From NCBI GenBank assembly GCA_964484945.1, contig CAZAHB010000002.1, positions 16-64,015 on the forward strand: a stretch of 64,000 nt of DNA. The letters run 5' to 3'. Both the position numbers and the translations under genes were made by a program. Origin of the DNA: an uncultured Armatimonadia bacterium (GTDB taxonomy: Bacteria; Armatimonadota; Zipacnadia; Zipacnadales; UBA5352). The notes below the pieces were generated by a model. The model searched no databases. It saw only the letters and a list, made by a program, of their open reading frames with translations, and was not told where the DNA came from. Position 1 is the stretch's first letter; the number at the start of each line of letters is the position of its first letter. Below, one piece after another: positions 1 through 64,000 of this stretch.

Positions 1-133
1 ACTCATGGAGTTCGCGCGGCGCTGTCATTTGGCGCCACGCGAACTCCCAACCCCGAGCGTAGCGAGTGGGTCGCCGTTCGGAGGTCGGGCGAGCCTTCGC
101 CCGACGCGGGCCGCAAGGCCCGCATTCGTTGCC

Positions 134-169
134 GTGATAGTACCAATCCTTTAACCTTGATACGGACCC
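134..169. repeat. Terminal-motif fragment of dispersed GC-rich palindromic repeat family 1
   Basis: The segment ...gtgatagtaccaatcctttaaccttgatacggaccc matches the conserved right end (cttgatacggaccc) of the copies at 11062, 37338, 46565 and 56731. Its interior differs, so it is a partial or variant copy. Confidence 0.35.
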
Positions 170-341
170 CGCAAGCAACGGCAACGGCGGACGATGTCGT
201 TGCCATTGTCGTTTCCCCTCCGGGCAACGGGCGCTCGCGCCCGGTGGCTGTTCGTTGGCAACGACGCACGGGTGAGGCCACCCGTGCCACGGAACGACGC
301 CGGAGCCGTTCCCTCTCCCCTCTCCCCCATCCCCGCTCCCC

Positions 342-1607
342 TTAGTCTGCGCCGTAGGCGCGGGCTATCGCCGACCGGTGGTCGAACATCTCCTCGATCG
401 GCCCCAGCTGCCGCTCAAGCTCGCACGGCGGCTCGTAGCGGTCCAGGTCCTCTCCGTTGCAGAAGCCCCGCGCAAGCTCCACGTAATACAGGAAGTTCCG
501 CAGCGGGATGTCCGGCGGCACGCCGTGGTCGGTGTGCGGGATGAAGGTCCCGTGCTTCCACGCCGTGCGGTAGCGCGTGGCAACCTCCGCCCGCAGGCGC
601 TCGCGGGACTTCGCGAGTTCCCGCTTATCCACGCCGCCGCGGATGAACAGGCCAGGATGGTCCCGGAGCATCTGCTCGGGGTCATTGCCGGCTGCGATCT
701 CCACCGGCTCGATCCCGTCCAGCGCCTCCGGGTAGAGCACATCCAGGATCTGCCCGTTATACCCGTCACTGTCCATCACCACCGCCTCGACCCCGCGCTC
801 CTTGAAGAACTCGTAAAGCTCCAGGTAGCGCGGTAACAGGAACTGCTCCATCAGCGGCGGCGACATCATCGCCTGCTTCTTGAAGGCCATGTCCTCGTTG
901 AGCGTGATCGCATCCACCTGCATCTGCGTGAAGGGCTCATCGAGCATCTCCATGATGAACCACGTCCAGTACTCGAACATCTCGTGCACCAGCGAGGGGT
1001 CGTCATAAAAGAGCATCGACAGCCCCTCCATCCCGCAGAAGTCGCGGATCGCCCAGTAGGGGCCGTTGAAGGACGTGCGCACCGGGTACTCGCTGGTCTT
1101 CGTCCGCTCGACGAGTTCGCTCCAGTGTGTCCCGCCCACAGGATGATGCCGGTAGCCGTCCGGATTGAGCGACGTCGGCACCTGGTGCTCCGCGATCGGC
1201 TCAGTCCGCGCGGGAGAGTGTGGATCGAAGTGCTCCTTCAGCGCCTCCCAGTCAGCGCGATCCTTTACCGGATACTCCAGATACTGTCGCGTCGCGAAGC
1301 CCTCGGTGGGCTGGTCGATCGCGTCCACGCGCAGCGCGCCCCACGCATCGCGCCAGATGCGCTTGTTGCCGCGCTCCTCGACGATCTCTTCTTCCCGCCC
1401 GGGCCACGGCCCCGTGAAGAACTTGCCGATGCCCATGCCTCCATCCGCCCCGGTGAACTGATGCCAGTTGGCGCGCTGCTGTTCGGACAGGCCCTGTTTG
1501 TACCATGCTGCGAATGTCGAGGCCCTCGGCCCTCCGAACATGTACGGAATACGGTCAACCTCTTCACCGCGGATAATGGCGAGGTAGCGTTCGCGCTGGG
1601 TCATCAA
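342..1607 (-). CDS. Uroporphyrinogen-decarboxylase (URO-D) superfamily protein, MtaA/CmuA-like methyltransferase-type, long (421 aa) paralogue
   Basis: The ORF is complete. Its N-terminus, [20 protein letters not shown], matches the URO-D/MtaA-family N-terminal motif (t.rERl.aal.Ge.vDRvP). It is about 80 aa longer than canonical URO-D. It is a close paralogue of 20270..21532. Confidence 0.55.
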
Positions 1608-1916
1608 GTGATCGCTCCTGAGTGGACGGCACAGGATGGTCGTAGCGGCGAGGATATTTCGACGCGGATGAACGGGGGCCTTCGTAACGTCGTTTGGCCC
1701 GGCCGTTGGTCGTCACGTCGTCTGTCGTACGACCGTCTGCAGGACGGGCTTCCAGCCCGTCGCCGTTTGTCGTGTCGGCCGCCTCAACGGCACGATGATG
1801 ACAGCACTGACGGGCAGGATGCTCGTCCTGCAAACGACAGTCGAGCGGGGTCCGACTCGATCTTGTAGGTAGATGCCGACGACAACCTCCCCCACCCTCG
1901 CACACGACGCTCGGGC

Positions 1917-2097
1917 ACCCCCTCCCTGGTCCCGCCTAAACGGCAGGCGGGACTGGCGGGAGGGGGAGGCAGTTCTCGTAATCTATGGACCGCTACGCAT
2001 CGCCTCTGCGCTCACAGTTGTGCGCACCCCCTCTCCCGCCTGAAACCGCGTCGTTTGCGGTTTCCAGGGAGAGGGGGCTGGGGGGGGTGAGGCCGCC
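1917..2097. repeat. Compound copy of GC-rich palindromic repeat family 1, two partial units in opposite orientation
   Basis: It contains cccctccctggtcccgcctaaacggcaggcgggactggcgggagggggagg, the same inner hairpin as the copy at 46565. It also contains cccctctcccgcctgaaaccgcgtcgtttgcggtttccagggagaggggg, which is a reverse-complement variant of the core of the copy at 31457. Confidence 0.5.
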
Positions 2098-2155
2098 GTG
2101 TGCCGTTCACGCAGGCTACCTACAAACTTCGCCCACACCCGTCGAGCGCAAACCC

Positions 2156-2208
2156 TTGCACTCTTTGCCTCACTTGTCTACTATACCGTACACAATATCG
2201 TACACATA
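2156..2208 (+). promoter_or_regulatory. Sigma-70-like promoter plus direct-repeat operator upstream of the antitoxin gene
   Basis: TTGCAC, a 17-nt spacer, then TACTAT at 2156-2184. This is followed immediately by two direct repeats, (a/t)taYCGTACACA, at 2183-2206. The RBS ataggag precedes the ATG at 2221. Confidence 0.4.
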
Positions 2209-2220
2209 GGAGCAACCGCC

Positions 2221-2466
2221 ATGCCCTCCACGGTCCGTGTCAGCGAGGAGACGCACAGCGCCCTGCGGGAATTGAGCGAGCGCCGCGGCCAGTCCATGAC
2301 GGAGGTAGTGGCGGAGGCGGTGGAGCGCCTTCGCCACGAGGACCTTCTGCGGCGAACCAACGAGGCTTACGCCGCAGTTCGCGAGGACCCGGAGGCCTGG
2401 GACGAAGTCCTCCGTGAGCGCTCGGAGTGGGACTGCACACTCGCCGACGGGCTTGATGACGAGTGA
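2221..2466 (+). CDS. Type II antitoxin, MazE/ribbon-helix-helix-like
   Basis: An 81-aa acidic protein, MPSTVRVSEETHSALRELSERRGQSMTEVVAEAVERL.... It has an RBS. Its stop overlaps the GTG start of the downstream MazF/PemK toxin (GTGA overlap). Confidence 0.6.
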   Translation: MPSTVRVSEETHSALRELSERRGQSMTEVVAEAVERLRHEDLLRRTNEAYAAVREDPEAWDEVLRERSEWDCTLADGLDDE

Positions 2467-2813
2467 TTGCGCCCGCGCGAGGTGAGGTGTACGACGCGGA
2501 CCTCGACCCGCTGCGCGACCACGAACAGGCCGGGCGCCGACCGGTGCTGGTATTCTCGGCGACGCTTTTCAACGAGGGCCCGGCGAACCTCGTGGTAGTG
2601 CTGCCTATGACCACGCGTGACCGTGGGATCCCGCTGCAGGTGGCCATCGAGCCGCCGGAGGGCGGGGTTGCGAAACGGTCGCTCATCAAGTGCGAGGATA
2701 TTCGTTCCATCGATCGCCGGCTCCTCGAGAGTCGCCTCGGGGCGGTCTCCTCAGCCACGATGGCCGCCGTCGAGGATCGCCTGCAGGCGCTGCTTGGTCT
2801 GCGAAGCACATGA
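2463..2813 (+). CDS. Type II toxin, MazF/PemK-family mRNA interferase
   Basis: GEVYDADLDPLRDHEQAGRRPVLVFS matches the PemK/MazF N-terminal signature (GdIy.vdl.P..GsEq.g.RPvlVvs). The protein is 116 aa and is translationally coupled to the antitoxin. Confidence 0.75.
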   Translation: MIAPARGEVYDADLDPLRDHEQAGRRPVLVFSATLFNEGPANLVVVLPMTTRDRGIPLQVAIEPPEGGVAKRSLIKCEDIRSIDRRLLESRLGAVSSATMAAVEDRLQALLGLRST

Positions 2814-2879
2814 TATGAAGACGCCGGCCTGAAGCCAGGCCGGCGTCCATATGTTCTTTGCCGTATGCGTCCCGGGCAG

Positions 2880-3509
2880 CTATCGCGTGTAGGGCTCGTT
2901 GCCCAGACCGAAGGCCGCCTGCGCCGACTGCCACTTGGAGTGTCCGTCCAGATAGGCGAAGTTGGCGCCACCATTGTGCGGCGCTTCATTCTGCCCATTG
3001 TTGAAGCTCAAACGATCCGCGTACTCTTCAACCGTGCCACAGTAGCTGGGATAGTAGGCATACTGGTTGTAGCTCTCGTGGAAGAGGTAGATGCTGGAAA
3101 CTTCTTCGTGCTGGGCCAGTTTATCGCCGGAGAGAGCAGAGTTGTAGCCATACGAGCGCGGTGTAATCCCACGTGGTACGATCTCAGGGTGTGGCCGTCC
3201 GGCAGAGTCGTAGATGTGCGGAGTGTCGCGCCGTGACGGGCAGGCGTACACACCAAGATTCTTCACGTATGGATAAATACATATCTCCCAGTACCAACTG
3301 TGAGAATGAAATTCGTACCGAGGCAACTTCTCGTCGTAGTCCTGGATGTACTGCTGGAAGGCGAGGTTCAGCTGCTTCGTATTCGAAAGGCACTGCGTCT
3401 GGCGGGCCTTTTCCCGCGCCCGTGCGAAAACGGGGAAGAGGATAGCCGCCAGGATTGCGATAATCGCAATCACAACCAGCAACTCAATCAGGGTGAAGCC
3501 TTTCCGCAT
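2880..3509 (-). CDS. Prepilin-type N-terminal cleavage/methylation domain protein (DUF1559, H-X9-DG pseudopilin)
   Basis: The N-terminus [37 protein letters not shown] is a class-III signal and pilin-like helix. The C-terminal [13 protein letters not shown] is the H-X9-DG motif. Confidence 0.85.
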
Positions 3510-3620
3510 CCAATCACCTCATGTCAGAGCTTTTATCACACCGACTTAAGGTGATAGTTCGCGGTGGCCTAATTCAACACCTTTACACGCGTGACGAAAA
3601 CTTCGCCGGGCCCCTCTCCC

Positions 3621-4376
3621 TCACGTCCGTATTGCCGCCGCCGGCCAGTCCGCAAGCTCCGCTTCCCCTGCTATCGCCGCTGCAGCCCGCCCCAGCAGTT
3701 CCTGAGCGCGCACGGGCAGTACATTCAGCACCCGCGCAATCTCGGGCAGTGTAAGCTGCTGGTCGAAGTACAGCGAGATCACAAGCTTCTGATCCTGCGG
3801 CAAACCGTCCAGGGCCAGTGCCAGCCCCGTTTGTACGTCATGGCCGCGCGGCAGCAGGGCCGCCGGCTCGACAGCGAAGACCGTGGCCAGTTCCACGTAC
3901 CGCTCGATAAGCTCCGCCTCCGACAGCCGCAACCGCGTGCACAGGGTCCGATCCGTGGGCTCCCGACCGGCCAGGACCGCTCCGCGCCATCCCTCACAGA
4001 GCGGCCGCGCGCGCTTCAGCATGGCATCGCGATACCACTCCGTGCCTCGCAACAGCGTGCGCAACCGCTCGCAGATCGCGCCGACACCCTCCTCGGGCAG
4101 CTCCTCCGGGCTTTCCACCCGTGCCGCGGTGTGCGACAGCGCAACCATCGCGTGGCTGCGGACCCACTGCGCGTCGATCGCCTCCGGCCAGCGCGCGGCG
4201 GTCCGCTCCAGCACCCGATCGACCATCCACGTGTGGCTTTCCGCGAGCTTCGAAGCAGCATCCATATCCCTGCGCAGCTGTGTCGCCGAGGATTGATCTT
4301 CCTCACCGATGTAATGCAAACGCGGCTGGACCTCTCGGTCGGGCTCCCGCAGTGATTCCTCCGACACGATTGACAT
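3621..4376 (-). CDS. RNA polymerase sigma factor, sigma-70 group 3 (FliA/WhiG/SigF-like)
   Basis: The C-terminal region 4, LPQDQKLVISLYFDQQLTLPEIARVLNV...AQELLGRA, resembles FliA region 4.2 (LSLYY.EELTLKEIGEVLGV). There is an RBS ggag before the ATG at 4376. Confidence 0.55.
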   Translation of the reverse strand: MSIVSEESLREPDREVQPRLHYIGEEDQSSATQLRRDMDAASKLAESHTWMVDRVLERTAARWPEAIDAQWVRSHAMVALSHTAARVESPEELPEEGVGAICERLRTLLRGTEWYRDAMLKRARPLCEGWRGAVLAGREPTDRTLCTRLRLSEAELIERYVELATVFAVEPAALLPRGHDVQTGLALALDGLPQDQKLVISLYFDQQLTLPEIARVLNVLPVRAQELLGRAAAAIAGEAELADWPAAAIRT

Positions 4377-4785
4377 CTCCCTTGCTCATCGGTGCTTGCT
4401 GTTCCGATAAGCATTAACGGCGCCTGCACATCAAGCTTTAGCGACTGGACCAATTGGGTATGCTTCTTATGATGCATCGGTAAACCGAGGTAACTATCTC
4501 CCCGCGAACGAGCAAAAACCGTTGCCGACGCACATCGGCGCTACAGCCAGAATGCGGTTACTGCCGATTACAGGAATGGGACACGATGATCTCGCGAGGC
4601 CCATTGATAGCCGGCGGATCATTCTTACAAAATGCATCCGGTCACAAAGATCGACCGATCATGTCCCCTGTGACCACGAAACACGCGGGGGGAAACTGGA
4701 CACGCGGGTTGAATGTACCGCAAAAGCCGGCGGCGGGGCCGATCGGCCCCGCCGCTTTCGAATCGCGCTCGTCCTCGCGCGATGT

Positions 4786-5199
4786 TCACTCGTCAATCGC
4801 ATCGACCGGACAGGCCTGTGCGCCCCGGTGCACAGCCTCGGGCGACGCGCCCTCAACGACCTTCGCCTTCTTCGTCTCCGAATCCATCGCGAAGGCTTCG
4901 GGAGCGATATTCACACATCGCGCACATCCGATGCAGCGCTCCGCATCCACACTGGCCTCATTCTGCTCATCGTCCTCACGCACATCTCCGACATGCCCTG
5001 ATGCATCGCACTCAGTCGAATCCGCATGCGGGCATGTGGCACAGGCACCGGTGCACGGCGTCTCGCCGGCGCGCTCAGTCACAGGCGCCTCAACGGTGCC
5101 CGGCCCCTCTGCCGCCTGTAACCCCGCGAAAACAACTGCCACCAGCGCCAGGCACGCCATTGCTGTCAACATAACGCGCAGATGTTTGCTCAATTCCAT
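4786..5199 (-). CDS. 4Fe-4S ferredoxin-domain protein with predicted N-terminal signal peptide
   Basis: The C-terminal ERCIGCARCVNIAPEAF...ACPVDAI is a single-cluster ferredoxin motif. The N-terminus MELSKHLRVMLTAMACLALVAVVFAGLQA looks like a signal peptide, followed by an extra Cys-rich stretch TPCTGACATCPHADSTEC. The start is taken at the internal MELSK; the ORF track starts 18 nt upstream. Confidence 0.55.
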   Translation of the reverse strand: MELSKHLRVMLTAMACLALVAVVFAGLQAAEGPGTVEAPVTERAGETPCTGACATCPHADSTECDASGHVGDVREDDEQNEASVDAERCIGCARCVNIAPEAFAMDSETKKAKVVEGASPEAVHRGAQACPVDAIDE

Positions 5200-5359
5200 A
5201 ACGCATCTCACCCTCAACCAATCCGACCCCGCATTTCGGACGACAGATGTCGCCGATACTCGTAGTCATGGACGCTCAAGCCGCCGTGGAGATTCCTTTT
5301 TACGTGAGCAAAATGCGAGGTGTGGTGGAACTTTTCCGCTGTAGAATTCCTCCATCTAT

Positions 5360-5393
5360 TGCGCAATATTGCCAGTGTGATATTATAACGAAC
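5360..5393 (+). promoter_or_regulatory. AT-rich palindromic promoter/operator-like region upstream of the XRE regulator gene
   Basis: attgcgcaatattgccagtgtgatattataacg contains overlapping palindromes ttgcgcaa and caatattg. It also reads as -35-like TTGCGC, 17 nt, then -10-like ATTATA. The region is unusually AT-rich for this genome. Confidence 0.3.
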
Positions 5394-5478
5394 AATAAAG
5401 CCACGAATATGGACGCTCCGGTGAGATCGGGCGCCGTTAGTTATGGGTGGGGGCCGCCCCTACGAGAGGAGACCGGCC

Positions 5479-5997
5479 ATGGAAGAGCAGGCGGAAAAGC
5501 AGGAGAAAGAAGACCGCCAGGCTCAGGGCGCGCGAGAAATGGGCAATCGCATCGGCCAGGCACGCCGGGAGGCAGGCTTTCGCACGGCTCAGGACTTTTC
5601 CGACGCGCTGGATGTCAGCGTCTGGACAGTGCGTTCGTGGGAGTCAGGTAAGAGCCAGCCGCGGTACGACATGCTCGCGACGATCAGCGAGCTGTGCGGC
5701 CGCCCGAAGGCGTGGTTCCTCGGTGAAGGCGCGGTTCACGATCGACTCGACCGCGCCATGGGCGAGTTGCTGTCCCGACGCCAGAGTCGAGATGGCGATG
5801 AAGAGGATGAGCCGGGCGTGTACGGCATCCCCGCCCATGACCGAGCCGCCGAGGAGGAATTGCAGGCCCTGTCAAGTGACGCGCGAGACTGGGGAGTACT
5901 CATTCGCCTCACCACCCCCGTCCCGCCCGTCGCTGCTGAGGAGATTGCGGCCCTGCATCTGGCCATAGCGAATCTCGTCGCCCGTGAGAAGGAGTAA
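5479..5997 (+). CDS. XRE-family helix-turn-helix transcriptional regulator
   Basis: GNRIGQARREAGFRTAQDFSDALDVSVWTVRSWESGKSQP is a classic Cro/C1 HTH. The RBS gagagg lies before the ATG at 5479. Confidence 0.55.
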   Translation: MEEQAEKQEKEDRQAQGAREMGNRIGQARREAGFRTAQDFSDALDVSVWTVRSWESGKSQPRYDMLATISELCGRPKAWFLGEGAVHDRLDRAMGELLSRRQSRDGDEEDEPGVYGIPAHDRAAEEELQALSSDARDWGVLIRLTTPVPPVAAEEIAALHLAIANLVAREKE

Positions 5998-6337
5998 TCG
6001 ACGACAGGGGCCTTCACTGCCAAACGCGTCCGTCGTCGAGCATAATACGCCGCCCACGCGGACGGCGGAATTGGGTCTTGCCTGTTATCATTGGAAGAGC
6101 CCGCCGGCAGATCTACGCCATGAGACCACATCCAGATCCGGTTGCGTGATGCGCCCGAAGGACAACCTCCTCCCTGTCTTGCGCCTCACCGGCTTCGCCC
6201 TCGCGGTTGCCACACACCTGCGGTTCTGTGTGCTGCCGATGAATTAGGATGCCCCCCTCACCCCCTCGCATCTTGACGCACCGCTCCTGGCACAGTACCA
6301 TAGGAACGCGGTTGAGAACTGGACAGGAGGGGTTGAG

Positions 6338-6706
6338 ATGCGCAGGGAACTCACGATGCTGCTGGCCCTGCTGGTCGCTGCGACAGTCTGGGCTCAGGGT
6401 AGTGACATCGCGCTGTTGGCGAATGGGAACACAGTCGATTCGGACCCACCGCCGACAATGCGCGAGGGTCACGTTTTCGTCCCGCTTCGCGCCGCCGCCG
6501 AGGCCCTGGGAGCCAGGGTGGAGTATGACGCCGATGCCAGGCGCGTGACTATCTGCCGAGGTGCGATGTGCACGTTCGTCATGCAGGATGAGGGCCTGAC
6601 TGTGGACGGCCGCCTGCTGGTGGGCATCCGCCAGGTCGGCGAAGCGCTCAACGCAAAGGTTGACTGGGACGGGGACACCCGAACCGTGCGCATCACCGCG
6701 AACTGA
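6338..6706 (+). CDS. Secreted copper-amine-oxidase N-terminal (Cu_amine_oxidN1, stalk) domain protein
   Basis: It has a signal peptide, MRRELTMLLALLVAATVWAQ. It carries two repeats of the (V)DG..L.......A.GA.VEWD motif (VFVPLRAAAEALGARVEYD and VGIRQVGEALNAKVDWD) that typify the Cu_amine_oxidN1 domain. Confidence 0.5.
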   Translation: MRRELTMLLALLVAATVWAQGSDIALLANGNTVDSDPPPTMREGHVFVPLRAAAEALGARVEYDADARRVTICRGAMCTFVMQDEGLTVDGRLLVGIRQVGEALNAKVDWDGDTRTVRITAN

Positions 6707-6792
6707 GCCGCTCGAAGTCGTCGCGGACCCGCACATCAACTACAACGCCGCGGCCGGCGAATCGGTCGCGGCGTTCGACCTGTATTCTCTGG

Positions 6793-7776
6793 TTGCACAC
6801 TACATCGGGAGAGATCGGCGTGCCACAGGCCTCTGTGCCAGAAGACCGCTCGATGCCGGCCCGCGCCCACCTGCTTTTCATCGCCCTGCTCTCGCTGGGT
6901 CTTCTCATCGCTGGGTGCCGCGAGGAGGCTCGCCAGGTACCTCCCACACCGGCCATCGATGGCTCGCACGTGAGCCTGACCGCCTACCTCGACGCCGCCT
7001 CCCCGTGCCAGCAGAAGACCATCGATCTGCTCCGCAACCTGGAAGCCGACCATCCTGCGCGCCTGGACGTGACCGTCGTTGACATCAGCACCCGCGAGGG
7101 CTGGCACCGATGGCAGCAGGCACAGTTCGACGCCGTGGCGCTCGTTATTGACGACAGCACGACGGTCTCCTGGGGCTCAGGTGACAGCCGCCGCACCGTC
7201 TCCTTCGAGCATCCGGCGGGATTCGCATGGACCCACGAGGACCTCCGGGCGGCTGTCAAAGCTGCGGTCAGCGGCCGACTGGCCACAGCAAATCCGGCCG
7301 AAGCGGAGGGCGTCCGGTTGATGGATGTCACTGCCCGCGGACAGTCGATCCGCGTGGGCGATAACGGCTCGGAGACAGGGCAGCTTGTTATCCGCGATGA
7401 GATCGCGATCCAGCTGAGCCACCCGCGCGGGCAACTGGCGCCCGGCCAGCGGGTCAACATCGCCGCCGAAACGCTCAACGAGGTGCTCGCGAAGGCATTC
7501 ACGCCCAACCAGTTGACACTCGCGCAGGTAGAAGAGGGCGTCGCCCTGATGGCGGCCGACCAGCAACTACTGCTTGCGACCGATACCGATGTTAACCAGG
7601 AGTACAATTCCCCGTGGGACGTTGCCGAGCACTGGCGCCGCGCGGTTCGCGAGGCGCTGTGCGAGGCGGCATTGCACCGGTCTGATGCCGCCCAGGATGC
7701 GGCCGAGCCATCTCCCCCCGAACCTGCCGCGACGCCCGCCGACGAACTGGCCGAACCTCTCCAGCCTGCTGAGTAA
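6793..7776 (+). CDS. Hypothetical lipoprotein
   Basis: Long ORF with a lipobox-like LLIAGC after an internal Met (MPARAHLLFIALLSLGLLIAGC). The true start is probably near 6853. There is no recognisable domain by eye. Confidence 0.4.
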   Translation: MHTTSGEIGVPQASVPEDRSMPARAHLLFIALLSLGLLIAGCREEARQVPPTPAIDGSHVSLTAYLDAASPCQQKTIDLLRNLEADHPARLDVTVVDISTREGWHRWQQAQFDAVALVIDDSTTVSWGSGDSRRTVSFEHPAGFAWTHEDLRAAVKAAVSGRLATANPAEAEGVRLMDVTARGQSIRVGDNGSETGQLVIRDEIAIQLSHPRGQLAPGQRVNIAAETLNEVLAKAFTPNQLTLAQVEEGVALMAADQQLLLATDTDVNQEYNSPWDVAEHWRRAVREALCEAALHRSDAAQDAAEPSPPEPAATPADELAEPLQPAE

Positions 7777-7827
7777 TCTCTCCACCGTCCACTGTCCGCG
7801 GCTTCACTGCCGGCGCGGCAGGCCCCC

Positions 7828-9666
7828 TCACTCGATCGCCTCAGGCTCCACCATCTCGCCCTGCATCTGTGGCGGCAGGCGCCGGGCATGTGAGCCATCT
7901 ATGTCGCAGAAGTACAGCCGCGAGTCCGACGGCTCCCGCGCATGGCCATCCGCCCAGAAGCCCGCGAAATCCGGATGCGCGTTCACCGGCCGGCGGACAT
8001 ACGTGTGGTTGTACTCGCTGCCCTCCGTAAGCTGCCGCAGCATCTCCCAGCTTTCGCCCCCATCTTCCGACCGCCACAGGGCCACTTCGCCCCCGGGGTT
8101 ATACGGCTGCGGCCCCTGCTGTGTCGGGCCGATCAGCGTCCACGTCTCTCCGTCGATGTGCAGGCTCCCCGTGTCGTAGTTGCTGTCGGAGGTGCAGATC
8201 CCTTTGAGGCGCCACTCATCACCCGTCCAGTGTGCGGCGAGCCATCGGCGTGGACCGTTTTCAGGCCCGGACTCATACCCATCGCTCGTCACTACCAGCA
8301 CTACCGGCCGCCCCTCATCATCGAAGACGAGATCCTTCATGTACACGTTGCGCTCGACACTCTCAAAGTCATGCACCAGCGCCGCGTTCTGCGGATCGCT
8401 CAGCGGCGTCTGGACCTGCTCGCCGGAGGCGCTCCACCAGCTCTCTCCCCCATCGGCTGTCTCCATATAATACAAATTGGTGCGCCAGTTGAGCCCTTTC
8501 GGATCCGGGTGATAGTTGAAGGCGGTCGCCGCGCGCGTGCCGCAGGCGTTGGTCACCTGGTAATGCCCCATCTCGATGCCCGCTGTCCGCGTCGGCTCGG
8601 TCCAATCATACAGATCATCGCTGGTCTTGAAGTGCAGCCTGCGGCCGCCGGTGTAGAGAGTGTGGAAGAAGAACCAGCTTCCATCCTCCAGACGATGGAT
8701 CTGCGGGTAGGAGAAGTTGTCGATATCCACCAGGTCGAAGCGCTTCACCGAGTGCGGTTCCTCGGAGCGGTACACAAACGAGGGGCGGCTGAGGCCGTGA
8801 GAGCTGACGAAGACCCACACGTGCCCGTCCTCCGCCAGCGCGATCACAGGGTTGTCGTGCGCGTCGGAGGTACGCTTGTCACACACGATCGTGGGGCGGG
8901 GGACTTCGCCGGTCTCGTGGTCGTAATACGAGGCCATCGCGAGCAGATTCCGCCGGCCCTCGGATGTCCCGCCATACACGAAGAAGGTCCGGTTCGCCTC
9001 TTCTGAATAGACCGCGAACGGAATGTGTTTCGCGCAGTAAGTCCCCAGTCCGCCCGAGTACTTGTACACGTATTCGTCTCCGGACTTCTGGTTGTAGTAC
9101 CATATCCCGCGATAGCCGTCAGCGGTGCCGAGATCCTCAGGGACCGGGTCGATCTCAATCGGGCGGATGTCACCCGCCGCCTCGGCGTCGGGGAACACCA
9201 GATACTCATCGACCACCACGGTCCCGACGGGTGCCTTGATAGTCGTCTCGCGATCCCCGGCCGGCACCGGGACAACGTACAGCGCCCCGACATCGATGGT
9301 CTCCTTGCCCTCCCACTGCTGCAGATACCAGCGCTCGGCATTACCGACGGCCAGGTACGCTCCACCGGCCGATGCCGCGCGCACATTGAGCACCAGCAAA
9401 CCCTCGGTGGCGAAGCCGGTGCGGATCGTGACCATGTTGCGCGGGCCGCGGGGACCGTACAACCTCGTGGTGATTCCGGCTCCCAGGTCACGGGCGTCGC
9501 CGGGATCAACATCACGCAGGTCGATCATCTCATCACGGTTCTCTGCCTCCCGCTCATCGGTGGCAGGGACGATACGGAATGTGCCCTCCGGGAGAGCTGT
9601 TTCTCTGGTCGGCATGATACGCGTTCCCTCCTGGGCGAATACAGCGCAGGCGACAGTCAGAGCCAC
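7828..9666 (-). CDS. BNR/Asp-box repeat glycoside hydrolase (exo-alpha-sialidase-like)
   Basis: Multiple Asp-box motifs (TADGGESW, SEDGGESW) and a beta-propeller-like sequence. The likely start is GTG at 9666, giving the signal peptide MAISRLHCALPFLVALTVACAVFAQ, with gaggtgag as SD. The ORF track extends to 9867. Confidence 0.6.
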   Translation of the reverse strand: MALTVACAVFAQEGTRIMPTRETALPEGTFRIVPATDEREAENRDEMIDLRDVDPGDARDLGAGITTRLYGPRGPRNMVTIRTGFATEGLLVLNVRAASAGGAYLAVGNAERWYLQQWEGKETIDVGALYVVPVPAGDRETTIKAPVGTVVVDEYLVFPDAEAAGDIRPIEIDPVPEDLGTADGYRGIWYYNQKSGDEYVYKYSGGLGTYCAKHIPFAVYSEEANRTFFVYGGTSEGRRNLLAMASYYDHETGEVPRPTIVCDKRTSDAHDNPVIALAEDGHVWVFVSSHGLSRPSFVYRSEEPHSVKRFDLVDIDNFSYPQIHRLEDGSWFFFHTLYTGGRRLHFKTSDDLYDWTEPTRTAGIEMGHYQVTNACGTRAATAFNYHPDPKGLNWRTNLYYMETADGGESWWSASGEQVQTPLSDPQNAALVHDFESVERNVYMKDLVFDDEGRPVVLVVTSDGYESGPENGPRRWLAAHWTGDEWRLKGICTSDSNYDTGSLHIDGETWTLIGPTQQGPQPYNPGGEVALWRSEDGGESWEMLRQLTEGSEYNHTYVRRPVNAHPDFAGFWADGHAREPSDSRLYFCDIDGSHARRLPPQMQGEMVEPEAIE

Positions 9667-9836
9667 CAAAAAGGGGAGGGCACAGTGAAGCCTCGAGATA
9701 GCCACCTGCCGTCTCACCTCTTTGCTGACGATACCATAATTGCCACAGCCCTTTCGACGGGGACGCACTGAGGCCTTCTGTCGTTCGAGGGGGCAACCAG
9801 CATTCTTCGCGACGCACACACGGCGACACCGTCCGC

Positions 9837-10949
9837 TTAGTCCGCCCACACGCGCGAAAGTACCCACGCGCCGCTCTCACCATCACCGATCTCCGCCCGC
9901 CGGGTATCCAGAACCGGAATGACGACGCGAAGCTCCCCCAGATCGAGCCGCTCGTTCTCGTCAGTGGTCTGCGTGTCCGGGCGAAAGTCCTCAAAGGGCA
10001 GTGCCAGTGTGTACCATCCCCGCGCGGGGTCGAGCCGGTGGCCAATCAGATACTTCGATCCGTCCCGCTCCTCGAGCACCACCTGCAACGGCGCCGCCTG
10101 CTCCGCGCGCAACTGCAGGCAGATCCGCTCCCGGTCGGTCAGATCCACGTACCCGACCGCCGCCACAAATCCCACCCACCTGTAATGCTCACGATCATAC
10201 TCCACCCGCATCGCAGATGGGTCATCATCGCCCGGGCCGTCCGTGAGCATCAGGCGCGGCCCACCGAGGGGCAGGCACCGGAAAGGTTCCCGATCGAAGT
10301 CGTCGATCACGATCTCGCCGTCAGGCCCGCGGTCTGAGCGATGAGGCGCAAGCTCATCGCTGAGCGCCACATCATCCAGCCACATCTGCTGACGGCCCGT
10401 CTTAATCCCCAGCGACTTCCCCGCCTCTCCGGGGAGATTGCTCAGATCCGCCACCATCACCCCGTGGATCTCGCGAACGTCGAGACGGTCATTCTCATCG
10501 TGCGACCCTTCCGAGAGCATCAACTCATCGAGGTCCACCGCCAGATCATGCCAGCATCCGCCCGGTGTGTACAGATATCCCTGGTAGGATGACCCGTCGC
10601 GTTCGCGAACCCCGTACATCACCGGCGACTGCTCGGCCAGCTTTACACTGAGGCGAAGCGAGCGCGGCCGCGTCTCAATGCTCACCGGTGAGACCGTGAG
10701 GATGGCCAGGCGGCCGTCTGTCGCATCCCAGCTCAGCTTCAGCGCCCCCTCGCCGCTGCGCACATTCTCCGCCACGGTCGTGATCTGTAGCTTCGCGTTG
10801 CACGCCGTTGTCGTCCACGCGTCGGCAGGGGTCTTTTGCTCGAAGTCGAAGTGTGGTTTAAGTGGCGGCTGCCCCCACGCCCACGTGGTGGCCAACAACA
10901 GCGCAATAGATGCCGTCGCGACTCGTCGGATACGAGCGTTCGTGGCCAT
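9837..10949 (-). CDS. Secreted protein with two carbohydrate-binding-module-like (CIA30/CBM11-like) domains
   Basis: Signal peptide MATNARIRRVATASIALLLATTWAWG. It has two internally similar halves with acidic Asp-rich loops. The domain assignment is tentative. Confidence 0.45.
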   Translation of the reverse strand: MATNARIRRVATASIALLLATTWAWGQPPLKPHFDFEQKTPADAWTTTACNAKLQITTVAENVRSGEGALKLSWDATDGRLAILTVSPVSIETRPRSLRLSVKLAEQSPVMYGVRERDGSSYQGYLYTPGGCWHDLAVDLDELMLSEGSHDENDRLDVREIHGVMVADLSNLPGEAGKSLGIKTGRQQMWLDDVALSDELAPHRSDRGPDGEIVIDDFDREPFRCLPLGGPRLMLTDGPGDDDPSAMRVEYDREHYRWVGFVAAVGYVDLTDRERICLQLRAEQAAPLQVVLEERDGSKYLIGHRLDPARGWYTLALPFEDFRPDTQTTDENERLDLGELRVVIPVLDTRRAEIGDGESGAWVLSRVWAD

Positions 10950-11061
10950 CTGATCTCCTGTGCAGCCGGTAAACGATGGCGCCAGTTTGGCGATTGCCGT
11001 GTTTAGGAAAACGTGAACCTGTTGATTTGTTCCACTTGCGTGCCCGAAAAGCCTTCGTACG

Positions 11062-11243
11062 GGGTCTGTATCAACGATTAGGGGTTACGTTCACAGCGCG
11101 CGTTTGTCGTTCTCCCCCTCGTCCCGCCGGCGATGTCGTCTATCGCAATGGGAGAGGGGGGGAAGCGATGTCGTTTATCGCAGGCGGTGAGGCCCGGCCT
11201 GCCGACGCGTTGTGGGTCAACCCTTAGATTCTGATACGCACCC
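11062..11243. repeat. GC-rich palindromic repeat family 1, full-length copy in reverse orientation
   Basis: Its reverse complement aligns end to end with the copy at 37338..37528: gggtgcgtatcagaatcta...ggccgggcctcacc...cgatagacgacatcgc...gggcgggacgaggggg...ttgatacagaccc. Confidence 0.7.
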
Positions 11244-11521
11244 CTTCGCATGGGCCGCATCCGGTAACACGACACGCCGATCGTAAAAAACTCTGCCGTG
11301 CTCAAAGGACTTCACCGCTCTCGCGAAGAATAATATTGCTTCTACGGTACGTCTCGTGGTGTGACCGGCCCTCTCGCCCTATTGGCCGAAGGATGTCGAA
11401 CCGGTGCGAGAGATTGACACCTATCAACGAATGATCTGTATTCCCGGTCCATGACCTCCGGTCGATTGACCCGGGTCTCCACCGGCGGAACGACAATATC
11501 TCCGCAGTAAGGGAAGAGACC

Positions 11522-13156
11522 ATGCGCCTGTATTACGAGGAAATTAACCGCGCAATCGAGCAGTTGCGGGACCAGGATAACGTGGCCCGCCCGGACGGTG
11601 AGCAGCTCCGCCGCATGGCCGAGCCCTACGGTGTCCGAACCGAGTTCGGCAGCGTCAACTTCTCCAGCACCATTCGCGCGCGCAGCAAGGACCTCACCGT
11701 CATCTTCGGCAGCGACAAGGTCATGCAGCAGGACCTCAATCCGGACCAGCAACGTATCGTGCGCGAGCTGCCCGAGACCCTCAAAAAGGTCCATCGCTAC
11801 ATCCAGCACGCACCACTGGTATGCACCGCGCGCACGCTCGGCAATAACTCCGAGTTCGCGCCACACTGCACCATGTACGTCTCCACGCACAGAAAAGACT
11901 GCATCCGCCTGCCATATATGTGGTACAGGACCCTGTTCGACCCCAAGTACGCGACGGGGCCGGAGATGAACCTTGTCTATATCCCTGAATGGCAGGAGAA
12001 GGACCGCCAGGCCCTCGTCTTCCCCGAGATCGGCGTCACCTACGTGCTGGGCACCGACTACTTCGGGGAGGCCAAGAAGGGCTTCCTGCGCATGGCCATG
12101 TGGTACGCCAAGGCCCGCGGGATGCTCGGCCTGCACGCCGGAAGCAAGCTCATCACCGCGCGCACCGAATCGGGTGAACTGAAGCGTTACGGCATGCTGC
12201 TGCTGGGCCTGACCGCCACCGGCAAAACCACCCACTCGGCACATACCCACTACCTCGACAAGCCCGGTGAGGAGGTCAAGCTCGCTCAGGACGATGTGGT
12301 CTTCTGGAAAGAGGACGGCGCGGTCCTCGGCTCCGAGTCCGGCCTGTTCATCAAGACCGATTCGCTCGAGGATGGCAGCCAGGAAGTGCTGTACAACGCG
12401 GCGCCCTCGCCCCAGACCATCTTCGAGAACGTGATGGTCGATTATCTCGGCCGCGTCTACATGTCCGATGAGACGCTGACCGGTAACGGCCGCGCGGTCG
12501 TGCAACGAGAGGACCTCGGCGGTCTGGCCGCCGAAAGCATCAACCTCCCGCCCATCGATGAACTCGACAAGCTGCTGGTGTGCTTCATCACCCGTCGCAA
12601 CACCATCCTGCCGCCGCTGGCGCGGCTCAGCCCCGAACAGGGCGCTGCCGCCTTCATGCTCGGCGAGTCCGTGCACACCTCCGGCTCCAACCCGGCGCTG
12701 GCCGGACAGTCCATCCGCGTGGTCGGCACCAACCCGTTCATCGTCGGCGACGAGGCCTTCGAAGGGAATCGCTTCTACGAAATGGTCTGCAACCACCCCG
12801 AGAAGGTGCAGTGCTATCAGCTCAACACCGGCGGTGTCGGCGAGATCATCAATATCAACGAGAAGACCGGCGAGCGCGACGTGATCCAGAAAGTCGATCG
12901 CGTGGAGATCGCGGAGATGGCCGCCATCATCCGAGCCATCGTGCGCGAGAAGGTTGAGTGGGAAGCAGACGACACCTGGGGCTACGAGGTCCCGAAGGAA
13001 GTCGAGGGCGTGAATCTCGATCGCTTCGACCCCCGCAAGTTCTACGACCAGGAGCAGATCGGCGAGTTCGTCCAGAACCTGCGCCGCGAGCGTATCGAGC
13101 ACCTCGAGCAGTTCAGCGGCCTCGACGACGACATCGCCACCGCGTTCAAGCTGTGA
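11522..13156 (+). CDS. pckA: Phosphoenolpyruvate carboxykinase (ATP)
   Basis: A 544-aa protein. The kinase-1a motif GLTATGKTTHS and overall PckA(ATP) architecture are recognisable. Confidence 0.9.
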   Translation: MRLYYEEINRAIEQLRDQDNVARPDGEQLRRMAEPYGVRTEFGSVNFSSTIRARSKDLTVIFGSDKVMQQDLNPDQQRIVRELPETLKKVHRYIQHAPLVCTARTLGNNSEFAPHCTMYVSTHRKDCIRLPYMWYRTLFDPKYATGPEMNLVYIPEWQEKDRQALVFPEIGVTYVLGTDYFGEAKKGFLRMAMWYAKARGMLGLHAGSKLITARTESGELKRYGMLLLGLTATGKTTHSAHTHYLDKPGEEVKLAQDDVVFWKEDGAVLGSESGLFIKTDSLEDGSQEVLYNAAPSPQTIFENVMVDYLGRVYMSDETLTGNGRAVVQREDLGGLAAESINLPPIDELDKLLVCFITRRNTILPPLARLSPEQGAAAFMLGESVHTSGSNPALAGQSIRVVGTNPFIVGDEAFEGNRFYEMVCNHPEKVQCYQLNTGGVGEIININEKTGERDVIQKVDRVEIAEMAAIIRAIVREKVEWEADDTWGYEVPKEVEGVNLDRFDPRKFYDQEQIGEFVQNLRRERIEHLEQFSGLDDDIATAFKL

Positions 13157-13335
13157 ACGGCAGCTACCAGTCGCCGGTCGCCGGCTGACAGCCAACGACT
13201 GACGACTTGAAGGCACCCACCAGTAAGCGCTTCGAGAACTGTGACGGCGACGGCCCGCGAGGGTCGTCGCCGTTGTCGCTGGTGTCGCCGTCGCTTGCGT
13301 TGCTGTCTTTGCCTTTGTTGCTTTCGTCGCCGCCG

Positions 13336-14160
13336 TTACGGCCACTGCGGGCGGTCCGGTACCGCGGGATGAGGCTCGGCATCCGTGTCCTCATCGTCCG
13401 AAGCAGCAGCGCCGTCTCCGCTGTCATCGCCATCCGCCGCTTCATCCCCCGCGGCTTGATCCCCGCCCGATTCGCCGGCGCCCTCCTCATCCGGCTCCGA
13501 CTCAGGCGGAACGAGCGGGGCGTCCACGGGCACAAGGCGCGCCGACACCGTCAACGTCCCGTCCCCTACCGCGACCGATGCCGGGCGCAGACCCGCTTCT
13601 CCGAGCCGATCGGCCAGAAGATCCGCCACCTTCTTTTCTGCGATCTGTCGCAACTCGCCCGGCAGTTCGACGTCTCCGGCCTTGATCTTCTTCACACGCA
13701 GCTTCAACTCGCCGGTCTCAACGCTCGGCTCCATGTCGATTGCGATCCGAGTGGAGAACAGGAACACCTTCGTGCTCACCAGCAGCCGCACCCGGCCCTC
13801 GGTGAAGCGCACGCGAGGCTTCGTGAAGTCTTTCGGCAGCCCGACCGCTTCCGGGTTCTCCTCGAGGTAGGTGTTGATATCTTCCTCGGTAAGTGTCACC
13901 TGGATCGTTGGTTGCACACCGCGAATCGCGCGGATCTGGTCCAGAGACAGCGAGGACCCGCCCTCCCCGGTGGTAACGATCGTGCCGTCGGCGCCAAAGA
14001 GCGAACGAACGGGGCCGGGAAAGTCGCCCGGGTTCCCCCGAACCACTCCGCTGAGCACCACTACCGCAATCATCGCCAGCACGATCCCGCTCAGGCATCC
14101 GAGCCCGAAGCCACCCCGCCATTTCTTCGCCAGTGCATTTGAGCCAAGCTTGCTGGACAT
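13336..14160 (-). CDS. Membrane-anchored hypothetical protein with acidic C-terminal tail
   Basis: N-terminal TM segment GLGCLSGIVLAMIAVVVLSGVV. The C-terminal 60 residues are Asp/Glu/Gly-rich. Confidence 0.4.
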   Translation of the reverse strand: MSSKLGSNALAKKWRGGFGLGCLSGIVLAMIAVVVLSGVVRGNPGDFPGPVRSLFGADGTIVTTGEGGSSLSLDQIRAIRGVQPTIQVTLTEEDINTYLEENPEAVGLPKDFTKPRVRFTEGRVRLLVSTKVFLFSTRIAIDMEPSVETGELKLRVKKIKAGDVELPGELRQIAEKKVADLLADRLGEAGLRPASVAVGDGTLTVSARLVPVDAPLVPPESEPDEEGAGESGGDQAAGDEAADGDDSGDGAAASDDEDTDAEPHPAVPDRPQWP

Positions 14161-14298
14161 AGTCGGTCAGATTACCTCCTCGCGTACGAACACGGGGCAA
14201 CCGCGACGGGCGGGAGCCTCTCCTGCAAGCGACGCAACGCACCCCCGCCCGCCCCTGCCGTCCCCTTTTCCCTCTTCACTTTTCACTTCGCCCGCGCC

Positions 14299-15117
14299 CT
14301 ACCGTCCGGGCATATCTTCAGGCATATCTTGCATGTCCATACCCTCCGGCATCTGCGGTCGTTCTATCTCTTCGATCGCCATGCCATCAGGAACCTGGAA
14401 CTCGCTGTCAGGCACCGAGCCGATCTGATCGTACTCGTACTCGACGGTGACGTCCGGCGACTCCATCTTCTGCATCAGGCCGTTATCCTTGGCCACCCAG
14501 GTCTTCACGGTCTCGCCATTCCTGGCGGTCTCGGTCACCCAGCAATCGACCCCGTCGATCGTTTCCGACCCGACGATCTTCGTGTCCGGATTGACGCTCT
14601 GGTATGGGTTCTGCGCACTCTCTCTCCGCTCCGGCAGATCCATCTTCGTCGCGGTATCAGACGAGGCGTCCCACGAATACATCACATTCGCCTCGTAGTC
14701 GAGGACCACACCACCGCCCTGCATCTGTGCCTTCATCTTCAGCGGCTCGGTGTCCTGAAGTTTCAACGCGTTCGTTGAGGTACTCGTCTGCCCACTGTCT
14801 TTGTTCGTCATTTTGGCGGTCATCACAAAGCTGGAGGGCCATTGCTTCATGACATCCGCCAGCTTCTTCGCATCTCCACTCAGAGCTTCAGCCGAACTGT
14901 CATCACCGGCCCCTTCGTCCTCTTCTGCCGCATCGTCGGTTGCATCGTCCGTCTCCTCGGCCGACTGATCCATCTGCTCCGGCGCCGGCTCCTGCATCTC
15001 CGGCGGTGGGCCTTCGGCATCCGTCTCCTGCGCCTGCTCCCCACAGCCGCCCAACATTCCCATCCCCAAAAGCGCCATCGCGCATACGCATCCCACCAAG
15101 AGCTTGAACCTCTGCAT
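14299..15117 (-). CDS. Hypothetical lipoprotein (LolA/DUF4412-like fold suspected)
   Basis: The start is at the internal MQRFKLLVGCVCAMALLGMGMLGGC, which carries a lipobox. There is an acidic low-complexity linker and then a beta-rich domain. Confidence 0.4.
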   Translation of the reverse strand: MQRFKLLVGCVCAMALLGMGMLGGCGEQAQETDAEGPPPEMQEPAPEQMDQSAEETDDATDDAAEEDEGAGDDSSAEALSGDAKKLADVMKQWPSSFVMTAKMTNKDSGQTSTSTNALKLQDTEPLKMKAQMQGGGVVLDYEANVMYSWDASSDTATKMDLPERRESAQNPYQSVNPDTKIVGSETIDGVDCWVTETARNGETVKTWVAKDNGLMQKMESPDVTVEYEYDQIGSVPDSEFQVPDGMAIEEIERPQMPEGMDMQDMPEDMPGR

Positions 15118-15310
15118 CCGTGCCGCCTCCCGATCCGTGAAGTAATTGTGATCCGTGATCCTCCAGTGACCTCCCAATGAGTATTCGTGCCTCGCGCTCG
15201 CTCCCCTGCGCGAGGACACGGAACATCTGCACTCGCGGAGTGTCTTTTCTAGTAATGTTCGGTCCGCCACTGACGCGGACCCCACTCGTTGACAACCGGA
15301 GGTCCCTGCC

Positions 15311-15574
15311 ATGGAACGGATGCACATCTATGTAACGAACGATGTCTCCGAGAAGGCACTGGCTCATATCGATGCGCTCGAGGGCGTAGAGGCGGGAGAC
15401 GGCGTGATTGTTGGCGTCGGCGAGCCGAGGCCACAGGAGAACTCGGTTGTGATGTTCTACCAGAGTGAAGAGGGCAAGGCCGAGATCCGTATCCCCTTCT
15501 CCAGCATCGCAATCGCCGATGAGGGCATCCTCCGCGCGACCATGAAGCGCACCGGTGGCGGCCCCGCAACCTGA
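15311..15574 (+). CDS. Small hypothetical protein
   Basis: An 87-aa ORF located between the lipoprotein gene and the kinase gene. There is no known motif. It may be non-coding. Confidence 0.2.
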   Translation: MERMHIYVTNDVSEKALAHIDALEGVEAGDGVIVGVGEPRPQENSVVMFYQSEEGKAEIRIPFSSIAIADEGILRATMKRTGGGPAT

Positions 15575-15735
15575 TCGGTTCCCGGGAGAGGACTCTCCGC
15601 CCCAACAGTGAACTATGACTTACGGCTGTGGGCGTTACAGCGACCGCATTCTTTCGGTCCCGTCTATGGCGTGTACGAATCCCATTCGATGCCGGCCCGA
15701 TGGCCGATGGGTCTAACAATCTGAGGGGATTTGAC

Positions 15736-18700
15736 ATGTCCGCGAAACTCTCACTTTTGATGGTCGGGACCCCTGAAGCCACCTGCCGGAAGCTCACGCG
15801 CCTTTTGCGAGAGGGTGGCTACGCGCCCACCGTCAAATCCGTCTCCGGACCTGACGCAGTCCCCGGAGCCCTCGATGCGTTCTCCCCCGATCTCGCTATA
15901 TGTGAGGCCGACGATTCAATCCAGGGAATTCGTGACACACTGCAGACCCTCAAAACTAACGGACTGCGCGTCCCTCTGCTCGCAATCTCTGACTGTGACG
16001 ATTCTGGAACCGCGGTGGATGCGATCAAAGCCGGCGTCTCTGACTGGATCATCCGCCATCACCTTGATGAGCGCCTCCTTCCTGCTGTCGAGCATACTCT
16101 GCGCGACGTCCGTCGCCTCGAAAGATCCCGCCGGTTCGCTACTGCACTTGAGACATCCCGCCGCGGATACCACGACCTGGCCGAAACGCTTCCACACGTT
16201 GTCTTTGAACTCGACCGCGACGGCCGCTTCACCTTCGTAAACCAGCGCGGTCTCAAGCTCTTCGGCTATACATCCGAGGACCTTGTCCAGCGCCGACCAC
16301 ACGTGACCGACGTCCTTGCCGAGGACGACCACGACCGCGCGATGGGTTGTATCAGGCGGGTGTTCGAGGGTGAGGCATTCGATGCCGGCGCAGAGTACAC
16401 TGTCCTCCATCGCGACGGTACGCGATTGCCCGGCATGGTCTACTCCGGGCCGATCACCCACAACGGCGATGTCATCGGCCTCCGCGCAGTGCTGGTCGAT
16501 CTGCGCGAGATCCGCGCCACCAGGCGCCGCCTGCACGCGAGTGAGGAGCGTTACCGTCGGCTCATCGAGACCATGGGCGACGGCCTGGTCACTATCAATC
16601 GGAGCGGGATTATCACCTATGCCAATCGCGCATTGGGCGAGATGTTCGGCGTGTCGGCCGACAAACTGATCGGGCGCGATGCCCGAGAGATGTTCGACGA
16701 CGAGAATGCCGAGATTCTGGACCGCAACATCCGCCGCCGCTTCTCCGCCGGGACGTCCGGCTCATACGAACTGGAAGCTCGCACGGCTGATGGGACCGCT
16801 GTGCCGATACTCATTACGTCCACTCCACTGCGCGATGAGGCTGGCCGCATCATCGCCAGCCTCGGAGTCATAAAGGACATCACCCACCAGAAGCAGGTCC
16901 GCGAAGACTTGCTCCGTATCAAAACTGCACTCGACAACGCCAGCGACGCCATCGGCATTGCCAGCGCTGATCGTGTCCCGATCTACCTCAACCCGGGCTT
17001 CGTGGAGATGTTCGGCTGCGATGCCGAACAACTGCGGCGCGCCGGCGGCCCGATCGCGAACTTCGCCCGCGAGGAAGATTACGAGCGCGTCTTTGAGGCG
17101 GTCGAAAACGAGGGCTCTTTTGTCGGCGAGTTTGAGGGCCGCCACATGTCCGGGCGCACCTTCCCGGTAATGGGCAGCGTGGACGCCGTCCGGGACCGCC
17201 GCGGAGAGTTGACCGGCATCGTCGCCGTCTTCACCGACATCACCGAGCGCCGCAAGCATGAGGAGCGGAGGCGACTCACGACCGCTCGCCTGATGCTGAT
17301 CAATCAGCTTAATCAAATGCTCACTGCTGGTACATCGATCGACAGTCTTCTCGCAGCCGGGGCCGAGGAACTGTGCAACATCCTCGATCTGCATCACCTC
17401 CATATCTTCATCCGAGACGGCGACGAACTCATCTTGCGATACTCAAACATGCCCGACCATGTCGAAAAACAGGGTTCCGGAGCGCCGCTGAAGCAGGCGA
17501 TGACGATGCCCTTCCGGCCTGAGATTCGCGCCTGGCCGCTCTACCAGTCCGGAGAGACTATCGAAGTGCGGGGAGACGAGATATCCGACACCGCTCATGA
17601 ATTGAAGCAGTGGGCCGATCCTCAGCCGGTAGTTCAAGCCGAAAGACTTCGCGATGCGCTTCCGATGAAGTACCTCTGCCTGGTCCCTCTTATTCATCGT
17701 GGTGAGATTATCGGCCACATCACGGTGTCCCGGTCCGAGGATGCCCCGCTGACTGATGCGGAGCAGGATTTGCTCTACTCCCTCACCCAGCAGGTGGCTC
17801 TAATCTTCGATAAGGCCCGGAGCCAGCGCAAGATCACCCGCCTGAATAACTTCCTGGAGGGAATCATTGAGAACGCGGACGTCTGGTTCTCTGTGCTTGA
17901 TGAAGACCAGACGCTTGTCATCTGGAACCGCGCAGCACAGCAGATAAGCGGCTACGCGCACGATGAATTCGACTCGGCCGCTGATCTGATGCGGCTGCTC
18001 TATCCAGACCCCGAAGACCGCGAAGAGGCCTACGGGCACATAACGGCAGCCTTCGAAAACGAAGAGCTTGGCGAGTTCGAGACCACAATTACCCGTTCTG
18101 ACGGAACAAAGCGCCGCCTGGCGTGGCATCTGCGGCGCTTCATATCCGAGGAGCGCGCCGTCGGGCTGGTTATCGTCGGCCGTGACGTGACCGAAAGCCA
18201 CGAGCTTCAACAGCAGCTCCAGCGCGTCCAGCGCATGGATGCCGTGGGAACGCTCGCCGGTGGCATTGCGCATGACTTCAACAACGTGCTCACCGCTATC
18301 ATCGGTCATGCGAACCTGCTGGAGACTGAGGCTGAGGATGACGATCGTGCCCGGTGGCACGCTACTCAGATCTCCGAGAATGCCGAGCGCGCTTCCCGGC
18401 TTACACAACAGCTTATCGCCTTCAGCCGCAAGCAGTCCTCTCAGCCCCAGGTGGTCGATCTCAATCGTTTGATCCACGAAATGGAAGAGATGTTGCGTCG
18501 GGTGATACCCGAAAACATCGACCTGCAGTTTGAACTCGGCCCCGATCTGGGCCGCGCGGAGATCGACCCCTCTCAGCTTGAACAGATCGTTATGAACCTG
18601 GCCCTCAACGCCCGCGACGCAATGCCGGCCGGAGGCAGTCTGGCCATCAGGACCTCCAACGCTTCTCTCTCTTCGGATTCGATTGGCCAACTCTTCGATG

Positions 18701-19371
18701 CCACGCCAGGATCATACGTCAGCATCGAAGTCGCCGATACCGGTATGGGGATGAACGAGGAAACCGAGGCGCATATCTTCGAGCCCTTCTTCACCACCAG
18801 GCAGGATCGCGGAGGCACCGGCCTCGGGCTTTCTACGGTCTATGGCCTGGTCCGCCAGAACGATGGCACGATTACGGTGTACACCGAACCGGGCGAGGGA
18901 AGCGTGTTCCGCGTGTACCTCCCGCGCTGCGACGCTCCCGAACACAATCCATCCTCGGGCACCGCGCACACCGACCATGATGCCGTGCGCGGGACGGAGA
19001 CCCTCCTGGTTGTCGAGGACGCGGACAGCTTGCGCACGCTCCTGAAGACTATCCTGACCTCATTCGGCTACACCGTATTCACCGCGGCGAATGGTCACGA
19101 GGCCCTTGCGCTCGAGCGAACACACAGCGGCGAATTCGACCTCGTCATCACCGATGTGATTATGCCCGAGATGTCGGGCACTGAGCTTGCCGACCGTATG
19201 TTGGAGAAGAGCCCGGATCTGCAGATTCTGCTCATCTCCGGCTATCCCACGGAACGCGCCATCAGTGCCGAACAACTCGACAGTCGCTTCCGCTTTTTGC
19301 AGAAACCCTTCTCGGCAATGGAGCTTGGGCGCACCGTCCGCCGCATGCTCGACGAGGGAAGGAGTGCTTGA
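15736..19371 (+). CDS. Hybrid sensor histidine kinase/response regulator with multiple PAS and GAF domains
   Basis: N-terminal degenerate receiver-like domain, then at least 4 PAS-like modules and a GAF. The HisKA H-box is MDAVGTLAGGIAHDFNNVL, followed by HATPase_c. The C-terminal REC is LLVVEDADSLR...DLVITDVIMPEMSG. The ATG at 15736 is preceded by gagggg. Confidence 0.85.
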   Translation: MSAKLSLLMVGTPEATCRKLTRLLREGGYAPTVKSVSGPDAVPGALDAFSPDLAICEADDSIQGIRDTLQTLKTNGLRVPLLAISDCDDSGTAVDAIKAGVSDWIIRHHLDERLLPAVEHTLRDVRRLERSRRFATALETSRRGYHDLAETLPHVVFELDRDGRFTFVNQRGLKLFGYTSEDLVQRRPHVTDVLAEDDHDRAMGCIRRVFEGEAFDAGAEYTVLHRDGTRLPGMVYSGPITHNGDVIGLRAVLVDLREIRATRRRLHASEERYRRLIETMGDGLVTINRSGIITYANRALGEMFGVSADKLIGRDAREMFDDENAEILDRNIRRRFSAGTSGSYELEARTADGTAVPILITSTPLRDEAGRIIASLGVIKDITHQKQVREDLLRIKTALDNASDAIGIASADRVPIYLNPGFVEMFGCDAEQLRRAGGPIANFAREEDYERVFEAVENEGSFVGEFEGRHMSGRTFPVMGSVDAVRDRRGELTGIVAVFTDITERRKHEERRRLTTARLMLINQLNQMLTAGTSIDSLLAAGAEELCNILDLHHLHIFIRDGDELILRYSNMPDHVEKQGSGAPLKQAMTMPFRPEIRAWPLYQSGETIEVRGDEISDTAHELKQWADPQPVVQAERLRDALPMKYLCLVPLIHRGEIIGHITVSRSEDAPLTDAEQDLLYSLTQQVALIFDKARSQRKITRLNNFLEGIIENADVWFSVLDEDQTLVIWNRAAQQISGYAHDEFDSAADLMRLLYPDPEDREEAYGHITAAFENEELGEFETTITRSDGTKRRLAWHLRRFISEERAVGLVIVGRDVTESHELQQQLQRVQRMDAVGTLAGGIAHDFNNVLTAIIGHANLLETEAEDDDRARWHATQISENAERASRLTQQLIAFSRKQSSQPQVVDLNRLIHEMEEMLRRVIPENIDLQFELGPDLGRAEIDPSQLEQIVMNLALNARDAMPAGGSLAIRTSNASLSSDSIGQLFDATPGSYVSIEVADTGMGMNEETEAHIFEPFFTTRQDRGGTGLGLSTVYGLVRQNDGTITVYTEPGEGSVFRVYLPRCDAPEHNPSSGTAHTDHDAVRGTETLLVVEDADSLRTLLKTILTSFGYTVFTAANGHEALALERTHSGEFDLVITDVIMPEMSGTELADRMLEKSPDLQILLISGYPTERAISAEQLDSRFRFLQKPFSAMELGRTVRRMLDEGRSA

Positions 19372-19455
19372 CCCCTAATTCTCAGTGAAGGTATTCTTCC
19401 CGGGCCAAAGGAAAAGTGTACAAACGCTCGACACGTCTCACAGGAGGTGTGTCCA

Positions 19456-20124
19456 ATGAAGCGAGGCTTCACCCTGATTGAGCTGCTCGTGGTGATTGCG
19501 ATCATCGCCATCCTGGCGGCGATCCTCTTCCCGGTCTTCGCAAGAGCGCGCGAGAAGGCCCGTCAAAGTTCATGTCTCAGCAACCTCAAGCAAATTGGCC
19601 TGGCGGGCCAGATGTACGCGCAGGACTACGATGAGACATTCAACCCCAGCGACCAGCATTGCGACCCGCCCAACTACGTCTGGAGCCAGCTTATCTACCC
19701 CTACGTCAAGAACGATCAGATCTTCATCTGCCCCAGCTTTGGCGGAGTACACACGTCCACCTGTGGCGCTGCCCACACCAAGCCCAGTTCATACGTGCAC
19801 GGCGGCTATGCCATCAACGCCTGGCGTGAGGTCGGCCAGGGTGGCACGACCACATACGGTCCCGGCCACGGCACCGGCCAGAAGCTGGCCGACATCGAAA
19901 CTCCTGCCGAGATCGTTTACGCCTGTGATCAGAGTACGGGAAGTGATGCGAGCAACTGCTTCCGTATCTCCGTTATGCGCCAGATGGTCGGTGGAAGTCT
20001 CTACGAGAACAATCAGAAGTACGCCGTCTCGTCGCGGCACAACGACGGCTTTAACGCGACCTTCTGCGATGGCCACGGCAAGTGGCTCAAGGAGCCCCTG
20101 CCGAAGTACTTCGGCGGCTCGTAA
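19456..20124 (+). CDS. Prepilin-type N-terminal cleavage/methylation domain protein (DUF1559)
   Basis: N-terminus [37 protein letters not shown]. The C-terminal [13 protein letters not shown] is H-X9-DG. The RBS caggaggtg precedes the ATG. Confidence 0.85.
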
Positions 20125-20147
20125 CTACCCGAGGATCCCCTGACACC

Positions 20148-20180
20148 ATCGCGCCCCCGGCCACGCATCAGCCGGGGGCG
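20148..20180 (+). terminator. GC-rich hairpin between convergent genes (terminator-like, no U-tract)
   Basis: gcgcccccggccacgcatcagccgggggcgc forms a perfect 11-bp stem immediately after the DUF1559 stop. Confidence 0.3.
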
Positions 20181-20269
20181 CCCTTCCTTCCGCGAGTGCC
20201 TTCATCCACCGTCGCTTCCGTTGCTGCCGTTCCCGCTCCCCGCTCCCCCATCCCCTCTCCCCGTGCCTC

Positions 20270-21532
20270 TCACTCCGTTCCGTACGCCCGCGCGATCGCG
20301 CCCTGTGGGTCGAACATCTCCTCGATCGGCCCAAGCTGTTTCTCAAGCTCACACGGCGGCTCGTAGCGCTCGAGGTCCTCGCCATTGCACAGGCCCCGCG
20401 CAAGCTCCACGAAGTACAGGAAGTTGCGCAGCGGAATGTCCGGCGGCACACCGTGGTCACAGTGCGGGATGTAGCGCCCATGCTCCCACGCGGTGCGGTA
20501 GCGCGTGGCCACCTCCACGCGCAGGTCCGCCCGGGATTTCGCAAGCTCGCGCTTGTCCACACCCCCGTGTATGAACAGGTCCGGCCAGCGCCGCCGCATC
20601 TCTTCGGGGTCATTGCCCGCCGCGATCTCGATCGGCTGAATGCCGTCGATCGTGTCCGGATACATCACGTCCAGGATCTGGTAGTTGAAGCCATCCGAGT
20701 CCATCACGACCGCCTCGACGCCGCGCTCCTTGAAGAACTCATACAGCTTCAGGTAGCGCGGATACAAAAACTCCTCCATCAGCGGCGGACTCATCATCGA
20801 CTGGCCCTTGAAAGCCATGTCCTCGTTCAGTATCAACTCATCGACTTTGATGTGCCGCAGCGGCTCGTCGAGAAGCTCCATCAGCATCCACGCCCAGTGC
20901 TCGAACATATCATGCACCAGGTCGGGCTTGTCGTAGAACATCACAGACAGGCCCTCCATCCCCGTGTAATCGCGGATACCCCAGTAGATCCCGGCGATGC
21001 TCAGGCGAACGGGGACGTCGGAGTTATTGCACGCTTCGATGTTGTCGCCCCAGTACGAGCCACCCGGCCGGTGGCGGCCGTAGCTGTCCGGGCCCATGCT
21101 GTCGGGGGCTTCGTGAGGCTCCAGCGGGCGCGTGCGTTCCGGCGAGTGCGGATCCAGCCGCTCCTTCACGCGCTTCCAGTCGTCCCAGTCCTTCACAGCG
21201 AAGTCGAGCCATCTGCGTGTCGCGAAGCCCTCGGTCGGCTGTTCGATGGCATCCTGGCGCGTGGCGCCCCATCCATCGACCCAGGTGCGCACATTGCCTT
21301 CCTCTTTGATCAGCTTCTCTTCGAACAGCGGATGTACGCCCGTGTAGAACTTCCCCACCCCGCGGAAGCCATCGCTCCCGGTCAGCTCACCCCACCTGCG
21401 GCGCTGCTCTTCGCTGAGCCCCTGCCTGCGCCATGCGGCGAATGTTGAGGCCCGCGGGCCCCCAAAGATGTACGGCAGTCGGTCTACCTCTTCCCCGTGG
21501 ATCACGCGGCGAAAGCGCTCTCGCTGCGTCAT
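20270..21532 (-). CDS. URO-D superfamily protein, long paralogue (segmental duplicate of 342..1607)
   Basis: A 420-aa protein colinear with the 342..1607 product along its whole length ([25 protein letters not shown]...[15 protein letters not shown]...). The 3' flanks are also similar at DNA level. Confidence 0.55.
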
Positions 21533-21705
21533 ACCCTGTCTCTCCTCTTCATCTCGAATGCTCCACAGCCGCGCTCATTGCTCCAGTTGCAGCCCGGCTC
21601 CGCCATCACTGGCCCCCCCCATGCCCGTGCCGACGGCGCGCGTTCACTGCCCGACTTCTGCCATCATAATGTTATCCAGGCATATCACCGCCCGCGCGCG
21701 GTGCT

Positions 21706-24537
21706 CTACCACACGTACACATGCACATCTCGCGGCTCGAAGGTGTCCCGCATGGCGTCGCCCTCCAGCGCCACCTCGCGCTCCTCCCACAGCACATCCG
21801 CGGTGCCGTCCTCGGGGCCCCACTCCGGTGTCCAGCCCGCATCCACGGCTTCGTCGCCGCTGTTTACCGCGATCGTAACCACCCGGTCGGCCAGCCGCTT
21901 CTCCCACACATGCACCTCGACATCCTCCGCCGCCTCCAGCACCCGCGTGGCGATCTCGCCCTCGGCCGTGAGCACCGGCTCCAGCTCCTGGATGTCCGCC
22001 ACTGTCTCCTGCAGCGAGCCCCACGCCTCCGGGGCGTTCGCCACCGTGTAGAAGCGGTTGCTCCCGCCGTAGCCCCACCACCACCACGACAGCCCGCTGG
22101 AGTTGTGCGCGATGGCCATGAACGCATTCGCGCGCATCATGCGCCCTGTGGGCTCGAACTCCGCTGGATCGGGCGTGCCACCGGCCTGCGCCAGCCCCGA
22201 CTGCGAGCGGTCGTAGCAGTGCAGAATCGCCGCCAGCGGCGTGCCCTCGCGCAAAATCTCTCGCTGCCGCTCCATCCGCTGCGCCACAAATGCCGTGTCG
22301 CGGTACACCATCGCCCAGTGTACATCCAACGCGTCGCGATACTCGCCCAGCTTCCCGATCTGTGCGACTGTCACGATCACCGGGTGGAACGGGTCCAGTG
22401 CCTTTATCAGGCGATAGTAACGCTCCAGCCACTCCGGTGACACGTACTGATGCTCAAGGTCCGGCTCATCATACAGATACCACGCGAATAGCCCCGGGTG
22501 GCGCATCAGCGCAGCGATGCGCTCGGCCACAAAGCGCTCGTCATGCGCCTGCAGCCGCGCCCGGCTCAGCCCCATGAATGCCTGCAGCCCGTGCCGCTGC
22601 GCCTCGTCAAGATACGCCAGGGCGCTCTCAGTGTCGCCGCTGCCGTCCCAGCTGTAGGAGTGGCAGAAGTCATATCCCGCCTGCGCGATCTGAGGCATGT
22701 CGTCCTCGTTCACGCCGTACATCCCCAGCAGGAAGCGCTTCTCTCCGTCCACGCTCACCCCGCCGCGCTCCTCCCAGGTGATGCGATGCTCCGGGCGTCC
22801 TGCCGTGAAGAAGATCGTCGCCTCCGCGACATTGCCCGCCGCGTCCTCAACCTGCACCTCCGCCACGTGCAGCCCATCAGACCACGGCTCTTCAGGCCTG
22901 TACGTCGCGCTCTCCTCCCCCATCTCCACGCGCTCGGATACGTCCTCTTCGTCCACTGTCATCCGCACGGTCGCGACGCCCACGTTGTCCGAGTACTCGA
23001 TGCGCATCGGCGCTTTCGGCGTGGCCAGCCAGTCGTGCGTACGCGCGATCTCAGGCTCCGTGGTGTCCTCGTCCAGCCCCGCCGTCTGCTGGAAACTCCA
23101 CACCCCGGACGCCCCGTCGTATCCCGGCACGGTCACGCGCCAGTGCCACTGTCCGGGCTCGATCGGCTCCTCAATCCGCAGCGGTGACCGCACCTCTTCG
23201 ACGCTCACCGTCGCATCCTCCGCGAACTGCGCGTCCTGCGACAGTTCCACCGTGGCCTGGGCGTCCTGCGGGAAGTGCCAGGTCAGTTGCGGTGTATTAT
23301 CATGCACCCTCGCGCCGTCCATCGGGTCGAGCAACACGGGGAAGTGGCGGACCTCCTCCAGCCCCACATCGTCGAACCACGCCGTCCCGGTCCCGCGGAG
23401 CGCGAGGTAGATGATCGCGTAGCCCGCGCCCTCGGGAGCGGTCACGATGTCTGTCTGCGCGCGGTCCCAGTCGAAGGTCTCAAAATGCGAATCGCCGTAG
23501 CTGCCGGCAGCGAACCACGAGCCATCGGGCCGGGCGAACTCCACGATGATCGTCGCGCCCACCGACGACATCCCGCCCTGCTCCAGCGCCTCGATTCCCT
23601 CGCCCCTGATCCACGCCTCCGCGCGATAGCGATGACCCGGCGTCACCGGTACACTGCGCGTGATATACACGTGATGGCGCTCTTCGACCTCGCCCTCGAT
23701 ATCCAGCCGCGCGGATTGCTTACCACCGTGCGCGACTTCCGTGTCCACGCTCGCCAGCGGGCTGCCGCTCCAGCCATCAAAGGGCTCGTCTGCCTCGAAT
23801 CCGGCATTCTCCAGCGTTACGTCGCTGATCTCAGTCGGCACCTGCTGCACAAGTCGTCGCCGCGCGGGAATGTCCTCCGCGGCCGCGGGCTGCACCTCGA
23901 CCTCCACCCACCGCTCGACCTCGCGCGGCTCATCTGTCCGATGGCCGATGACGCTCACCAAAAACAGCCCCGAGCCGCGATCGCGGCGATCCTGCAACTG
24001 GAAGCGACTTGAGCGCACGATCACGGTCCGCTCCGCGGCCTGCAGGCGCAACTCCTGCACTCCGTCGATGGTCTCCAGCGGCTCACCGGTCGCGAGCGTA
24101 TGTATATTCCCGTCCGCCCAGAGCAGACACCGGCCGTCCTCCAGTACCGCCTCCGGCGCGATCTGCACCGAAAACTCCGTCGGGCCCTGCGCGTAGATAG
24201 TGCTCTCCAGCTCATAGCGCGCGACGTCGTTGCCAGGCGTCAGCCGCACCGTCGCATCCTGATTGTCCGCCTCGTTCCGCGTCCAGATCACGCTATCCTC
24301 ATCGACCTGACGCTCCCAGTCACCATCTGGAAAGCGCCCTCCCTGCCACCCGGGCGTGTACCCTCTCAGGCTGCCGCGCTGCAGGATCATCTCACCCTGC
24401 CAGCTGAGGCCCTTGAGATCGGCGTCTCCAGCCGTAGCCGTCCACGGTCCGACATCCACCGTCGCGTCACCGGCGCACACGCCTCCGGTGAAAAGCATCA
24501 GAACAACGAGCATGAGCCACTGCGAGCTTCGCATCAT
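21706..24537 (-). CDS. Secreted multidomain glycoside-hydrolase-like protein (N-terminal beta-sandwich/CBM-like modules plus C-terminal TIM-barrel GH-like domain)
   Basis: Signal peptide MMRSSQWLMLVVLMLFTGGVCAGD, with the start set at 24537. The C-terminal region (FLLGMYGVNEDD...FAWYLYDEPDLE...) resembles GH5/GH42-like TIM barrels. The family is not assignable by eye. Confidence 0.5.
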   Translation of the reverse strand: MMRSSQWLMLVVLMLFTGGVCAGDATVDVGPWTATAGDADLKGLSWQGEMILQRGSLRGYTPGWQGGRFPDGDWERQVDEDSVIWTRNEADNQDATVRLTPGNDVARYELESTIYAQGPTEFSVQIAPEAVLEDGRCLLWADGNIHTLATGEPLETIDGVQELRLQAAERTVIVRSSRFQLQDRRDRGSGLFLVSVIGHRTDEPREVERWVEVEVQPAAAEDIPARRRLVQQVPTEISDVTLENAGFEADEPFDGWSGSPLASVDTEVAHGGKQSARLDIEGEVEERHHVYITRSVPVTPGHRYRAEAWIRGEGIEALEQGGMSSVGATIIVEFARPDGSWFAAGSYGDSHFETFDWDRAQTDIVTAPEGAGYAIIYLALRGTGTAWFDDVGLEEVRHFPVLLDPMDGARVHDNTPQLTWHFPQDAQATVELSQDAQFAEDATVSVEEVRSPLRIEEPIEPGQWHWRVTVPGYDGASGVWSFQQTAGLDEDTTEPEIARTHDWLATPKAPMRIEYSDNVGVATVRMTVDEEDVSERVEMGEESATYRPEEPWSDGLHVAEVQVEDAAGNVAEATIFFTAGRPEHRITWEERGGVSVDGEKRFLLGMYGVNEDDMPQIAQAGYDFCHSYSWDGSGDTESALAYLDEAQRHGLQAFMGLSRARLQAHDERFVAERIAALMRHPGLFAWYLYDEPDLEHQYVSPEWLERYYRLIKALDPFHPVIVTVAQIGKLGEYRDALDVHWAMVYRDTAFVAQRMERQREILREGTPLAAILHCYDRSQSGLAQAGGTPDPAEFEPTGRMMRANAFMAIAHNSSGLSWWWWGYGGSNRFYTVANAPEAWGSLQETVADIQELEPVLTAEGEIATRVLEAAEDVEVHVWEKRLADRVVTIAVNSGDEAVDAGWTPEWGPEDGTADVLWEEREVALEGDAMRDTFEPRDVHVYVW

Positions 24538-24628
24538 TGGGCCCCCGCCTTTCTGCGTCGGGTCGCCCGCGCGCGTGCCAGCGAGCGAAGTCATCTCGTA
24601 GCAACTACCAACTGAGAGCGTTATACCT

Positions 24629-25081
24629 TCAATGCACCGGTCCTTCGCCGGCGCTTTCGTCCTCGAGGTCCTCCAACTCCTCATCCACGTCGATCTCCTC
24701 TGCTTCCTCCGCGTCCTTGCGCGGGATCGCGCGGTCGAGCGCCTCCTTTGCCTTCTCCACCATCGAGCAGGCGCGATCGAACGGGCCCGATACGGTGAGC
24801 AGGCGCTCTCCGTCATCATCAACTACCAAAAACACCGGTGTCATTGTCACTCCACCACCACCACCGCCACCGGATCCTGTCTCCCGCTCTCCGCTCTCGG
24901 TATCTGAAGGGGCGCTGCCTCCTCCACCTCCAGCGCCGAATCCCATGCGCGTCACGACCGCCGGAATTATGACCTTGCCACCCACTTCCACCGGCTCACC
25001 GATCACCTCCAGTGAGTCGCTCAGCGTGGCCAGGCCGCTCACGATATCCTTCATGAATCCGCCGACATCGAAGTCTCCCAT
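24629..25081 (-). CDS. GerW/YtfJ-family sporulation-associated protein
   Basis: IGEPVEVGGKVIIPAVVTRMGFGAGGGGG...GGGGGGGVTMTPVFLVVDDDGERLL reproduces the YtfJ/GerW pattern. That pattern is the IGEPIEV.G.TIIP block, then Gly-runs, then V.P.a.lVi..dG.v. Confidence 0.6.
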   Translation of the reverse strand: MGDFDVGGFMKDIVSGLATLSDSLEVIGEPVEVGGKVIIPAVVTRMGFGAGGGGGSAPSDTESGERETGSGGGGGGGVTMTPVFLVVDDDGERLLTVSGPFDRACSMVEKAKEALDRAIPRKDAEEAEEIDVDEELEDLEDESAGEGPVH

Positions 25082-25947
25082 CAGTCTTTGTCCTCCTCGC
25101 GCGATGACTGCTCTTCTTCCATCTTCTCTATCAGGCGCCGGTCCTCATCCGAGGCACCACTCGCCTGCTCACGCGCCTTCTGCTGGCGGATGAATTCGCG
25201 GATGCGTCCATCCACCATTACCTGCACACCGGCGAGCGCGGCCCGCAACAAACCAATTCGATACAATGCCCGCACCCGTCGCGACTCCTCCCCTGCAAAC
25301 AACGTCACGTCAACGGGCCCCACCTGTCGCCGCCCGAATACTTCCTGAATGACTGAATCGACGGCCGCTCGCTCCGCCGGACTCTCGACGATGACACGTA
25401 TCTCCTCTGCCGCCCATATTAGCTCACAACTCGCCCCCAGGCCGCTCCCGATCAGGCGACAGAATGCTTCCACTGTTTCCGAATCGATCCCCCGCCAGGT
25501 TGGCGCGAGTTCCTTTGGCTCCTCCCGTCTCTCTTCAACGTCTCCTCCGGTATCCTCCACCGGCGGGATCTCTTCAATTTCGGCCTTTTCCGTCTTCTTC
25601 GGTTCTTCCGTTTCCTCTCGCTCTTGCTCCCCGCGCGCGGCCTTCTTCCTGAGCGTCCGACGAATGGGGATCCCGAGGATTCGGATAACCGCTCGAGTCG
25701 TCGTATCACCTGTAACGAATGAAACCTTCCCCCACCAGCCAATGCGCACCACCCCCCTGGGGCCCTCGCTGTCGAAGACCATCCTCAACTCACCCGGCCA
25801 GGGAAGCACAAGCAGCAGTAACATGATGCCGCTGCACAAAAGCCCCCACGGCACTCCTCCAAAGACGTAGAATCCCAGCGCGAAAGCGCCTGCCAGAAGC
25901 GCCTCGATAATCAATACGCCCACACTGACCGCACACGCCATGCGCAT
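25081..25947 (-). CDS. DUF2953-like membrane protein (YtfI-like), upstream partner of YtfJ
   Basis: Two N-terminal TM helices and a charged Glu/Lys-rich linker. The position immediately upstream and co-directional with the YtfJ homologue matches the ytfI-ytfJ pair of Bacillus. The sequence-level assignment is tentative. Confidence 0.45.
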   Translation of the reverse strand: MRMACAVSVGVLIIEALLAGAFALGFYVFGGVPWGLLCSGIMLLLLVLPWPGELRMVFDSEGPRGVVRIGWWGKVSFVTGDTTTRAVIRILGIPIRRTLRKKAARGEQEREETEEPKKTEKAEIEEIPPVEDTGGDVEERREEPKELAPTWRGIDSETVEAFCRLIGSGLGASCELIWAAEEIRVIVESPAERAAVDSVIQEVFGRRQVGPVDVTLFAGEESRRVRALYRIGLLRAALAGVQVMVDGRIREFIRQQKAREQASGASDEDRRLIEKMEEEQSSREEDKD

Positions 25948-26069
25948 GATGAGTGAATGCCTCCCGCGACGGCTCGAGGACTGGCATCAATGTTCGACTC
26001 CGCGCGCCCATATCCCTACTTTTCCGGACAAATCGTGATACCAGAAGGATTTACGCAGCAACACAGCGA

Positions 26070-26140
26070 ATTCGGGGAATGATTCCGAACTTGGGAGGAT
26101 TCTCCGGAATCGTGCGGAATCATCTCCAGACACTCGCGCG
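26070..26140. repeat. Cluster of GGAATC/GATTCC palindromic motifs upstream of the excisionase-like gene
   Basis: gggaatgattccgaac...ggattctccggaatcgtgcggaatcatc carries three or four GGAAT(C) half-sites arranged as inverted repeats. Confidence 0.3.
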
Positions 26141-26254
26141 AAACAACGCATCGAAGGTCAGTCCACATCAATGCGTTGCGATGACAGCATACGAAATCTA
26201 ACGCACGGGCCGACATACACCGCGTCGGCCTTGCGATAATTCGGTTTTCAGGGA

Positions 26255-26464
26255 GTGTATACCATGGCCGTTGAAACTGATGTGATGACACTCGACGAGG
26301 CCGCCGCGTACCTGCGCGTGCATCCTCGCACACTGCGCATGAAGGCCAGCGAAGGGAAAATCCCCGGGGCGAAAATAGGACGCGTCTGGCGCTTCCACCG
26401 ACAGCAGCTTGAGACGTGGCTGCTGCAGGGCGGTGTGCGCTCAACCGCGGATGCCGCCGATTGA
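26255..26464 (+). CDS. Excisionase-family (MerR-like) helix-turn-helix DNA-binding protein
   Basis: MTLDEAAAYLRVHPRTLRMKASEGKIPGAKIGRVWRFHRQQLETWL matches the excisionase-type HTH_17 pattern (l.v.eaA.yLgvs..T...l...G.ip..kiGr.wrf....l..wl). Confidence 0.55.
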   Translation: MYTMAVETDVMTLDEAAAYLRVHPRTLRMKASEGKIPGAKIGRVWRFHRQQLETWLLQGGVRSTADAAD

Positions 26465-26632
26465 GCGGCGCCCTGCGAGGCAGTGGCAATGCGCCTTTGT
26501 ACGAAGATCAATTAATTCGACTGATCGACCGTCCGGTGGGGAACTGCACTGAGTTGTGACGGCTTCCTCCAGCAGGAGCGCTCAGAACTGGCGCCCGACG
26601 AGGATTGGCCCAGGAGGCAGGACACTTTCGGA

Positions 26633-27697
26633 ATGCCCGACTTTCAAGCTGATGCTGACAATGATATCGACCGAGAACCTCTCGTCCAGTACGAGGATCT
26701 CGAACAGGCCACCGGCTTCACTCAGGTAAGCAACGCCGTACTGCGCTGCTACCCGGAGTTGTCCGATGGCGAGAAGATGACGTACGCGGTCCTTAAGAGC
26801 TTCGCATACGTGGGGCCGGAAACATTTGTGGGCCAGGAGACTCTGGCGCGCGCTCGCGGGATCACTGTGTCCACCATCTCCCGTCATCTGACGCGCTTGA
26901 TTGAAGTGGGCCTGGTGAAAGTCCGCCGACGCGGACAGGGTAAAACGAACATCTGGATCATCACCCGCATCCCGCGTAAGAAGCTCGAGCAATATATCAA
27001 TGACTGGCGCCCGAAACTGAGCGCGAAGCCGCAATCTGAGAATCCGCAAACCCAGACTTCGCAGAATCCGCAAGTCAGCAATTTGCAGAATCCGCAAACC
27101 AAGAACCGGCAGGATCCGCAAGCAGAAGAACAAGAACGTCTAGAAGACGAAGATAAGCCTCAGGGGCGGAGCAGCCGCCCGCTGAACGGATCGTCTTCGA
27201 TGGGGGATAACCTCTCACCTGCGGCCCTCACTGCCGAGGATACCCCTCCGGACTCTGTACTGGAGGGCGTTGTGGAAAACTGGGATGGCATAAAAGGCAA
27301 GTTATCCACATCAGGGGAAACTGTGGAAAACCTCGCTGCGATCGCCGCTGAGTGTTTCGCAGTGCCCGAGGAAGAGCCGAACATCGCCGGCTATTTACGG
27401 CAATACGATAAAGAGATTGTGAAGTCGGCGCTTGCAACCGTCGTGCAACGTCTCAACCGCGGCCAATCCATTCGGAATCCCGTCGCTTACTTCTATACCG
27501 TTGTGCGGGTCGCGCAGGCCGAGAACGATGCCGCTCAGGCGGACGAGAAGCGCGACGAGAATGAAAAGCAGGTCATCGCCTGCAACTGGGCCCGCAGCCT
27601 CCTGCGCGAGTGGCCCGCAGATCAGGTGCGAGCCATTCTGATGGACACGTACCATTCGGACGAGTTCGTAGATACAGTGATGGATCAACTGGACTGA
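26633..27697 (+). CDS. Replication-initiator/replisome-organizer-like protein with N-terminal winged HTH and internal NPQ repeat linker
   Basis: LSDGEKMTYAVLKSFAYVGPETFVGQETLARARGITVSTISRHLTRLIEVGLVKVRRRGQGKTNIW is the phage/plasmid Rep-type HTH. The C-terminal NPVAYFYTVV resembles the DnaD-like C-terminus. The middle region is encoded by an about 24-nt tandem DNA repeat. Confidence 0.45.
   Translation: MPDFQADADNDIDREPLVQYEDLEQATGFTQVSNAVLRCYPELSDGEKMTYAVLKSFAYVGPETFVGQETLARARGITVSTISRHLTRLIEVGLVKVRRRGQGKTNIWIITRIPRKKLEQYINDWRPKLSAKPQSENPQTQTSQNPQVSNLQNPQTKNRQDPQAEEQERLEDEDKPQGRSSRPLNGSSSMGDNLSPAALTAEDTPPDSVLEGVVENWDGIKGKLSTSGETVENLAAIAAECFAVPEEEPNIAGYLRQYDKEIVKSALATVVQRLNRGQSIRNPVAYFYTVVRVAQAENDAAQADEKRDENEKQVIACNWARSLLREWPADQVRAILMDTYHSDEFVDTVMDQLD
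27040..27125 (+). repeat. About 4 tandem copies of GCAGAATCCGCAA (period 22-26 nt) inside the Rep-like gene
   Basis: gagaatccgcaaacccagacttcgcagaatccgcaagtcagcaatttgcagaatccgcaaaccaagaaccggcaggatccgcaagcag. It encodes ENPQTQTSQNPQVSNLQNPQTKNRQDPQ. Confidence 0.7.
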
Positions 27698-27722
27698 GAC
27701 ACGTGGAGGAGCTGTTCAGGGG

Positions 27723-28136
27723 ATGACTATCGGAAAACGTTTGCGCAGGGCACGTCGTGAGACGGGCCTCACAGACGATCAGCTTGCCGAGGAACTGGGG
27801 GTGGAAGTCAGCACACTGCGCGCCTGGGAGCTTGAAGTCGAAACACCATCCGACGAGCAGCTTCAGCGCCTCGCTGAACTGGTCAACATGGATGGCGAGA
27901 CTCTCTCCCACCTTGCTGCCAGCCCCGCCCCCCAGGGCATCTGCAGTGCCGTGGATCTCGTCCCCGATCGCTCACAGGCGGAGGCTCTTGAACAGGTTGG
28001 CCTCCCTCCCGAGCTGTGGGACGATCCGGATCGCTGGGTCGCGTTTCTGCGCCTCGCAGCCGCGGCGGCCGATCTCTCCCCGGATGAGATCTCGCGCCTT
28101 GCCCGCGAGGCCGAGACGTGTGTCGTGGGGGACTAA
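27723..28136 (+). CDS. XRE-family helix-turn-helix transcriptional regulator
   Basis: MTIGKRLRRARRETGLTDDQLAEELGVEVSTLRAWE is a Cro/C1 HTH. Confidence 0.55.
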   Translation: MTIGKRLRRARRETGLTDDQLAEELGVEVSTLRAWELEVETPSDEQLQRLAELVNMDGETLSHLAASPAPQGICSAVDLVPDRSQAEALEQVGLPPELWDDPDRWVAFLRLAAAAADLSPDEISRLAREAETCVVGD

Positions 28137-28143
28137 TGTAGAA

Positions 28144-28232
28144 CTATACAGCCTCAAACCTATACAGCTAGAAGGGCCACAGCCCGTGAAGGTAAAGGTT
28201 TAGCCGCGAAACTTATACAGGGCTATACACAG
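28144..28232 (+). repeat. Four direct repeats of (A)AC(C/T)TATACAG (iteron-like), with a fifth copy at 28877
   Basis: ctatacag at 28144 and 28160, cttatacag at 28212, ctatacacag at 28223, and aagctatacag at 28877. The first four are just downstream of the XRE and Rep-like genes. The fifth lies on the far side of the rhodanese gene. Confidence 0.6.
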
Positions 28233-28393
28233 GTAATGGTCTGCTCAAGACCCGGGAGTAACAACACAGGCCGCATTGAAACAGTGGTGATTCAGAACCA
28301 ATGATTGTTTCAGACACGAAACCGCGAACAACCCGTCCGAAGAACGTCTGTCCAAACCCGCCGCTGCGACATGCTCGACTGATCCTCAGAACC

Positions 28394-28795
28394 ATGGCCG
28401 TAGCGTGTCTCGCCTTTGCTGTTGCGATCCTGTCTGGTTGTGAGGGGTCAAGCTCATCGCTGGTCTCCCCCACCGTGCAGGACATCTCAGGCAGCGAACT
28501 GGAGACACTTCTTGACGGGCCGAACGCACCGGTGGTCGTGGATGTGCGAAGCAGCACCGACTTCGAAAGCGGTCACATTCCGGGGTCGGTGAACATTCCT
28601 CTCAGTGAATTGCCCGAACGACTCCATGAGGTCAATGACGAGAGGGCGATTGTCTGTGTGTGTGCGGGTGGCTTCAGAAGCGCCCAGGCGGCACAGATCC
28701 TCGCGGCCGCGGGGGTTGAAACGGTCTACAACCTCGAGGACGGTCTCCGGTCGTATGAGGGACCATGGGAACCGGACTGCCCCAGTTGCGGGTAG
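28394..28795 (+). CDS. Rhodanese-domain lipoprotein (sulfurtransferase-like)
   Basis: Lipobox MAVACLAFAVAILSGC. The rhodanese fold motifs are VVVDVRSSTDFESGHIPGSVNIP and the active-site loop CVCAGGFRS. Confidence 0.7.
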   Translation: MAVACLAFAVAILSGCEGSSSSLVSPTVQDISGSELETLLDGPNAPVVVDVRSSTDFESGHIPGSVNIPLSELPERLHEVNDERAIVCVCAGGFRSAQAAQILAAAGVETVYNLEDGLRSYEGPWEPDCPSCG

Positions 28796-28888
28796 AAGTA
28801 TGCAAGCGAAGGCTACACAAACCTGCACAGTAAGTGGCTGGGTAAGCCGCAGATCGTGGAGGTGTGCCGCGTAAAGCTATACAGAAAG

Positions 28889-29356
28889 TCAGCCCAGCCG
28901 GCGCAGGATTTCGACCACCTCGCCATAAAAAACGCCGTGCGAGCGCAGTGCTTTCACGTCGGCGCTACTCGTAGGCGAGATTAGACCAAGGAGAAGGTGC
29001 CCAGTCGAGAGAGTCGGTTTGTTGGCCTCACCGCGTGCCGCCGCCACGGTCGTTCTGCGTGCCTCCACCTGGGCGATCTGGAGGGACCGGCGGGCCGGGT
29101 CACTGAGGCGCAGTTCATCTGGTTGATCACAGTCACCGGGGCCGGCGGGGGATGTTGTACGAAGGGTCTCAGCAAGATCGAGCACATCGATGCCCATGCT
29201 CTCGAGGACCGTAGCGGCAAGCGACGTATTGTCCGCGAGAATGCCGAGGGCTATGTGGTGCGGGGTAATCTGATGAGAACCGTCCTGCCGCGCGGTGTCT
29301 TCAGCGGCGAGAAGAGCCCGGCGGGCCTCATCGGACAGACCGATCGAAAGTTCCAC
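28889..29356 (-). CDS. Clp N-terminal (Clp_N) repeat-domain protein
   Basis: Two Clp_N-like repeats (QITPHHIALGILADNTSLAATVLESMGIDV and TLSTGHLLLGLISP...DVKALRSHGV) in a 155-aa protein. Confidence 0.55.
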   Translation of the reverse strand: MELSIGLSDEARRALLAAEDTARQDGSHQITPHHIALGILADNTSLAATVLESMGIDVLDLAETLRTTSPAGPGDCDQPDELRLSDPARRSLQIAQVEARRTTVAAARGEANKPTLSTGHLLLGLISPTSSADVKALRSHGVFYGEVVEILRRLG

Positions 29357-29449
29357 AGCATCTGATCCCCTGCAAGGTCATTCGATAGCAGGCGCGGCGT
29401 CCGGGCAGATCCTTCGCCCGGTGGCAGTGGTATTCGCCGCCTGCCCCAA

Positions 29450-29686
29450 TCAACCGGACTGGTCTGCCCCTGGTTGCTCTGCGGCTGCGGGCCGACGGAT
29501 CAATCGCATAATACCCAGCCCCACGCCGAGCCCGACCGCCACCAGGAACACGCAGAAGACAAGCAGAGGAACCAGTTCGGAACCCCCACCAAGCTTTGTC
29601 AGCGCCTGAAAGATCGTCCCGAGCAGTTCGATCATCGGATGCACCCTCTGTGTTGTGATGATGGAAGAGAAGTGCCCGCGCTTCAA
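29450..29686 (-). CDS. Small hypothetical membrane protein
   Basis: A 60-78 aa ORF with a single TM helix, LVPLLVFCVFLVAVGLGVGLGIM. The start is uncertain. Confidence 0.3.
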   Translation of the reverse strand: MKRGHFSSIITTQRVHPMIELLGTIFQALTKLGGGSELVPLLVFCVFLVAVGLGVGLGIMRLIRRPAAAEQPGADQSG

Positions 29687-29824
29687 GCGCGGGCACCAGG
29701 TATGATCGTTACTTTAAACAGCCTCATCCCCCGGGTAGTTCCGCGCGGGTCACGGGCGAAGCGCCCCGAGCGTGCAGGTGCGCAGCGGCCGCGGCCTCTC
29801 CCCTACCGCGCCGGAACGTGTGGG

Positions 29825-31129
29825 TCAGTTCTCGTCTTCGATGCGTACTCGGACCGCCTCGCCGTGCATCGGGAGGCCCTCCGCCTCCGCCAGACTCATG
29901 ACCGCCGGCGCGAGGTGTTCGAGGCCCTCCTTCGACAGAAGCTGGAAGGTGGGCTTTTTCAGGAAGTTGTCGATCGACAGTCCTGAGAACATCTTCGCGG
30001 TCAGGCCCGTGGGCAGCACGTGATTCGTCCCCGATGCGTAATCGCCGGCCGGGACCGGCGCGTAGTGGCCCAGGAAGATCGAGCCGGCGTGCTTGATCCG
30101 CGGGAGCAGCAGCATCGGCTCATCGACCGCGATCTCCAGGTGCTCGGTCGCGTACTCGTTCGTGAACTCGATGGCCTCGTCCATGTCCTCCACCAGGACG
30201 ACCGCGGAGTTGTTCTCCAGCGCCGGGCGGAGGATCTCCTGCCGGTCCGCCGCGTCGAAGGCGCGCTCGACTGCCTCGGCGGTGGCGTTCGCGAGGTCCT
30301 CGGACGCGGTCACCAGCACCGCCGCGGCGTCCTGGTCGTGCTCGGCCTGTGAGAGGAAGTCGATCGCGAGCCAGTCGGGGTTCGCCGAATCATCGGCCAG
30401 TATAAGAATCTCGCTCGGCCCGGCCGGCGCGTCGATGGAGACTGTGCCGAAGACCGCCATCTTGGCGGCGGTCACGTACTTGTTGCCGGGGCCGACAATC
30501 GTGTTCACCTGCGGGACGCTCTCGGTCCCGTAGGCCATCGACGCGATCGCCCAGGGGCCGCCGATCTTGTAGATATCGTGGCAGCCGGCGAGGTCCGCGG
30601 CGACCAGCGACGTCGGGTTCGCGGTCATGCCCTCATTGGGCGGAGTGCAGGCGACGATCTGCTCGACGCCCGCGGCCTTCGCCGGGAGGATGGTCATCAG
30701 GACGCTGGAGGGATAGCTGGCCTGGCGCCCGGGGATATAGCAGCCCGCGCTGTCCACGGGCCGGATGACGCGCCCGGCGAGGATCCCCGGCGCGATCTCC
30801 ATCGACCACATGTCGCGCTCGAACTGCGCCCGGTGGAATTTCTCGATATTGGCGGCAGCGAATCGCAGGTTGTCTACGACATCTGCCGACACCTCGCCGT
30901 AGGCGGCCTGGATCTCGTCCTCGGTGACCTTGAGGTCCTCGGTGGAGATGTCGCTTTTGTATTTCGTGTAGTGGTCGAGGGTGACGATATCGCCGCGCTC
31001 GCGGATGTCCTCGCAGATGGCGCGCATGTCCTCGTAGATATCGCCAAGCTCCTCCATCGAGCGCTGCATGATTGCCTCGTGGCGCTCGTCGCTGAGTTCG
31101 CTGAGCTTTTCGACGGTGATGATGCTCAT
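29825..31129 (-). CDS. hisD: Histidinol dehydrogenase
   Basis: A 434-aa product from MSIITVEK (start 31129). Conserved HisD blocks are present: GPGNKYVTAAK, SQAEHD and HLE. The ORF-track N-terminal extension is rejected. Confidence 0.9.
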   Translation of the reverse strand: MSIITVEKLSELSDERHEAIMQRSMEELGDIYEDMRAICEDIRERGDIVTLDHYTKYKSDISTEDLKVTEDEIQAAYGEVSADVVDNLRFAAANIEKFHRAQFERDMWSMEIAPGILAGRVIRPVDSAGCYIPGRQASYPSSVLMTILPAKAAGVEQIVACTPPNEGMTANPTSLVAADLAGCHDIYKIGGPWAIASMAYGTESVPQVNTIVGPGNKYVTAAKMAVFGTVSIDAPAGPSEILILADDSANPDWLAIDFLSQAEHDQDAAAVLVTASEDLANATAEAVERAFDAADRQEILRPALENNSAVVLVEDMDEAIEFTNEYATEHLEIAVDEPMLLLPRIKHAGSIFLGHYAPVPAGDYASGTNHVLPTGLTAKMFSGLSIDNFLKKPTFQLLSKEGLEHLAPAVMSLAEAEGLPMHGEAVRVRIEDEN

Positions 31130-31456
31130 CGATCGTGGGCCTCCCTGAATCGCAACGCGACCGCTCGGGCCATGCCGAACGCTCGCTGGAGTTTTGCGTG
31201 ATGGCGAGAGGCAGTTCGACGGGGAGCGCGGGGGGACCTGCCGGGTGGGAGGATGGCGGTGGAGCGGGGGAACCTTAAACTTATGTGACAGGCGAAAATT
31301 CATGCGCAAAGGAGAGCGCTCCGGTTTGTATATGAATAGAGGGCGACGGAAACGGCGCGGCAGCAGCGGGCGGCGCGTGGAGGGATTTCCCTTACTCTGC
31401 GTCGGCGGAACGCGCCGTGGGCTCGGTGCCTCATCCTCGGGAGGAAAGGCAACAGC

Positions 31457-31550
31457 GGCCCCACCCCCCTGCGATAGACGACATCGCTTTCCCCCCTCCC
31501 CCTGGACGCCGCAAACGGCGCGGCGTCAGGCGGGAGAGGGGGGCAACGGC
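31457..31550. repeat. GC-rich palindromic repeat family 1, core-only copy
   Basis: ggccccacccccctgcgatagacgacatcgctttcccccctccccctggacgccgcaaacggcgcggcgtcaggcgggagaggggggcaacgg shares the cgatagacgacatcgc and ccctcccc...ggggagg palindromes with other copies. Confidence 0.6.
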
Positions 31551-31584
31551 CAGGGGCGGCCGGGGGGCGGGATGTCGTTGCCCA

Positions 31585-31652
31585 GCCGTTTGGAGGGCCA
31601 AACCCCGCCGCAGGCGTGGGTCGCTACGTCCCCGCCCGCGGGCTACGCTTCC
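31585..31652. repeat. Repeat family 2 (gccgtttggag...ggctacg.ccccgccc), copy 1
   Basis: gccgtttggagggccaaaccccgccgcaggcgtgggtcgctacgtccccgcccgcgggctacgc parallels 52063..52100, gccgtttggagagagcggggctacgaccccgcccgg. Confidence 0.45.
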
Positions 31653-31740
31653 CCGTCGGCTTCACCCTCCCCACCCTCACCCAACTCGCGCCGCATCTGC
31701 TGTATCTGCGCGAGGAGTTCGACCGCGGCGGCGAGGTTGG

Positions 31741-31889
31741 CGGCTGCCGGGCCTCACCCCCCTCGGTCCCCCCTCTCCCTGCTTCCTGACGCTGCAAACG
31801 GCGCAGCGTCAGGCGGGACGAGGGGGGAGGAACGGCCACTGCGTACTGCAAGAGGGAGGATCGCTATACCGGACTCGTGATACGGAGCC
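31741..31889. repeat. GC-rich palindromic repeat family 1, copy with variant right end (gtgatacggagcc)
   Basis: cggctgccgggcctcacccccc...ctgacgctgcaaacggcgcagcgtcaggcgggacgaggggggaggaacggccactgcgtactgcaagaggga...gtgatacggagcc. It lies in tandem with the copy at 31457, separated by the family-2 repeat. Confidence 0.65.
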
Positions 31890-31968
31890 ACGGAAGGCCC
31901 TCTCCCCCACGTCGCGAATAATCACCCGTCGCCCAAACTTTCGTTCAAACACAAAGGGGATAGTTCTC

Positions 31969-34374
31969 ATGCGTCGCTTTATTGCTGCCGCGTGCATAAT
32001 CGCCATCACCGCCACTGTCGCCACCGCCGATAGCTGGCTCCAGCAGGGCTTCGAAGATCCCGGTTCACTGGAGAACTGGGAGGTCGATGACAGTCAGGGA
32101 TGGGCGCGTGTGAGGAGCCTCGACGGCCCCCAGCGCCTCGTGGAGACATTCAACAGCCGCGAGTACAGCACCATCCGCGTGTACGTGCGGCTGCATCGCG
32201 CTACGGGCACCGTGTGGTTTGACAGAGTCGATATCGACTCGCTTGACATAGAGAACTCCGACTTCTCGGAACACGAGGGCGACCGAATCGCCGGTTGGGG
32301 ACAGGACGACGTCGGTGAGACGATCTTCTGGGATGACGAAAAGCTCGGGGCTGGAAGCGTGCGGATATCGCGCACGGATGCAGACGGGATGAGCCGCGTG
32401 TATCAGAACGTCAAGTGCGAGCCTCAAACGGAGTACACCCTCGAGGTCTGGGCCGCCAGCGAAAACCTCCACGGCTCGGCGTACGCCGAGGTCTACGGTG
32501 TCGCCGATGACGGACTGGGAAGCCAACTCGGCTCCACGCAGAATGTGCGCCCTCCTGACGCCACCCTCGGTCAGCGGGCGCTGGCACTGCATCCGCGAGA
32601 GGGCCCGGTGGCTGTGAGCCAGACGGTGGACCCGCGCGGCGACCGCCTCGCGACACTCTCGGTTGAGGTCAACACAGACGCGATGGAGCAGGGCGCGATT
32701 ACGCTCGCGGTGGCGGACGCAAACACCGGCGCGCTGCTCGCCCAAAAGACGCGCGAGGTCGATCCCCTGGCGCGACAGTTCGTGCCCATGCGGCTCGGGT
32801 TCTGCTCACCGGCCCACAGTGCGGCGCAGGTGCGGGTCTCGGTGGCCGGTGACGGGACCGCGCTGCTCGACAACATCACGGTTGGCGATGTCGAGCTTCC
32901 GATACCTCCGCAGAAGATGGACCTGGGCACACTCGCGGATGGCTGTGCGGTGGGCGTGGTCTCGAGCGAGATCGATGACCCGGTGCTTGCGAACGCGGCC
33001 GCGCTTTTCGAGGAAGGGTTGACCACCCGCGCGCCTGATCCGGTGGAGATCGCCGTCACCGGTGGCGCTGTGCAGTGGCCCGACACGGAGCGCTATGAAC
33101 TCGTCGCCGACGCCGATGGCGCGCGCATCACCGCGCCGACCGCGACAGGCGCGGCATACGGCCTGATGACGCTGCTGGACCTCGCGGAAGCCGGCGATGG
33201 ACGCGTCCCTGCCTGCAAGATCGAGGACTGGCCCGCGATGCCCTTCCGCGGCACCTACCGCGGCGGCGTGCCGGGCGGCGATGCCCTCCAGGACTTCTGC
33301 CGACAGTTGATGCGCCTGAAGATGAACGCGGTGGTGATGGAGAGCGGTGTCTGGTACAGCCTTGACGACGAGGATGTCCGGAAGAAGACGCGAGCGTCCT
33401 TCGAGACCCTTCGTGCCTGGGGGATCGAGCCGATTCCCGAGCTTCAGAGCCTCGGGCACGCCTCGCCGCAGCTTTCGCGCAATCCACACGCCGTCGAGGG
33501 CGCCTGGCAGCAGGACGAGGAGCTTACGCTGACCGGGACCGAGCCTGTCGCGCTGGAGCACAACAATTTGCTGCGCACGGAAGCAACCGACATCGTCATC
33601 ACCAGCGAGGACGGGGAGACCACGTTCGTCGAGGGCGAGGACTACGAGATCATCGACGGGGTGACGGACTTTCCCTACAGGCGGGACGCCGAGCCGTATC
33701 GGATCCAGCGCATCGAGGGCGGCGCGATCGCCGATGGCGCGACGGTCCTGGCCTCGTACGATCACGCGGTGAAGATGGGCAGCCGCAATGTCCCCTACTG
33801 TCCGTCGGAGCCTGCGGTGTACGATATCCTGTTCCCCGCCATCGAGGATATCATCACATATCTGGAGCCGAAGACGTTGCACATCGGCCACGATGAGCCG
33901 CGGATCGTCAACTCCGACAGCCGCTGCCTCAAGCGCGACATGACCGGCGGGGAGCTTCTGGCAGAGGATATCACGAAGCTCAACGACTTCGCGCACTCCG
34001 TGGACGGGGACGTCACGCTGATGATGTGGGCCGATGCGCTGAACCCCTATCACAACGGGACGTGGTTCAGCGGCGAGGATGAGCACCAGCTTGACCTCGT
34101 CCCGAAAGACGTGGTGCAGAACATCTGGTTCTACGGCCCGAAGCAGCCGCTCTCACACGGTCGCGACAGCTTCGAGCACTTCCAGCGCTACGGCTTCACC
34201 TTCACCGGCTCCCCGTGGGATGACACCACCTGCTGCCGCAACTGGGGGATCGTGGCCGGAGAGGCGCGGCGTAAGGGCATGAACTGCCCTGGTTTGCTCT
34301 ACACAAGCTGGAGCGGCCGCTGGGCGGGCCTTGAGACGATGGCGTCCGTGGCCTGGAACCCGCCGCGGGAATGA
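31969..34374 (+). CDS. Secreted glycoside hydrolase family 20-like protein (beta-N-acetylhexosaminidase-like) with N-terminal CBM-like module
   Basis: Signal peptide MRRFIAAACIIAITATVATA. The RBS aaagggga precedes the ATG at 31969. ACKIEDWPAMPFRGTYRG matches the start of the GH20 catalytic domain (I.D.PRF.YRG). The ORF-track start at 31417 runs through repeats and is rejected. Confidence 0.55.
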   Translation: MRRFIAAACIIAITATVATADSWLQQGFEDPGSLENWEVDDSQGWARVRSLDGPQRLVETFNSREYSTIRVYVRLHRATGTVWFDRVDIDSLDIENSDFSEHEGDRIAGWGQDDVGETIFWDDEKLGAGSVRISRTDADGMSRVYQNVKCEPQTEYTLEVWAASENLHGSAYAEVYGVADDGLGSQLGSTQNVRPPDATLGQRALALHPREGPVAVSQTVDPRGDRLATLSVEVNTDAMEQGAITLAVADANTGALLAQKTREVDPLARQFVPMRLGFCSPAHSAAQVRVSVAGDGTALLDNITVGDVELPIPPQKMDLGTLADGCAVGVVSSEIDDPVLANAAALFEEGLTTRAPDPVEIAVTGGAVQWPDTERYELVADADGARITAPTATGAAYGLMTLLDLAEAGDGRVPACKIEDWPAMPFRGTYRGGVPGGDALQDFCRQLMRLKMNAVVMESGVWYSLDDEDVRKKTRASFETLRAWGIEPIPELQSLGHASPQLSRNPHAVEGAWQQDEELTLTGTEPVALEHNNLLRTEATDIVITSEDGETTFVEGEDYEIIDGVTDFPYRRDAEPYRIQRIEGGAIADGATVLASYDHAVKMGSRNVPYCPSEPAVYDILFPAIEDIITYLEPKTLHIGHDEPRIVNSDSRCLKRDMTGGELLAEDITKLNDFAHSVDGDVTLMMWADALNPYHNGTWFSGEDEHQLDLVPKDVVQNIWFYGPKQPLSHGRDSFEHFQRYGFTFTGSPWDDTTCCRNWGIVAGEARRKGMNCPGLLYTSWSGRWAGLETMASVAWNPPRE

Positions 34375-34487
34375 GGGGCGGATCGTATGGCGTTGTCGTG
34401 CGGCCCGGGAACGACCGGGCCAGCATCGCGCAGGTAAACGACAACGGCACAGGCTGGCACGGGGGCCAGCCTCTCCAACGACAAAGG

Positions 34488-35795
34488 ATGACAGCTATGC
34501 CAGAACCCGATGGCCCGCGCCCGAACATCATCCTCGCGATGACCGATGACCAGGGATGGGGGGATGCCGGTTTCAACGGCCACCCCGTGCTGCAGACCCC
34601 GCACCTTGACGAGATGGCCGAGGCGGGCCTGCGCTTCGATCGGTTCTACGCCGGCGCGCCGGTGTGCTCGCCAACGCGCGGAAGCTGTCTCACCGGCCGC
34701 CACCCGTGGCGCTACGGCATCCTTTTCGCCAACTTCGGCCCGCCCGACGAGCCCTCGAAGTATCCGCTGCCCATGCCCGAGGTGACGCTCGCCGAGGCAG
34801 TGAGCGATCTCGGCTACGAGTGCGGGCACTTCGGCAAGTGGCACCTCGGCGATTTCGAGGGGCCGATGAAGTCCGCACCCGACCAGAGTGGCTTCGACGA
34901 CTGGCTCTCCACCGTGCGGAAGGTCGCGACAGTTGATCCGGAGGGCTACTGGGATAACGGGGAGCCGGTCGCGGGGGCGCTGGAGGGCGATGATTCGCGC
35001 ATCATCATGGACCGGGCGCTGCGGTTCATCGAGGGCGCGGTCGATCGCGAGCACCCGTTCCTTGCGGTTATCTGGTTCCATACGCCCCACCTGCCGGTCT
35101 TCGCCACCGACCAGTTCCGCGCGCTTTACGAGGATCACCCCGAGCAGTGCCAGCACTACTGGGGCGCGCTGAGCGCGATGGACGCGCAGATGGGGCGCCT
35201 GCGGTCGGCGCTGCGGGAGATGGGCGTGGCGGATGACACGATCCTGTGGTTCTGCTCGGACAACGGGCCCGAGGGCGACGCGCAGACCGAGGAGCGCCCG
35301 GGCTCCGCGGGTGACTTCCGGGGGCGCAAGCGCAGCCTCTGGGAGGGCGGTATCCGCGTCCCCGCGATCCTCGAGTGGCCGGAGCGCGTCACCGAGCCTT
35401 GCGCCACCGACCTGCCCTGCTGCACCTCCGACTTCTACCCGACGCTGATGGATGTGCTCGGCTATGAGCCGCCGAAGCAGCCCCGCCCGATCGACGGTGT
35501 GAGCCTGGTGGATCTGATCGATGGCGACATGCAGGGCCGGCCCATGGCGATGGCTTTCGAGACGCTGGAGGGCACCACTCGGGGTTCACCGAGCACCGCG
35601 CTGATCGGGAATCGGCACAAGCTGCTGATGGACCCGGACGGCGAGCCGGTGCTGCTGCATGACCTGCTGGACGATCCGGCAGAGGAGCAGGACCTCTCCG
35701 CGGACCGCCCGGATGTGGTGGAGACTATGCGGGCGACGTTGCAGGGTGAGCGCGACTCGTGGGCGCGGTCAAGAGACGGGGAGGATTACCTCTGA
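34488..35795 (+). CDS. Cys-type sulfatase (formylglycine-dependent arylsulfatase family)
   Basis: The sulfatase signature CSPTRGSCLTGR (C-x-P-x-R) follows NIILAMTDDQGWGD. A GKWHLG block is also present. Confidence 0.85.
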   Translation: MTAMPEPDGPRPNIILAMTDDQGWGDAGFNGHPVLQTPHLDEMAEAGLRFDRFYAGAPVCSPTRGSCLTGRHPWRYGILFANFGPPDEPSKYPLPMPEVTLAEAVSDLGYECGHFGKWHLGDFEGPMKSAPDQSGFDDWLSTVRKVATVDPEGYWDNGEPVAGALEGDDSRIIMDRALRFIEGAVDREHPFLAVIWFHTPHLPVFATDQFRALYEDHPEQCQHYWGALSAMDAQMGRLRSALREMGVADDTILWFCSDNGPEGDAQTEERPGSAGDFRGRKRSLWEGGIRVPAILEWPERVTEPCATDLPCCTSDFYPTLMDVLGYEPPKQPRPIDGVSLVDLIDGDMQGRPMAMAFETLEGTTRGSPSTALIGNRHKLLMDPDGEPVLLHDLLDDPAEEQDLSADRPDVVETMRATLQGERDSWARSRDGEDYL

Positions 35796-35810
35796 ACGGG
35801 TCCCCGCCCC

Positions 35811-37241
35811 CTACCCCAACTCCTCGCGCGCCCGGTCCACGATCACGCGCATCTGTGCAAGTTGCTCCTCGCGGCCTTCGGGCTTCTCGTACGCATCCAG
35901 CAGCGCGTCCACGCGGTCCGCGGTCTCTGCGAGGAGCGCCTCCTCGCGATCGAAGCCCGCGTAGCCCGAGCGGTCGATCAGGTCCGGCAGCCACACGCTG
36001 TCGCGGAAGCGCTTCGCGGTGTGCATCGTCTCCAGGTGGCTCTCCCCTATTCCCAACCCCACCTGCAGGATCTCATCCAGCGCAAGGTTCTCCGGACTCG
36101 GGTCGAATGTGCGCGTCAGGTGCGCGCTGCCCGAGGCGAACTCGCGGTCCAGCAGAAGCTGCACCGCCGAGAGCTTCTTGCCCTCATCGACCATCCCGCC
36201 CCCCGATGACAGCGACTGTCCGGTGAAGGCCGTCACCACCGCCGACTTGTACGCCTTCTCCAGCGCCGCGTACAGGCCCGGGACCCTGGCGTCACAGTAC
36301 TCGCCCGAGCCCATCGGGATGGTCATCCCGCACCAGCGGCGGATGAACTCCACGCACGCGAAGCCGTAGTAGAGCGCATCCCAGGCGGCGTAACTGACCG
36401 CCCCGGTGCCCATGTCCACCGTGCCCGGCCACATACTGCCCCGCAGGGGGACCTCCGGGTTCACGCCGCGAGCGGCCATCCACGTGGCCACGAATTCTGC
36501 GGTCGAGACCGCGACGAAGCCCTCGGCCGTCACCGGGGTCGAGACACCCGCGACCGGCATCGCCGTCAGCCCGCAGGGCTCACCGGCCTTCGCGCGGAGG
36601 ACGTACTTCCCGGCGAGGTCGCGGTCCATGCGCAGCGGATGGGCGAAGCACACCGCGCCCCACGCGAACCAGTCCTCCAGCCCCAGCACCTCCCCCATCT
36701 CGCGCAGCCACGGGATCTGATCGGCATGCCACGCGAAGGGACCGTGCGGCCTGTGGGCGTACTCCGCCAGCAAGAGGCCCGCCTCCAGCGGCTCGAGCAT
36801 CGGCGGCACATCCGTCAGCGACAGCGCATGCCCGACACCGCGCTCGCGGTGCAGGGCGTCGCCGAACTTGATGAGGGTGGTCAGGTCGTCGCGGTTGGCC
36901 TGGCGCTCCTCGCCCGTGCGGTGGTCCTCGTAAAGCTGCGCGACCTGCGTGCCGACCACCGGCAGCGAGGGAGCGCCGAGAGTCATTCGGTCCTCCGCGG
37001 CACCTGCGGGGCGGGCTTGCGGCCCGCCATGCTCTTCGCGAACGCCTTCCATGAACTCCGCGGTCAACTCGCGCGGGAAGTAGACGCGCTCGTCGGGGTA
37101 GCTGACCTCTGCGCCCATCGCCTCCATCCCCCGCATGAGTTCCTCGTTCTGACACAGCGCCCCGACCTCTTCGAGAATGGTCAGGACCGCGTCGGCCAGT
37201 GGCTCGATGTGCTCGTCCCTGATGATCGCGCGCTGGAACAT
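35811..37241 (-). CDS. MttB-superfamily (trimethylamine methyltransferase family, non-pyrrolysine) methyltransferase
   Basis: The N-terminus IRDEHIEPLADAVLTILEEVGALCQNEELMRGMEAMGAEVSYPDERVYFPRELTAEFM matches the MttB-family N-terminal block. That block is lseeqlerIh.asl.iLeevGv.v.....lell...Ga.vd..rvrfp..lve. The protein is about 476 aa, with no in-frame TAG. The start is set at MFQRA (37241). Confidence 0.65.
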   Translation of the reverse strand: MFQRAIIRDEHIEPLADAVLTILEEVGALCQNEELMRGMEAMGAEVSYPDERVYFPRELTAEFMEGVREEHGGPQARPAGAAEDRMTLGAPSLPVVGTQVAQLYEDHRTGEERQANRDDLTTLIKFGDALHRERGVGHALSLTDVPPMLEPLEAGLLLAEYAHRPHGPFAWHADQIPWLREMGEVLGLEDWFAWGAVCFAHPLRMDRDLAGKYVLRAKAGEPCGLTAMPVAGVSTPVTAEGFVAVSTAEFVATWMAARGVNPEVPLRGSMWPGTVDMGTGAVSYAAWDALYYGFACVEFIRRWCGMTIPMGSGEYCDARVPGLYAALEKAYKSAVVTAFTGQSLSSGGGMVDEGKKLSAVQLLLDREFASGSAHLTRTFDPSPENLALDEILQVGLGIGESHLETMHTAKRFRDSVWLPDLIDRSGYAGFDREEALLAETADRVDALLDAYEKPEGREEQLAQMRVIVDRAREELG

Positions 37242-37337
37242 GGCAGATGCCTCCCGTCTGGAGTCGTGGTTGGAATGAGGTTCACCCTTCGGGAGGAAAT
37301 CCCCTTTTATCCTGGCGCCCGCTACACATTGCAAGGA

Positions 37338-37528
37338 GCGTATCAGAATCTAATGGGTTGACCCACAACGCGTCGGCAGGCCGGGCCTCACCCCCCTGCG
37401 ATAAACGACATCGCTTCCCCCCCTCTCCCTGGCGATAGACGACATCGCGGGCGGGACGAGGGGGGAGGAACGGTAACTGCGTACCGCAAGAGGGAAGTAT
37501 CGCCATCCATAACTCTTAATACGGACCC
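37338..37528. repeat. GC-rich palindromic repeat family 1, full-length reference copy (about 190 bp)
   Basis: gcgtatcagaatctaatgggttgacccacaacgcgtcggcaggccgggcctcacccccctgcgataaacgacatcgcttccccccctctccctggcgatagacgacatcgcgggcgggacgaggggggaggaacggtaactgcgtaccgcaagagggaagtatcgccatccataactcttaatacggaccc. The ends are imperfect inverted repeats (GCGTATCAGAA / TTAATACGGACCC). Confidence 0.7.
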
Positions 37529-37601
37529 ACATTGCAAGGACCCGCCCCTGCTTCTATCGAACCTCCCATCACCACCGACCAGGCCGCCTGGAGGCTGTCC
37601 C

Positions 37602-39527
37602 ATGAAGCGCACGCTCATCGCTGTCATCGCGGTCGCGCTGCTCTCCCCCACTCTCGCCGGCGCGCAGGATTTCGACACTCATCCGCGCGTTATCGCCGGC
37701 TACACCGGCGCGTTCCTCGGCGACGAGGACGAGCGCTGGCGGGACTATCTGCCGCTGCTGGCCGAGCACGGCTTCACCGCCGTGGACTTGAAGCTCCATC
37801 CGAAGAACTTCCCGCTCGACGATGATGCCGCGATGCGCGAGTTCGTCCACGAGGTAGCGAATTCCGTCGATGAGGCGGGACTGGACTTCTACGTGTATCT
37901 GTATGACCGCGGCGCCAAGCGCGATCCGGAAAGCGACGCTCACCTCCCCGCGTTCATGGCAAAGGATGGGTCGGTCAACCCGAACATGTACTGTCTCTAC
38001 TCGCCGGAGGTCTGGCTTGCGCTTTTCGAGCGCGTCTTCTGGATGGCCGAGCGTTCCAACGAGGTTCCCATCGCGGGCGTGAAGATCGACATCGAGCACC
38101 TGCAGAATTACCGGCCATGTGTGTGCGATTCGTGCTTCTACGGCTTCGCGCGGGAGTGTACCGTGGATGAGGGCCTGGTGATCGACTGGGACCGGGAGAC
38201 GGTCGCGCCCGACCACCGCTGGGCGTGGATCGCCGAGCACGGTGGCGAGGAGGCATACATGGCCTACCTCGAATCGCGCGTGGACGAGGCCGCGAAGCAG
38301 TACGAGGCCCGCGCGCATGCGATCAACCCCGACCTGCAACTGGGCATGATGCCGGTCCGCGACTCACACCTGCACCGCCCCTGGATGACGCACCTGGCCA
38401 CCGAGCGCGCGCCGGCGATCAACGACTCGTGGGCGATGTACGGAGGCCTCGGCTGGAGGGACGCGGTCGCCGAGGTCCAGCGGTTCGTGAAATCCCTCAA
38501 CCCGCACAACCGTTTCGTGCCATGGTTCCGGCCGAATAACTACCGGCCCGAGGACATGGGCCGGCACGCCTTCGTCGCGGCGGTGCAGGCGGATGGGTAC
38601 AACCTGTGGCAGCTCAATATGCTCCACCCCGACCAGCCGCGCTCGCACGTCGCGGCGTACTCGCTCCCGACCGATTACGAGGACCCGATGGCGTACTGGG
38701 AGGCGCTGGGCGAGGCGAACGTGCGGGTGAGCGAGTGGCTGGGCGATCCGCATGAGATCGAGTACGAGCCGATCGAGATGCTGGTGGAGCGCGCGGACAC
38801 CGGGGGCGTGAGCATCCCGGACCTGCAGCCGATGTGGGAGGGGCCGTCCTCGATGCAGGAACCGCGACTTGCGACCGGCCTGCGCGGGGTCAACACGATC
38901 TACATCCATGTGAGCGACCCGGCGGAGCCGATTCGGGCGCTGATCCGTCACGTGGCGGGCGACCGGCGGCCGAAGCCGATCGCGTGGGCGCTGGCGGAGG
39001 GCCCCGACCGGCCAATCGCGGAGGGGCGGGTGGAGCCGGGCGAGACCGTGGACCTGTCGCTGGAGGTGGAGCGAGCGGGGGTGTACGCGCTGGTGATCCA
39101 GGCGCAGGAGGGCGGCGGCCCGTGGTATTCGGTGCGGGTACCCTCACATCCTTACGGAATCGACGCCTCCGGTGAGGCCTACTACTTCCGGCGCAGCCCG
39201 AAGCAGTACGTCTGGGTGCCGGAGGGCCTCGAGAGCTTTCGGGTCCGCGCGGAGACCGGCGGCCACAATCAGGAGATGCGGGTGCAGGTCTGGCGGCCCG
39301 ATGGTGAGCGCACCCTCGACCATGTGGTGAACTCGGATGTGGCGCACCGGGAGACGCTGGAGGTGGCGGTGCCGGAGGGCATGTCGGGTGCGGTGTGGTC
39401 GCTGAAGGTCGGCGCACCGGAGGAGGTCGCGCCCACGCACTACTCGGAGAACTACTGGGTGCGGGTGATGGACGCCGAGCCGTGGCTGGCGGCGCGGCCG
39501 GGGGCGGTGCTGGGGCGGGAACGCTGA
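37602..39527 (+). CDS. Secreted hypothetical protein (glycoside-hydrolase-like TIM-barrel suspected)
   Basis: Signal peptide MKRTLIAVIAVALLSPTLAGAQD. A 641-aa protein with no motif I can name confidently. Confidence 0.45.
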   Translation: MKRTLIAVIAVALLSPTLAGAQDFDTHPRVIAGYTGAFLGDEDERWRDYLPLLAEHGFTAVDLKLHPKNFPLDDDAAMREFVHEVANSVDEAGLDFYVYLYDRGAKRDPESDAHLPAFMAKDGSVNPNMYCLYSPEVWLALFERVFWMAERSNEVPIAGVKIDIEHLQNYRPCVCDSCFYGFARECTVDEGLVIDWDRETVAPDHRWAWIAEHGGEEAYMAYLESRVDEAAKQYEARAHAINPDLQLGMMPVRDSHLHRPWMTHLATERAPAINDSWAMYGGLGWRDAVAEVQRFVKSLNPHNRFVPWFRPNNYRPEDMGRHAFVAAVQADGYNLWQLNMLHPDQPRSHVAAYSLPTDYEDPMAYWEALGEANVRVSEWLGDPHEIEYEPIEMLVERADTGGVSIPDLQPMWEGPSSMQEPRLATGLRGVNTIYIHVSDPAEPIRALIRHVAGDRRPKPIAWALAEGPDRPIAEGRVEPGETVDLSLEVERAGVYALVIQAQEGGGPWYSVRVPSHPYGIDASGEAYYFRRSPKQYVWVPEGLESFRVRAETGGHNQEMRVQVWRPDGERTLDHVVNSDVAHRETLEVAVPEGMSGAVWSLKVGAPEEVAPTHYSENYWVRVMDAEPWLAARPGAVLGRER

Positions 39528-40043
39528 TGTTCGTGCGCTCATCTGGCACCAGCAGACGCCGGACCGGAAAAAGCAATGGCGGACAGCATAGCAGGATGGA
39601 CAGGATGAACAGGAGAGGACGATGGCGGCCGCATCTGGGCCTGCCGGGCGGGATACGTCTTTGCGGACGGTAAGGGCAGCGGTCTCACGCGCGCGGCGCC
39701 CTCAATCCCGAGGCGGAAGCGGGCTCCAATCGGCGGCAGGTGTGGTCGAACAAATGTTTCACGTGAAACATTGACCGATAACGCATTATACCGTTTTGCC
39801 AGCAAAAGGGCCCCGTGGTCGATAACGGTATTCCCAGGCAGTACGCCATATTCCAGAGATCGGGAGCGAGGCAAGCTCAGACGACGGGGAAAGAGTTTCT
39901 GGTGTCCACGTCCAGCCAGGTCGCCGAAGGTCCATTGGCGTCAGCGGTGTGGGGCCGCCGCAGTCCCGCCACCGGGTGGGAAAGCAGTTGCGCGTGGGCG
40001 GTCGTGCAGGCTCCGCCCAGGGCTCCACGCCGACCCGCAGGCC

Positions 40044-41768
40044 TTACATCATCACCGTACAGTCCAGATCAAGCGTCGCGTGCTCGACGGCTTCGGCAGT
40101 CTCGATCGCCACGAACGGCACCTCGTGATCGACCTCGACCCGCACGCTCACCGGCTCGGACGGCGTCGCGCAGATGTGCAGTTCGGCGGGACCGTTGCGG
40201 ATGATAATGCAATCCTCGCGCACCCGCGCCTCGGCGTCCGGATCGTAGTGTAACAGCCACGTGAGTGTCGCGGGATGCGTGGGCTGCACCTCGTCGGCGA
40301 TGCCAACAGTTGGCGACTCGCCGAGAGTAACCTCGAAGGCCCGGCGATGCAGCTTAAGGCCGTCCCTTTCTGCCCGCACTTCCACGGTCATGTACTTCCG
40401 ATCGCCGAGATCCTCCAGCCGGGTGATTTCCGCCTGCTGCTCGAAGCCACCGGTCTGACCTTCCCCATCGACGAGAACGCAGTTGTGGCCGATGGTCTCT
40501 TTGCCGTAGGTGAACTGATAGTGCGTCCAGTAATCTTTCGAGTAGGTCGGGCAGCCCGGGTCCACGATGAGTCCGCGCCCCCCGGCGCGCAGCAGGAAGG
40601 TGCCGAGGTCGTAATGCGTGTGCGTCATCGCGTTGTTGCCCGCGCGCGCCGCCAGCAGGAAGCCGTCGGATTCGGTCAGGTCAGAGCGCAGGATGCCCCA
40701 GCCGGCGCCATGGAATGCGCGCGAAGGCTGAAGGTCGGCGGGTGGCTCGGCCGACAGGTCCGGGTCGTGCCAGATAAACGCCAGCGGGCTGTCGGACTGC
40801 AGGCGGTCGGCGAGCCACTGCAGATGCGGATCCTCGAAGAGGCGGGCCAGGCACCGCAGAGGCGCCTCCATCCGCGAGGCCTCCTGCACGTGGGTGTCTC
40901 CGAAGTTGACGACGTATTTGTCGCCCTGGACGCAGTAGAGCGGGAAGTAGCCGGTTCGGGAGAGGTTCGGAAGGCCGGCGTGGCGGCACTTCGGGATCTC
41001 GTGCAGCCTGTCTGCGTGGCGCCATCGGAGGGTCGGAGGCAGATCATCAGCGCGGAGCCGAAGTGCCTCCATGAGCGGCAACGCGTGTTCCATCCCGAAG
41101 GCCCAGTAGTTGCCACCCTCGTTGGTGCTGCCATCGTCATTCACCCATGTGAGGTAGCGGCGCAGGTGATAGACGCAGCGTTCGAGGATGTACTCGTGAA
41201 AGGGCTCGCGATCGATGAGCAGCAACGACATCAGGCCCGCGCCACTGACCATGACCGCGACCCAGTTATTCACATTGTCGCGGAAGAATGAGAGCGGTGC
41301 GTCCATGTCGTGGAGCAGTGGCTCAACGGCCTTCTTCCGATGGTGATCGGCGATGCGGTCGATCTCGTTGTCATCGACGGCCGCGGCGCACCAGTCGAGG
41401 TAGTGTGCCAGCGACTGTGTAACGACCCCGGTCATCAGTCCGTATCTGCGGCCGAGATCGAGGTGGACGGGATCGCACCAGCAGTCCCATTCGAGGATCG
41501 CGTCCACGCTTGCTTTCGCGCGGTGATGGAAGTCATCCTCACCGGTCAGAAGGAATGCGAGTGCGCAGCGCTGGATGGTGTCCATGCGGCGGCTGGCGCT
41601 CCCCAGGTGGGCGCCCCAGAGACTTTCGGGATCAGGCTGGGGGACCGGCTGCTCGAGGCATTCGCGCGCCGAGGCGATGATGCGCTCGCGCCTCTCCCCC
41701 ATCGCACCATCGGCTGCGCGGAGTCGCTCGAGTTGAGCGTCGGTCACCAACAGGTTGCGTTGAATCAT
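40044..41768 (-). CDS. Heparinase II/III-like family protein (polysaccharide lyase-like)
   Basis: A 574-aa protein, cytoplasmic, with no signal peptide. The alpha-helical N-terminal half and beta-rich C-terminal half are separated by ...AMTHTHYDLGTF..., which resembles the Hepar_II_III catalytic His/Tyr region. Tentative. Confidence 0.5.
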   Translation of the reverse strand: MIQRNLLVTDAQLERLRAADGAMGERRERIIASARECLEQPVPQPDPESLWGAHLGSASRRMDTIQRCALAFLLTGEDDFHHRAKASVDAILEWDCWCDPVHLDLGRRYGLMTGVVTQSLAHYLDWCAAAVDDNEIDRIADHHRKKAVEPLLHDMDAPLSFFRDNVNNWVAVMVSGAGLMSLLLIDREPFHEYILERCVYHLRRYLTWVNDDGSTNEGGNYWAFGMEHALPLMEALRLRADDLPPTLRWRHADRLHEIPKCRHAGLPNLSRTGYFPLYCVQGDKYVVNFGDTHVQEASRMEAPLRCLARLFEDPHLQWLADRLQSDSPLAFIWHDPDLSAEPPADLQPSRAFHGAGWGILRSDLTESDGFLLAARAGNNAMTHTHYDLGTFLLRAGGRGLIVDPGCPTYSKDYWTHYQFTYGKETIGHNCVLVDGEGQTGGFEQQAEITRLEDLGDRKYMTVEVRAERDGLKLHRRAFEVTLGESPTVGIADEVQPTHPATLTWLLHYDPDAEARVREDCIIIRNGPAELHICATPSEPVSVRVEVDHEVPFVAIETAEAVEHATLDLDCTVMM

Positions 41769-41826
41769 GATGCACTCCCGTCAGTCTGAGGACCGTTCGG
41801 TTTCATCGGGCCGGAGGCGCCACTCA

Positions 41827-44742
41827 TCATTTAAAGATGAGGTAGCCGGAGACGATACCGGTGACAGCGCTGAGTATGCGCTCAAAGGTGTCGGGTTTGT
41901 TGACGTCGCGGAAGATGTAGTCCGAGGGCACCAGGATGATGTCTCCGGGCTTGATGTCGGCATCCAGACCCTCGGGAGTAACTTCGCCATTCGCGCGGAT
42001 GACGACCGTGCGCTGCTTCCTGGCATCCGGTGTCAGATCACCGGACTGGTCGATGTAATCGGAGGAATCGAGGCCCTCACGGTATGGAATGGCGCCGGGC
42101 CTGACAACCGCGCCCATGACGGTGACGGTCGTCGGTTTCGTCGGAGCGACGATGACATCGCCCGGTGCAAGCGGGAAGTCGCCCTCTCGCCCGTCAGTGG
42201 CGATGAGTGTCTCACCATCGATCGGCACCGCGCGCGCCCAGCGGTTTTCCCGGAGTCGGCGAGGCGGGATGATCACAGTGTCGGCACCTTTGGACAGTGC
42301 TGCCGAGAGGCCCTGTGAGATCTGCGCGGCGGTACCTGCACTGCGCTGCTCATCGCCCTCGACAGTGCTCGCGGCAAGTTCGCGGTTGAAATGCGCGATC
42401 ATCTGCCGCAGGTCATTTTGCTGTTCGTCGGCGATGATCTCCTCGCGCAGCCGGTAGAGCACAAGGCCGTGGGGGTTCGCGTCTGACAGCAGGCCGCCGG
42501 CGCGCTCGATGAGCTTATACACGGTGTCCGCCCTGTCGGCGGTCCCCATCAGCGCATATGTGCCGGGCCGGGCGACGCGACCGCGGATGGTCACCGAAGG
42601 CGGACTTGCTATCAGATTGCCGGTGCCAAGCACCGCGACGAGATCGTTGTCGCCCAGTACCGGATCCGGCTCGACAGTGAAGGTGTCGCCCTCACGGCGC
42701 AGCATCAGGTAGGTGGGCTCGACTTCGTCCATGGCTCCACCGGGCGTGTACTCAACCTGCTCGCCGGCATTCTCGGTCAGGCCGCCGGCGGCCAGGATCG
42801 CGTCGGACACGCGCATGCTCTCGGGTCGTGGGTACCAGCCGGTTTCGCGGACCATGCCGGTCACGTGGATCTCGCTGACCTCGGCGACCTCGCTGCGGTG
42901 CAGCACCTGCAGGGTGTCGCCGCGCTTGAGGAGCAGGTCGTCCTCCGGATCGCGCTGCAGAGCCGCGGCGAGATCAACCGGGATGAGCTTCTGACGCTGG
43001 TTTTCGCCGATGCGCAGGAGGTTCGCGCGGGTGGTGTAGGCTCCCTCGATGAGGCCGCCGGCCTGCTTGATGAGGTCCGAAACGCGGATGCCCTCCGTCC
43101 AGATGATATCGCCCGGCTGTCGAACCGGGCCCTTAACGGAGACGCGTCGCGGTGCCTCGACATCCTCCTCGGACAACACCACGAGGCGGTCGCCCGGTGA
43201 CAGTGGTTGGTTCTCGGATGGCGTGCCGCGCAGCGCGGCCCGCAGATCCACCGTACTCATCTCGTAATCGAGGTCTTCGTTGAGGCGCCACAGGTAGGCC
43301 TGTTCCATGTGCGCGTCCATCGTGAGGCCCTGGGCGGCGCTGATAAGCCCGCTGATGGTCATGCCCTCGCGGTGTTGATAGCTTCCGGGCCTGCGCACAG
43401 GTCCCATGATGTCGATGACGTTACGGGCCTCTTCCAGCACCGACGGGATGACCACAAGGTCGCCGCCGTGAAGCTGGAATTGCTCATGATCTGCGCTGGA
43501 CAGATCCACGTTCAGCAATTCGCGCTCGCCTTCGGGATCGATGCGCCAGATCCTCACGGTGGGTTTGTAGGCGGTCGCGGCGAGTCCGCCGGCCATCTCG
43601 ATCAGACCGGGCAATGTGGCGCCGGGGGTCATCTCATACCGCGCCGGTCGCTGGATCTGGCCGGTGATGCCGACGGTGGGTCCGGCGGGCCCGACGAAGA
43701 CGGTGTCCTCGGGCGCCAGAGGGAGGTCGCCGGCGGGGTCGCCCTCGAGAAGATAGTCATACAGGTCGATCTGCGTGGGTGGCGTACCGTCGCCGCGGAT
43801 CAACTTGATGTGGCGCAGGCTGCCGATGTCGCTGGGGCCGCCGGCTGCGTAGAGGGCGCTGAAGACGGTGGGGGCACCGCTGAGGCGGTATTTGCCGGGC
43901 CGGGTGACATCGCCGGTGACCCGGACTTCGATCACCCTCGTGCGGGCCATGCCGACCTGCACATTGGCGCGATCGAAGAACTCGGCGAACCTGGCCTTGA
44001 GCATGGTGCGGACCTCAGCCAGCGACTCGCCGGCGACATTCTGTGCGCCGAGCAGGTCGAGGTAGATGTTGCCGTCGGTATCTACGGTCGGCGTGGCGTC
44101 GATGTGTTCGACCGCGTCCGTCCACACGCGGACGGCAAGCTCATCACCGGGGCCGATGATATATCCGGGCGGGACGGCTTCGCCGCGAGTTTTGCGCCCC
44201 TGCCGGCTTTTGGAAGACGGTTGGTCCTCATCTTCCCTGTCTTCCTCGTCTTTGGTGTCTGCCCCCTCGCCGAACACGTTCATGCCGAACCGCGGGAGTT
44301 CGGCAAAACGCTCGCTGGGGGTCCCGCGGGCTGCTCTGGTCTGGTCGGAGGCGTCGCGAGCATCCGTCTGATCGTACGGTGTTTGCCTTCGGAGACGGAC
44401 GGATTCGCTGTCGGAGTAGACGGTCGTTCCCGTGGACGCATCAGCCCCGTACTCATCGCGGGTATGGCCGCTGTCGAAGTGCCACAGTGACGGGTACTCG
44501 GTGTCCCGGCGGTTCAACTGCACCACACGCAGGTCCGAGGTCGGTCCCGGTGTCCGATGGTCTGCAGCCACGAGCGTCAGCGACCGAGCGCCGGGAAGGT
44601 CATCAGCGATGGCAACAGTGCAATCGGGATGGCTCCCGGGAAGCTCCGTCGCCCCAACATGTAATGAGGTGAGCAGAAACGCGATGATGCAGATACTCAG
44701 CAGCGTGGTAACTGTGGTACGTCCCCGTGATCTGTTCGTCAT
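41827..44742 (-). CDS. Polysaccharide export protein (Wza/KpsD-like Poly_export domain plus multiple SLBB repeats)
   Basis: N-terminal TM/signal. The Poly_export motif is VPPGYIIGPGDELAVRVW. It is followed by at least 6 SLBB-like units (recurring PG.Y.......TL..LI..AGGL). 971 aa. Confidence 0.7.
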   Translation of the reverse strand: MTNRSRGRTTVTTLLSICIIAFLLTSLHVGATELPGSHPDCTVAIADDLPGARSLTLVAADHRTPGPTSDLRVVQLNRRDTEYPSLWHFDSGHTRDEYGADASTGTTVYSDSESVRLRRQTPYDQTDARDASDQTRAARGTPSERFAELPRFGMNVFGEGADTKDEEDREDEDQPSSKSRQGRKTRGEAVPPGYIIGPGDELAVRVWTDAVEHIDATPTVDTDGNIYLDLLGAQNVAGESLAEVRTMLKARFAEFFDRANVQVGMARTRVIEVRVTGDVTRPGKYRLSGAPTVFSALYAAGGPSDIGSLRHIKLIRGDGTPPTQIDLYDYLLEGDPAGDLPLAPEDTVFVGPAGPTVGITGQIQRPARYEMTPGATLPGLIEMAGGLAATAYKPTVRIWRIDPEGERELLNVDLSSADHEQFQLHGGDLVVIPSVLEEARNVIDIMGPVRRPGSYQHREGMTISGLISAAQGLTMDAHMEQAYLWRLNEDLDYEMSTVDLRAALRGTPSENQPLSPGDRLVVLSEEDVEAPRRVSVKGPVRQPGDIIWTEGIRVSDLIKQAGGLIEGAYTTRANLLRIGENQRQKLIPVDLAAALQRDPEDDLLLKRGDTLQVLHRSEVAEVSEIHVTGMVRETGWYPRPESMRVSDAILAAGGLTENAGEQVEYTPGGAMDEVEPTYLMLRREGDTFTVEPDPVLGDNDLVAVLGTGNLIASPPSVTIRGRVARPGTYALMGTADRADTVYKLIERAGGLLSDANPHGLVLYRLREEIIADEQQNDLRQMIAHFNRELAASTVEGDEQRSAGTAAQISQGLSAALSKGADTVIIPPRRLRENRWARAVPIDGETLIATDGREGDFPLAPGDVIVAPTKPTTVTVMGAVVRPGAIPYREGLDSSDYIDQSGDLTPDARKQRTVVIRANGEVTPEGLDADIKPGDIILVPSDYIFRDVNKPDTFERILSAVTGIVSGYLIFK

Positions 44743-44910
44743 CTATGATCCCTCTGCCGTGTGGATATCCATCAGGTGGTGCGCGGCCCGGCCCCGTCCG
44801 GCGATATCGGGTGCAAGCATGACGGCTTCGCGTAGCCGGGATTGTACCAGCACGGCTTGCGAAGCGTCAACTTGCCGCACATGTGCAAAAGCGCGACTTT
44901 CCCGGACGGA

Positions 44911-45348
44911 TCAGTCGCGCCGCAGGTCGTCCGCCGCCGCCTGGAGGTCATCGAGCCCATGGCGGATGGCGAAGTCCGCAATCGCCGACTTACTTGTCTT
45001 CACATCGTATTCCGTCAGGAGGCGGAACTTGACCTCCTCGAGCATGTGCGCAACCGGCTCAGTCAGGTAGAGGGTCACCGCTTCCTTGGGTCCCTCCTGC
45101 GCGGGCGGCCGCCCGATGCGCGAGTTGTCTGAGTTCGCGCCATCGGAGGAAGTTTCCTTCTCCCGCGTGGCCTGCTGCGGCGGAGGATCGTTACGCCGAG
45201 GTTGCTCCATCGACCTGGCGAGCACCTCGCCATCAGTGCCGCGCTCAGGCTGCTTTTCGGGTTCTTCGTCCGGCTCATCTTCAGGCTGCCCATCATCCGA
45301 GGTGACATCGAAGAATACGTCCTCGGGGATCTCCGGTCGCTTACGCAC
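44911..45348 (-). CDS. Small acidic protein with C-terminal ribbon-helix-helix-like segment (ParG-like partner of ParA?)
   Basis: The N-terminal 90 residues are Glu/Asp/Pro-rich. The C-terminal EAVTLYLTEPVAHMLEEVKFRL...SKSAIADFAIRHGL fits a beta-strand, helix, helix RHH. Its start overlaps the parA stop by 8 nt. Confidence 0.4.
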   Translation of the reverse strand: MRKRPEIPEDVFFDVTSDDGQPEDEPDEEPEKQPERGTDGEVLARSMEQPRRNDPPPQQATREKETSSDGANSDNSRIGRPPAQEGPKEAVTLYLTEPVAHMLEEVKFRLLTEYDVKTSKSAIADFAIRHGLDDLQAAADDLRRD

Positions 45349-46093
45349 GGTCGATCACCTCCTGAGCAAGTTCGCGGTAGGCTTCGGCGCCGCGGCTGTC
45401 GGGCCGAAGATGCACCAGCGGTGTGCTGGCGACGGTCGCGTAATCGAAGGCGACAGTTCGCGGAATTACCGTGTCGAACACCTGGTCGCCGAAATGCTCC
45501 TTCAGACGGTTGGATACCTCTTCGGCGTGAACCGTTCGCGCATCGTACATGGTTAGTAAAAGTCCCAGGATCTCGAGGTCAGAGTTGGCGCGGTTGCGGA
45601 CGCCCTCGACGGTGCGCAGAAGCTGCTGGAGCCCTTTCATCGCGAGGAACGCGCACTGGACCGGGATCAGCAGTTCATCCGCGGCGGTGAGAGCGTTGAT
45701 CGTAAGAAAGCCCAGGCTCGGCGGGGTGTCGATGAGCACGATTGTGCCCTCGGCAACGCCATCGAGCTTGTCCGCAAGGCGCGACTGACGTCGCTCGGCC
45801 CCGGCGAGTTTCGCCTCCGCAGCGGCGAGGGCGTACTCGGCAGGGGCTACGAGCAGGTTCTCGAAGGGTGTGGGCTGGACGATCTCGCGCAGGTCCACGT
45901 CAGGTGAGAGCAGAAGATCGTGGGTGCTCAGCTCAACCTCGTCGGCGCCGGAGATGCCGGTGAGATTGGCCTGGGGGTCGAGGTCGATGAGGATGACCCT
46001 CTCCCCCATTTCGGCGAGGGCGGCGCCGAGGTTGAGGACACTGGCTGTCTTACCAACCCCGCCTTTCTGGTTGGCAACGGCGATGGCGCGCAT
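45341..46093 (-). CDS. parA: ParA/Soj-family partition ATPase
   Basis: Deviant Walker A AVANQKGGVGKTAS. ParA blocks are LIDLDPQANLT and IVLIDTPPSLGFLTINAL. The start is set at MRAIAV (46093). Confidence 0.85.
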   Translation of the reverse strand: MRAIAVANQKGGVGKTASVLNLGAALAEMGERVILIDLDPQANLTGISGADEVELSTHDLLLSPDVDLREIVQPTPFENLLVAPAEYALAAAEAKLAGAERRQSRLADKLDGVAEGTIVLIDTPPSLGFLTINALTAADELLIPVQCAFLAMKGLQQLLRTVEGVRNRANSDLEILGLLLTMYDARTVHAEEVSNRLKEHFGDQVFDTVIPRTVAFDYATVASTPLVHLRPDSRGAEAYRELAQEVIDRA

Positions 46094-46159
46094 GGCATAT
46101 CCTCCCTTGATGATGCCGGCGGCAGCCGGCGTGCTGCGATCATTGCCACAGCCTGACGA

Positions 46160-46560
46160 TCGACGCCATCTTAGCAGCATAGCGTCATGCCGTCAAACAG
46201 CTTCCCTGTTATAGTTGTACAGCGTTATGCTGTCAGGCCATGAACGAAGTAAGGGGTTAAGACATTAAAACAGGGATCGGATGGGCCTGCGCATTATGCT
46301 GTTATAACATGGAAAGACGGCGTATAGCAGCAGAAAGACGCGTCATGGCATATGGCGCGATTTAGAGGAATAATGTTTTAACAGCATAAGTGCACGATGG
46401 CGAATGGTCGGGCTGAGAACCGCACCTGCTGGCAAGAGTAGAAAACGAGAAAACAGCAAAACGGTAGAACCCGATAACAGTACAACAGCAGAAGCTTAAA
46501 AGGCAAAAACGAGGGCTCGTTAGAGAGGGATAAGCCGGGCGGTGGCGGAGTAGAAGGGAT
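46160..46560. repeat. AT-rich region with iterated ACAGCAT/ATGCTGT-containing repeats (candidate centromere-like/iteron site) upstream of parA
   Basis: GC content is markedly lower than the surroundings. The motifs are ttagcagcatagcgtcatgcc, cgttatgctgtcagg, cattatgctgttataacatgg, tagcagcagaaagacgcgtcatggc and ttttaacagcataagtg. Confidence 0.5.
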
Positions 46561-46564
46561 GGAG

Positions 46565-46769
46565 GGTTTGTATCAAAAGTCTAATGATTGTCTTCTGCCG
46601 TGCTGCGGCTGCCGGGCCTCACCCCCCTGCGATAAACGACATCGCTTTCCCCCCTCTCCCTTGTCCCGCCGAAACGGCAGGCGGGACTGGCGGGACGAGG
46701 GGGGAGGAACGACAACTGCGTCCCTGCAACAGGGAATTATCGCTATCCTTAACTCTTGATACGGACCCC
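46565..46769. repeat. GC-rich palindromic repeat family 1, full-length copy with cccgccgaaacggcaggcggg inner hairpin
   Basis: gggtttgtatcaaaagtctaatg...gctgccgggcctcacccccctgcgataaacgacatcgc...cccgccgaaacggcaggcggg...gggacgaggggggaggaacgacaactgcgtccctgcaacagggaattatcgctatccttaactcttgatacggaccc. Confidence 0.7.
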
Positions 46770-46817
46770 GGGGATGGAGGCGGCATTGGGGCGCGAGTGG
46801 AAGAATGGAGTGCACGA

Positions 46818-49088
46818 GTGAAGACGGGTGGATCGGATGCGGGGTTGGTGAGTCGAGTGAAGATCGACAGAATTCTCAGTCTGGACGGGGCGGGGGCATA
46901 CCCGGGGCGCGGTACGATTGACATGGTGATGTACCTGGGGTGCTTCCGAGGGTCGGTCGTGCGGCTGTGGGTCTTTACGGATGCCGAAAGTCCGGTAGTG
47001 CGTATCGATGAGCACCAGTTCGAGGTGGTGGGAGACGCGGGAGAGCGCGAAGGCGGGATGCGGTGGCTGGATCTGGGCGTGACGGATGGACTGGATGCGC
47101 GGTTCGGACAGTTGCGGATCGAAGGCATGACGATGCGCCAGGCGCAGAATGCGAGGCTGTTGATCACGCGGGATGTGGACCTGGAGGTCGAGGGATCGCT
47201 GGGGGATGCCGAGGAGGCTGTGTTCGGGATACGTCGGTGCAACGCCGGGCATACGACCCTCAGTCCGCAGCGCGTGGAGGTGGGGGAGAGCGCGTCATTT
47301 GAGGGCACATACACTGCAGGCGCTGAGGGACTTCCCGCTGGCGCGCGAGTTCGTTTCGCGGTGCCCCGGGCCTTCTCCCGGCCGCAGATGGATGACGCGG
47401 AGACGCCCGGATACACCTCCGTGCAGGGCGTCGGGCCGGGCGGGGAAGAGGTAGACGTGCGGGTGGAGTCGGCCGATCTCTCCGAGGATGGGCACGAGGA
47501 AGTTGACATCATCTGCCTGCTGCCGGAGGGTATAGGAGCCGGTGGGCGCGTGATTGTGCGGTATGAGACGGCGGAGATGTACATCTTCCCGTGGCAGCGC
47601 GATGCGGTTGAGCGGCCGATGTGGTTTGCGCACCTGGCACCGCTGGCGGCGGCCGTGGCGGTGGATGAGCGGAGGCGCTGGGTGGAGCTGTTGCCGGAAA
47701 ACAGTCACGTGTTCGAGACGGTGCACGGGCCGGCCGAGCGCCTGCACCTGATGCTGCCGGGGCAGGTGCATGCGGGCGAGGAGGTCTCGCTGCAGGGGAT
47801 CTTCACCGACCGGTTCCGCAATGTGCCGGACGCGCGCGGGATCCCGTCGCGCGTGCGACTTACGATCGAGGACGAAGCGGGGGAGAGGGGCATGGGAACA
47901 CCGCGCGGGAGGTTCACTGCCCCGCATCGCTTCACGATGCCCCTGGGGCGAATGGACCCGGGTCTGTATCGGATCCGCGCATGGGACGCCGACACCGGTG
48001 ATCTGCTCGCCCGGAGCAATCCGATGCGGGTGCTGAATGAGGATGATGAGCGACTGAATGTGTACTGGGGGGAGATCCACGGGCACACGGAGATGAGCGA
48101 TGGCAGCGGCGGGTTCGAGGCGATGTTCCGCCACGCCCGTGACGAGGGCGCCCAGGATTTCGCTGCAGCCGCCGATCACGCCTGCTACTTCACCGACAAC
48201 GAGTGGGAGTGGATGCAGGATGTGGTGAACTCATTCAACGAGCGCGGGACGTTCGTGGCCTTACTGGGCTATGAGTGGGCCGGCAAGCAGGGCCATCGGT
48301 GTATTTATGCGCGGGGTCGAAGCATGCGGTTGTTTCGGGGGATGTGCGAGGGAGAGGACACGCTGGACGTGGTCTACGATCACTTCCACGACGATGATAC
48401 TGTTGTGGCGGGGCCGCACCATACGGGCGCGAACGGCCGGATGCAGGTCCACGATCCGACGATTGAGCGGTTCATCGAGATCTACTCCATGTGGGGCGCG
48501 AGTGACCGTATCGGCTCACCGAAGGCGCCGTTGTTTCCGGGGAAGCACCCGTTGCCGGCGCACCAGTGGCTGAATGAGGGCGCGAAACTTGGCTTCACGG
48601 GTGGGGGAGACTGCCATGAGGGGAAGAGCGGATGGTCTCCGGAGGATCCTGACGGGCAGGGCACGGCGCTTCACGGCTTTGCGCGGCAGTTGCGCTACCG
48701 CTGCGGGATGACCGCCGCACTGATGCCACAGTTGCGCCGGCGGCATCTGATCGAGGCCCTGCGGGAGCGGAAGACGTGGGCCACGACGGGAGCGCGGATT
48801 CTGCTGGAGTTCGAGGCCTCCGGCGTGCAGATGGGTGATGAGGGGGCAGCGGATACGATCGAGGTGAACGCGACGGTTCACGGCGCCGAAGCCCTGCGGC
48901 GGCTGGAGATTATCCGCGACGGCGAGGTGGTCTGGACCGAGGAGATCGAGGGGCTGGACGCGGAGCTTCAGTGGACCGACCCGGAGCCGGTGGGGGAGAG
49001 GACGACCTGGCTTTACCTGCACGTGATCCAGCGAGACGGCGAGGAGGCGTGGTCCTCGCCGATCTGGTTGACCGCCGGTGACCAGTGA
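46818..49088 (+). CDS. DUF3604-family protein (PHP-like metal-dependent phosphoesterase domain)
   Basis: NVYWGEIHGHTEMSDGSG is the PHP/DUF3604 His-cluster motif. The start is uncertain: GTG at 46818 or ATG at 46923. The ORF-track start at 46584 lies inside a repeat element and is rejected. Confidence 0.5.
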   Translation: MKTGGSDAGLVSRVKIDRILSLDGAGAYPGRGTIDMVMYLGCFRGSVVRLWVFTDAESPVVRIDEHQFEVVGDAGEREGGMRWLDLGVTDGLDARFGQLRIEGMTMRQAQNARLLITRDVDLEVEGSLGDAEEAVFGIRRCNAGHTTLSPQRVEVGESASFEGTYTAGAEGLPAGARVRFAVPRAFSRPQMDDAETPGYTSVQGVGPGGEEVDVRVESADLSEDGHEEVDIICLLPEGIGAGGRVIVRYETAEMYIFPWQRDAVERPMWFAHLAPLAAAVAVDERRRWVELLPENSHVFETVHGPAERLHLMLPGQVHAGEEVSLQGIFTDRFRNVPDARGIPSRVRLTIEDEAGERGMGTPRGRFTAPHRFTMPLGRMDPGLYRIRAWDADTGDLLARSNPMRVLNEDDERLNVYWGEIHGHTEMSDGSGGFEAMFRHARDEGAQDFAAAADHACYFTDNEWEWMQDVVNSFNERGTFVALLGYEWAGKQGHRCIYARGRSMRLFRGMCEGEDTLDVVYDHFHDDDTVVAGPHHTGANGRMQVHDPTIERFIEIYSMWGASDRIGSPKAPLFPGKHPLPAHQWLNEGAKLGFTGGGDCHEGKSGWSPEDPDGQGTALHGFARQLRYRCGMTAALMPQLRRRHLIEALRERKTWATTGARILLEFEASGVQMGDEGAADTIEVNATVHGAEALRRLEIIRDGEVVWTEEIEGLDAELQWTDPEPVGERTTWLYLHVIQRDGEEAWSSPIWLTAGDQ

Positions 49089-49263
49089 ACCTTCGCCTGG
49101 GCTCGTGCTTGACCGATCACCGTGTGGCATGTTGTATTGGTCCCAGAGCAGGGCGCCCGCACGGCGGCGCAGTGTGGAACAAGGGGCCGGTCACGGCGCG
49201 TTAGGACCGGTGAACGGTGTCTTCGACATCGGAGTGTGAGGTTCGGAGCACGCGGATAATGAG

Positions 49264-49923
49264 GTGCAATGGATGAGCACAAAGTGGAAGACCGTGCTGA
49301 TTATCGTGTCTCTTCTGGCGATCATCGGCCTTTTCAACAAGTATGTTCTGAAGATGGATCCCTCGCAGCTTGCGGCGAGGGGTGTAGGGAAGGACCCGCA
49401 CGCACAACAGCATGAGGAGGAGGATCCGGGGGAGCAGGCCAGGGCGATAGCCGAGCAGATGGAAAAGCAGAAACAGATCGTCAAGCCCATCGGGCCTGAG
49501 GATGCCGAGGTGACGATCACGGTCCTGTGGCGGGACATGAGTGATCTGGAGAAAGCTCTTCGGCCGATGATGGAACATGTTGCATCCACGTATGAGGGAC
49601 ATGTGCGCGTGGAGTTTCCCGATCCGAAATCTGATGAGTACAGGCGGCTGGTCACGGACGTGACGAAGGGGGTTGGCTCCGGATTGGTGATCAACGGGGA
49701 GATGATCAAGGAGGTCCCCGACGCGCCGCTGGGGATGATTGCGTTCAGCGGCTCCCCGACCTTTGAGGAGTGGGGTGTGGATGAGGTGCGGCTGGCGGTG
49801 GAGCACGAGCTGATGGAAGCCGGCGTGGAGTTCACACCGAAGCAAGAGCACGACCATAGTGCTCCCTCCGGCCCCGCTCAGTCGCCACGCGCGGGGGATT
49901 CCCACGCCGGGCATGGCCACTGA
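49264..49923 (+). CDS. Membrane-anchored hypothetical protein with His-rich C-terminus
   Basis: N-terminal TM helix KTVLIIVSLLAIIGLF. The C-terminal tail is HDHSAPSGPAQSPRAGDSHAGHGH. Confidence 0.4.
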   Translation: MQWMSTKWKTVLIIVSLLAIIGLFNKYVLKMDPSQLAARGVGKDPHAQQHEEEDPGEQARAIAEQMEKQKQIVKPIGPEDAEVTITVLWRDMSDLEKALRPMMEHVASTYEGHVRVEFPDPKSDEYRRLVTDVTKGVGSGLVINGEMIKEVPDAPLGMIAFSGSPTFEEWGVDEVRLAVEHELMEAGVEFTPKQEHDHSAPSGPAQSPRAGDSHAGHGH

Positions 49924-50066
49924 TCGGCGAGGGCCACCATCCATTCGCACGACAATGACGCGACTTTCAGCGGGCGAGGGTCCGGCGGGCCTTCGCCCGG
50001 CGCGAGCCACAAGGGCCGCATTCTGTCCGATCAAACGTAGAGACAGCTTATCAGGGAGAGATTATC

Positions 50067-51941
50067 GTGCGTAAGTCAGCAGGGCTGGTCGCAGCAGCAG
50101 CACTTCTCGGGATTGTGTTCGCCGCGAGCGCATGCAGCGCGGAGTTGACGCGTCACGACCTGGGGCGAACGGTCAAGTTCAAGGTCCTGGTGGACAAGGT
50201 CATGCAGCCGGAAGCGGGATGGCACACCGAACAGTGGATGGTACAGGAGGCGGCCGCAGCCGGCTTTAATGTCTTCTGCCCGCGGCGCGCCCGGGACCTG
50301 GAGGAAGTTCGCAAGGTGACGCAATGGTGTGAACAGGAGGGTATGCTGCACATCCCGTGGATGCGCGGGACGCTGAATGCCTCGCTCGATGACGAGGCGG
50401 CCGATGGCAAACGACTGGTCTGGGCGTCGGGGCTGGAAAGCTCGCTGTGGAGCCCCAACTCGGATGAGTTCTGGGAGTGGACCAACGAGAAGATTCTGTC
50501 CTACGCGAAGATCAGCGCGGAGATGCCGACACTTTTCGGCGTGTTCCTCGATTACGAGAACTACGCAGAGGGCTCGAACTGCTACCGGCTTTCGTATGAT
50601 GATATCATCATGGGCAAGTTCGCCGAGGCGCAGGGCATCGAGCTTCCCGAACTTGCGCTGGATGAGCGCGCGCAGTGGCTGAAGGATCAGGGCCTGCACG
50701 ATGCGTTCGAGGCCTTCCAGGTCGCGCACTGGCGCGAGCGCTGCCGGACACTGCGGGAGGCCGTTGACGAGATCGACCCGGAGTTCATGTTCATGATCTA
50801 CCCCGCGCCGGGGACGAAGTTCATGACAGAGGCATGCTACCCGGAGTGGGCCACCGAGCAGGCGCCGCTGATTCTGGCGGATGCAAGTACGTATGGCCGC
50901 GCAGCGGTCCTGCCGCATAAGCAGGCGCTGAGGGCAAATCGCAACAAGCTCGTGGAGCGGCAGGAGTCTGCGATGGAGATGGGGGAGAACCTGCTTTACA
51001 CCGGCGGGATCGACCCTGTGGTCAAGGGCGCGGACCCGGAGTTTTCGGGCCGCAACGCGGCGATGATCATGCACGTCACCGACGGCTACTGGATCTTCTA
51101 CGAGGGCCCCGAATATGAGGGCACGCACCCGGACTACTTCAAGTGGTTCGCGCGGGCGCATGAGGCGGCGGAGGACGAGAACTGGGACTGGGCGTGGGAG
51201 GAGCGCCAGACGCCCGACACCTACGGACTGGACGATTTGCAGATCGAGCACCCGGACAGGAAACAGCTTATCGTCTATGGCGCGAAGAAGCCGTTCCTGG
51301 CGACACTGCGCGCGAATGATGAGTACGAGGTCCACGAGATGGCCGGCGCGTCGCTGAGCTACTTCGAGGCGGCCGATGTGGTGATCCTGCAGAACTTCAA
51401 CGAGTCGCTCGATCGCGATGCACCGTTTGTGCAGATGCTGCAGGCTTACGTGGATCAGGGCGGCGGGCTGATGCTGGCGCACGATACCGCGTGGTTCATG
51501 GCGAGTCCCTTCCCGGAGATCGCGAAACGGGGCTACCCGACGCAGAAGGTCGAGGCCGAGCGGCACGTGGCGGAGGTGGACCTGGTCATCGGGGATGTGC
51601 ACCATCCGGCACTGCGCGGGGTCGAGGCCGGGACGACCTTCTATCCGGAGTTCCGCGACCACATGATCTTCCGCCCCGGTGAGTACGGCACAACGCTGGT
51701 GCGGAACGTGTTCGATGACCCGGTGTACGTTGCCGGCGAGGCGGGGCAGGGGCGCGTGATCTTCGCGGGCTCCTACTTCGGCTACAGCAACCAGCTTGAA
51801 GGCGCCGAACGCGAACTTCTGTGGGCGAATCTCGACTGGCTGGCCGGTGAGGGGCCGAGCTACGGGCGGCCAATCATGATGGACCGGGATGAGGGCCCGC
51901 ACCCGGCGGTGAAGTGGAGCGATCGGCCGGGATTCGAATAG
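50067..51941 (+). CDS. Secreted hypothetical protein with C-terminal ThuA/class-I glutamine amidotransferase-like domain
   Basis: Signal peptide MRKSAGLVAAAALLGIVFAASA. The C-terminal ADVVILQNFNESLD...AYVDQGGGLMLAHDTAWF resembles ThuA-like domains. The N-terminal half is GH-like. Confidence 0.45.
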   Translation: MRKSAGLVAAAALLGIVFAASACSAELTRHDLGRTVKFKVLVDKVMQPEAGWHTEQWMVQEAAAAGFNVFCPRRARDLEEVRKVTQWCEQEGMLHIPWMRGTLNASLDDEAADGKRLVWASGLESSLWSPNSDEFWEWTNEKILSYAKISAEMPTLFGVFLDYENYAEGSNCYRLSYDDIIMGKFAEAQGIELPELALDERAQWLKDQGLHDAFEAFQVAHWRERCRTLREAVDEIDPEFMFMIYPAPGTKFMTEACYPEWATEQAPLILADASTYGRAAVLPHKQALRANRNKLVERQESAMEMGENLLYTGGIDPVVKGADPEFSGRNAAMIMHVTDGYWIFYEGPEYEGTHPDYFKWFARAHEAAEDENWDWAWEERQTPDTYGLDDLQIEHPDRKQLIVYGAKKPFLATLRANDEYEVHEMAGASLSYFEAADVVILQNFNESLDRDAPFVQMLQAYVDQGGGLMLAHDTAWFMASPFPEIAKRGYPTQKVEAERHVAEVDLVIGDVHHPALRGVEAGTTFYPEFRDHMIFRPGEYGTTLVRNVFDDPVYVAGEAGQGRVIFAGSYFGYSNQLEGAERELLWANLDWLAGEGPSYGRPIMMDRDEGPHPAVKWSDRPGFE

Positions 51942-52009
51942 CGACGAGCTGCGAGCGACGAGCGACAAGCAAACGACAAAGGCAACGGCATCGCTCGGGG
52001 ATGGGCGGT

Positions 52010-52110
52010 GCCGTTGTCGTTGGAGAGGCCGGCCCCCGTGCCGGCCTGTGCCGTTCGTCGTCGAGCCGTTTGGAGAGAGCGGGGCTACGACCCCGCCCGG
52101 CCGCTGTCCC
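52010..52110. repeat. Repeat family 2, tandem/degenerate copy
   Basis: gccgttgtcgttggagaggccggcccccgtgccggcctgtgccgttcgtcgtcgagccgtttggagagagcggggctacgaccccgcccgg. Confidence 0.4.
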
Positions 52111-52581
52111 GGACGGGGAATTTTTCACACGGGAGGGAACACGCAAGCTGCTTCGCCGCCTGAAGAGACTGCGAGACATAGTTGCCCATGGTGAGCTTCT
52201 CGGTCAGGATGATAGTGCAGAGCTGACAGAGTTGCGAGGCACCCTGCTGCAAAATGGTTTTCTTCAGCGGTACTTCGAGGCACTGTTGGGATCATCATAG
52301 CGCGGGCTCGGACGGAGCGACGCTGCGCTGCGTGCAGGTTGTTGGCCCTTCCAGACGATTGGGCAACAGCAGCGACAACGGCAAAAGGACCGGGCGGGGT
52401 CGTAGCGACCCTGTGGGGTTACCTCTTCAAGAGGGCTGAGCAATGGAACCAAGGCTCCGCCGGGGCGATCGCAGGGAATCGCGAGGCCGCGGGAGGCAGT
52501 GTAATGCCTCCCCTCCAGACGGCTGAGCGAACGGCGCGCGGGTCCCGCCCGTGGGCGGGATGCCACGTAACGGCAACGACG

Positions 52582-53946
52582 TTAACTCATCGCCATCCCC
52601 GCGACCTCGAGTATGACCGCTTCCGCGATGGCCTTCGTGGTCTCGCAGGACGTGCGGGCAGTCGCGTCTCCGCTGGCAAGGAAATCCGCGCCGATACAGC
52701 CGCTGCACAGAGGGGCCGCCCAGCACTGCGAACACTCAGAATGCGCGTCCCTGTCACACGCGTTGACCACCGGCGCGACCTCCGACAGGCGCTCGTCGGT
52801 GATGCGACCGTCCTCGGTGAACCGCGCCACGCGGAAGTCGTCCTCGCCCGCGAACATGAAGCACGGGTACAGGTATCCCTCCGGGTCGATCGCCATCGTG
52901 CCTGAGCCGGCGGGGCAGTAGGCCGCGATCGGCTCACGGGTGCGCAGGGCGTCCATCACCCGCCAGGAGAAGCTGTTCGCGCGGGCGCGGCCCTCGATGA
53001 GCTGCTGCACCGAGTACCGCGCGGCCTCCGCGTACACCTCGGCCTTCACCTCGTCGGGGAGGTAGAGCGCGCTGCCCTCGGGCGCGGATACGTGGGCGAT
53101 GTGCGTGACGCCGCGGTCGTAGCGCTCGGAGAAGAAGTCGATGAGGTCCACCACCGAGATGCCCTGCTCGAGGTGCTCGGGGGTGTACGTGCACTCGAAG
53201 TCCACCGCGATGTCGCCTGCGTCGAGGCAGCGGCGGGCGAACTCGTCGGCGGCCTCGAAGCTACCCTCCCCGCGCAGCGCGTCATGCACCTGCGGCGGGC
53301 CGTCGATGCTGATCGTGGCTGAGATGTCGTAGCGCCGCATCATCTCCATGGGGCCCTCGCCGCCGAGCACTCCGTTCGTGACCATCGCGAAGCGCGGAAG
53401 TTCGTCGATGTGCCCCTCATCGCGGAGGGCCCTGCAGTACTCGCACACCTGGAACATCAGCTTCGGATTCAGGAGCGGCTCGCCGCCGAAGAACTGGATC
53501 GTGCGCACGCCGCCGAAGTTGCCCACCGCCCAGTTGATCGCGGTCATGGCGATCTCGCGCGGCATGTCATCGCGGGGGCGGCCGTAGCAGCCACCGTCGG
53601 CGTAGCAGTACACGCAGCGGAGGTTGCAGTCGTGGGTGACGTGCAGCACCAGGCGGTTGAGGCGCCCGTCCTCGCAATCGCAGTTGTCGCGCGAGGCTGC
53701 GCCGGGGTCCTCGGGAAGGTCTGCAAGCTGCGAGACAGCTTCTTCCGGACACTGCTCCGCGCAGGAAAGGTCCTCGCACGCGTCAGGATCGGCCTCAGTG
53801 ATTTGCGGCAGGTCAGGGAGGGGGTTGCCCGCCTGCAGTGCCGCCAGCGTCTCCTCGTGCAATCCGAGCGCGAGCATAGTATCTGGCAGGAAGACCGCGT
53901 GGCGGTCGCCGTCCGATATGAGGTGTGCGGATGGGCGCGTGTTCAA
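52582..53946 (-). CDS. Radical SAM/SPASM-domain protein (peptide/protein-modifying maturase type) with about 100-aa Cys-containing N-terminal extension
   Basis: The radical SAM motif is HDCNLRCVYCYADGG (CxxxCxxC). The C-terminal SPASM is CPAGSGTMAIDPEGYLYPC...CSQCWAAPLCSGCIG. The N-terminal extension carries CEDLSCAEQCPEE...DNCDCEDG. It lies directly downstream of two CXXX-repeat Tat proteins. Confidence 0.85.
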   Translation of the reverse strand: MNTRPSAHLISDGDRHAVFLPDTMLALGLHEETLAALQAGNPLPDLPQITEADPDACEDLSCAEQCPEEAVSQLADLPEDPGAASRDNCDCEDGRLNRLVLHVTHDCNLRCVYCYADGGCYGRPRDDMPREIAMTAINWAVGNFGGVRTIQFFGGEPLLNPKLMFQVCEYCRALRDEGHIDELPRFAMVTNGVLGGEGPMEMMRRYDISATISIDGPPQVHDALRGEGSFEAADEFARRCLDAGDIAVDFECTYTPEHLEQGISVVDLIDFFSERYDRGVTHIAHVSAPEGSALYLPDEVKAEVYAEAARYSVQQLIEGRARANSFSWRVMDALRTREPIAAYCPAGSGTMAIDPEGYLYPCFMFAGEDDFRVARFTEDGRITDERLSEVAPVVNACDRDAHSECSQCWAAPLCSGCIGADFLASGDATARTSCETTKAIAEAVILEVAGMAMS

Positions 53947-54119
53947 GGCTTCCGGAGCGCTCCTTCGTCATGCCCATAACGGATGGAACGGGAGTGGGCA
54001 ATCGGCAATTGGGAATTACGGCAAATGCATACGACACGGCGACGGGCAGGATGCCCGTCCTGCAAACGGCTGCATCGGAAGCAACAGCGGCAACGAAATG
54101 CCGGCGATCGCCGGGCTCT

Positions 54120-54926
54120 TCAGCCCTCGCGCTCGAAGGGACCGCCGAGATCGGTGTCAAAAGCCTTGTCCGCGTTGCGCATCGCGGCGGAGAGGCGCTT
54201 CATGGAGAGGCCCTTGAATTTGATGCCCTTCGTGGCCACGCCCTCGCGGTCGAAGCTGGTCTGCTTCAGGCCGGTGGCAGGACAGCCGCCGCCGCAGATG
54301 ATCCCCGCGGCATCGACGCCCGGGCAGCCCTGACCGCAATCGCCGCCACAGGCGAAGCCTCCCGTGATCGCGGACATGCAGCCACTGCCGCAGCCCGTTC
54401 CACAGCCGTTGCCACAGCCGTTGCCAAGGGCGCGGGGGCCGCCACCCTGATCGGGCGTCACGCCCTGCTCGCGGATGGCGTCCATCCCCGCGCCGAGGGT
54501 GCCGAAGAGCCTCGCGAGATTATTGCCGAGATTCGGCGCCTCCTTGAAGCGCTGGCGGAGCTGGAGGATGATCACACCGGCCAGCCAGTCGGCGTGGTTC
54601 TGGTCGGCGAATACCTCCGCCCACGATTCCGCGGGTGCGTTGGTGTCGGTGTATGCGGCGATCTGTTCATAAGCTTCCCTGTATTCCTCCACGCCGGCGA
54701 CGTTCGCGCTTTCGGGAAGCTCCATCGGGATGTTCTCGACTGTCGGTTTCATCCGCTCCTGTGGTCCGGTGCGGATATCGCGCTGCGCGTCCGCAACGGA
54801 AGTCAGTCCGGCAATGGCGGCGAGTGCGCCACCGCCGACCATCCCGGCCTGTTTGAGGAACTCGCGTCGGTCCGTCGTCTCGTCAGGTTCGTCAGTTGTC
54901 TCGTCTGTGCGCACGTCTTCCTCCAC
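54120..54926 (-). CDS. Tat-signal exported protein with C-terminal CXXX-repeat cysteine cluster (candidate radical-SAM substrate), paralogue B
   Basis: Twin-arginine motif TDRREFLKQAGMVGGGALAAIAGLTSVADA. The Cys cluster is GNGCGNGCGTGCGSGCMSAITGGFACGGDCGQGCPGVDAAGIICGGGCPATG, with Cys at every 4th position within three blocks. Confidence 0.7.
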   Translation of the reverse strand: MEEDVRTDETTDEPDETTDRREFLKQAGMVGGGALAAIAGLTSVADAQRDIRTGPQERMKPTVENIPMELPESANVAGVEEYREAYEQIAAYTDTNAPAESWAEVFADQNHADWLAGVIILQLRQRFKEAPNLGNNLARLFGTLGAGMDAIREQGVTPDQGGGPRALGNGCGNGCGTGCGSGCMSAITGGFACGGDCGQGCPGVDAAGIICGGGCPATGLKQTSFDREGVATKGIKFKGLSMKRLSAAMRNADKAFDTDLGGPFEREG

Positions 54927-54997
54927 GGTTCTTCCTCCTCAGGTGCGCTGATGCGGCAAAATGACGACGAACGACCTGGTGAGGGGCGGTAGCAATC

Positions 54998-55840
54998 TCA
55001 GCGACCGAACACCTCGCTATACGCACGGTCTGCGTTGCGCATGGCCGCGCTCGTAGCCCGCATGTCGAGACCTTTGAGTCTTACGTCCTTAAGCGCAATT
55101 CCTTCGCGGTCGAAGCTTACCTGTTTGAGGCCGGTGGCATCGCATCCTCCACCGCACATCAGGCCCGCGGCCTCGGCGCCGTTGCAGCCCTGGCCGCAAC
55201 CATCGCCGCAGATGAAGCCGCTTGCGACCGCGGACATGCAGCCTGTTCCACAGCCATTGCCACAGCCGGTGCCGCAACCGTTGCCGAGGGCCCGAACGTC
55301 CGCTATGAATCCGCCGCGACTTTCGCGCGAACCGGTGCCCGTCGCATGAGGGCCGCCACCGGCGCCCGCCCCCGTGCTGACTCGGTCACCCGGCATGACG
55401 CTCTCCATACCCGCCGCGAGTGTGCTGAAGAGCACGACGAGGTTTCTGCCGACATTCGGGGATTCTTTGAAGCGCTGACGCATCTCCAGGATCGCCACTC
55501 CGCCGACACGGTCCGGGGGGGACATGTTGGCCATGGTCTCAGCCCACGACGGTGCCGGGCCCTGTGTGTCTGTGTACTCCTTGATTCTCGCGAACGCCTT
55601 CTTGAATTCTTCCACACTTGCTACGTCCGGCGCCTTGATGAAGTTCTCCGGGATGCGTGGCTTCATGCGGCTCTCCGGCAGCGTCCGGATGTCGCCCTGT
55701 GCGTCCGCCGCTGAAGCCAGTCCGGCGAGTGTCGCAAGGGCTCCTCCGCCGACCATCCCGGCCTGTTTGAGAAACTCGCGTCGGTCCGTCTGATCGTGGG
55801 TTTCGTCAGTGGCTTCTTCTTCGTGCGTATCCCTGCCCAT
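54998..55840 (-). CDS. Tat-signal exported protein with C-terminal CXXX-repeat cysteine cluster, paralogue A
   Basis: Tat motif TDRREFLKQAGMVGGGALATLAGLASAADA. The Cys cluster is GNGCGTGCGNGCGTGCMSAVASGFICGDGCGQGCNGAEAAGLMCGGGCDATG. It is colinear with paralogue B and has an extra Gly/Ser-rich insertion. Confidence 0.7.
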   Translation of the reverse strand: MGRDTHEEEATDETHDQTDRREFLKQAGMVGGGALATLAGLASAADAQGDIRTLPESRMKPRIPENFIKAPDVASVEEFKKAFARIKEYTDTQGPAPSWAETMANMSPPDRVGGVAILEMRQRFKESPNVGRNLVVLFSTLAAGMESVMPGDRVSTGAGAGGGPHATGTGSRESRGGFIADVRALGNGCGTGCGNGCGTGCMSAVASGFICGDGCGQGCNGAEAAGLMCGGGCDATGLKQVSFDREGIALKDVRLKGLDMRATSAAMRNADRAYSEVFGR

Positions 55841-56085
55841 GTGTCTTCCTCCTCAGAAGCGCGATTGGCCTGTCGAAAATGCACCATCTGAGTTAACTTT
55901 ACGGGCTCATCGAATTCCTCCTGCCGGGAATCAATATCCGGTGTTTGCAGGGAGGCAATGAGCATGGTCATTCGCGAGTTCATTCACCAATAATTAACAT
56001 CAAAAGACTGTTCCACGAATTGTCTTTCGGTTAGACTAATTTAATTGACAGGAAGAGCTTACCAATCGACAGGAGGGCGCAGTCC

Positions 56086-56691
56086 ATGAGGCGACGAGGG
56101 TTTACCCTAATCGAATTGCTGGTTGTGATTGCGATTATCGCGATCCTGGCCGCAATCCTGTTCCCGGTTTTCGCCCGGGCGCGGGAGAAGGCCCGACAAT
56201 CGAGTTGTTCGAGTAACGTCAAGCAGATTTGTCTGGCGGTGCACATGTACGTCCAGGACTACGATGAGAGGATGCCCATGGCGGTTGCCGGTGTTCCGCC
56301 GGCGATCTGGACATTCGAGGAGCTGCTCAATCCGTACATCAAGAACGAGCAGCTCTGGGACTGCCCCAGCAAGCCGCGGTCGGTAGACCTGTCGCAGCTT
56401 GGAAAGCCTAATGTGAGCTACATGGTCGATGTCGGTACACCATTCCCGTCAGGATCGAGCACAGGTCGCCTGTTCGGCGCACCGGCGGCAGGGACGTCCT
56501 CATGCAGCCTGGCCCAGATCGAGCAGCCGGCCACTACTCCGATCATGTGTGATGCAGAGGGCTCTGTAGATGCCTCCTTCACAATCGACATCAGCGAGGC
56601 TCCGCGGCATAATGACGGCTGCAACTACGGCTTTGCGGACGGTCACGTAAAGTGGGATCGACCCGAGAAGATTGATATCAGACTGGAGTAG
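56086..56691 (+). CDS. Prepilin-type N-terminal cleavage/methylation domain protein (DUF1559)
   Basis: N-terminus [38 protein letters not shown]. The C-terminal [13 protein letters not shown] is H-X9-DG. Confidence 0.85.
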
Positions 56692-56730
56692 CAGGTCGGG
56701 AAGGGGACCCTGAAAAGGCAACGACGACGG

Positions 56731-56839
56731 CGCCCCTCCCCTGCGATAGACGACATCGCTGGCGGGACGAGGGGGGAGGAACGGCAACTGCGTACTGCAA
56801 GAGGGAATTATCGCTACTATTGACTTTTGATACGGACCC
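56731..56839. repeat. GC-rich palindromic repeat family 1, 5'-truncated copy
   Basis: cgcccctcccctgcgatagacgacatcgctggcgggacgaggggggaggaacggcaactgcgtactgcaagagggaattatcgctactattgacttttgatacggaccc. Confidence 0.65.
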
Positions 56840-56919
56840 GCTGTGAAGGTCCATGCGAGGTCTCCGGCGCAAGAAGCTACTGCGCTGGAGACCTTTTCTA
56901 TTGAGAGGGGCCTGCCCCG

Positions 56920-59760
56920 ATGACCCACCGGAGAGCCGCCTGTGTCGCCGTGCTCGCGCTTGCAGCGACTTTGTGCGCCGCACAGCAGCCCCCTGAAGAG
57001 GGCTTACTCTTCCATCTGTCCTTCGACAACCGCGACGTGGCGGCCGAGTACGCTCAGGGCAGCGCGCAGTCTACGACCTTCACCGAGAGCCTCGAATTAC
57101 GTGGCGTCGAAGGCATCCACGAGTACGGCTTTCAGATCGCCGAGGACGAGCGGCTGGACTACGACCTCGCCAGTAACTTCCACCTGCCGAAAGGCACTGC
57201 TTCGATGTGGATCAAGCCCGTCAACTGGAAGGGCCGTAACGACCGTTTCGAGGTCTTTCTCGACATTCGCTCCCCGCAGCACCTGTGGCGGATCTACAAG
57301 TACTCCCAGCCCAATCACCTTTTCGCCTACCTCAAGCCGGGCGGCGGCGAAGCCGCCATCGCGCGCACCTCCGCGGAGGACTGGCGGCCCGGCGACTGGC
57401 ATCACATCGCGGTTTCGTGGACCGGGGAGTTCGTGCGCCTGTACCTCGACGGACAGCTTAAGCACGAGAAGACCATCGAGCCTCCGATGGACCTTCCAAA
57501 CGTGAACGAGGGCTCGATCATTGTCACGCCGCCGAAGCTGTGGAAGAAAGGCTTCGACCCGAGTGACCGGACCGTGGTCGATGAGGTGAAGATCTGGGAC
57601 CGGGTGCTTGATGACGGCGAGATCCGCCGCATCTTCCTCACGCACGCCCCCGAGGAGACGGACGTCGAGCCGCTGGATGTGCAGTGGGAGATCGACCCGC
57701 CCGAGGGCGCGGTGCTGCTGGACGTGGACGCCTTCCGACTGATGGGCGATGGGGGAGAGCTTTCAATCAGGGCACGTCTCACGGACGCCACCGGCGCGCA
57801 GGTCGCCGAACAGACCGCGCGGACCGAGGACGGGGCCGCGAGCTTCGCGCTGGAGTACGGCGAGCTTGCGCCGGGCGAGTACACGCTGACCGTCGCTGCG
57901 CTGGGCGCCGATGGCGCGGAGAAGGCTTCGATCACCGACAGATTCGGGCGTCCGGAGGTGACCTGGGAGGATGCGCCGACCTTCGAGGGCGTGGTCCCGG
58001 AGCCATGGACGCCGATTGAGCGTGCGGGGAATACACTGCAGGTGTGGGGGAGAGGGCATCAGTTCGGCGAGGGACCGCTGCCGGTCGAAGTGACCTCGCA
58101 GGACCATGAGATTCTCACCGGCCCCATCCAGTTGCTCGTCAACTCCGAAGACCCCGCGTGGAGTGGGGGAGAGGTTACCGCCGAGGCTCCGGATGCGCTC
58201 GAGCGCGAGGGCGCGGGGAGCGCCGGGGACGTCGCGGTGGACTGGCACACGCGCATGGAGTTCGACGGGATGCTCCGCTGCGACCTGACAGTGCGGCCGG
58301 TGGGGGAGAGGGCGGAGGTGCAGTCGCTGGCGCTGGAGCTTCCGGTGACCCGCCAGTGCGGAGAATACGTGCTGGCTCCGGTAATGGAGGAGTGGGACGA
58401 GGACACGATCGCGATGGACTGGCGGGACATGATCTGGTTGACAGGCCACGAGGCGGGCATCTGCTGGTTCGCCGAAAGTGACGCGAACTGGGTGGCGCCT
58501 GAAGGCGCGACGCCGATCGTGGTTGAGCGCGGAGATGATACGACCACGCTCACACTGACCATGATCGGTGAGCCGGTGACGATCGACGGGCCCGTCAGGT
58601 ACACGTTCGGCCTGCAGGCAACGCCGGTGCGGCCGCTCCCGGAAGACTGGCGGAACCTGAATCTGGGCAATGCCAATCAGGTTGAGGGAAACCACGCAAT
58701 GCTCGTGGCGCAGGGCGGCGGCTGCTTCAAGCGCAACGCATACCTGGTGCCCGCCGAACAGGTGGATATGGACGCAGTGCACGAGCGCTGGTCAAAGTGG
58801 GGGAGAGTGCTGCCCTACTCGACCCCGACCTTCCTGGCTGACCACACTGCGCTGTGGGATTTCTACCAGCGCGCCTGGCGGAATTCCGAGCGCCACACGT
58901 ACGTGGGATACAGGGCACACGATGGCACCGAATACGCGCTCCAGGCGACCTGCCCGCGCAGCGACTTCTCGGAGGTGATGGTGCACTGGGTGGATGAGCT
59001 TCTGGCGGACTACCCGTGGATCGGCGGGATCTACTACGACTGCTGCTCGGCCACGGAATGCCGCAACACCGAGCATGGGTGCGGGGGCGTGGACGCCTTC
59101 GGAAAGTCCTATGCGAGCCACCCGATTTTCGCGCTGCGTGATGTGCTGCGGCGGGTGCTGACGATCGCGCACTCGCACGGGGACATTGTCATGAACCACG
59201 CGCACAGCCGGTTCTATCCACCAATTCACGGCTTCAGCGACTACTGGTTCCCCGGCGAGCAGTACACCACGCGGCTGGGTGAGGACCTGTGGTACTACAC
59301 CGACCGGATTCCGCCGGAGGTATGGCAGATCGAACTGAACTCACAGGTGCGCGGAGTGGGGATCAGCTTCCTGCCCGAATTCGGGCGCGGGACCGATGAC
59401 AAATACCGGTGGGAGGATGTGGCGCCGAGTCGGGCGCTGCTGGCGGCCTGCATGGTCCACGACGTGCCCTGCAGCGGTCACTGGGTGCACCCTGAGGCGA
59501 TCGAGGAAGTGTGGGAGATCTACGATCACTACTGGCTCTCGGATGCCGAATTCTCCGGCTACTGGGAGGCGGACTGCCCGGTGAGCGTGACACCGCCGTT
59601 GAAGGCCAGTGTGTACGTGACCGATGACATGATGGTGGTTGTGGTCGCGAACCTCACGCCCGAACCGGCGGCGGGGACGCTGCGCGTGGGCGGTGAGGAA
59701 CGGCCGATGAGCGTGGGGGCGCGAGATTATGTGGTCGCCGAAGTGCAAAGAGAAGAGTAA
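56920..59760 (+). CDS. Secreted LamG/concanavalin-A-like lectin domain protein with large C-terminal glycoside-hydrolase-like region
   Basis: Signal peptide MTHRRAACVAVLALAATLCAAQ. The N-terminal LamG-like block is WIKPVNW...WHHIAVSWTGEFVRLYLDG. The C-terminal half, 946 aa in total, contains a Cys/His-rich segment YYDCCSATECRNTEHGCGG. Confidence 0.5.
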   Translation: MTHRRAACVAVLALAATLCAAQQPPEEGLLFHLSFDNRDVAAEYAQGSAQSTTFTESLELRGVEGIHEYGFQIAEDERLDYDLASNFHLPKGTASMWIKPVNWKGRNDRFEVFLDIRSPQHLWRIYKYSQPNHLFAYLKPGGGEAAIARTSAEDWRPGDWHHIAVSWTGEFVRLYLDGQLKHEKTIEPPMDLPNVNEGSIIVTPPKLWKKGFDPSDRTVVDEVKIWDRVLDDGEIRRIFLTHAPEETDVEPLDVQWEIDPPEGAVLLDVDAFRLMGDGGELSIRARLTDATGAQVAEQTARTEDGAASFALEYGELAPGEYTLTVAALGADGAEKASITDRFGRPEVTWEDAPTFEGVVPEPWTPIERAGNTLQVWGRGHQFGEGPLPVEVTSQDHEILTGPIQLLVNSEDPAWSGGEVTAEAPDALEREGAGSAGDVAVDWHTRMEFDGMLRCDLTVRPVGERAEVQSLALELPVTRQCGEYVLAPVMEEWDEDTIAMDWRDMIWLTGHEAGICWFAESDANWVAPEGATPIVVERGDDTTTLTLTMIGEPVTIDGPVRYTFGLQATPVRPLPEDWRNLNLGNANQVEGNHAMLVAQGGGCFKRNAYLVPAEQVDMDAVHERWSKWGRVLPYSTPTFLADHTALWDFYQRAWRNSERHTYVGYRAHDGTEYALQATCPRSDFSEVMVHWVDELLADYPWIGGIYYDCCSATECRNTEHGCGGVDAFGKSYASHPIFALRDVLRRVLTIAHSHGDIVMNHAHSRFYPPIHGFSDYWFPGEQYTTRLGEDLWYYTDRIPPEVWQIELNSQVRGVGISFLPEFGRGTDDKYRWEDVAPSRALLAACMVHDVPCSGHWVHPEAIEEVWEIYDHYWLSDAEFSGYWEADCPVSVTPPLKASVYVTDDMMVVVVANLTPEPAAGTLRVGGEERPMSVGARDYVVAEVQREE

Positions 59761-59919
59761 AGAGTGAAGAGTGAAAAGGGAAAGGTGAAAAGGGGACGGC
59801 GGGCGGCGTTGTGCGGCGCTCCCGGCGGCCTGGAGGCAGTATGTGCTTCCCCTCCGGACGACTCCACGACTAACGACACAGGCCGGCGCGGGGGCCGGCC
59901 TGTCCAACGGCACCCGCCG

Positions 59920-60411
59920 TCAGAATGCCCAGCCGAGTATCCCCTGGCTGCCGGAGATCGGACCGTCGAAAATGTAGCGGTATTGGTAGAAAATCCCCTT
60001 TGTTTTGTGCTCGAAATCGCCCGCGCCGACCCAGAAACTGAAGCTGTCATCGTCATCCTGGTCATCGGCATCAGGAGTGAAGCGGTAGCCGCCTACACCC
60101 ACCACAAACGGATTGCCCTGATAGCCGGGCATGAAGGCCTTCGGGCTGACGCCTAACTCCAGTGCGATGACATCGCCACCGCCCATGGCGTCGTAATTAT
60201 CGGGCGAAAAGATGCCGGCGTCCACGGTGAAGCTTTCTTTGGCGAGTTCGAGGCGGTATCCGTTGTCACTTCCGCTGTAGGCCCACGAGGCAGCAACACC
60301 AAGCCTGTCGGGCTCCTGCCACTGCGCAAGGGCGGTGCTGGGGGCGAGTACGAGGGCGACAAGTGCGCCGACTATCGCAATGATAGACAGGCGGGCGATG
60401 TGCGTGGTCAT
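59920..60411 (-). CDS. Small secreted beta-rich protein, possible outer-membrane beta-barrel
   Basis: Signal peptide MTTHIARLSIIAIVGALVALVLAPSTALA. It has alternating hydrophobic beta-strand patterns and a C-terminal aromatic residue (GWAF). Confidence 0.4.
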   Translation of the reverse strand: MTTHIARLSIIAIVGALVALVLAPSTALAQWQEPDRLGVAASWAYSGSDNGYRLELAKESFTVDAGIFSPDNYDAMGGGDVIALELGVSPKAFMPGYQGNPFVVGVGGYRFTPDADDQDDDDSFSFWVGAGDFEHKTKGIFYQYRYIFDGPISGSQGILGWAF

Positions 60412-60997
60412 GACGATCAACTCCCCGTTGGCACGGTCGATGTCTGGGACGATTGTAGATGCCGATTCGGCGCAAGTCAAGCACGCAGGCGGTCGGTACG
60501 AAAGTTCCGGGGCTATTGCTTCGCGACTCGCGCCGGGCATCGGTGCAGCGCCCGCTCCGACTTTGCGTCAATTGCGTATGATGGTGTTGAACGCACTGCC
60601 CGGACCTCCCACGAATGCACTGCAATGTCATATCGCGCCGCGATATGACATAAGATATCTTATACGAAGAGAAATATGAGACCGGCCTGTTATTGTGGCG
60701 TTTGCTGTAGCTCCCGTATTGCAGGCAAAGGACGTTTAGCAATTGCACGGACCTTAACATCATGTTATACTCTCGTATGGACTGGTAGAAATCAGACGAG
60801 AGATAGCCCCGATGCACTGCGCGAAGACGTGGGGTCGTACCCCCCAACGCGTCGCTTCTCTTCCGGTGAGACCGGTCCAACGTCCATATTGAACTTGCGC
60901 ATGGTGACATCCGTTACTGCGTACGCGGCCAAATCGTCCGGAGCAGTTCCGGCAGCGATCACGCAGATGTGTACATCAATCAGAAGGGAGACGCATC

Positions 60998-61642
60998 ATG
61001 AGCACACGTCGAGGATTTACCCTTATCGAACTGCTGGTTGTCATCGCGATCATCGCGATCCTGGCAGCAATTCTGTTCCCTGTGTTCGCGCGTGCGCGCG
61101 AGAAGGCGCGGCAGACGTCCTGTCTTTCTAATGTAAAGCAGATCGGGACCGCGCTGATGATGTACGTTCAGGACTATGATGAGATGATGCCGCAGTATCT
61201 CATCCCCACCGGTCGGAGCCTCCAGCCGGACCTTCCCGACATTGGGTACGATCATACTGTCTGGCAGGACCGCCTCTATCCGTACGTGAAGAACTGGCAG
61301 GTGTGGGTCTGCCCCAGCGGTGGTGGCTACAGCGGCACTGCACGCGAATATCAGGGCTCGTACGCCGGCAACTACCGGTACGTCTTCTCTCACTGGGACG
61401 ACTGGACCTACAGTCTCGCGGACTTCACCCATCCAGCGGAAACTTTTACGGTCCTCGAGGGCACCAGTTACATCACCCGCTACGACCCCGGCATCCCATC
61501 GTCCAGTGGTGGCTACTGGGGCCAGCTTGACTCGCGGCACAATGACCAGAACAACGTTCTTTTCCTGGACGGCCACGCCAAGACCCAGCACGACCGGGTC
61601 GTCTCGCCCCAGTCCCCCAACTGGACTGGCGATTTCGAATGA
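60998..61642 (+). CDS. Prepilin-type N-terminal cleavage/methylation domain protein (DUF1559)
   Basis: N-terminus [39 protein letters not shown]. The C-terminal [13 protein letters not shown] is H-X9-DG. Confidence 0.85.
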
Positions 61643-61690
61643 ACGTCAGCTAACGACAGCGTGCGACAGCACACAGCAGCGCACGTCAGC

Positions 61691-61740
61691 AACGGCGAAT
61701 GGCAACGGCCCCCGCGGCCTGCGTCATTCGCCGTTTTGCT
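61691..61740. terminator. Bidirectional rho-independent terminator between convergent DUF1559 and URO-D genes
   Basis: aacggcgaatggcaacggcccccgcggcctgcgtcattcgccgttttgct has the stem ggcgaatg/cattcgcc enclosing a GC-rich inner hairpin. It is followed by a TTTTG run on the + strand. It abuts the URO-D stop codon. Confidence 0.5.
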
Positions 61741-62729
61741 TATTCTCTTGCGGCCAGGGCCACGGCCCTGAGATTCTCCGTCGGCGTCGTCAGCGGCACC
61801 GCGCACTCCGGTGCGATGATCTCCACGCCCGCCGCAAGCGCCTCCCGCACCTGTTCCGCCACATCCTCCGGCGTCCCCATCAGTAATGTTCGCGGATTGT
61901 TGATGTTGCCCATCAGCGCGATCCGATCGCCTGCCGCCCAGCGGGCCTTTGCCGCGGGGACCTGCGACTCGAAATGAAAACACTCCAGCCCACTGCGCGA
62001 TATCCATGGAATCCTATCCAGAGTGTCACCACAGATATGCAGAATCACCGGGCCCGGTATCGCCCGCGCAAGCTTCTTATGCAGCGGCCACAGGAAATCG
62101 CGGTACATCTCCGGTGCAACCAGATCGCCCGTGGCGTGGTCGGCCAGCGTCACCACGTCCGCGCCCGCCTCGAACTGCTCCCGCGCGAAGAGGCCCGGCA
62201 GAGCGACCAGCGCCTGCAGAATCCTGTGCACCTCGCCCGGATCATCGAGCGTCATCATCAGGAAGCGCTCGACACCGAAGAGGTGATACGCGAGCGTCCA
62301 CGGGCCGAAGACCTTCCCCACCAGCGCTACCTCCGGATAGCGCTCGCGGAGGACCCGCAGCGCGTCCGTGACCACCGTCAGCGACGGGTGGCGCAGGATA
62401 TTGGCCGGGAGGTCGATGTCAGCGGCGGTCGAGCACGGATGAACGGTGACCTCCGGCATCAGGTCAACGCGCCCCCAGTCCACCTCACAGCCCAGTGCAT
62501 CGGCCTCATGCTGGACGCTGAAGACCGGTGCGATCGTGTCATAGCCGAGGATATCATGCCCAGCCGCGGCGAGGCCCGCCATCGTCTCCGCGTCGGTGTG
62601 CGCGTCCGGGAAGAAGCGTCCGGTCGCCTCCATCAGTTCCACCGTGGCGATGGAGACGGCATTGCCTACCGCCGGCGGATCAGTGAAGTTTCCCTGGAGG
62701 GCCTTCAGAATACGCTTGCGCGGCGTCAT
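61740..62729 (-). CDS. URO-D-family methyltransferase (MtaA/CmuA-like, canonical length 329 aa)
   Basis: TPRKRILKALQGNFTDPPAVGNAVSIATVELMEATGRFFPDAHTDAETMAGLAAAGHDILGYDTI follows the MtaA/URO-D N-terminal pattern. ILHICGD and LMGNINNP blocks are also present. Confidence 0.7.
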   Translation of the reverse strand: MTPRKRILKALQGNFTDPPAVGNAVSIATVELMEATGRFFPDAHTDAETMAGLAAAGHDILGYDTIAPVFSVQHEADALGCEVDWGRVDLMPEVTVHPCSTAADIDLPANILRHPSLTVVTDALRVLRERYPEVALVGKVFGPWTLAYHLFGVERFLMMTLDDPGEVHRILQALVALPGLFAREQFEAGADVVTLADHATGDLVAPEMYRDFLWPLHKKLARAIPGPVILHICGDTLDRIPWISRSGLECFHFESQVPAAKARWAAGDRIALMGNINNPRTLLMGTPEDVAEQVREALAAGVEIIAPECAVPLTTPTENLRAVALAARE

Positions 62730-62952
62730 TGGCGACTCACCCGGTTATCGCGAGAGTTGCGGGACGGGAATACCTTCGACGCGGAGGGGGCTGAATCATG
62801 CGTTGAGGCGGGAAACACACCGTCGTCTCATTCTCCCGCATGTGATTAAACTTCACCTCCTCATACGACGGACGCCCCGCGCCCGAAAGGTCCCCTCGCT
62901 GTCCCCCGCGAATCCTTGTGCGCCTCAGGAGCCTCACACAGGGAGCCCACTG

Positions 62953-63717
62953 ATGCCCGAGCGCGAACCGCTTACCGCCGCAATCATCACCCAGGATGAG
63001 CCCTTCGTGGTCCCGTTGCTGCTGGATCACCTGCTGGTCGAGAAGAACGACCGCATCGCCGCCATCTTCGTGGCCGAGAACCCGCAGGCCGAGGGGCTGA
63101 TGGCCACCATCCGCCGCTGGGGATCGGTCTTCGATCCACTGACATTCGTGCGCTACGGTTTCCGCTACGTCCGGGCGAAGCTGTCGGGCGCGGACCCCGC
63201 GAAGGTGGCGCGCAAGTACGATGTTCCGATTCGGCCGGTCGAGAACGTCAACGCCCCGGGGGTTATCGATGACCTGCGGGAGATGGGCGTGGACCTGGTT
63301 ATAAGCGTTTCGTGCCCGCAGATCCTCGAGTCGGAGCTTCTGTCGATGCCGGCGGAGGGCTGCATTAATGTCCACGCGGGTCCGCTGCCGCGTTATCGAG
63401 GGATGCTTCCGACCTTCTGGGTGCTGTATGAGCGCGAGGCCGAGACGGCGGTGACAGTGCACTACATGAACGAAGAACTCGATGACGGGCCGATCATCCT
63501 GCAGGAGACGGTGCCGATTCGCGAGGACGAGACGCAGGCAAGCCTGATGCGCCGGTGCAAGATCGTCGGCGCCCGCCTGTTGAGCCAGACGATAGACCTG
63601 ATCGAGATGGACCAGGTACAGCCGGAGCCGAATCCGAGCGAGGAAGCGACGTATTACTCATTCCCGAGCCCGCAGCAGGCCCGGGAGTTTCGCGCATTCG
63701 GCGGGCGCTGGATGTAG
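62953..63717 (+). CDS. Formyltransferase-family protein (Fmt/PurN-like N-terminal domain)
   Basis: VDLVISVSCPQILESELLSMPAEGCINVHAGPLPRYRGMLPTFWVLYE matches the formyl_trans_N catalytic block (d..v.......il......p..g.iN.H.slLP.yRG..p..wai..g). The start is set at MPEREP (62953). Confidence 0.65.
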   Translation: MPEREPLTAAIITQDEPFVVPLLLDHLLVEKNDRIAAIFVAENPQAEGLMATIRRWGSVFDPLTFVRYGFRYVRAKLSGADPAKVARKYDVPIRPVENVNAPGVIDDLREMGVDLVISVSCPQILESELLSMPAEGCINVHAGPLPRYRGMLPTFWVLYEREAETAVTVHYMNEELDDGPIILQETVPIREDETQASLMRRCKIVGARLLSQTIDLIEMDQVQPEPNPSEEATYYSFPSPQQAREFRAFGGRWM

Positions 63718-63736
63718 GCGGGGATGAGGGTGACTG

Positions 63737-63976
63737 TCAGTCGCCGGCATTGGCCCCGGCGGGGGTCCACAGTTCCTCGCGAGTACCGGTGATGACCTGG
63801 ATCATTCCGCGCGTGAATGCAAATGTGACGACGCATATTGACATCGGAATGCCGAAGATGGGGATACGCGACACGCGCGTGCCGTCTCCGAGGTAGCCGA
63901 TGAAGGCTGCCAGATAGAATGCCGCCTGCAGATAGAAGAGCACCTCATAAAGCGGGATATTGTAAAAGCCCCACAC
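63737..63976 (-). CDS. Hypothetical integral membrane protein (possibly N-terminally truncated by window end)
   Basis: Two or more hydrophobic helices (LFYLQAAFYLAAFIGYL, ICVVTFAFTRGMI). The ORF reaches within 24 nt of the window end. Confidence 0.3.
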   Translation of the reverse strand: MWGFYNIPLYEVLFYLQAAFYLAAFIGYLGDGTRVSRIPIFGIPMSICVVTFAFTRGMIQVITGTREELWTPAGANAGD

Positions 63977-64000
63977 AAGCGCGCTGGTGATGAAGGCTCC

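Follow-up and report, generated by a model that had tools for sequence, protein, structure and literature searches.

Annotation pipelines label every member of the MttB family a 'trimethylamine methyltransferase family protein'. MttB itself, from Methanosarcina barkeri (7XCL, 7XCN), is a pyrrolysine-dependent trimethylamine methyltransferase with a UAG-encoded pyrrolysine, and in its complex with MttC the residue Met249 moves on MttC binding and Gly372 hydrogen-bonds the corrinoid (PMC9842639). All characterised members of the family lacking pyrrolysine use quaternary amines (PMC13080624; PMC8604678). Among these enzymes, which include MtpB, MtcB, MtyB and MthB, the glycine betaine:corrinoid methyltransferase MtgB of Desulfitobacterium hafniense (2QNE, 9YCE) contacts its substrate through Y97, R312, H348 and F356, of which R312 is the conserved arginine for the substrate carboxylate found in all characterised quaternary-amine enzymes and the aromatic pair Y97/F356 is not conserved outside MtgB (PMC13080624). 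In characterised systems mtgB is reported along with a cognate corrinoid protein (PMC13080624; PMC12478193). A third structure, 4YYC, a putative trimethylamine methyltransferase of Sinorhizobium meliloti, likewise lacks pyrrolysine. Candidate partner enzymes for an MttB-like protein come from the URO-D fold, which contains the MT2 enzymes MtaA and MtbA and also corrinoid-dependent MT1 enzymes (PMC13222342) such as CdmB and those of the aryl-O-demethylases.

The MttB-like gene considered here lies in a 64-kb window, by which we mean the whole stretch of DNA analysed (Table 1). Its product, to which a 476-aa database entry is identical, falls inside PF06253 (E=6.7e-34; 117.2 bits, cutoff 25) and does so from end to end, protein residues 6-476 matching profile positions 33-500 of 500; the preliminary description had reported an MttB match for the N-terminal block, and the membership stands while the restriction to the N-terminus does not. 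As that description also proposed, this is a non-pyrrolysine member: Tyr315 occupies the position of MttB Pyl334, the reading frame is unbroken and free of in-frame UAG, and the Pyl-MttB equivalog TIGR02369 scores 100.3 bits, below its cutoff of 525. The N-terminus (MFQRAIIRDE) shows no signal peptide, and therefore the protein is taken to be cytoplasmic. An AF2 model of good quality (pLDDT 95, pTM 0.92) has as its only significant Foldseek matches in the PDB MtgB (2QNE/9YCE, best, TM 0.75, E 2.6e-22), 4YYC and MttB (7XCL, TM 0.73), the whole set spanning TM 0.70-0.75 and E 1e-18 to 1e-22. By profile match and model, then, the protein is confirmed as a true but deeply divergent member of the superfamily with a predicted MttB-type TIM barrel.

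Table 1. Coordinates of the features discussed, in order along the 64-kb window
Feature	Position	Strand	Details
URO-D-like paralog A	342..1607	-	420-421 aa; PF01208 48 bits, C-terminal half only
URO-D-like paralog B	20270..21532	-	420 aa; PF01208 42.6 bits
GH20b-domain protein	31417..34374	+	PF02838 4e-09
Cys-type sulfatase	34371..35795	+	PF00884 2.7e-48 and SGSH_C; CSPTR motif, C99
MttB-like protein	35811..37241	-	476 aa; ATG start; internal stops 0
Secreted 641-aa protein	37602..39527	+	signal peptide MKRTLIAVIAVALLSPTLAGAQ
Heparinase II/III-like protein (polysaccharide lyase family domain)	40044..41768	-	PF07940 2.2e-19
Wza/SLBB export protein and ParA/AAA_31 ATPase	41.8-46.2 kb		
MtaA/CmuA-family methylcobamide-dependent methyltransferase	61740..62729	-	329 aa; TIGR01463 and NF004889 above cutoffs

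Although MtgB is the closest structural match, identity to it is only 20% (56 bits). Both proteins are non-pyrrolysine PF06253 TIM barrels with a C-terminal extension, and the superfamily-wide acidic residues E249, E328 and D206 are common to them, whereas MtgB has a leucine where the MttB-like protein has a tyrosine that is invariant in the alignment of the clade (117/117 members). The four MtgB contacts Y97, R312, H348 and F356 correspond to Q99, P309, S346 and G354. In the arginine column the clade has P in 86 members, A in 11, T in 6, G in 4 and R in only 3, and in the two cation-pi columns Q is found in 112/117 at position 99 and glycine is invariant at 354; since the aromatic pair is not kept outside MtgB, its loss is weaker evidence than loss of the arginine. 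Judged from the alignment, the quaternary-amine site has been lost in this protein. 4YYC (98 bits to the clade profile) differs in the same respects, keeping the quaternary-amine-type arginine and aromatics and having leucine at the Pyl column.

Choline or betaine had been offered in the preliminary description as possible substrates, and the residue comparison that it recommended for discriminating substrates speaks against them, the conserved arginine of the quaternary-amine enzymes being a proline here. That the protein would be a quaternary-amine:corrinoid methyltransferase of the MtgB, MtpB, MtcB or MtyB type, acting on choline, glycine betaine or a related osmolyte of host or algal origin, is thus very unlikely, even though it shares its superfamily with enzymes that, where characterised and without pyrrolysine, all have such substrates. 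Neither a corrinoid/MT2 operon nor a betaine or choline transporter occurs in the 78 neighbourhoods of the close clade described below, whereas the canonical control locus L095, which came out of the same scan, is complete, with genes for URO-D, CobW, RACo, an SSF transporter and two corrinoid proteins.

At signature positions the protein looks nearer to MttB than to MtgB, because the MttB counterparts are kept: the motif G-x-[Pyl/Tyr]-x-D-A-[KR]-V-P matches at every position, apart from tyrosine in place of the UAG-encoded pyrrolysine, and Met249, Lys348, Gly372 and the Gln of 'EQLVI' become M228, K329, G354 and Q361. MttB Tyr364, on the other hand, corresponds to the variable S346. M228 and G354, the counterparts of the two MttB residues that face or touch the corrinoid when MttC is bound, do not vary among the 117 clade members, which is permissive evidence and no proof, since these residues are kept across much of the superfamily. 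The clade has in addition an invariant set of its own (H138, E150, W171, H201, R204, W254, W271, D276, Y284 and Y315), polar and aromatic, which is absent from MtgB and 4YYC. A zinc site made of Cys198, His201, Cys316 and Glu314 was considered by analogy with MtaB and dropped, these residues not being kept in the wider Tyr-type branch, across which no conserved metal site is evident. Similarly G97-T98, tentatively the counterpart of MttB Gly110-Thr111, was set aside as variable, and residues 86-243, searched by themselves against the PDB for placing that pair, gave no match.

Tyrosine at the Pyl position is found in 57/101 full-length representatives, and on such sequence comparisons it appears to mark a large, undescribed branch. 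No description of it was found in the literature searched; a paper on Ace Lake deals with an MttB-like clade other than the Tyr-type one, linked to MetH modules. For the genomic surroundings of the branch a close clade and a sister clade were used, with a six-sequence subset of the alignment as the query of the metagenome scan. The close clade comprises 78 genome loci, about 1.2 Mb in total, from Armatimonadota, Planctomycetota, Lentisphaerota, Kiritimatiellota and Anaerolineae, and the sister clade comprises 40 Tyr-type loci that are 25-30% identical. The hosts of the Tyr-type genes are bacterial glycan degraders, in contrast to the methanogens that harbour MttB.

Within the window the MttB-like gene converges on the Cys-type sulfatase, the two stop codons lying 15 nt apart, and the sulfatase start in turn overlaps the upstream GH20b-like ORF by 4 nt; the true start of that ORF is probably downstream of ~31560, because a repeated upstream element is present at 31471. 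On its other side the gene is divergent from that of the secreted 641-aa protein, for which no Pfam, NCBIfam or PDB sequence match was obtained, and the pair is kept in close relatives, L005-L007 having a 645-aa counterpart in the same divergent arrangement. The heparinase II/III-like gene is syntenic in L005 and L007, as are the export genes that follow it. The sulfatase and glycan-hydrolase setting noted in the preliminary description is borne out by the adjoining CSPTR sulfatase and recurs well beyond it: among the 78 close-clade loci the neighbours include Gfo/Idh/MocA (15), GH123 (9), sulfatase (8), DegT (6), xylose-isomerase-like TIM barrel (5) and GH141 (4) genes, and around the sister clade the same families are seen together with sugar ABC and ROK genes, a VOC-like small protein being encoded at 15/40 loci and Gfo/Idh/MocA at 13/40. 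The neighbours that stay constant across phyla are catabolic, namely glycoside hydrolases, sulfatases, sugar ABC importers, kinases and dehydrogenases. The link to glycan degradation is a family-wide property (78 loci, at least six phyla) and no local accident. Our literature search found nothing that links the MttB or URO-D families to glycan loci or to demethylation of methylated sugars.

This bears on whether the enzyme might work in the synthetic direction, using methyl-corrinoid for methylating a sugar or exopolysaccharide precursor, as the nearby Wza/SLBB and ParA/AAA_31 genes could suggest, along with an MtaA-like homolog that adjoins EPS biosynthesis genes in L096. We hold this to be most improbable, as the export genes are kept among close relatives only and the constant neighbours across phyla are the catabolic ones just listed. 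Moreover sugar methylation in biology is normally SAM-dependent.

What the Tyr-type loci lack is a corrinoid protein gene. Pfam scans of the main ORFs, a six-frame scan for DxHxxG..SxL..GG and phmmer with two real corrinoid proteins all gave no B12-binding domain in the window, in agreement with the preliminary description; no mttC-like corrinoid gene accompanies the MttB-like gene, no RACo/RamA activase is near it, and neither a cobalamin riboswitch nor any other Rfam family was detected in the window, or around the gene at permissive thresholds. Whereas the mtgB genes of characterised systems go with a cognate corrinoid protein, motif scan and phmmer found one near none of the 78 close-clade genes. 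In the sister clade linkage was seen at 1/40 loci and a RACo activase at 0/40. Flanking corrinoid genes thus occur at 1/118 Tyr-type loci versus 19/38 other MttB loci in the same scan (Fisher p = 5e-13, with L140 excluded from both groups). That control L095 was detected shows that the search method works, and absence of a corrinoid gene is the rule in this branch and no mere gap of the window.

Such rarity could mean changed chemistry. The branch may have left corrinoids altogether, becoming a cofactor-independent or differently cofactored sugar isomerase, epimerase, lyase, dehydratase or hydrolase in a keto-sugar pathway with Gfo/Idh/MocA dehydrogenases, xylose-isomerase-like barrels and DegT aminotransferases as partners, an alternative that we consider unlikely although it has to be taken seriously. 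Besides the linkage counts and the lack of RACo in the sister clade, it is consistent with the fact that the Gfo/Idh/MocA, VOC-like, DegT and xylose-isomerase-like genes are the commonest neighbours apart from URO-D-like ones and make a complete-looking set for oxidation, isomerisation and transamination; the clade's own invariant polar and aromatic residues are of a kind typical of sugar-binding pockets. However the structural relatives of the protein are corrinoid methyltransferases only, M228 and G354 are still invariant, and two Tyr-type loci do lie within corrinoid operons. In L140, the source of which is probably Anaerolineae, a Tyr-type MttB homolog (26% identical to the MttB-like protein at 137 bits, as against 56 bits for MtgB) is encoded in one block of genes, all on the same strand, whose other members specify a corrinoid protein (B12-binding_2/B12-binding), an FGGY sugar kinase, three URO-D-like proteins and two xylose-isomerase-like barrels. 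In L127 a gap of 4 nt separates the Tyr-type gene from two other MttB paralogs and a corrinoid protein gene downstream of it.

The repeated operonic coupling to URO-D/MtaA-like genes also stands against a departure from corrinoid chemistry, as we know of no biology common to MttB-type and URO-D-type barrels except corrinoid-dependent methyl transfer. A URO-D-like gene is within 10 kb of the MttB-like gene at 20/78 close-clade loci, and same-strand arrangements with gaps of 1-139 nt are found in Planctomycetota (L045, L052), Kiritimatiellota (L061) and Zipacnadia (L023, L025). Within 500 bp such genes seem 3.9-fold enriched (p=0.009), but since whichever gene comes first invariably begins a short way off, this figure is inflated by gene spacing and was downgraded. 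URO-D-like genes also seem to be abundant throughout these genomes, the 64-kb window having three. The URO-D-like neighbours are heterogeneous and most are without the His-x-Cys...Cys zinc ligands of MtaA. Even so, by sequence score the subfamilies beside the close clade are the same ones that are coupled to corrinoid proteins in L140 and L181. Paralog A matches the L140 protein L140_U456 at 29% identity (167 bits) and paralog B matches it at 156 bits, the two paralogs being 68% identical to each other, and the URO-D-like protein of L013 matches L181_U386 at 85.5 bits. The gene for L181_U386 overlaps that of a corrinoid protein in a separate corrinoid-protein/URO-D-like cluster of an Armatimonadetes MAG; Armatimonadota do encode stand-alone corrinoid proteins elsewhere.

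Within the window, three URO-D/MtaA-like genes had been put forward as candidates for passing the methyl group on. They are indeed present, and the ORF at the far end is an MtaA/CmuA-family member by threshold (TIGR01463 269.1 bits, cutoff 235.4; NF004889 279.5 bits, cutoff 244), with 187 bits to Methanosarcina mazei MtaA (4AY7), an HxC...C zinc motif and the stretches ILHICGD and APECAVP, at ligand positions that we take to be those of the MtaA structure. HemE was rejected as its identity, the hemE score being only 57 bits and the NCBIfam and PDB searches leading to the MtaA/CmuA family. Paralog B has D-S-D and H-T-D-H at the MtaA zinc-ligand positions. Yet none of the three adjoins the MttB-like gene; they are 14-35 kb from it (paralog A 34 kb, the MtaA/CmuA ORF 24.5 kb), so they are no adjacent partners and the suggestion of specific partnership is not supported. 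No corrinoid gene adjoins the MtaA/CmuA ORF.

Overall, and with somewhat less than even confidence, we favour the explanation that the MttB-like protein is a cytoplasmic methyltransferase that depends on corrinoid and uses a methyl donor derived from glycans and other than a quaternary amine, with its corrinoid protein encoded elsewhere. Corrinoid methyltransferase activity is suggested by the full-length PF06253 match and MttB fold, by M228 and G354, by the URO-D-like coupling, by the L140 and L127 operons and by the threshold-passing MtaA/CmuA gene in the window, and a sugar-derived substrate by a context that is sugar catabolism throughout. Because the branch is always found among sugar-degrading genes, it probably demethylates sugar-derived compounds and not choline or betaine, and the evidence points toward the other option of the preliminary description, a methylated sugar or a wholly different substrate. 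We infer the corrinoid dependence, the kind of substrate and the path of the methyl group as follows. The Tyr-type enzyme would be the substrate:corrinoid methyltransferase (MT1), its donor a product of glycan breakdown, with a methylated sugar, amino sugar or cyclitol as the best guess, that would be imported once secreted hydrolases, lyases and sulfatases had done their work. A corrinoid protein encoded elsewhere in the genome and common to several such enzymes would receive the methyl group, which URO-D/MtaA-like methyltransferases would then hand to a thiol or folate acceptor. A difficulty with this scheme is that alkyl methyl ethers are poor leaving groups. Some MAGs have two copies of the Tyr-type gene on different contigs (for example L022/L024, L026/L070 and L054/L065), which fits one shared corrinoid carrier. 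In Eubacterium limosum one carrier serves several MttB-family enzymes. The MtgC of Ruegeria is reported as likewise shared (PMC12478193).

A wider proposal, speculative and on balance improbable in its entirety, is that the Tyr-type branch with its URO-D-like companions carries out oxygen-independent demethylation of sugars, amino sugars or cyclitols in anaerobic glycan degraders of the Armatimonadota, Planctomycetota, Lentisphaerota, Kiritimatiellota and Anaerolineae, the tyrosine taking the activating role of pyrrolysine and one unlinked corrinoid protein or free cobamide serving many locus-specific methyltransferases. There is a functional analogy in marine aerobes, where a cytochrome P450 6-O-methyl-galactose demethylase encoded in polysaccharide-utilisation loci removes a methyl ether that blocks sugar catabolism (PMC6292453). 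The analogy goes no further than function, the P450 having an unrelated fold and oxygen-dependent chemistry, whereas the MttB-like protein would offer a route independent of oxygen. To our knowledge the oxygen-dependent P450 is the only known route for demethylating methylated sugars.

What is new is a large branch with tyrosine at the Pyl position and without the quaternary-amine site, that keeps its sugar-catabolic setting across at least six phyla and hardly ever shows a link to a corrinoid protein. If it demethylates glycan-derived compounds, this would explain how anaerobes handle methylated sugars and would tie the breakdown of polysaccharides to C1 and cobamide metabolism in sediments, digesters and guts; corrinoid methyltransferases would gain a new class of substrate, and the P450 sugar demethylases an equivalent among anaerobes. 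Should corrinoid chemistry have been abandoned instead, a methyltransferase fold would have been recruited to carbohydrate conversion. Either way, metagenomic surveys that score PF06253 matches as methylamine or betaine utilisation over-count.

The product of the MttB-like gene falls inside the MttB family on an HMM search with PF06253 (MTTB), scoring 117 bits, and because the match runs from residue 6 to 476 the superfamily likeness given in the preliminary description stands while its restriction to an N-terminal block does not. An AlphaFold2 model made with 117 homologs (pLDDT 95, pTM 0.92) has significant matches among solved structures only to MtgB (2QNE/9YCE, TM 0.75), Sinorhizobium 4YYC and Methanosarcina MttB (7XCL), to which the protein is 17-20% identical. 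With a full-length profile match and a predicted fold that resembles these three alone, membership of the MttB superfamily is established by sequence and modelled fold together. A public collection holds an identical protein, and the product lacks the signal peptide that is present in its divergent 641-aa neighbour.

Details of the active site come from a profile of the 117 homologs, which aligns confidently with MtgB, 4YYC and MttB. A 2026 study of MtgB has the trimethylammonium group held by Y97 and F356 and the carboxylate by R312 and H348, with R312 kept in all characterised superfamily members (PMC13080624). At Y97, R312, H348 and F356 our protein has Q99, P309, S346 and G354, an independent MAFFT alignment confirms three of these four equivalences, and Arg is present at the R312 column in just 3/117 clade members. 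The quaternary-amine contacts of MtgB are thus not kept, and so the protein, as read from its alignment, appears not to be a quaternary-amine enzyme and the choline or betaine substrate first proposed seems very improbable. MttB Pyl334 (GS-Pyl-SDAKVP) aligns with Tyr315 (GE-Y-CDA[KR]VP, the bracketed position being Arg here and Lys in the clade consensus), which is invariant in 117/117 members; this and a score of 100 bits with the pyrrolysine-MttB equivalog model, whose cutoff is 525, agree with its being a non-pyrrolysine member. In the MttB-MttC complex Met249 swings away on corrinoid docking and Gly372 hydrogen-bonds the corrinoid (PMC9842639), and their counterparts M228 and G354 are both invariant in the clade. 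The clade also has an invariant polar and aromatic set of its own, absent from MtgB and 4YYC (D106, H138, E150, W171, C198, H201, R204, W254, W271, D276, Y284, E314, which is Asp in 10/117, K329, K332, Q361 and W417), and in the predicted model these clade-specific residues lie at or just past β-strand ends, the usual place of TIM-barrel active sites.

Searched exhaustively at E<=1e-3, 1.84 billion cluster representatives yielded 1865 relatives, along a smooth identity gradient from 51% to 22%. Tyr occupies the pyrrolysine column in 57 of 101 full-length representatives (the Tyr-type proteins), and these usually also carry E150, M228, W254, D276, E328, K/R329, K/R332, G354, Q361 and W417. At most of these signature columns MtgB and 4YYC have other residues, whereas MttB has M, K, G and Q in common with the Tyr branch at four.

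The gene is set, as first described, among sulfatase and glycan-hydrolase genes, and a GH20b-domain ORF and a heparinase II/III-like gene are in its vicinity. Window G+C is about 64%, and four DUF1559/N-methyl pilin-like genes are present. A radical SAM/SPASM gene similar to that of the window occurs again near the MttB-like gene in loci L011 and L012.

Coordinates of features, as positions in the window
Feature	Position	Strand	Remarks
URO-D-like paralog, 420 aa	342-1607	-	weak partial URO-D match; 68% identical to the other paralog
Repeat copies	11055-11250 (-), 31402-31562 (+), 37329-37560 (+), 46560-46720 (+), 56674-56834 (+)		
Hybrid histidine kinase, 1247 aa	15628-19371	+	four PAS, GAF, HisKA/HATPase and receiver domains
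URO-D-like paralog, 420 aa	20270-21532	-	weak partial URO-D match
Cys-type sulfatase	34371-35795		CSPTR motif; convergent with MttB-like gene; overlaps GH20b-domain ORF upstream by 4 nt
MttB-like gene	35811-37241	-	ATG start, 476 aa, no interruption
641-aa signal-peptide protein			no recognisable family; divergent from MttB-like gene, on the side opposite the sulfatase
Heparinase II/III-like gene, then Wza/ParA-type export pair			beyond the 641-aa gene
Overlapping opposite-strand ORFs, ~625 aa each	50067-51941 (+), 50076-51968 (-)		no Pfam match for either
Radical SAM/SPASM protein	52582-53946	-	best with peptide-maturase models (PapB-type, 148 bits); anaerobic sulfatase maturase model just 49 bits
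MtaA/CmuA-family protein	61740-62729	-	above curated MtaA/CmuA thresholds; 187 bits to MtaA 4AY7; HxC...C zinc motif
Formyl_trans_N-domain protein	62596-63717	+	divergent from MtaA/CmuA gene

Five genes (for a 370-aa unknown, the GH20b-like protein, the 641-aa secreted unknown, a protein resembling DUF3604 and a GH123_N/LamG protein) are each preceded by a repeat of about 150-190 nt, always oriented as the downstream gene, and one copy is in the divergent promoter region that the MttB-like gene shares. The 17-nt core of the repeat, GCGATARACGACATCGC, is present 7 times where chance would give 0.05; its ends are inverted over 5 nt, and C-rich and G-rich runs able to pair stand on either side of it. 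The repeat gains no fold energy over shuffled sequence (z = 0.28) and has no Rfam match, and none of 180 loci from other genomes contains the core in its exact form. A regulon operator or leader is one possible identity for the repeat, a genome-specific repeat another.

Near relatives (the close clade, 46-78% identical) were surveyed by Pfam annotation around eight homologs and in 78 loci of species-representative genomes, for which neighbouring ORFs were clustered and the recurrent clusters annotated. Hosts are Armatimonadota (Armatimonadia, Zipacnadia), Planctomycetota, Lentisphaerota/Victivallales, Kiritimatiellota, Verrucomicrobiota, Anaerolineae, WS1, Hebobacteria and two archaeal MAGs; all the genomes are metagenome-assembled, several from digesters, sediments and anoxic springs, and some MAGs have two copies on separate contigs. 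The archaeal copies (L074, Brockarchaeota; L076, Nitrososphaerota) share 52-57% identity with the bacterial protein, a sign either of horizontal transfer or of contamination in binning. Recurrent neighbours in the 78 loci were URO-D-like proteins (18 loci by clustering, 20 by HMM), Gfo/Idh/MocA dehydrogenases (15), DUF1559 (10), GH123 (9), sulfatases (8), ceramidase-like proteins (8, a weak match), DegT aminotransferases (6), Zn-dependent alcohol dehydrogenases (5), xylose-isomerase-like TIM barrels (5) and GH141 (4). In Planctomycetota and Hebobacteria loci only 0-11 nt separate the end of GH123 from the MttB-like gene, and locus L013 reads GH123, MttB-like, URO-D-like (1 nt past the stop), sugar-binding protein and two ABC permeases. 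Within 500 bp URO-D-like genes are 3.9-fold in excess (p=0.009), a figure that is inflated since the first neighbour is always close, and so weight is placed on the operonic cases, in which the two genes run in the same direction 1-139 nt apart (five loci, three phyla).

URO-D-fold proteins are MT1 (substrate:corrinoid methyltransferase) or MT2 (corrinoid to acceptor) in every known non-decarboxylase case (PMC13222342). The three URO-D/MtaA-like candidates said to be nearby do exist in the window but at 14-35 kb from the MttB-like gene. For one of them a HemE identity was rejected, given its MtaA/CmuA thresholds passed, its score with 4AY7 and its zinc motif. Its divergent pairing with a Formyl_trans_N gene recurs in a relative (L096, 9060-11029; MtaA-like protein 82% identical), and the pair has no corrinoid protein near it in the window or in L096, nor do MtaA/CmuA homologs in relatives' loci have corrinoid genes beside them. 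A more distant homolog (L097) adjoins a sulfatase and a Fucose_iso_C (fucose-isomerase-like) protein. The 420-aa paralogs have D-S-D and H-T-D-H at the MtaA zinc-ligand positions, and a DUF1559 pilin-like gene stands next to each; of their informative relatives the nearest, at 156-167 bits, is a URO-D-like gene of metagenome locus L140 that has a DUF6259 gene on either side.

That no corrinoid protein is in view holds for the window by Pfam scans of the main ORFs, a six-frame motif scan and phmmer with two real corrinoid proteins, and neither a cobalamin riboswitch nor another Rfam family was found there. Motif and phmmer searches alike gave no B12-binding gene in the 78 close-clade loci (about 1.2 Mb). 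The sole outgroup in that scan (L095, Peptococcaceae, 24% identical to the target) has a textbook set of URO-D, CobW, RACo activase, PocR/AraC regulator, two corrinoid proteins, MttB homolog and SSF transporter, which shows that the scan is able to detect such genes. A metagenome scan seeded with the distant Tyr-type group (25-30% identical) gave 80 loci of Tyr and other MttB types, with corrinoid flanks at 1/40 Tyr-type vs 19/38 other loci (340 vs 338 kb of DNA; Fisher p=8e-7), and with the 78 genome loci added at 1/118 vs 19/38 (p=5e-13), taxonomy possibly confounding both; L140 is in neither group. That corrinoid genes are almost wholly missing from the 118 Tyr-type neighbourhoods, and activase genes from those 40 loci of the sister clade in which they were looked for, would be equally expected had the Tyr-type branch taken up a different, non-corrinoid chemistry, a serious rival that we consider less likely than the account given below.

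Neighbours of the distant Tyr-type clade are of the same kind as those of the close clade, with Gfo/Idh/MocA dehydrogenases in 13/40 loci, URO-D-like proteins in 7, and also DegT aminotransferases, a Peripla_BP_4 sugar ABC system and a ROK regulator. In 15/40 of these loci a conserved protein of about 110 aa is encoded directly upstream of the MttB homolog, often after Gfo/Idh/MocA, with motifs MQFDHVGIPT...VEWL...PHVGF...IELV (L104-L133; e.g. L109 7598-7987, L122 7661-7993); it has no Pfam match, but to us its FDHVGI motif looks like that of a VOC/glyoxalase-fold metalloenzyme. L140, probably from Anaerolineae to judge by the names of the proteins most similar to its corrinoid protein, has on one strand DUF6259, URO-D-like, DUF6259, a corrinoid protein (B12-binding_2 + B12-binding), a xylose-isomerase-like barrel, a Tyr-type MttB homolog, an FGGY sugar kinase, an unknown, URO-D-like, a second such barrel and URO-D-like. 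Its MttB homolog matches the target at 137 bits (26% identity) vs 56 bits for MtgB. In the DUF6259 proteins (~800 aa; L140 66-2450 and 3605-6010), either side of a URO-D-like gene and directly upstream of the corrinoid protein, the DUF6259 domain may act on glycans or process methyl donors in a way not yet recognised. A Tyr-type gene of L127 stops 4 nt short of a further two MttB paralogs and a corrinoid protein, and in an Armatimonadetes MAG the gene for a 215-aa corrinoid protein overlaps a URO-D-like gene, after which come a LacI-type regulator, another URO-D-like gene and an ABC importer. Between these settings the subfamilies of URO-D-like proteins correspond, the MttB-coupled protein of L013 and the corrinoid-coupled Armatimonadetes protein giving 85.5 bits.

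The simplest account, put forward tentatively although we think it quite possible, is that the protein would remain a substrate:corrinoid methyltransferase, that its substrate would be a glycan-derived methyl compound and not a quaternary amine, and that the corrinoid carrier would be encoded elsewhere and be common to several locus-specific methyltransferases. Eubacterium limosum MtqC is a precedent for such a shared, unlinked carrier. Ruegeria MtgC provides another (PMC12478193). The substrate that suggests itself most naturally is a methylated sugar, amino sugar or cyclitol. Genes found in company with the MttB-like gene encode dehydrogenases, aminotransferases, isomerase-like barrels, kinases and sugar importers; the sole known sugar demethylase is an oxygen-dependent P450 (PMC6292453). 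Among searchable papers none links MttB or URO-D families to glycan loci, Armatimonadota or sugar demethylation, and another uncharacterised MttB-like clade, tied to MetH modules, is already in the literature. The protein is seen as belonging to an undescribed branch of a known superfamily, distinct in active site, partners and context.

Follow-up and report, generated by a model that had tools for sequence, protein, structure and literature searches.

A MITE-like intergenic repeat with a REP-like palindromic core in an Armatimonadota genome fragment

Introduction

What is the GC-rich palindromic repeat that recurs between the genes of this DNA, and how did it come to be there? The whole stretch analyzed here, 64 kb in length, is called the window. 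Its G+C content of 63.5% is Armatimonadota-like, and the database proteins nearest to its genes, at 66-80% identity, are labeled Armatimonadota. The window encodes DUF1559/N-methyl pilin-like paralogues, GH20b-, GH123-, and heparinase-like enzymes, a sulfatase, hisD, and ParA. A preliminary description of the sequence had recognized one dispersed family of repeats with inverted termini, placed it in most large intergenic regions, and called it MITE/REP-like.

The best explanation, with a probability of about 0.7, is that the repeats are non-autonomous mobile selfish DNA in two nested layers, a MITE that carries a REP/BIME-like palindrome. So read, they are a new family of ordinary selfish intergenic DNA and no new class of system. 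The MITE/REP-like character first proposed is borne out by the termini, the flanking repeats, the absence of the element from orthologous sites, and the occurrence of its core in at least seven other MAGs. The idea of a single family stands in that the repeat is real; it gives way in that two nested elements are present, a REP-like core in a MITE shell.

Repeat Copies in the Window

A BLASTN search of the window with the copy at 37338-37528 returns 11108-11239 (minus strand), 46611-46768, 56733-56839, 31812-31886, and 31457-31505, and an independent repeat search gives the same common blocks. Both searches recover the copies of the preliminary description in both orientations, and sequence inspection and an alignment of the copies agree with its order of blocks. 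The copies are 84-94% identical to one another and have different flanks. A covariance model of the core finds eight core copies in the 64 kb, again in both orientations. Every repeat copy lies between genes in a GC3-based gene map combined with Pfam scans of the window, as had been claimed. The reach of the family had been overstated, since, by map reading, it is present in about 7 of the roughly 16 intergenic regions that measure at least 200 bp, which is about half and not most of them. The copies are as follows, with each core placed by the covariance model.

37338..37527, plus strand: complete composite (MITE-like) focal copy, 190 bp, delimited by the limits of similarity with the inverted ends aligned
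37325..37337: left copy of the 13-bp flanking direct repeat CACATTGCAAGGA, target-site-duplication-like, matching 37528-37540 exactly (13/13)
37528..37540: right copy of the 13-bp flanking direct repeat CACATTGCAAGGA
37385..37477, plus strand: REP-like core of the focal copy (cmsearch, 73.2 bits)
46566..46770, plus strand: complete composite copy, 205 bp, core at 46616-46716 (plus)
46556-46565 and 46771-46780: 10-bp direct repeat GGGATGGAGG around the 46566 copy (null P = 0.0006)
11063..11242, minus strand: complete composite copy, reversed, core at 11103-11193 (minus)
11052-11062 and 11243-11253: degenerate flanking repeat of the 11063 copy, 9/11 by eye count
31740..31889, plus strand: composite copy without the left terminus, core at 31751-31839 (plus)
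56718..56839, plus strand: composite copy without the left terminus, reduced to one hairpin, core at 56718-56788 (plus; cmsearch, 36.6 bits)
136..169, plus strand: fragment, right terminus alone (repeat search, motif, and alignment)
31458..31553, plus strand: core-only copy with two hairpins, without terminal inverted repeats (cmsearch, 50.2 bits)
1885..1978, plus strand: simple core (CCCCCTCCC, hairpin, GGGAGGGGG; cmsearch, 23.6 bits)
2014..2093, minus strand: simple core in the opposite orientation (cmsearch, 56.2 bits)

The window thus holds three complete and three truncated composite copies per 64 kb. For the focal copy, the left limit of the preliminary description is retained and the right limit moves from 37528 to 37527. 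The reversed copy at 11063 is 94% identical to it across 136 nt by BLASTN. The right-end motif CTYTTGATACGGACCC occurs eight times in the window at no more than three mismatches, against 0.59 occurrences expected. Seven of the eight are element termini, 154-169 among them; the eighth, 16910-16925, lies inside the ORF 15628-19371 and is part of no copy. The simple cores at 1885 and 2014 form an inverted pair within one intergenic region, a BIME-like cluster. This cluster adjoins a MazF/PemK toxin gene and a small antitoxin-like ORF upstream of it, at 2098-2813.

The family also leaves traces in gene calls, where it yields false N-terminal extensions and spurious ORFs. The peptide DKRHRFPPSP, noted earlier in several spurious ORFs, is a direct translation of GATAAACGACATCGCTTyCCCCCCTCTCCC, that is, of the first hairpin and the second C-rich arm. 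The false N-terminal extension suspected upstream of 31969 is likewise confirmed, because an identical 801-aa NCBI protein supports 31969 as the true start.

The Outer Unit

Four complete composite copies are available in all, three in the window and one in another MAG (locus L016). When the seven composite copies are aligned, similarity begins at GCGTATCA and ends at ATACGGACC, which delimits an outer unit of about 190 bp; complete copies measure 180-205 bp. All four complete copies have the inverted termini that had been described, imperfect repeats of about 20-24 nt that read GGGTsCGTATCAAR and onward and are of the GGGTCCGTATCAAGAG type. In the 46566 copy, 19 of 24 terminal positions are complementary, and the predicted fold of the whole copy is a rod in which the termini pair (z = -4.5). 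The complete copies are non-coding, because hairpin modules of differing length break any reading frame.

Repeats that resemble target-site duplications, for which the preliminary description had advised looking, flank the complete copies. Exact direct repeats of 13, 10, and 14 bp surround three of the four, and the 14-bp repeat of the L016 copy (14/14 exact) is TCCGGTGAGGGGCG. Random flank pairs match as well in 0 of 5000 trials for the 13-bp repeat and in 3 of 5000 for the 10-bp repeat. For the fourth copy, at 11063, the longest exact run in the flanks is 6, which by comparison with random flank pairs is not significant by itself. Each copy has its own repeat sequence, and RRGG stands at the end of all the duplicated targets. 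Core-only copies show no evident flanking duplications in the flanks inspected.

Sites without the element exist in related genomes. Orthologues of the gene at 37602 share 76-80% protein identity and a conserved gene order, and neither their upstream regions nor the orthologous ParA/DUF3604 spacer contains the element. With 37338-37540 removed, which takes out the element and one flanking repeat, the window is colinear with the orthologous upstream regions of loci L021 and L020, including the conserved blocks GCAAGG and TCGAAC. These relatives are 20-25% diverged at the protein level, and the comparison describes an insertion/deletion difference and not a witnessed insertion.

Four of six MITE criteria describe what is found: the unit is small (below about 500 bp) and non-coding, it has terminal inverted repeats, it has flanking duplications, and it occurs in multiple dispersed copies. 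The outer layer would accordingly be named a MITE of about 190 bp, inserted by a cut-and-paste transposase, presumably of the DDE type, that is encoded elsewhere and acts in trans. Such a transposase would make a staggered cut of 10-14 bp, and insertion would duplicate 10-14 bp of target with a tendency to end in RRGG.

Three of the seven composite copies are without the same (left) end, and this one-sided loss is not predicted by a simple cut-and-paste history. The internal make-up of the composite copies also varies, with one or two hairpins and differing stems, which appears to point to hairpin modules that were recombined or replaced among copies. In the copy at 56718, the single hairpin is consistent with a deletion between the two GCGATARACGACATCGC hairpins.

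The cognate transposase, a further subject of the preliminary description, did not emerge from the ORFs searched. Pfam detects no transposase domain in about 50 window ORFs, and no transposase, Y1_Tnp included, is among the 25 families listed of 113 matched by 85 ORFs from other loci, a listing in which families matched once may be hidden. A BLASTN search of plasmids gives no match to the repeat, and viral contigs scanned with both arms give none. A metagenome scan with the composite-specific junction GGGAGGAACGRYMACTGCGT produced two matches only, both within unrelated coding-looking sequence, and was set aside.

The Inner Core

The core is 75-100 nt long and consists of a C-rich arm, an inner hairpin, and a G-rich arm that ends in AACGRC. 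In the focal copy, the order is a C-rich arm, the hairpin GCGAT-AAACGAC-ATCGC, a second C-rich arm, the hairpin GCGAT-AGACGAC-ATCGC, the G-rich arm, and AACGGT. The inner hairpin of the 31740 copy is CCTGACGCTGC-AAACGGC-GCAGCGTCAGG. Outside the window, the layout is GCCTCACCCCCC-(TCGRT or hairpin)-CCCCCCTCTCCC-TGG-[inner hairpin]-GGCGGGACGAGGGGGGAGG-AACGRC. At L019:3948-4003, a copy has both arms and no inner hairpin, which makes it either an "empty" form or a deletion derivative.

Both C-rich arms are complements of the G-rich arm. A triplex or mirror-repeat reading of the two was considered and rejected, because both are Watson-Crick complements of the G arm and not mirror repeats. Across 30 distinct copies, 98.3% of the outer helix is paired, with almost no variation, and the arms are too invariant to inform on covariation. 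The inner hairpin behaves differently. When the alignment is anchored on the loop, Watson-Crick pairing is seen in 113 of the 115 cells of its five inner pairs; shuffles give 51 on average and 73 at most. The 23 copies contain 17 distinct inner stems, with three or four pair types per position and one single G-T pair. The 7-nt loop ARACGRC is present with the same polarity in nearly all copies; among perfect hairpins of the window it is confined to this family, bar one overlapping case at 34402-34421.

The two strands of the core fold about equally, at -40 to -55 kcal/mol per core and with sums of -1108 and -1177 kcal/mol. No U-tract follows the hairpin on either strand, where the tails are GGAACGRC and GAGGCC, and no GTAG or CGTC tag stands at the core end. 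Scans for sigma-70 promoters and intrinsic terminators across 31300-38000 find nothing at the four of the eight copies that lie there.

Distribution and Position Relative to Genes

The preliminary description had named confinement to the window as an outcome that would tell against a dispersed family, and the core is found more widely. An exact 22-mer of the G-rich arm matches 19 stretches, none of which overlaps the window and which come from at least seven other MAGs; these MAGs are labeled Armatimonadota, Candidatus Zipacnadia, or "WS1". The core without terminal repeats is present in at least seven Armatimonadota MAGs outside the window, from the independent assemblies of several studies, and the composite form, with the core embedded in the longer unit, occurs in the window and in the L016 MAG. 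In about 100 kb of sequence from at least four related genomes, the covariance model gives no core match, compared with eight in the 64-kb window. The family is thus lineage-patchy, like mobile repeats. Several core copies stand at the ends of retrieved stretches or short contigs, and core copies probably break assemblies.

Of the 22 core copies outside the window, 15 are found within 4-26 nt of a stop codon, to one side or the other, and several occupy the entire spacer between convergent genes. Such 3'-end copies occur in either orientation. Their position agrees with the REP criterion of a downstream location near stop codons, and it is not seen for the composite copies of the window, most of which occupy divergent regions and stand 50-113 nt before a start codon. 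Of the six window intergenic regions that contain a composite copy (that at 136-169 included) or the simple-core pair, five are divergent, so that element orientation is uninformative there.

These positions fit an inner layer that would be a REP/BIME-like core of 75-100 nt, in which the C-rich and G-rich arms pair with each other and enclose a short hairpin. Such a core may also spread or persist alone in other Armatimonadota, where it would mostly fill short spacers after stop codons. Either strand can form a very stable stem-loop, and the core may influence RNA 3' ends, termination, or mRNA stability.

Tandem arrangements occur as well. At L014:1-382, the core and a short hairpin-bearing spacer form an array with a period of 166 nt. 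Another intergenic repeat, at L021:12200-12600, is a tandem duplication of roughly 170 nt.

Alternative Explanations

Near-invariant arms combined with full turnover of the inner stem across several species are unlike the neutral decay of a selfish repeat, and they hint at a sequence-specific constraint. It is conceivable, though unlikely, that the core is a functional structured element conserved across Armatimonadota, in which invariant C- and G-rich arms would present a hairpin and a dedicated protein would read its ARACGRC loop. Candidates for this protein are an undescribed HUH-type enzyme that acts on single-strand DNA and a factor for RNA 3' ends. Turnover of the stem would then represent modular hairpin replacement or specificity classes, not drift, and AACGRC would join GTAG and CGTC as a third type of REP "tag".

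A REPIN-type core, mobilized by a REP-associated tyrosine transposase (RAYT) or another HUH enzyme that acts on single-stranded hairpins, would make AACGRC the recognition or cleavage motif and the MITE shell secondary. Several features suit this doubtful account. The core consists of a long inverted repeat with a spacer inside and sits at gene 3' ends, it forms clusters and tandem arrays (window 1885-2093 and L014), it shares its regions with classical GTAG-tagged hairpins, and its perfect Watson-Crick stems suit recognition at the DNA level. AACGRC stands in the loop and straight after the G-rich arm, and flanks read by eye place it straight before the C-rich arm as well in about 6 of 20 copies. 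However, the core has no GTAG or CGTC tag, and a very limited search of the window ORFs and the listed other-locus families, over about 64 kb plus about 140 kb of loci, gives no Y1/HUH transposase. The composite copies also carry target-site-duplication-like repeats, which are not a product of HUH transposition.

The hexamer itself speaks less for a REPIN than its placement suggests. The density of AACGRC/GYCGTT is about 5 per kb in intergenic DNA and about 1 per kb in genes, and this roughly fivefold enrichment is shared by the window, the MAGs that have the family, and relatives that lack it (loci L001-L029). After stop codons the hexamer is often in sense orientation. Near hairpins it is present in 33% of cases, versus 23% at random intergenic sites, a 1.4-fold difference. 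AACGRC as a hairpin "tag" was a candidate weakened by these two observations, the enrichment in family-free relatives and the modest link to hairpins; it may be a host feature and is treated as a feature of the lineage, not of the element.

Cis-acting structured RNA is a further reading, in which the core, and perhaps the whole unit, would be a 5' leader, a riboswitch-like element, or an sRNA that regulates adjacent genes. The strong conservation of the arms, the covariation of the hairpin around a constant loop, and the orientation of the window composites, all of which point to a start codon 50-113 nt away where a downstream gene is identifiable, are what such an RNA would show. The orientation loses its force in divergent regions, which make up five of the six, and the downstream genes are unrelated (GH20-like, DUF3604, GH123-like, and unknowns). 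Orthologues of those genes in relatives do without the element, and the core elsewhere lies at 3' ends in either orientation. Both strands fold alike, the inner stems are essentially without G-U pairs, and flanking duplications and terminal inverted repeats are foreign to RNA genes. Rfam gives no match in the window at the gathering threshold, with a best sub-threshold score of 17 bits against a threshold of 64. With the unit also non-coding, the known structured RNA or conserved coding exon raised as an objection in the preliminary description is not what the searches found, and a regulatory RNA is considered quite improbable.

The chance is slimmer still that the stem-loops serve the lineage mainly as transcription terminators or 3'-end protectors and persist through selection, not mobility. 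Their great stability and the closeness of the non-window cores to stop codons, several of them between convergent genes, would be expected of terminators. Intrinsic terminators require the U-tract that is absent from both strands, most window copies occupy divergent, promoter-side regions, related genomes do without the elements, and the 3' regions of the window are occupied by other hairpins. Local segmental duplication or an assembly artefact, for which only the clustering in one window speaks, is negligible given the 84-94% identity, the different flanks, the two orientations, and the core in independent assemblies from several studies.

Mobile selfish DNA in two layers, the preferred explanation, adds a MITE and a REP-like family to a phylum in which a full-text literature search found none described, with no report tying Armatimonadota to REPs or MITEs. 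It is a clean case of one repeat carried inside another. The pairing of frozen arms with a freely covarying inner stem makes DNA or RNA recognition of such palindromes testable.

Other Features of the Window and Its Relatives

Two further palindromic families occur in the window. The second, about 45-66 nt long, is an AGGCYGGC hairpin flanked by AACGRC; its copies at 34443-34487, 52011-52055 (inverted), and 59852-59917 all lie just after gene 3' ends (3/3). The third resembles a classical GTAG-tagged REP and consists of GYCGTT-TGTAGG, a GACGGGC hairpin, and then GYCGTT. It is present in the window at 1733-1766, 1809-1836, and 54036-54069, in loci L002, L005, L012, and L026, and also in relatives without the main family. 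A perfect 20-bp palindrome, AATGTTTCACGTGAAACATT, is found at window 39753-39772, L020 about 11955-11980, and L021 about 11990-12015. It is conserved downstream of an orthologous gene in three genomes and looks like a conserved operator-type site.

The GC skew changes sign at about 26 kb, with 13 of 13 2-kb bins negative before this point and 15 of 19 positive after it. The lowest-GC bin of the window is 26-28 kb, and three DnaA-box-like 9-mers cluster at 27271-27330. Near the switch are an excisionase-like HTH ORF at 26255-26464, identified by eye, and an XRE regulator, and the HTH_36 ORF at 26633-27697 holds a 24-nt tandem repeat of 3.5 units (27039-27121). The region 24000-28200 may represent an origin of replication or else an integrated element.

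Paralogous genes account for other internal similarity. Four DUF1559/N-methyl (pilin-like) paralogues lie at 2880-3509 (minus), 19447-20124, 56086-56691, and 60998-61642; three of them have a common N-terminal DNA similarity of about 100-185 nt, and the fourth has it with two. Two URO-D-like paralogues, at 342-1607 and 20270-21532, are 81% alike over a 300-nt stretch, and a C-rich 7-nt tandem repeat follows each of them.

Comparison with Known Systems

REPs are often found no more than 20 bp from stop codons, between convergent or tandem genes (Di Nocera et al. 2013, PMC3733652). They are nested in larger conserved palindromes in A. variabilis GTAG-15, T. roseum GTAG-23, and H. neapolitanus CGTC-1, and their subfamilies differ by complementary stem changes (PMC3733652). 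Since nesting and stem-covarying subfamilies are both documented for REPs, neither is unprecedented here. Like REP/BIME sequences, the present core is an extragenic GC-rich palindrome that occurs in clusters and inverted dimers, with a hairpin inside a longer palindrome. It differs in its lack of a GTAG/CGTC tag, its 7-nt ARACGRC loop (2-5 nt in REPs), its unit of 75-100 nt (20-40 nt in REPs), and its near absence of G-T pairs. No RAYT is among the matches examined here, and the phylum is Armatimonadota.

REPINs are mobilized by RAYTs (PMC3337134; bioRxiv 10.1101/2022.05.22.493013). REPINs and the present core are alike in their two inverted arms and spacer, their long hairpin fold, and their persistence in particular lineages. 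The RAYT partner that defines REPINs and the REP tag were not found in the sequences searched here. The composite carries terminal inverted repeats and flanking duplications, which REPINs lack.

Bacterial MITEs include Correia/NEMIS in Neisseria, ERIC, RUP, and the modular BOX elements of Streptococcus pneumoniae. They are non-coding elements of 100-250 bp with terminal inverted repeats, flanking duplications, and a rod-like fold, and they lie between genes in both orientations. The present composite shares with them its size, its non-coding character, its terminal inverted repeats and flanking duplications, its rod fold, and its intergenic position. Its interior resembles BOX elements in being modular, with sub-units that vary in number and type. 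The sequences are unrelated to those of Correia/NEMIS, ERIC, RUP, and BOX, and the flanking duplication is a variable 10-14 bp where that of Correia is TA. Unlike those MITEs, the composite carries in its interior an independently distributed REP-like element.

Follow-up and report, generated by a model that had tools for sequence, protein, structure and literature searches.

Ribbon-helix-helix (RHH) proteins acting as centromere-binding proteins on iterated sites are textbook knowledge for plasmids, and archaeal chromosomes have been shown to use them as well. The omega protein of plasmid pSM19035 binds arrays of 7-bp heptads. The met-box operators of MetJ consist of tandem 8-bp boxes, each bound by one RHH dimer that contacts its neighbours cooperatively (Somers and Phillips 1992, as cited in PMC3130281). 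In the type Ib system of TP228, 20 boxes follow each other at an 8-bp period, 8 of them in the operator and 12 in parH; each box is bound by one ParG dimer, and the N-terminal tails of ParG stimulate ParF (PMC3130281). The archaeal protein SegB is an RHH protein whose disordered N-terminus stimulates SegA and whose sites lie upstream of segA (PMC8682754). In the delta/omega system of pSM19035, the RHH protein omega coats tandem or inverted short repeats that serve as both operator and parS (PMC3074150, PMC2441792). Reviews assign all centromere-binding proteins of bacterial chromosomes to the HTH ParBs (PMC5002424).

Here, we analyzed a locus upstream of a parA gene of an uncultured Armatimonadota bacterium. 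The window is the whole stretch of DNA that was analyzed, 64,000 nucleotides (64 kb) in length.

The island, its neighbours and the parA promoter

An earlier note, made from the sequence alone, described a ~400-bp AT-rich island directly upstream of parA in a genome of very high GC. The island is indeed present: positions 46160-46560 have 48.9% GC compared to 63.5% for the 64-kb window, a value for which "very high" is an overstatement. The local GC profile, which the note had proposed as a check, placed both the lowest-GC 300-bp window (46209-46508, 45.7%) and the lowest-GC 400-bp window (46195-46594, 47.0%) of the 64 kb here. The island adjoins parA, and its surroundings contain the following features:

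45341-46093, minus strand: parA, encoding a Soj-type Walker ATPase of 250 aa with the deviant Walker A motif KGGVGKT
44911-45348, minus strand: partner gene, 145 aa, with a GTG start and an 8-nt overlap with the parA stop
46094-46160, minus strand: parA leader, from the approximate transcription start to the ATG, with conserved blocks in a MAFFT alignment of 19-20 loci
46168-46196, minus strand: parA promoter of the sigma-70 type, with 9/12 matches plus a TG extension in the promoter scan
46564-46768, plus strand: MITE-like "family-1" element, bounded by terminal inverted repeats of 17 nt at 46564-46580 and 46752-46768, with a GC hairpin inside
46848-49088, plus strand: divergent gene for a CehA/McbA-type (PHP-like, DUF3604) metallohydrolase (NCBIfam NF038032, E = 1.4e-27)

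The parA promoter consists of a -35 element TTGACG (46196-46191), a 17-nt spacer and an extended -10 element TGcTAAGAT (-10 at 46173-46168). The pattern TTGAC-17-TAnnnT was aligned in each of the 23 loci whose sequence extends this far. The first motif listed by the earlier note, TTAGCAGCATA (46171-46181), sits inside this promoter. The gcgtcatg(c/g)c repeats that the note reported exist as two copies of GCGTCATG in the island (46182 and 46340), a number that is not significant alone. The copy at 46182 lies within the promoter spacer, and the repeat seems to belong to an incomplete second copy of the promoter core at 46323-46349. The promoter scan gave no convincing second promoter. The leader contains a duplicated CGCAGCA, a GC-rich palindrome GCCGGC...GCCGGC and a ribosome-binding site, with GGAGGA just before the parA start codon, ATG 46093. 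RNAalifold gave no consensus structure for the leader. An RNA reading of the region was rejected, as Rfam returned nothing at gathering thresholds and, at E <= 1, only hairpin noise inside the MITE-like element.

On the other side, the divergent metallohydrolase starts near GTG 46848 or 46857, with homologues aligning from residue ~89 of the long open reading frame. The family-1 repeat that the earlier note placed after the island is present, but it is an unrelated, genome-specific insertion outside the arrays described below. Further copies lie at 37.3-37.5, 56.7-56.8, 31.4-31.9 and 11.1-11.2 kb, and the element is absent from all 40 related loci. Its insertion accounts for the intergenic gap of ~750 bp here compared to ~530 bp in relatives.

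Phased 8-bp boxes and their conservation in relatives

The iterated motifs claimed by the earlier note recur in both orientations. The word ACAGCATAA/TTATGCTGT has exactly three copies, at 46225 and 46294 on the minus strand and at 46381 on the plus strand; with one mismatch, it is found twice more, at 46453 and 46485. A search beyond the island, as the note had suggested, found no exact copy elsewhere in the 64-kb window. When the island was shuffled 2000 times with its dinucleotides preserved, a strand-collapsed 9-mer occurred three times or more in 7 of the shuffles. These words capture only part of an 8-bp unit that recurs in strict 8-bp phase, with the family consensus GGYATAAC and the local variants AGCATAAC, GTTATAAC and GCAAAAC. 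The box core is (A/T)TAAC and the preceding positions are G-rich. The self-identity of the island at lag-8 is 0.399, compared to 0.264 +/- 0.022 in shuffles (z = 6.2), a value reached by 0 of 2000 dinucleotide shuffles; the shuffle results for the 9-mer and for lag-8 argue against the possibility, raised in the note, that the motifs are no commoner than chance. Autocorrelation in the window peaks at lag-8, lag-16 and lag-24 with z = 6.1, 3.3 and 3.1. Exact GGYATAAC is not enriched in the 64-kb window, the local boxes being degenerate, and the signal at this locus consists of phasing and degenerate boxes, with no sharp word.

About 20-25 degenerate boxes are distributed over ~350 bp upstream of parA in four clusters, namely a proximal array, two middle clusters with inverted units and a distal array:

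46192-46271, minus strand: proximal array of 10 consecutive 8-bp frames with PWM sites, the third-highest lag-8 window in the 64 kb; in order, GTTTTAAT GTCTTAAC CCCTTACT TCGTTCAT GGCCTGAC AGCATAAC GCTGTACA ACTATAAC AGGGAAGC TGTTTGAC
46293-46308, no strand assigned: middle doublet 1, ATTATGCT and GTTATAAC, an inverted pair with a palindromic unit
46367-46390, plus strand: middle trio 2, GGAATAAT GTTTTAAC AGCATAAG
46431-46510, plus strand: distal array of 10 consecutive 8-bp frames, in the orientation opposite to the proximal array; in order, GGCAAGAG TAGAAAAC GAGAAAAC AGCAAAAC GGTAGAAC CCGATAAC AGTACAAC AGCAGAAG CTTAAAAG GCAAAAAC

The proximal boxes extend into the parA promoter, and because the last frame contains its -35 element, the proximal array is a candidate operator. 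The doublet is kept in position in relatives as TTATGCTGGCATAAT or TTTTGCCATTATAAT, and the trio at 46367-46390 forms with 46294-46310 a 17-nt inverted repeat of 94% complementarity. The distal array has the top lag-8 identity in the 64 kb (0.58; mean 0.258, sd 0.053) and is a candidate centromere-like block.

The same organization is found in related Armatimonadota. Upstream of parA, lag-8 z-scores of 3.4-6.3 were obtained in 20 of 22 related loci, so that the loss of the region in relatives retaining parA, which the earlier note had named as a refutation, was not found. A family PWM, which was trained on the regions where the sites were counted, gave 20 sites per 400 bp in the island compared to a window mean of 2.0 +/- 2.0, and 305 sites in the 22 upstream regions compared to 82 +/- 7 in shuffles; the lag-8 and spacing statistics are independent of this PWM. 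Same-strand sites are spaced by 8, 16, 24, 32 and 40 bp in 61, 43, 33, 31 and 25 pairs, respectively, with 0-8 pairs at every other spacing. Upstream of parA, runs of three sites in phase have ~24 times the density that they show in the other parts of 187 kb of related loci. The distal clusters of relatives are mostly oriented away from parA, ~90-160 bp from the start of the divergent gene, and in six loci of a divergent subclade phased arrays occur inside the partner coding region.

Might the island be an acquired or decaying AT-rich patch, left by chance or by mobile DNA, with functionless repeats? A genome-specific MITE-like element did insert alongside it. In ~20 relatives at 60-90% ParA identity, however, the long intergenic gap persists together with its promoter and phased arrays while the sequence between the boxes drifts, and none of the 2000 shuffles reached the observed lag-8 value. 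We give this reading a negligible probability and regard it as effectively refuted by the comparative sequence data.

The layout resembles that of TP228 in several ways. In both, ~20 degenerate boxes of mixed orientation lie upstream at a strict 8-bp period, which in parH and the operator (OF) of TP228 is made up of a 4-bp box and a 4-bp spacer, and are split into a promoter-overlapping and a distal block. As in type Ib systems, the iterated sites (46192-46510) lie upstream of the operon and overlap its promoter. The ACTC box with AT-rich spacers of TP228 is not found here; the core is (A/T)TAAC and the spacers are G-rich, and the sites occupy ~350 bp in four clusters compared to ~160 bp. MetJ operators share the tandem 8-bp boxes, but they comprise 2-5 boxes of unrelated sequence and have no partition role. 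The pSM19035 system has an RHH binder and repressor that coats short repeats upstream of promoters, whereas it is plasmid-borne, its period is 7 bp instead of 8 bp, and omega is a global plasmid regulator.

The gene pair, parS and the chromosomal setting

ParA matches Pfam AAA_31 (E = 1.8e-49, residues 2-176) and lacks an N-terminal HTH or other extra N-terminal domain. Its best solved relatives are 8RAY, a ParA family protein (2.2e-51), and Soj of T. thermophilus, 1WCV (4.8e-51), and it is 60-90% identical across 38 related loci. It is of the type Ib form in being a Walker-type ATPase within ~200-260 aa and without an N-terminal HTH. The partner gene is translationally coupled to parA. Its product consists of a conserved basic N-terminal peptide, MRKRPEIPEDVFFD, a variable acidic disordered linker and a C-terminal strand-helix-helix domain. 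In the family, the N-terminal peptide follows the pattern M[RK][KR]xP[ED]IPxDxFF, after which the variable linker is modelled with low confidence. We found 78 homologues, all named ones from Armatimonadota, and 65 representatives among 1.84 billion proteins.

The partner protein has no sequence match in Pfam, NCBIfam or PDB. Comparison with CopG by hhalign gave E = 1.3e-4 and a probability of 53% over the strand, helix A and helix B; distant family members show weak RHH_1 and RHH_3 matches, and AF2 modelled the C-terminal domain with a pLDDT of 82. The C-terminus is therefore probably an RHH domain. No similarity was detected by hhalign between the partner and an approximate ParG sequence. The ribbon VTLYLT and the box core TAAC are both invariant across loci. 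A covariation of the ribbon (K-Y/S-P versus K-V-A) with box position 4 (T versus A) was suggestive in three loci, which are too few and PWM-biased, and it was set aside.

A classical partition site is also present in the window, in a convergent intergenic gap ~6.4 kb from the island:

39755-39770, no strand assigned: canonical ParB-type parS, TGTTTCACGTGAAACA, a 16/16 match
39785-39808, no strand assigned: secondary phased trio, ATTATACC GTTTTGCC AGCAAAAG, 14 bp from parS

With the consensus taken from PMC7022226, this parS is the sole match in the 64-kb window, also when 3 mismatches are allowed; at the same tolerance, nothing in the island matches the 16-bp parS TGTTNCACGTGAAACA. The perfect parS implies that a classical ParB exists; no ParBc protein was found among ~45 window ORFs scanned. 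Three PWM sites follow each other in phase at only three places in the 64 kb, and the trio next to this parS is one of them. Perfect parS copies with a trio also occur in relatives L005 (trio at 8407-8430, parS at 8441-8456) and L009 (3395-3418 and 3443-3458), so that small arrays lie 10-25 bp from a perfect parS in three genomes; the gap holding the trio is convergent and has no promoter. What makes the 39.79-kb site convincing is that three units are in phase and that the pairing with parS is conserved. The 11-mer GCAAAACGGTA shared by the island and 39.79 kb was discarded as evidence, as sequences of this size are expected to share an 11-mer by chance.

The earlier note had also offered the island as a replication origin. 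An oriC or DNA-unwinding element beside parA would fit the most AT-rich 300-400 bp of the window, located between divergent genes and near a parS, which marks origin-proximal DNA (PMC7022226). We nevertheless consider it highly improbable. The DnaA box TTATCCACA has 10 matches in the window with <=1 mismatch and none in 46097-46848, the only cluster of DnaA-box-like 9-mers being at 27271-27330 (three matches), and the 8-bp unit is unrelated to DnaA boxes or DnaA-trios. To the left and to the right of the island, plus-strand GC skew is positive for genes of either orientation; the strand-controlled skew changes sign near 26 kb. The scanned ORFs of the window included neither dnaA nor dnaN.

The parA-partner pair and its synteny are kept in 40 loci, and synteny extends over both flanks in up to 40 loci from many MAGs. 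Among the genes of the contig are hisD, PEPCK, a formyltransferase gene and genes for glycan degradation. The locus is vertically inherited and chromosome-like in an uncultured phylum. Its gene content and synteny are chromosome-like rather than plasmid-like and in this respect depart from type Ib systems, although a secondary replicon may be conceivable because of a Rep-like gene and the skew switch near 26 kb.

In nearly all loci the pair is followed by a gene for a 971-aa SLBB/Wza-like polysaccharide exporter. ParA and its partner might accordingly position a protein machine such as this exporter, in the manner of McdAB or BcsQ-type systems, with the boxes setting expression only; orphan ParAs with non-DNA cargos are common (PMC9178275), and ParB of S. 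pneumoniae cooperates with a ParA-like capsule kinase (PMC7022226). This seems improbable to us. Synteny on both flanks extends to genes of unrelated function, and the exporter linkage may therefore reflect no more than general synteny. Moreover, the partner C-terminus is probably of a DNA-binding type, putative partner sites lie beside parS, and ParA is Soj-like, not BY-kinase- or BcsQ-like.

Proposed function of the island

Two further systems bear on the function. Like archaeal SegAB of Sulfolobus, the locus combines a ParA-type ATPase, here in a chromosome-like setting, with a lineage-specific partner, in SegB's case an RHH protein, and has sites just upstream of the ATPase gene; SegB dimers form a higher-order complex (PMC8682754). 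SegB, however, reads two palindromic sites rather than long 8-bp arrays, and the system is archaeal. The resemblance is one of architecture and proposed function only (PMC8682754). The Soj-like ATPase and the perfect TGTTTCACGTGAAACA nearby are as in canonical ParABS, but the gene after parA encodes 145 aa without a ParBc or HTH domain, compared to ~280 aa for ParB, and the island lacks any parS-like sequence. At the level of genes, the order of a small Walker ATPase gene and then a small gene with a flexible N-terminal tail and, here, a probable RHH domain is that of TP228, with the differences that the ATPase is nearest to chromosomal Soj instead of ParF and that the conserved context is chromosome-like, with a canonical parS co-present. 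Because of this context, the centromere function of a type Ib plasmid cannot simply be transferred to the locus.

Taken together, sequence and analogy make it reasonably probable that the island is an autoregulatory operator plus a centromere-like array for the 145-aa partner, i.e. the cis region for control and assembly of the parA operon. The centromere or operator claim of the earlier note is supported at the level of sequence and comparison by the conserved promoter, the ~20 phased boxes, their recurrence in 20 of 22 relatives and the TP228-like layout, while we infer that the partner binds the boxes, coats them cooperatively, represses the operon, stimulates ParA and takes part in segregation. 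The sigma-70 promoter TTGACG-17-TGcTAAGAT would drive parA and the coupled 145-aa gene. The 145-aa protein would most likely bind as one dimer per box via its RHH domain, and adjacent dimers would most likely touch at the 8-bp spacing, leading to cooperative coating of the arrays. Protein bound at the promoter-proximal boxes would repress the operon, which would thereby be autoregulated. The coated region would display many MRKRPEIPEDVFFD peptides to nucleoid-bound ParA-ATP and stimulate its ATPase, and the locus could thereby become a centromere-like cargo, comparable to type Ib TP228 ParF/ParG/parH-OF and to archaeal SegAB.

The implied classical ParB could, on the other hand, be the true partner of the Soj-like ParA, and the small protein a mere repressor. 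The small protein or another regulator would then repress the divergent parA and metallohydrolase promoters, Soj-type ParA and classical ParB would segregate at parS, and the island would have no centromere role. The proximal array does reach the -35 element, and the distal array faces the divergent gene, ~90-160 bp from its start in relatives; a conserved sigma-70 promoter for that gene within the distal array could not be established. The conserved perfect parS, which leads one to expect a ParB, and the closeness of ParA to chromosomal Soj proteins also fit. We nonetheless consider a purely regulatory island rather unlikely, since four clusters with ~20-25 boxes in all, spread over 350 bp, go far beyond the needs of repression, and phased trios occur both in a promoter-less convergent gap by parS in three genomes and in the partner coding region of six divergent loci. 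The conserved N-terminal peptide and disordered linker, as in ParA-activating adaptors, would be needless in a plain repressor, and the TP228 operator itself has centromere activity (PMC3130281).

Returning to the operator and centromere-like array, we tentatively consider a broader version possible, a hybrid chromosome segregation system in which an origin-proximal Soj-type ParA works with an RHH operon partner on the phased arrays and on the arrays by parS, and in which this partner activates ParA alongside or in place of ParB. If true, bacteria would have an equivalent of SegAB, and the rule that their chromosomal centromere-binding proteins are all HTH ParBs would have an exception. The 8-bp phased arrays at the locus are unusually extensive. 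Even conservatively, a function and a binding-site model are proposed here for an unannotated protein family. If the proposed function holds, the core TAAC and the ribbon VTLYLT would provide a defined pair of DNA and protein for work in vitro, and the locus would allow a direct test of whether partners in bacterial chromosome segregation can be replaced or can cooperate.

The AT-rich island and its phased arrays

The island upstream of parA (46160-46560) has a GC content of 48.9% compared with 63.5% for the window, and both the lowest-GC 300-bp and the lowest-GC 400-bp windows of the 64 kb lie inside it. It sits directly upstream of the true parA ATG (46093) and is followed by a repeat element. 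Exactly three copies of ACAGCATAA/TTATGCTGT are present in the window, all within the island and in both orientations, and the island holds two more with one mismatch. When the island was dinucleotide-shuffled 2000 times, a 9-mer present three times arose in only 7 of the shuffles, which indicates enrichment over AT-rich background. Since composition, motifs, position and repeat element all checked out, the observation made in the earlier note stands. Its 'gcgtcatg'-type repeat is a partial exception: the GCGTCATG pair exists but is not significant alone, and it is accounted for by 46323-46349, where part of the promoter core (46171-46191) recurs with a 7-nt insertion (ATAGCAGCAG...GCGTCATGGC). 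No convincing second promoter was found at 46323-46349.

When the island is read eight nucleotides at a time, arrays of a degenerate 8-bp unit emerge, and ACAGCATAA straddles two neighbouring frames (..AC joined to AGCATAA.). The features are as follows.

46196-46168, parA strand: parA promoter TTGACG-17-TAAGAT with TG extension (consensus scan), containing the first motif copy of the earlier note (TTAGCAGCATA) and the first GCGTCATG
46192-46271, parA strand: proximal array, 10 consecutive frames, the last being TGTTTGAC, which contains the -35
46293-46308 and 46367-46390: two inverted doublets or trios between the proximal and distal arrays
46431-46510, opposite strand: distal array, 10 frames (TAGAAAAC GAGAAAAC AGCAAAAC GGTAGAAC CCGATAAC etc.)

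Identity at lag 8 is 0.399 versus 0.264 ± 0.022, and none of 2000 dinucleotide shuffles reached this value. In the same shuffle test on the island all other lags from 5 to 12 were at background level. Self-identity also peaks at lags 16 and 24. When 80-nt stretches of the window were ranked by lag 8, the distal array came first and the proximal array third. All of these statistics are independent of any motif model.

Conservation across related loci

Using the partner protein, encoded downstream of parA, as query, 40 related Armatimonadota loci were retrieved. They share the gene order CehA/DUF3604-type hydrolase, divergent gap of 500-700 bp, parA, partner and SLBB polysaccharide-export gene, with ParA identities of 60-90%. 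Linkage to the exporter gene is the one indication of a system for non-DNA cargo, which we regard as quite improbable.

The aligned gaps conserve a TTGAC-17-TAnnnT promoter, a leader with duplicated CGCAGCA and the ribosome-binding site. Upstream of the promoter the sequence drifts in relatives, yet it is still composed of 8-bp units, with lag-8 z-scores of 3.4-6.3 in 20 of 22 loci. A PWM iterated across all loci gave GGYATAAC, with 305 sites compared with 82 ± 7 in shuffles. Same-strand spacings of 8, 16, 24, 32 and 40 bp were found for 61, 43, 33, 31 and 25 site pairs, respectively, and every other distance for 0-8. The layout is also conserved: one cluster adjoins the -35, two doublets follow roughly 100 and 190 bp farther upstream, and the distal cluster points, in relatives, mostly away from parA. 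The earlier note would have abandoned its proposal if close relatives that retain parA lacked the region; the phased units are present in 20 of the 22 related loci. These conservation data exclude chance or remnant DNA, to which we assign practically no weight.

The parA leader (46094-46160, minus strand) is more conserved than the arrays. Its duplicated CGCAGCA motifs stand about 12 nt apart in the aligned leaders (L001-L040), and a GC-rich palindrome lies immediately 5' of the ribosome-binding site. RNAalifold found no consensus fold for the leader.

Insertion of a family-1 element explains why the gap in the window exceeds that of relatives by about 220 bp:

46564-46768: family-1 element, MITE-like, about 205 bp, terminal inverted repeats of 17 nt (GGGTYYGTATCAARAGT), GC-rich hairpin inside
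37330-37528; 56738-56839; 31457-31889; 11114-11198 (minus strand): other copies
1922-1961; 153-171: partial copies

None of the 40 related loci contains the element, and it is a MITE-like insertion specific to the host genome. Each copy lies immediately upstream of a gene of the same orientation, in most cases a glycan-related one, and the element might supply promoter or 5'-UTR functions.

Units away from promoters and the origin question

When three consecutive phased sites were required, just three positions in the window qualified, two within the island and the third beside a parS matching the canonical consensus (PMC7022226).

39785-39808: trio of phased units in a convergent gap without promoter
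39755-39770: TGTTTCACGTGAAACA, perfect canonical ParB-type parS, 14 bp from the trio in the convergent intergenic gap

A trio and a perfect parS, 10-25 bp apart, form a module in three genomes: the window, L005 (8407-8456) and L009 (3395-3458). In six loci that belong to a divergent subclade, the stretch of the partner gene coding for the variable linker itself contains an array of 3-6 phased units (for example GTTAAAAC GGCAAAAG GCTAAAAC).

L013 4939-4978: array in partner gene
L031 2072-2095: array in partner gene
L033 1618-1649: array in partner gene
L034 303-326: array in partner gene
L036 161-192: array in partner gene
L037 3470-3493: array in partner gene

Such placement recalls the parS sites found inside parB genes. 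Units beside parS or inside the partner gene cannot be promoter operators, which favours an architectural role for these promoter-less sites. The parS with its trio also implies that the region is probably origin-proximal and that a classical ParB presumably exists in these genomes, though an RHH-like (ribbon-helix-helix) gene follows parA; no ParB gene is encoded among the window ORFs scanned.

The window comes from an uncultured Armatimonadota bacterium and, as a contig, is chromosome-like; its genes include hisD, PEPCK, a formyltransferase, a PAS histidine kinase and many for glycan degradation. It also carries a MazF/PemK toxin with an antitoxin-like gene upstream (2098-2813) and four scattered prepilin-type (N_methyl + DUF1559) paralogues (2880-3509, 19447-20124, 56086-56691, 60998-61642). 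The earlier note had proposed either a centromere or a replication origin. Sequence and comparison support the island as a putative centromere/operator region of the parA operon. As an origin it is unsupported and very improbable: it has no DnaA boxes, and strand-controlled GC skew is positive throughout it, the flip from negative to positive lying near 26 kb. A better origin candidate is the low-GC patch at 25950-29400, which is either an integrated element or the origin of this replicon. This patch contains an excisionase-like HTH ORF (~26265-26463), an HTH_36 Rep-like protein (26633-27697), an XRE regulator and three copies of CTATACAG (28144, 28160, 28877). Within the Rep-like gene, three DnaA-box-like 9-mers fall in 60 bp (27271-27330).

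The partner protein and a proposed mechanism

ParA has 250 aa, contains KGGVGKT and matches AAA_31 at 1.8e-49. Its nearest solved structures are chromosomal Soj proteins, 8RAY (2.2e-51) and T. thermophilus Soj 1WCV (4.8e-51). The partner gene, which encodes 145 aa, starts 8 nt ahead of the parA stop. The family of this protein is small: it forms 78 clusters at 90% identity, and 1.84 billion proteins include 65 of its representatives. Neither Pfam nor NCBIfam has a model for it, and all named homologues are from Armatimonadota MAGs, class 'Zipacnadia' included (PMC10290634). Three parts are found family-wide.

N-terminal peptide: M[RK][KR]xP[ED]IPxDxFF
Linker: variable, low-confidence
C-terminal part: K-x3-VTxYL-...-LE..R..LL-EHGVK-SKSxI..AL

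Evidence for an RHH fold is mixed. By sequence, the C-terminal pattern is that of a classic RHH strand, helix and helix; hhalign against a manually typed CopG sequence covered the whole strand-helix-helix (E = 1.3e-4, probability 53%), and distant members gave recurrent but weak Pfam matches to RHH_1 and RHH_3. The AF2 model of this domain is confident (pLDDT 82); the monomer forms no strand, and no significant structural neighbour of the model was found. We consider an RHH fold probable. Neither the putative ribbon (VTLYLT) nor the core of the boxes (TAAC) varies between loci. The N-terminal peptide of the partner (gene at 44911-45348, minus strand; partner-family alignment A5) seems to resemble the first residues of SopB (MKRAPVIP...) and of P1 ParB (..KKNRPTIG..), through which these proteins contact their cognate ParA.

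By analogy with TP228, the partner would coat the arrays with one dimer per 8-bp box, repress parA from the boxes nearest the promoter and expose its N-terminal peptides to nucleoid-bound ParA-ATP. The data establish the boxes, their phasing and their conservation; each further step (partner binding, repression and ParA contact) we infer from the analogy. In TP228, the closest worked example, parFG is preceded by 20 degenerate ACTC boxes that 4-bp spacers separate, giving an 8-bp period; eight of the boxes make up the operator OF next to the promoter, and the other 12 make up parH (PMC3130281). There, a single ParG RHH dimer binds each box with cooperative coating, centromere activity resides in both the OF and parH blocks, and ParG N-terminal tails stimulate ParF (PMC3130281). 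The island system would work like a type Ib partition site and differs from it in plasmid location, box sequence and ATPase clade, being on a chromosome-like replicon beside a canonical parS.

The serious rival, which we hold to be possible though unlikely, is that the boxes merely regulate and have no centromere role. This reading accommodates both the Soj-like ParA and a canonical parS; it leaves unexplained the number of boxes, the promoter-less unit sites and the adaptor-like N-terminus of the partner. According to reviews, bacterial chromosomal centromere-binding proteins are all HTH ParBs (PMC5002424). Among chromosomal systems, the closest with an RHH protein is archaeal SegAB (PMC8682754). 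The pairing of units with parS implies that the partner may act at or beside ParB-parS complexes.
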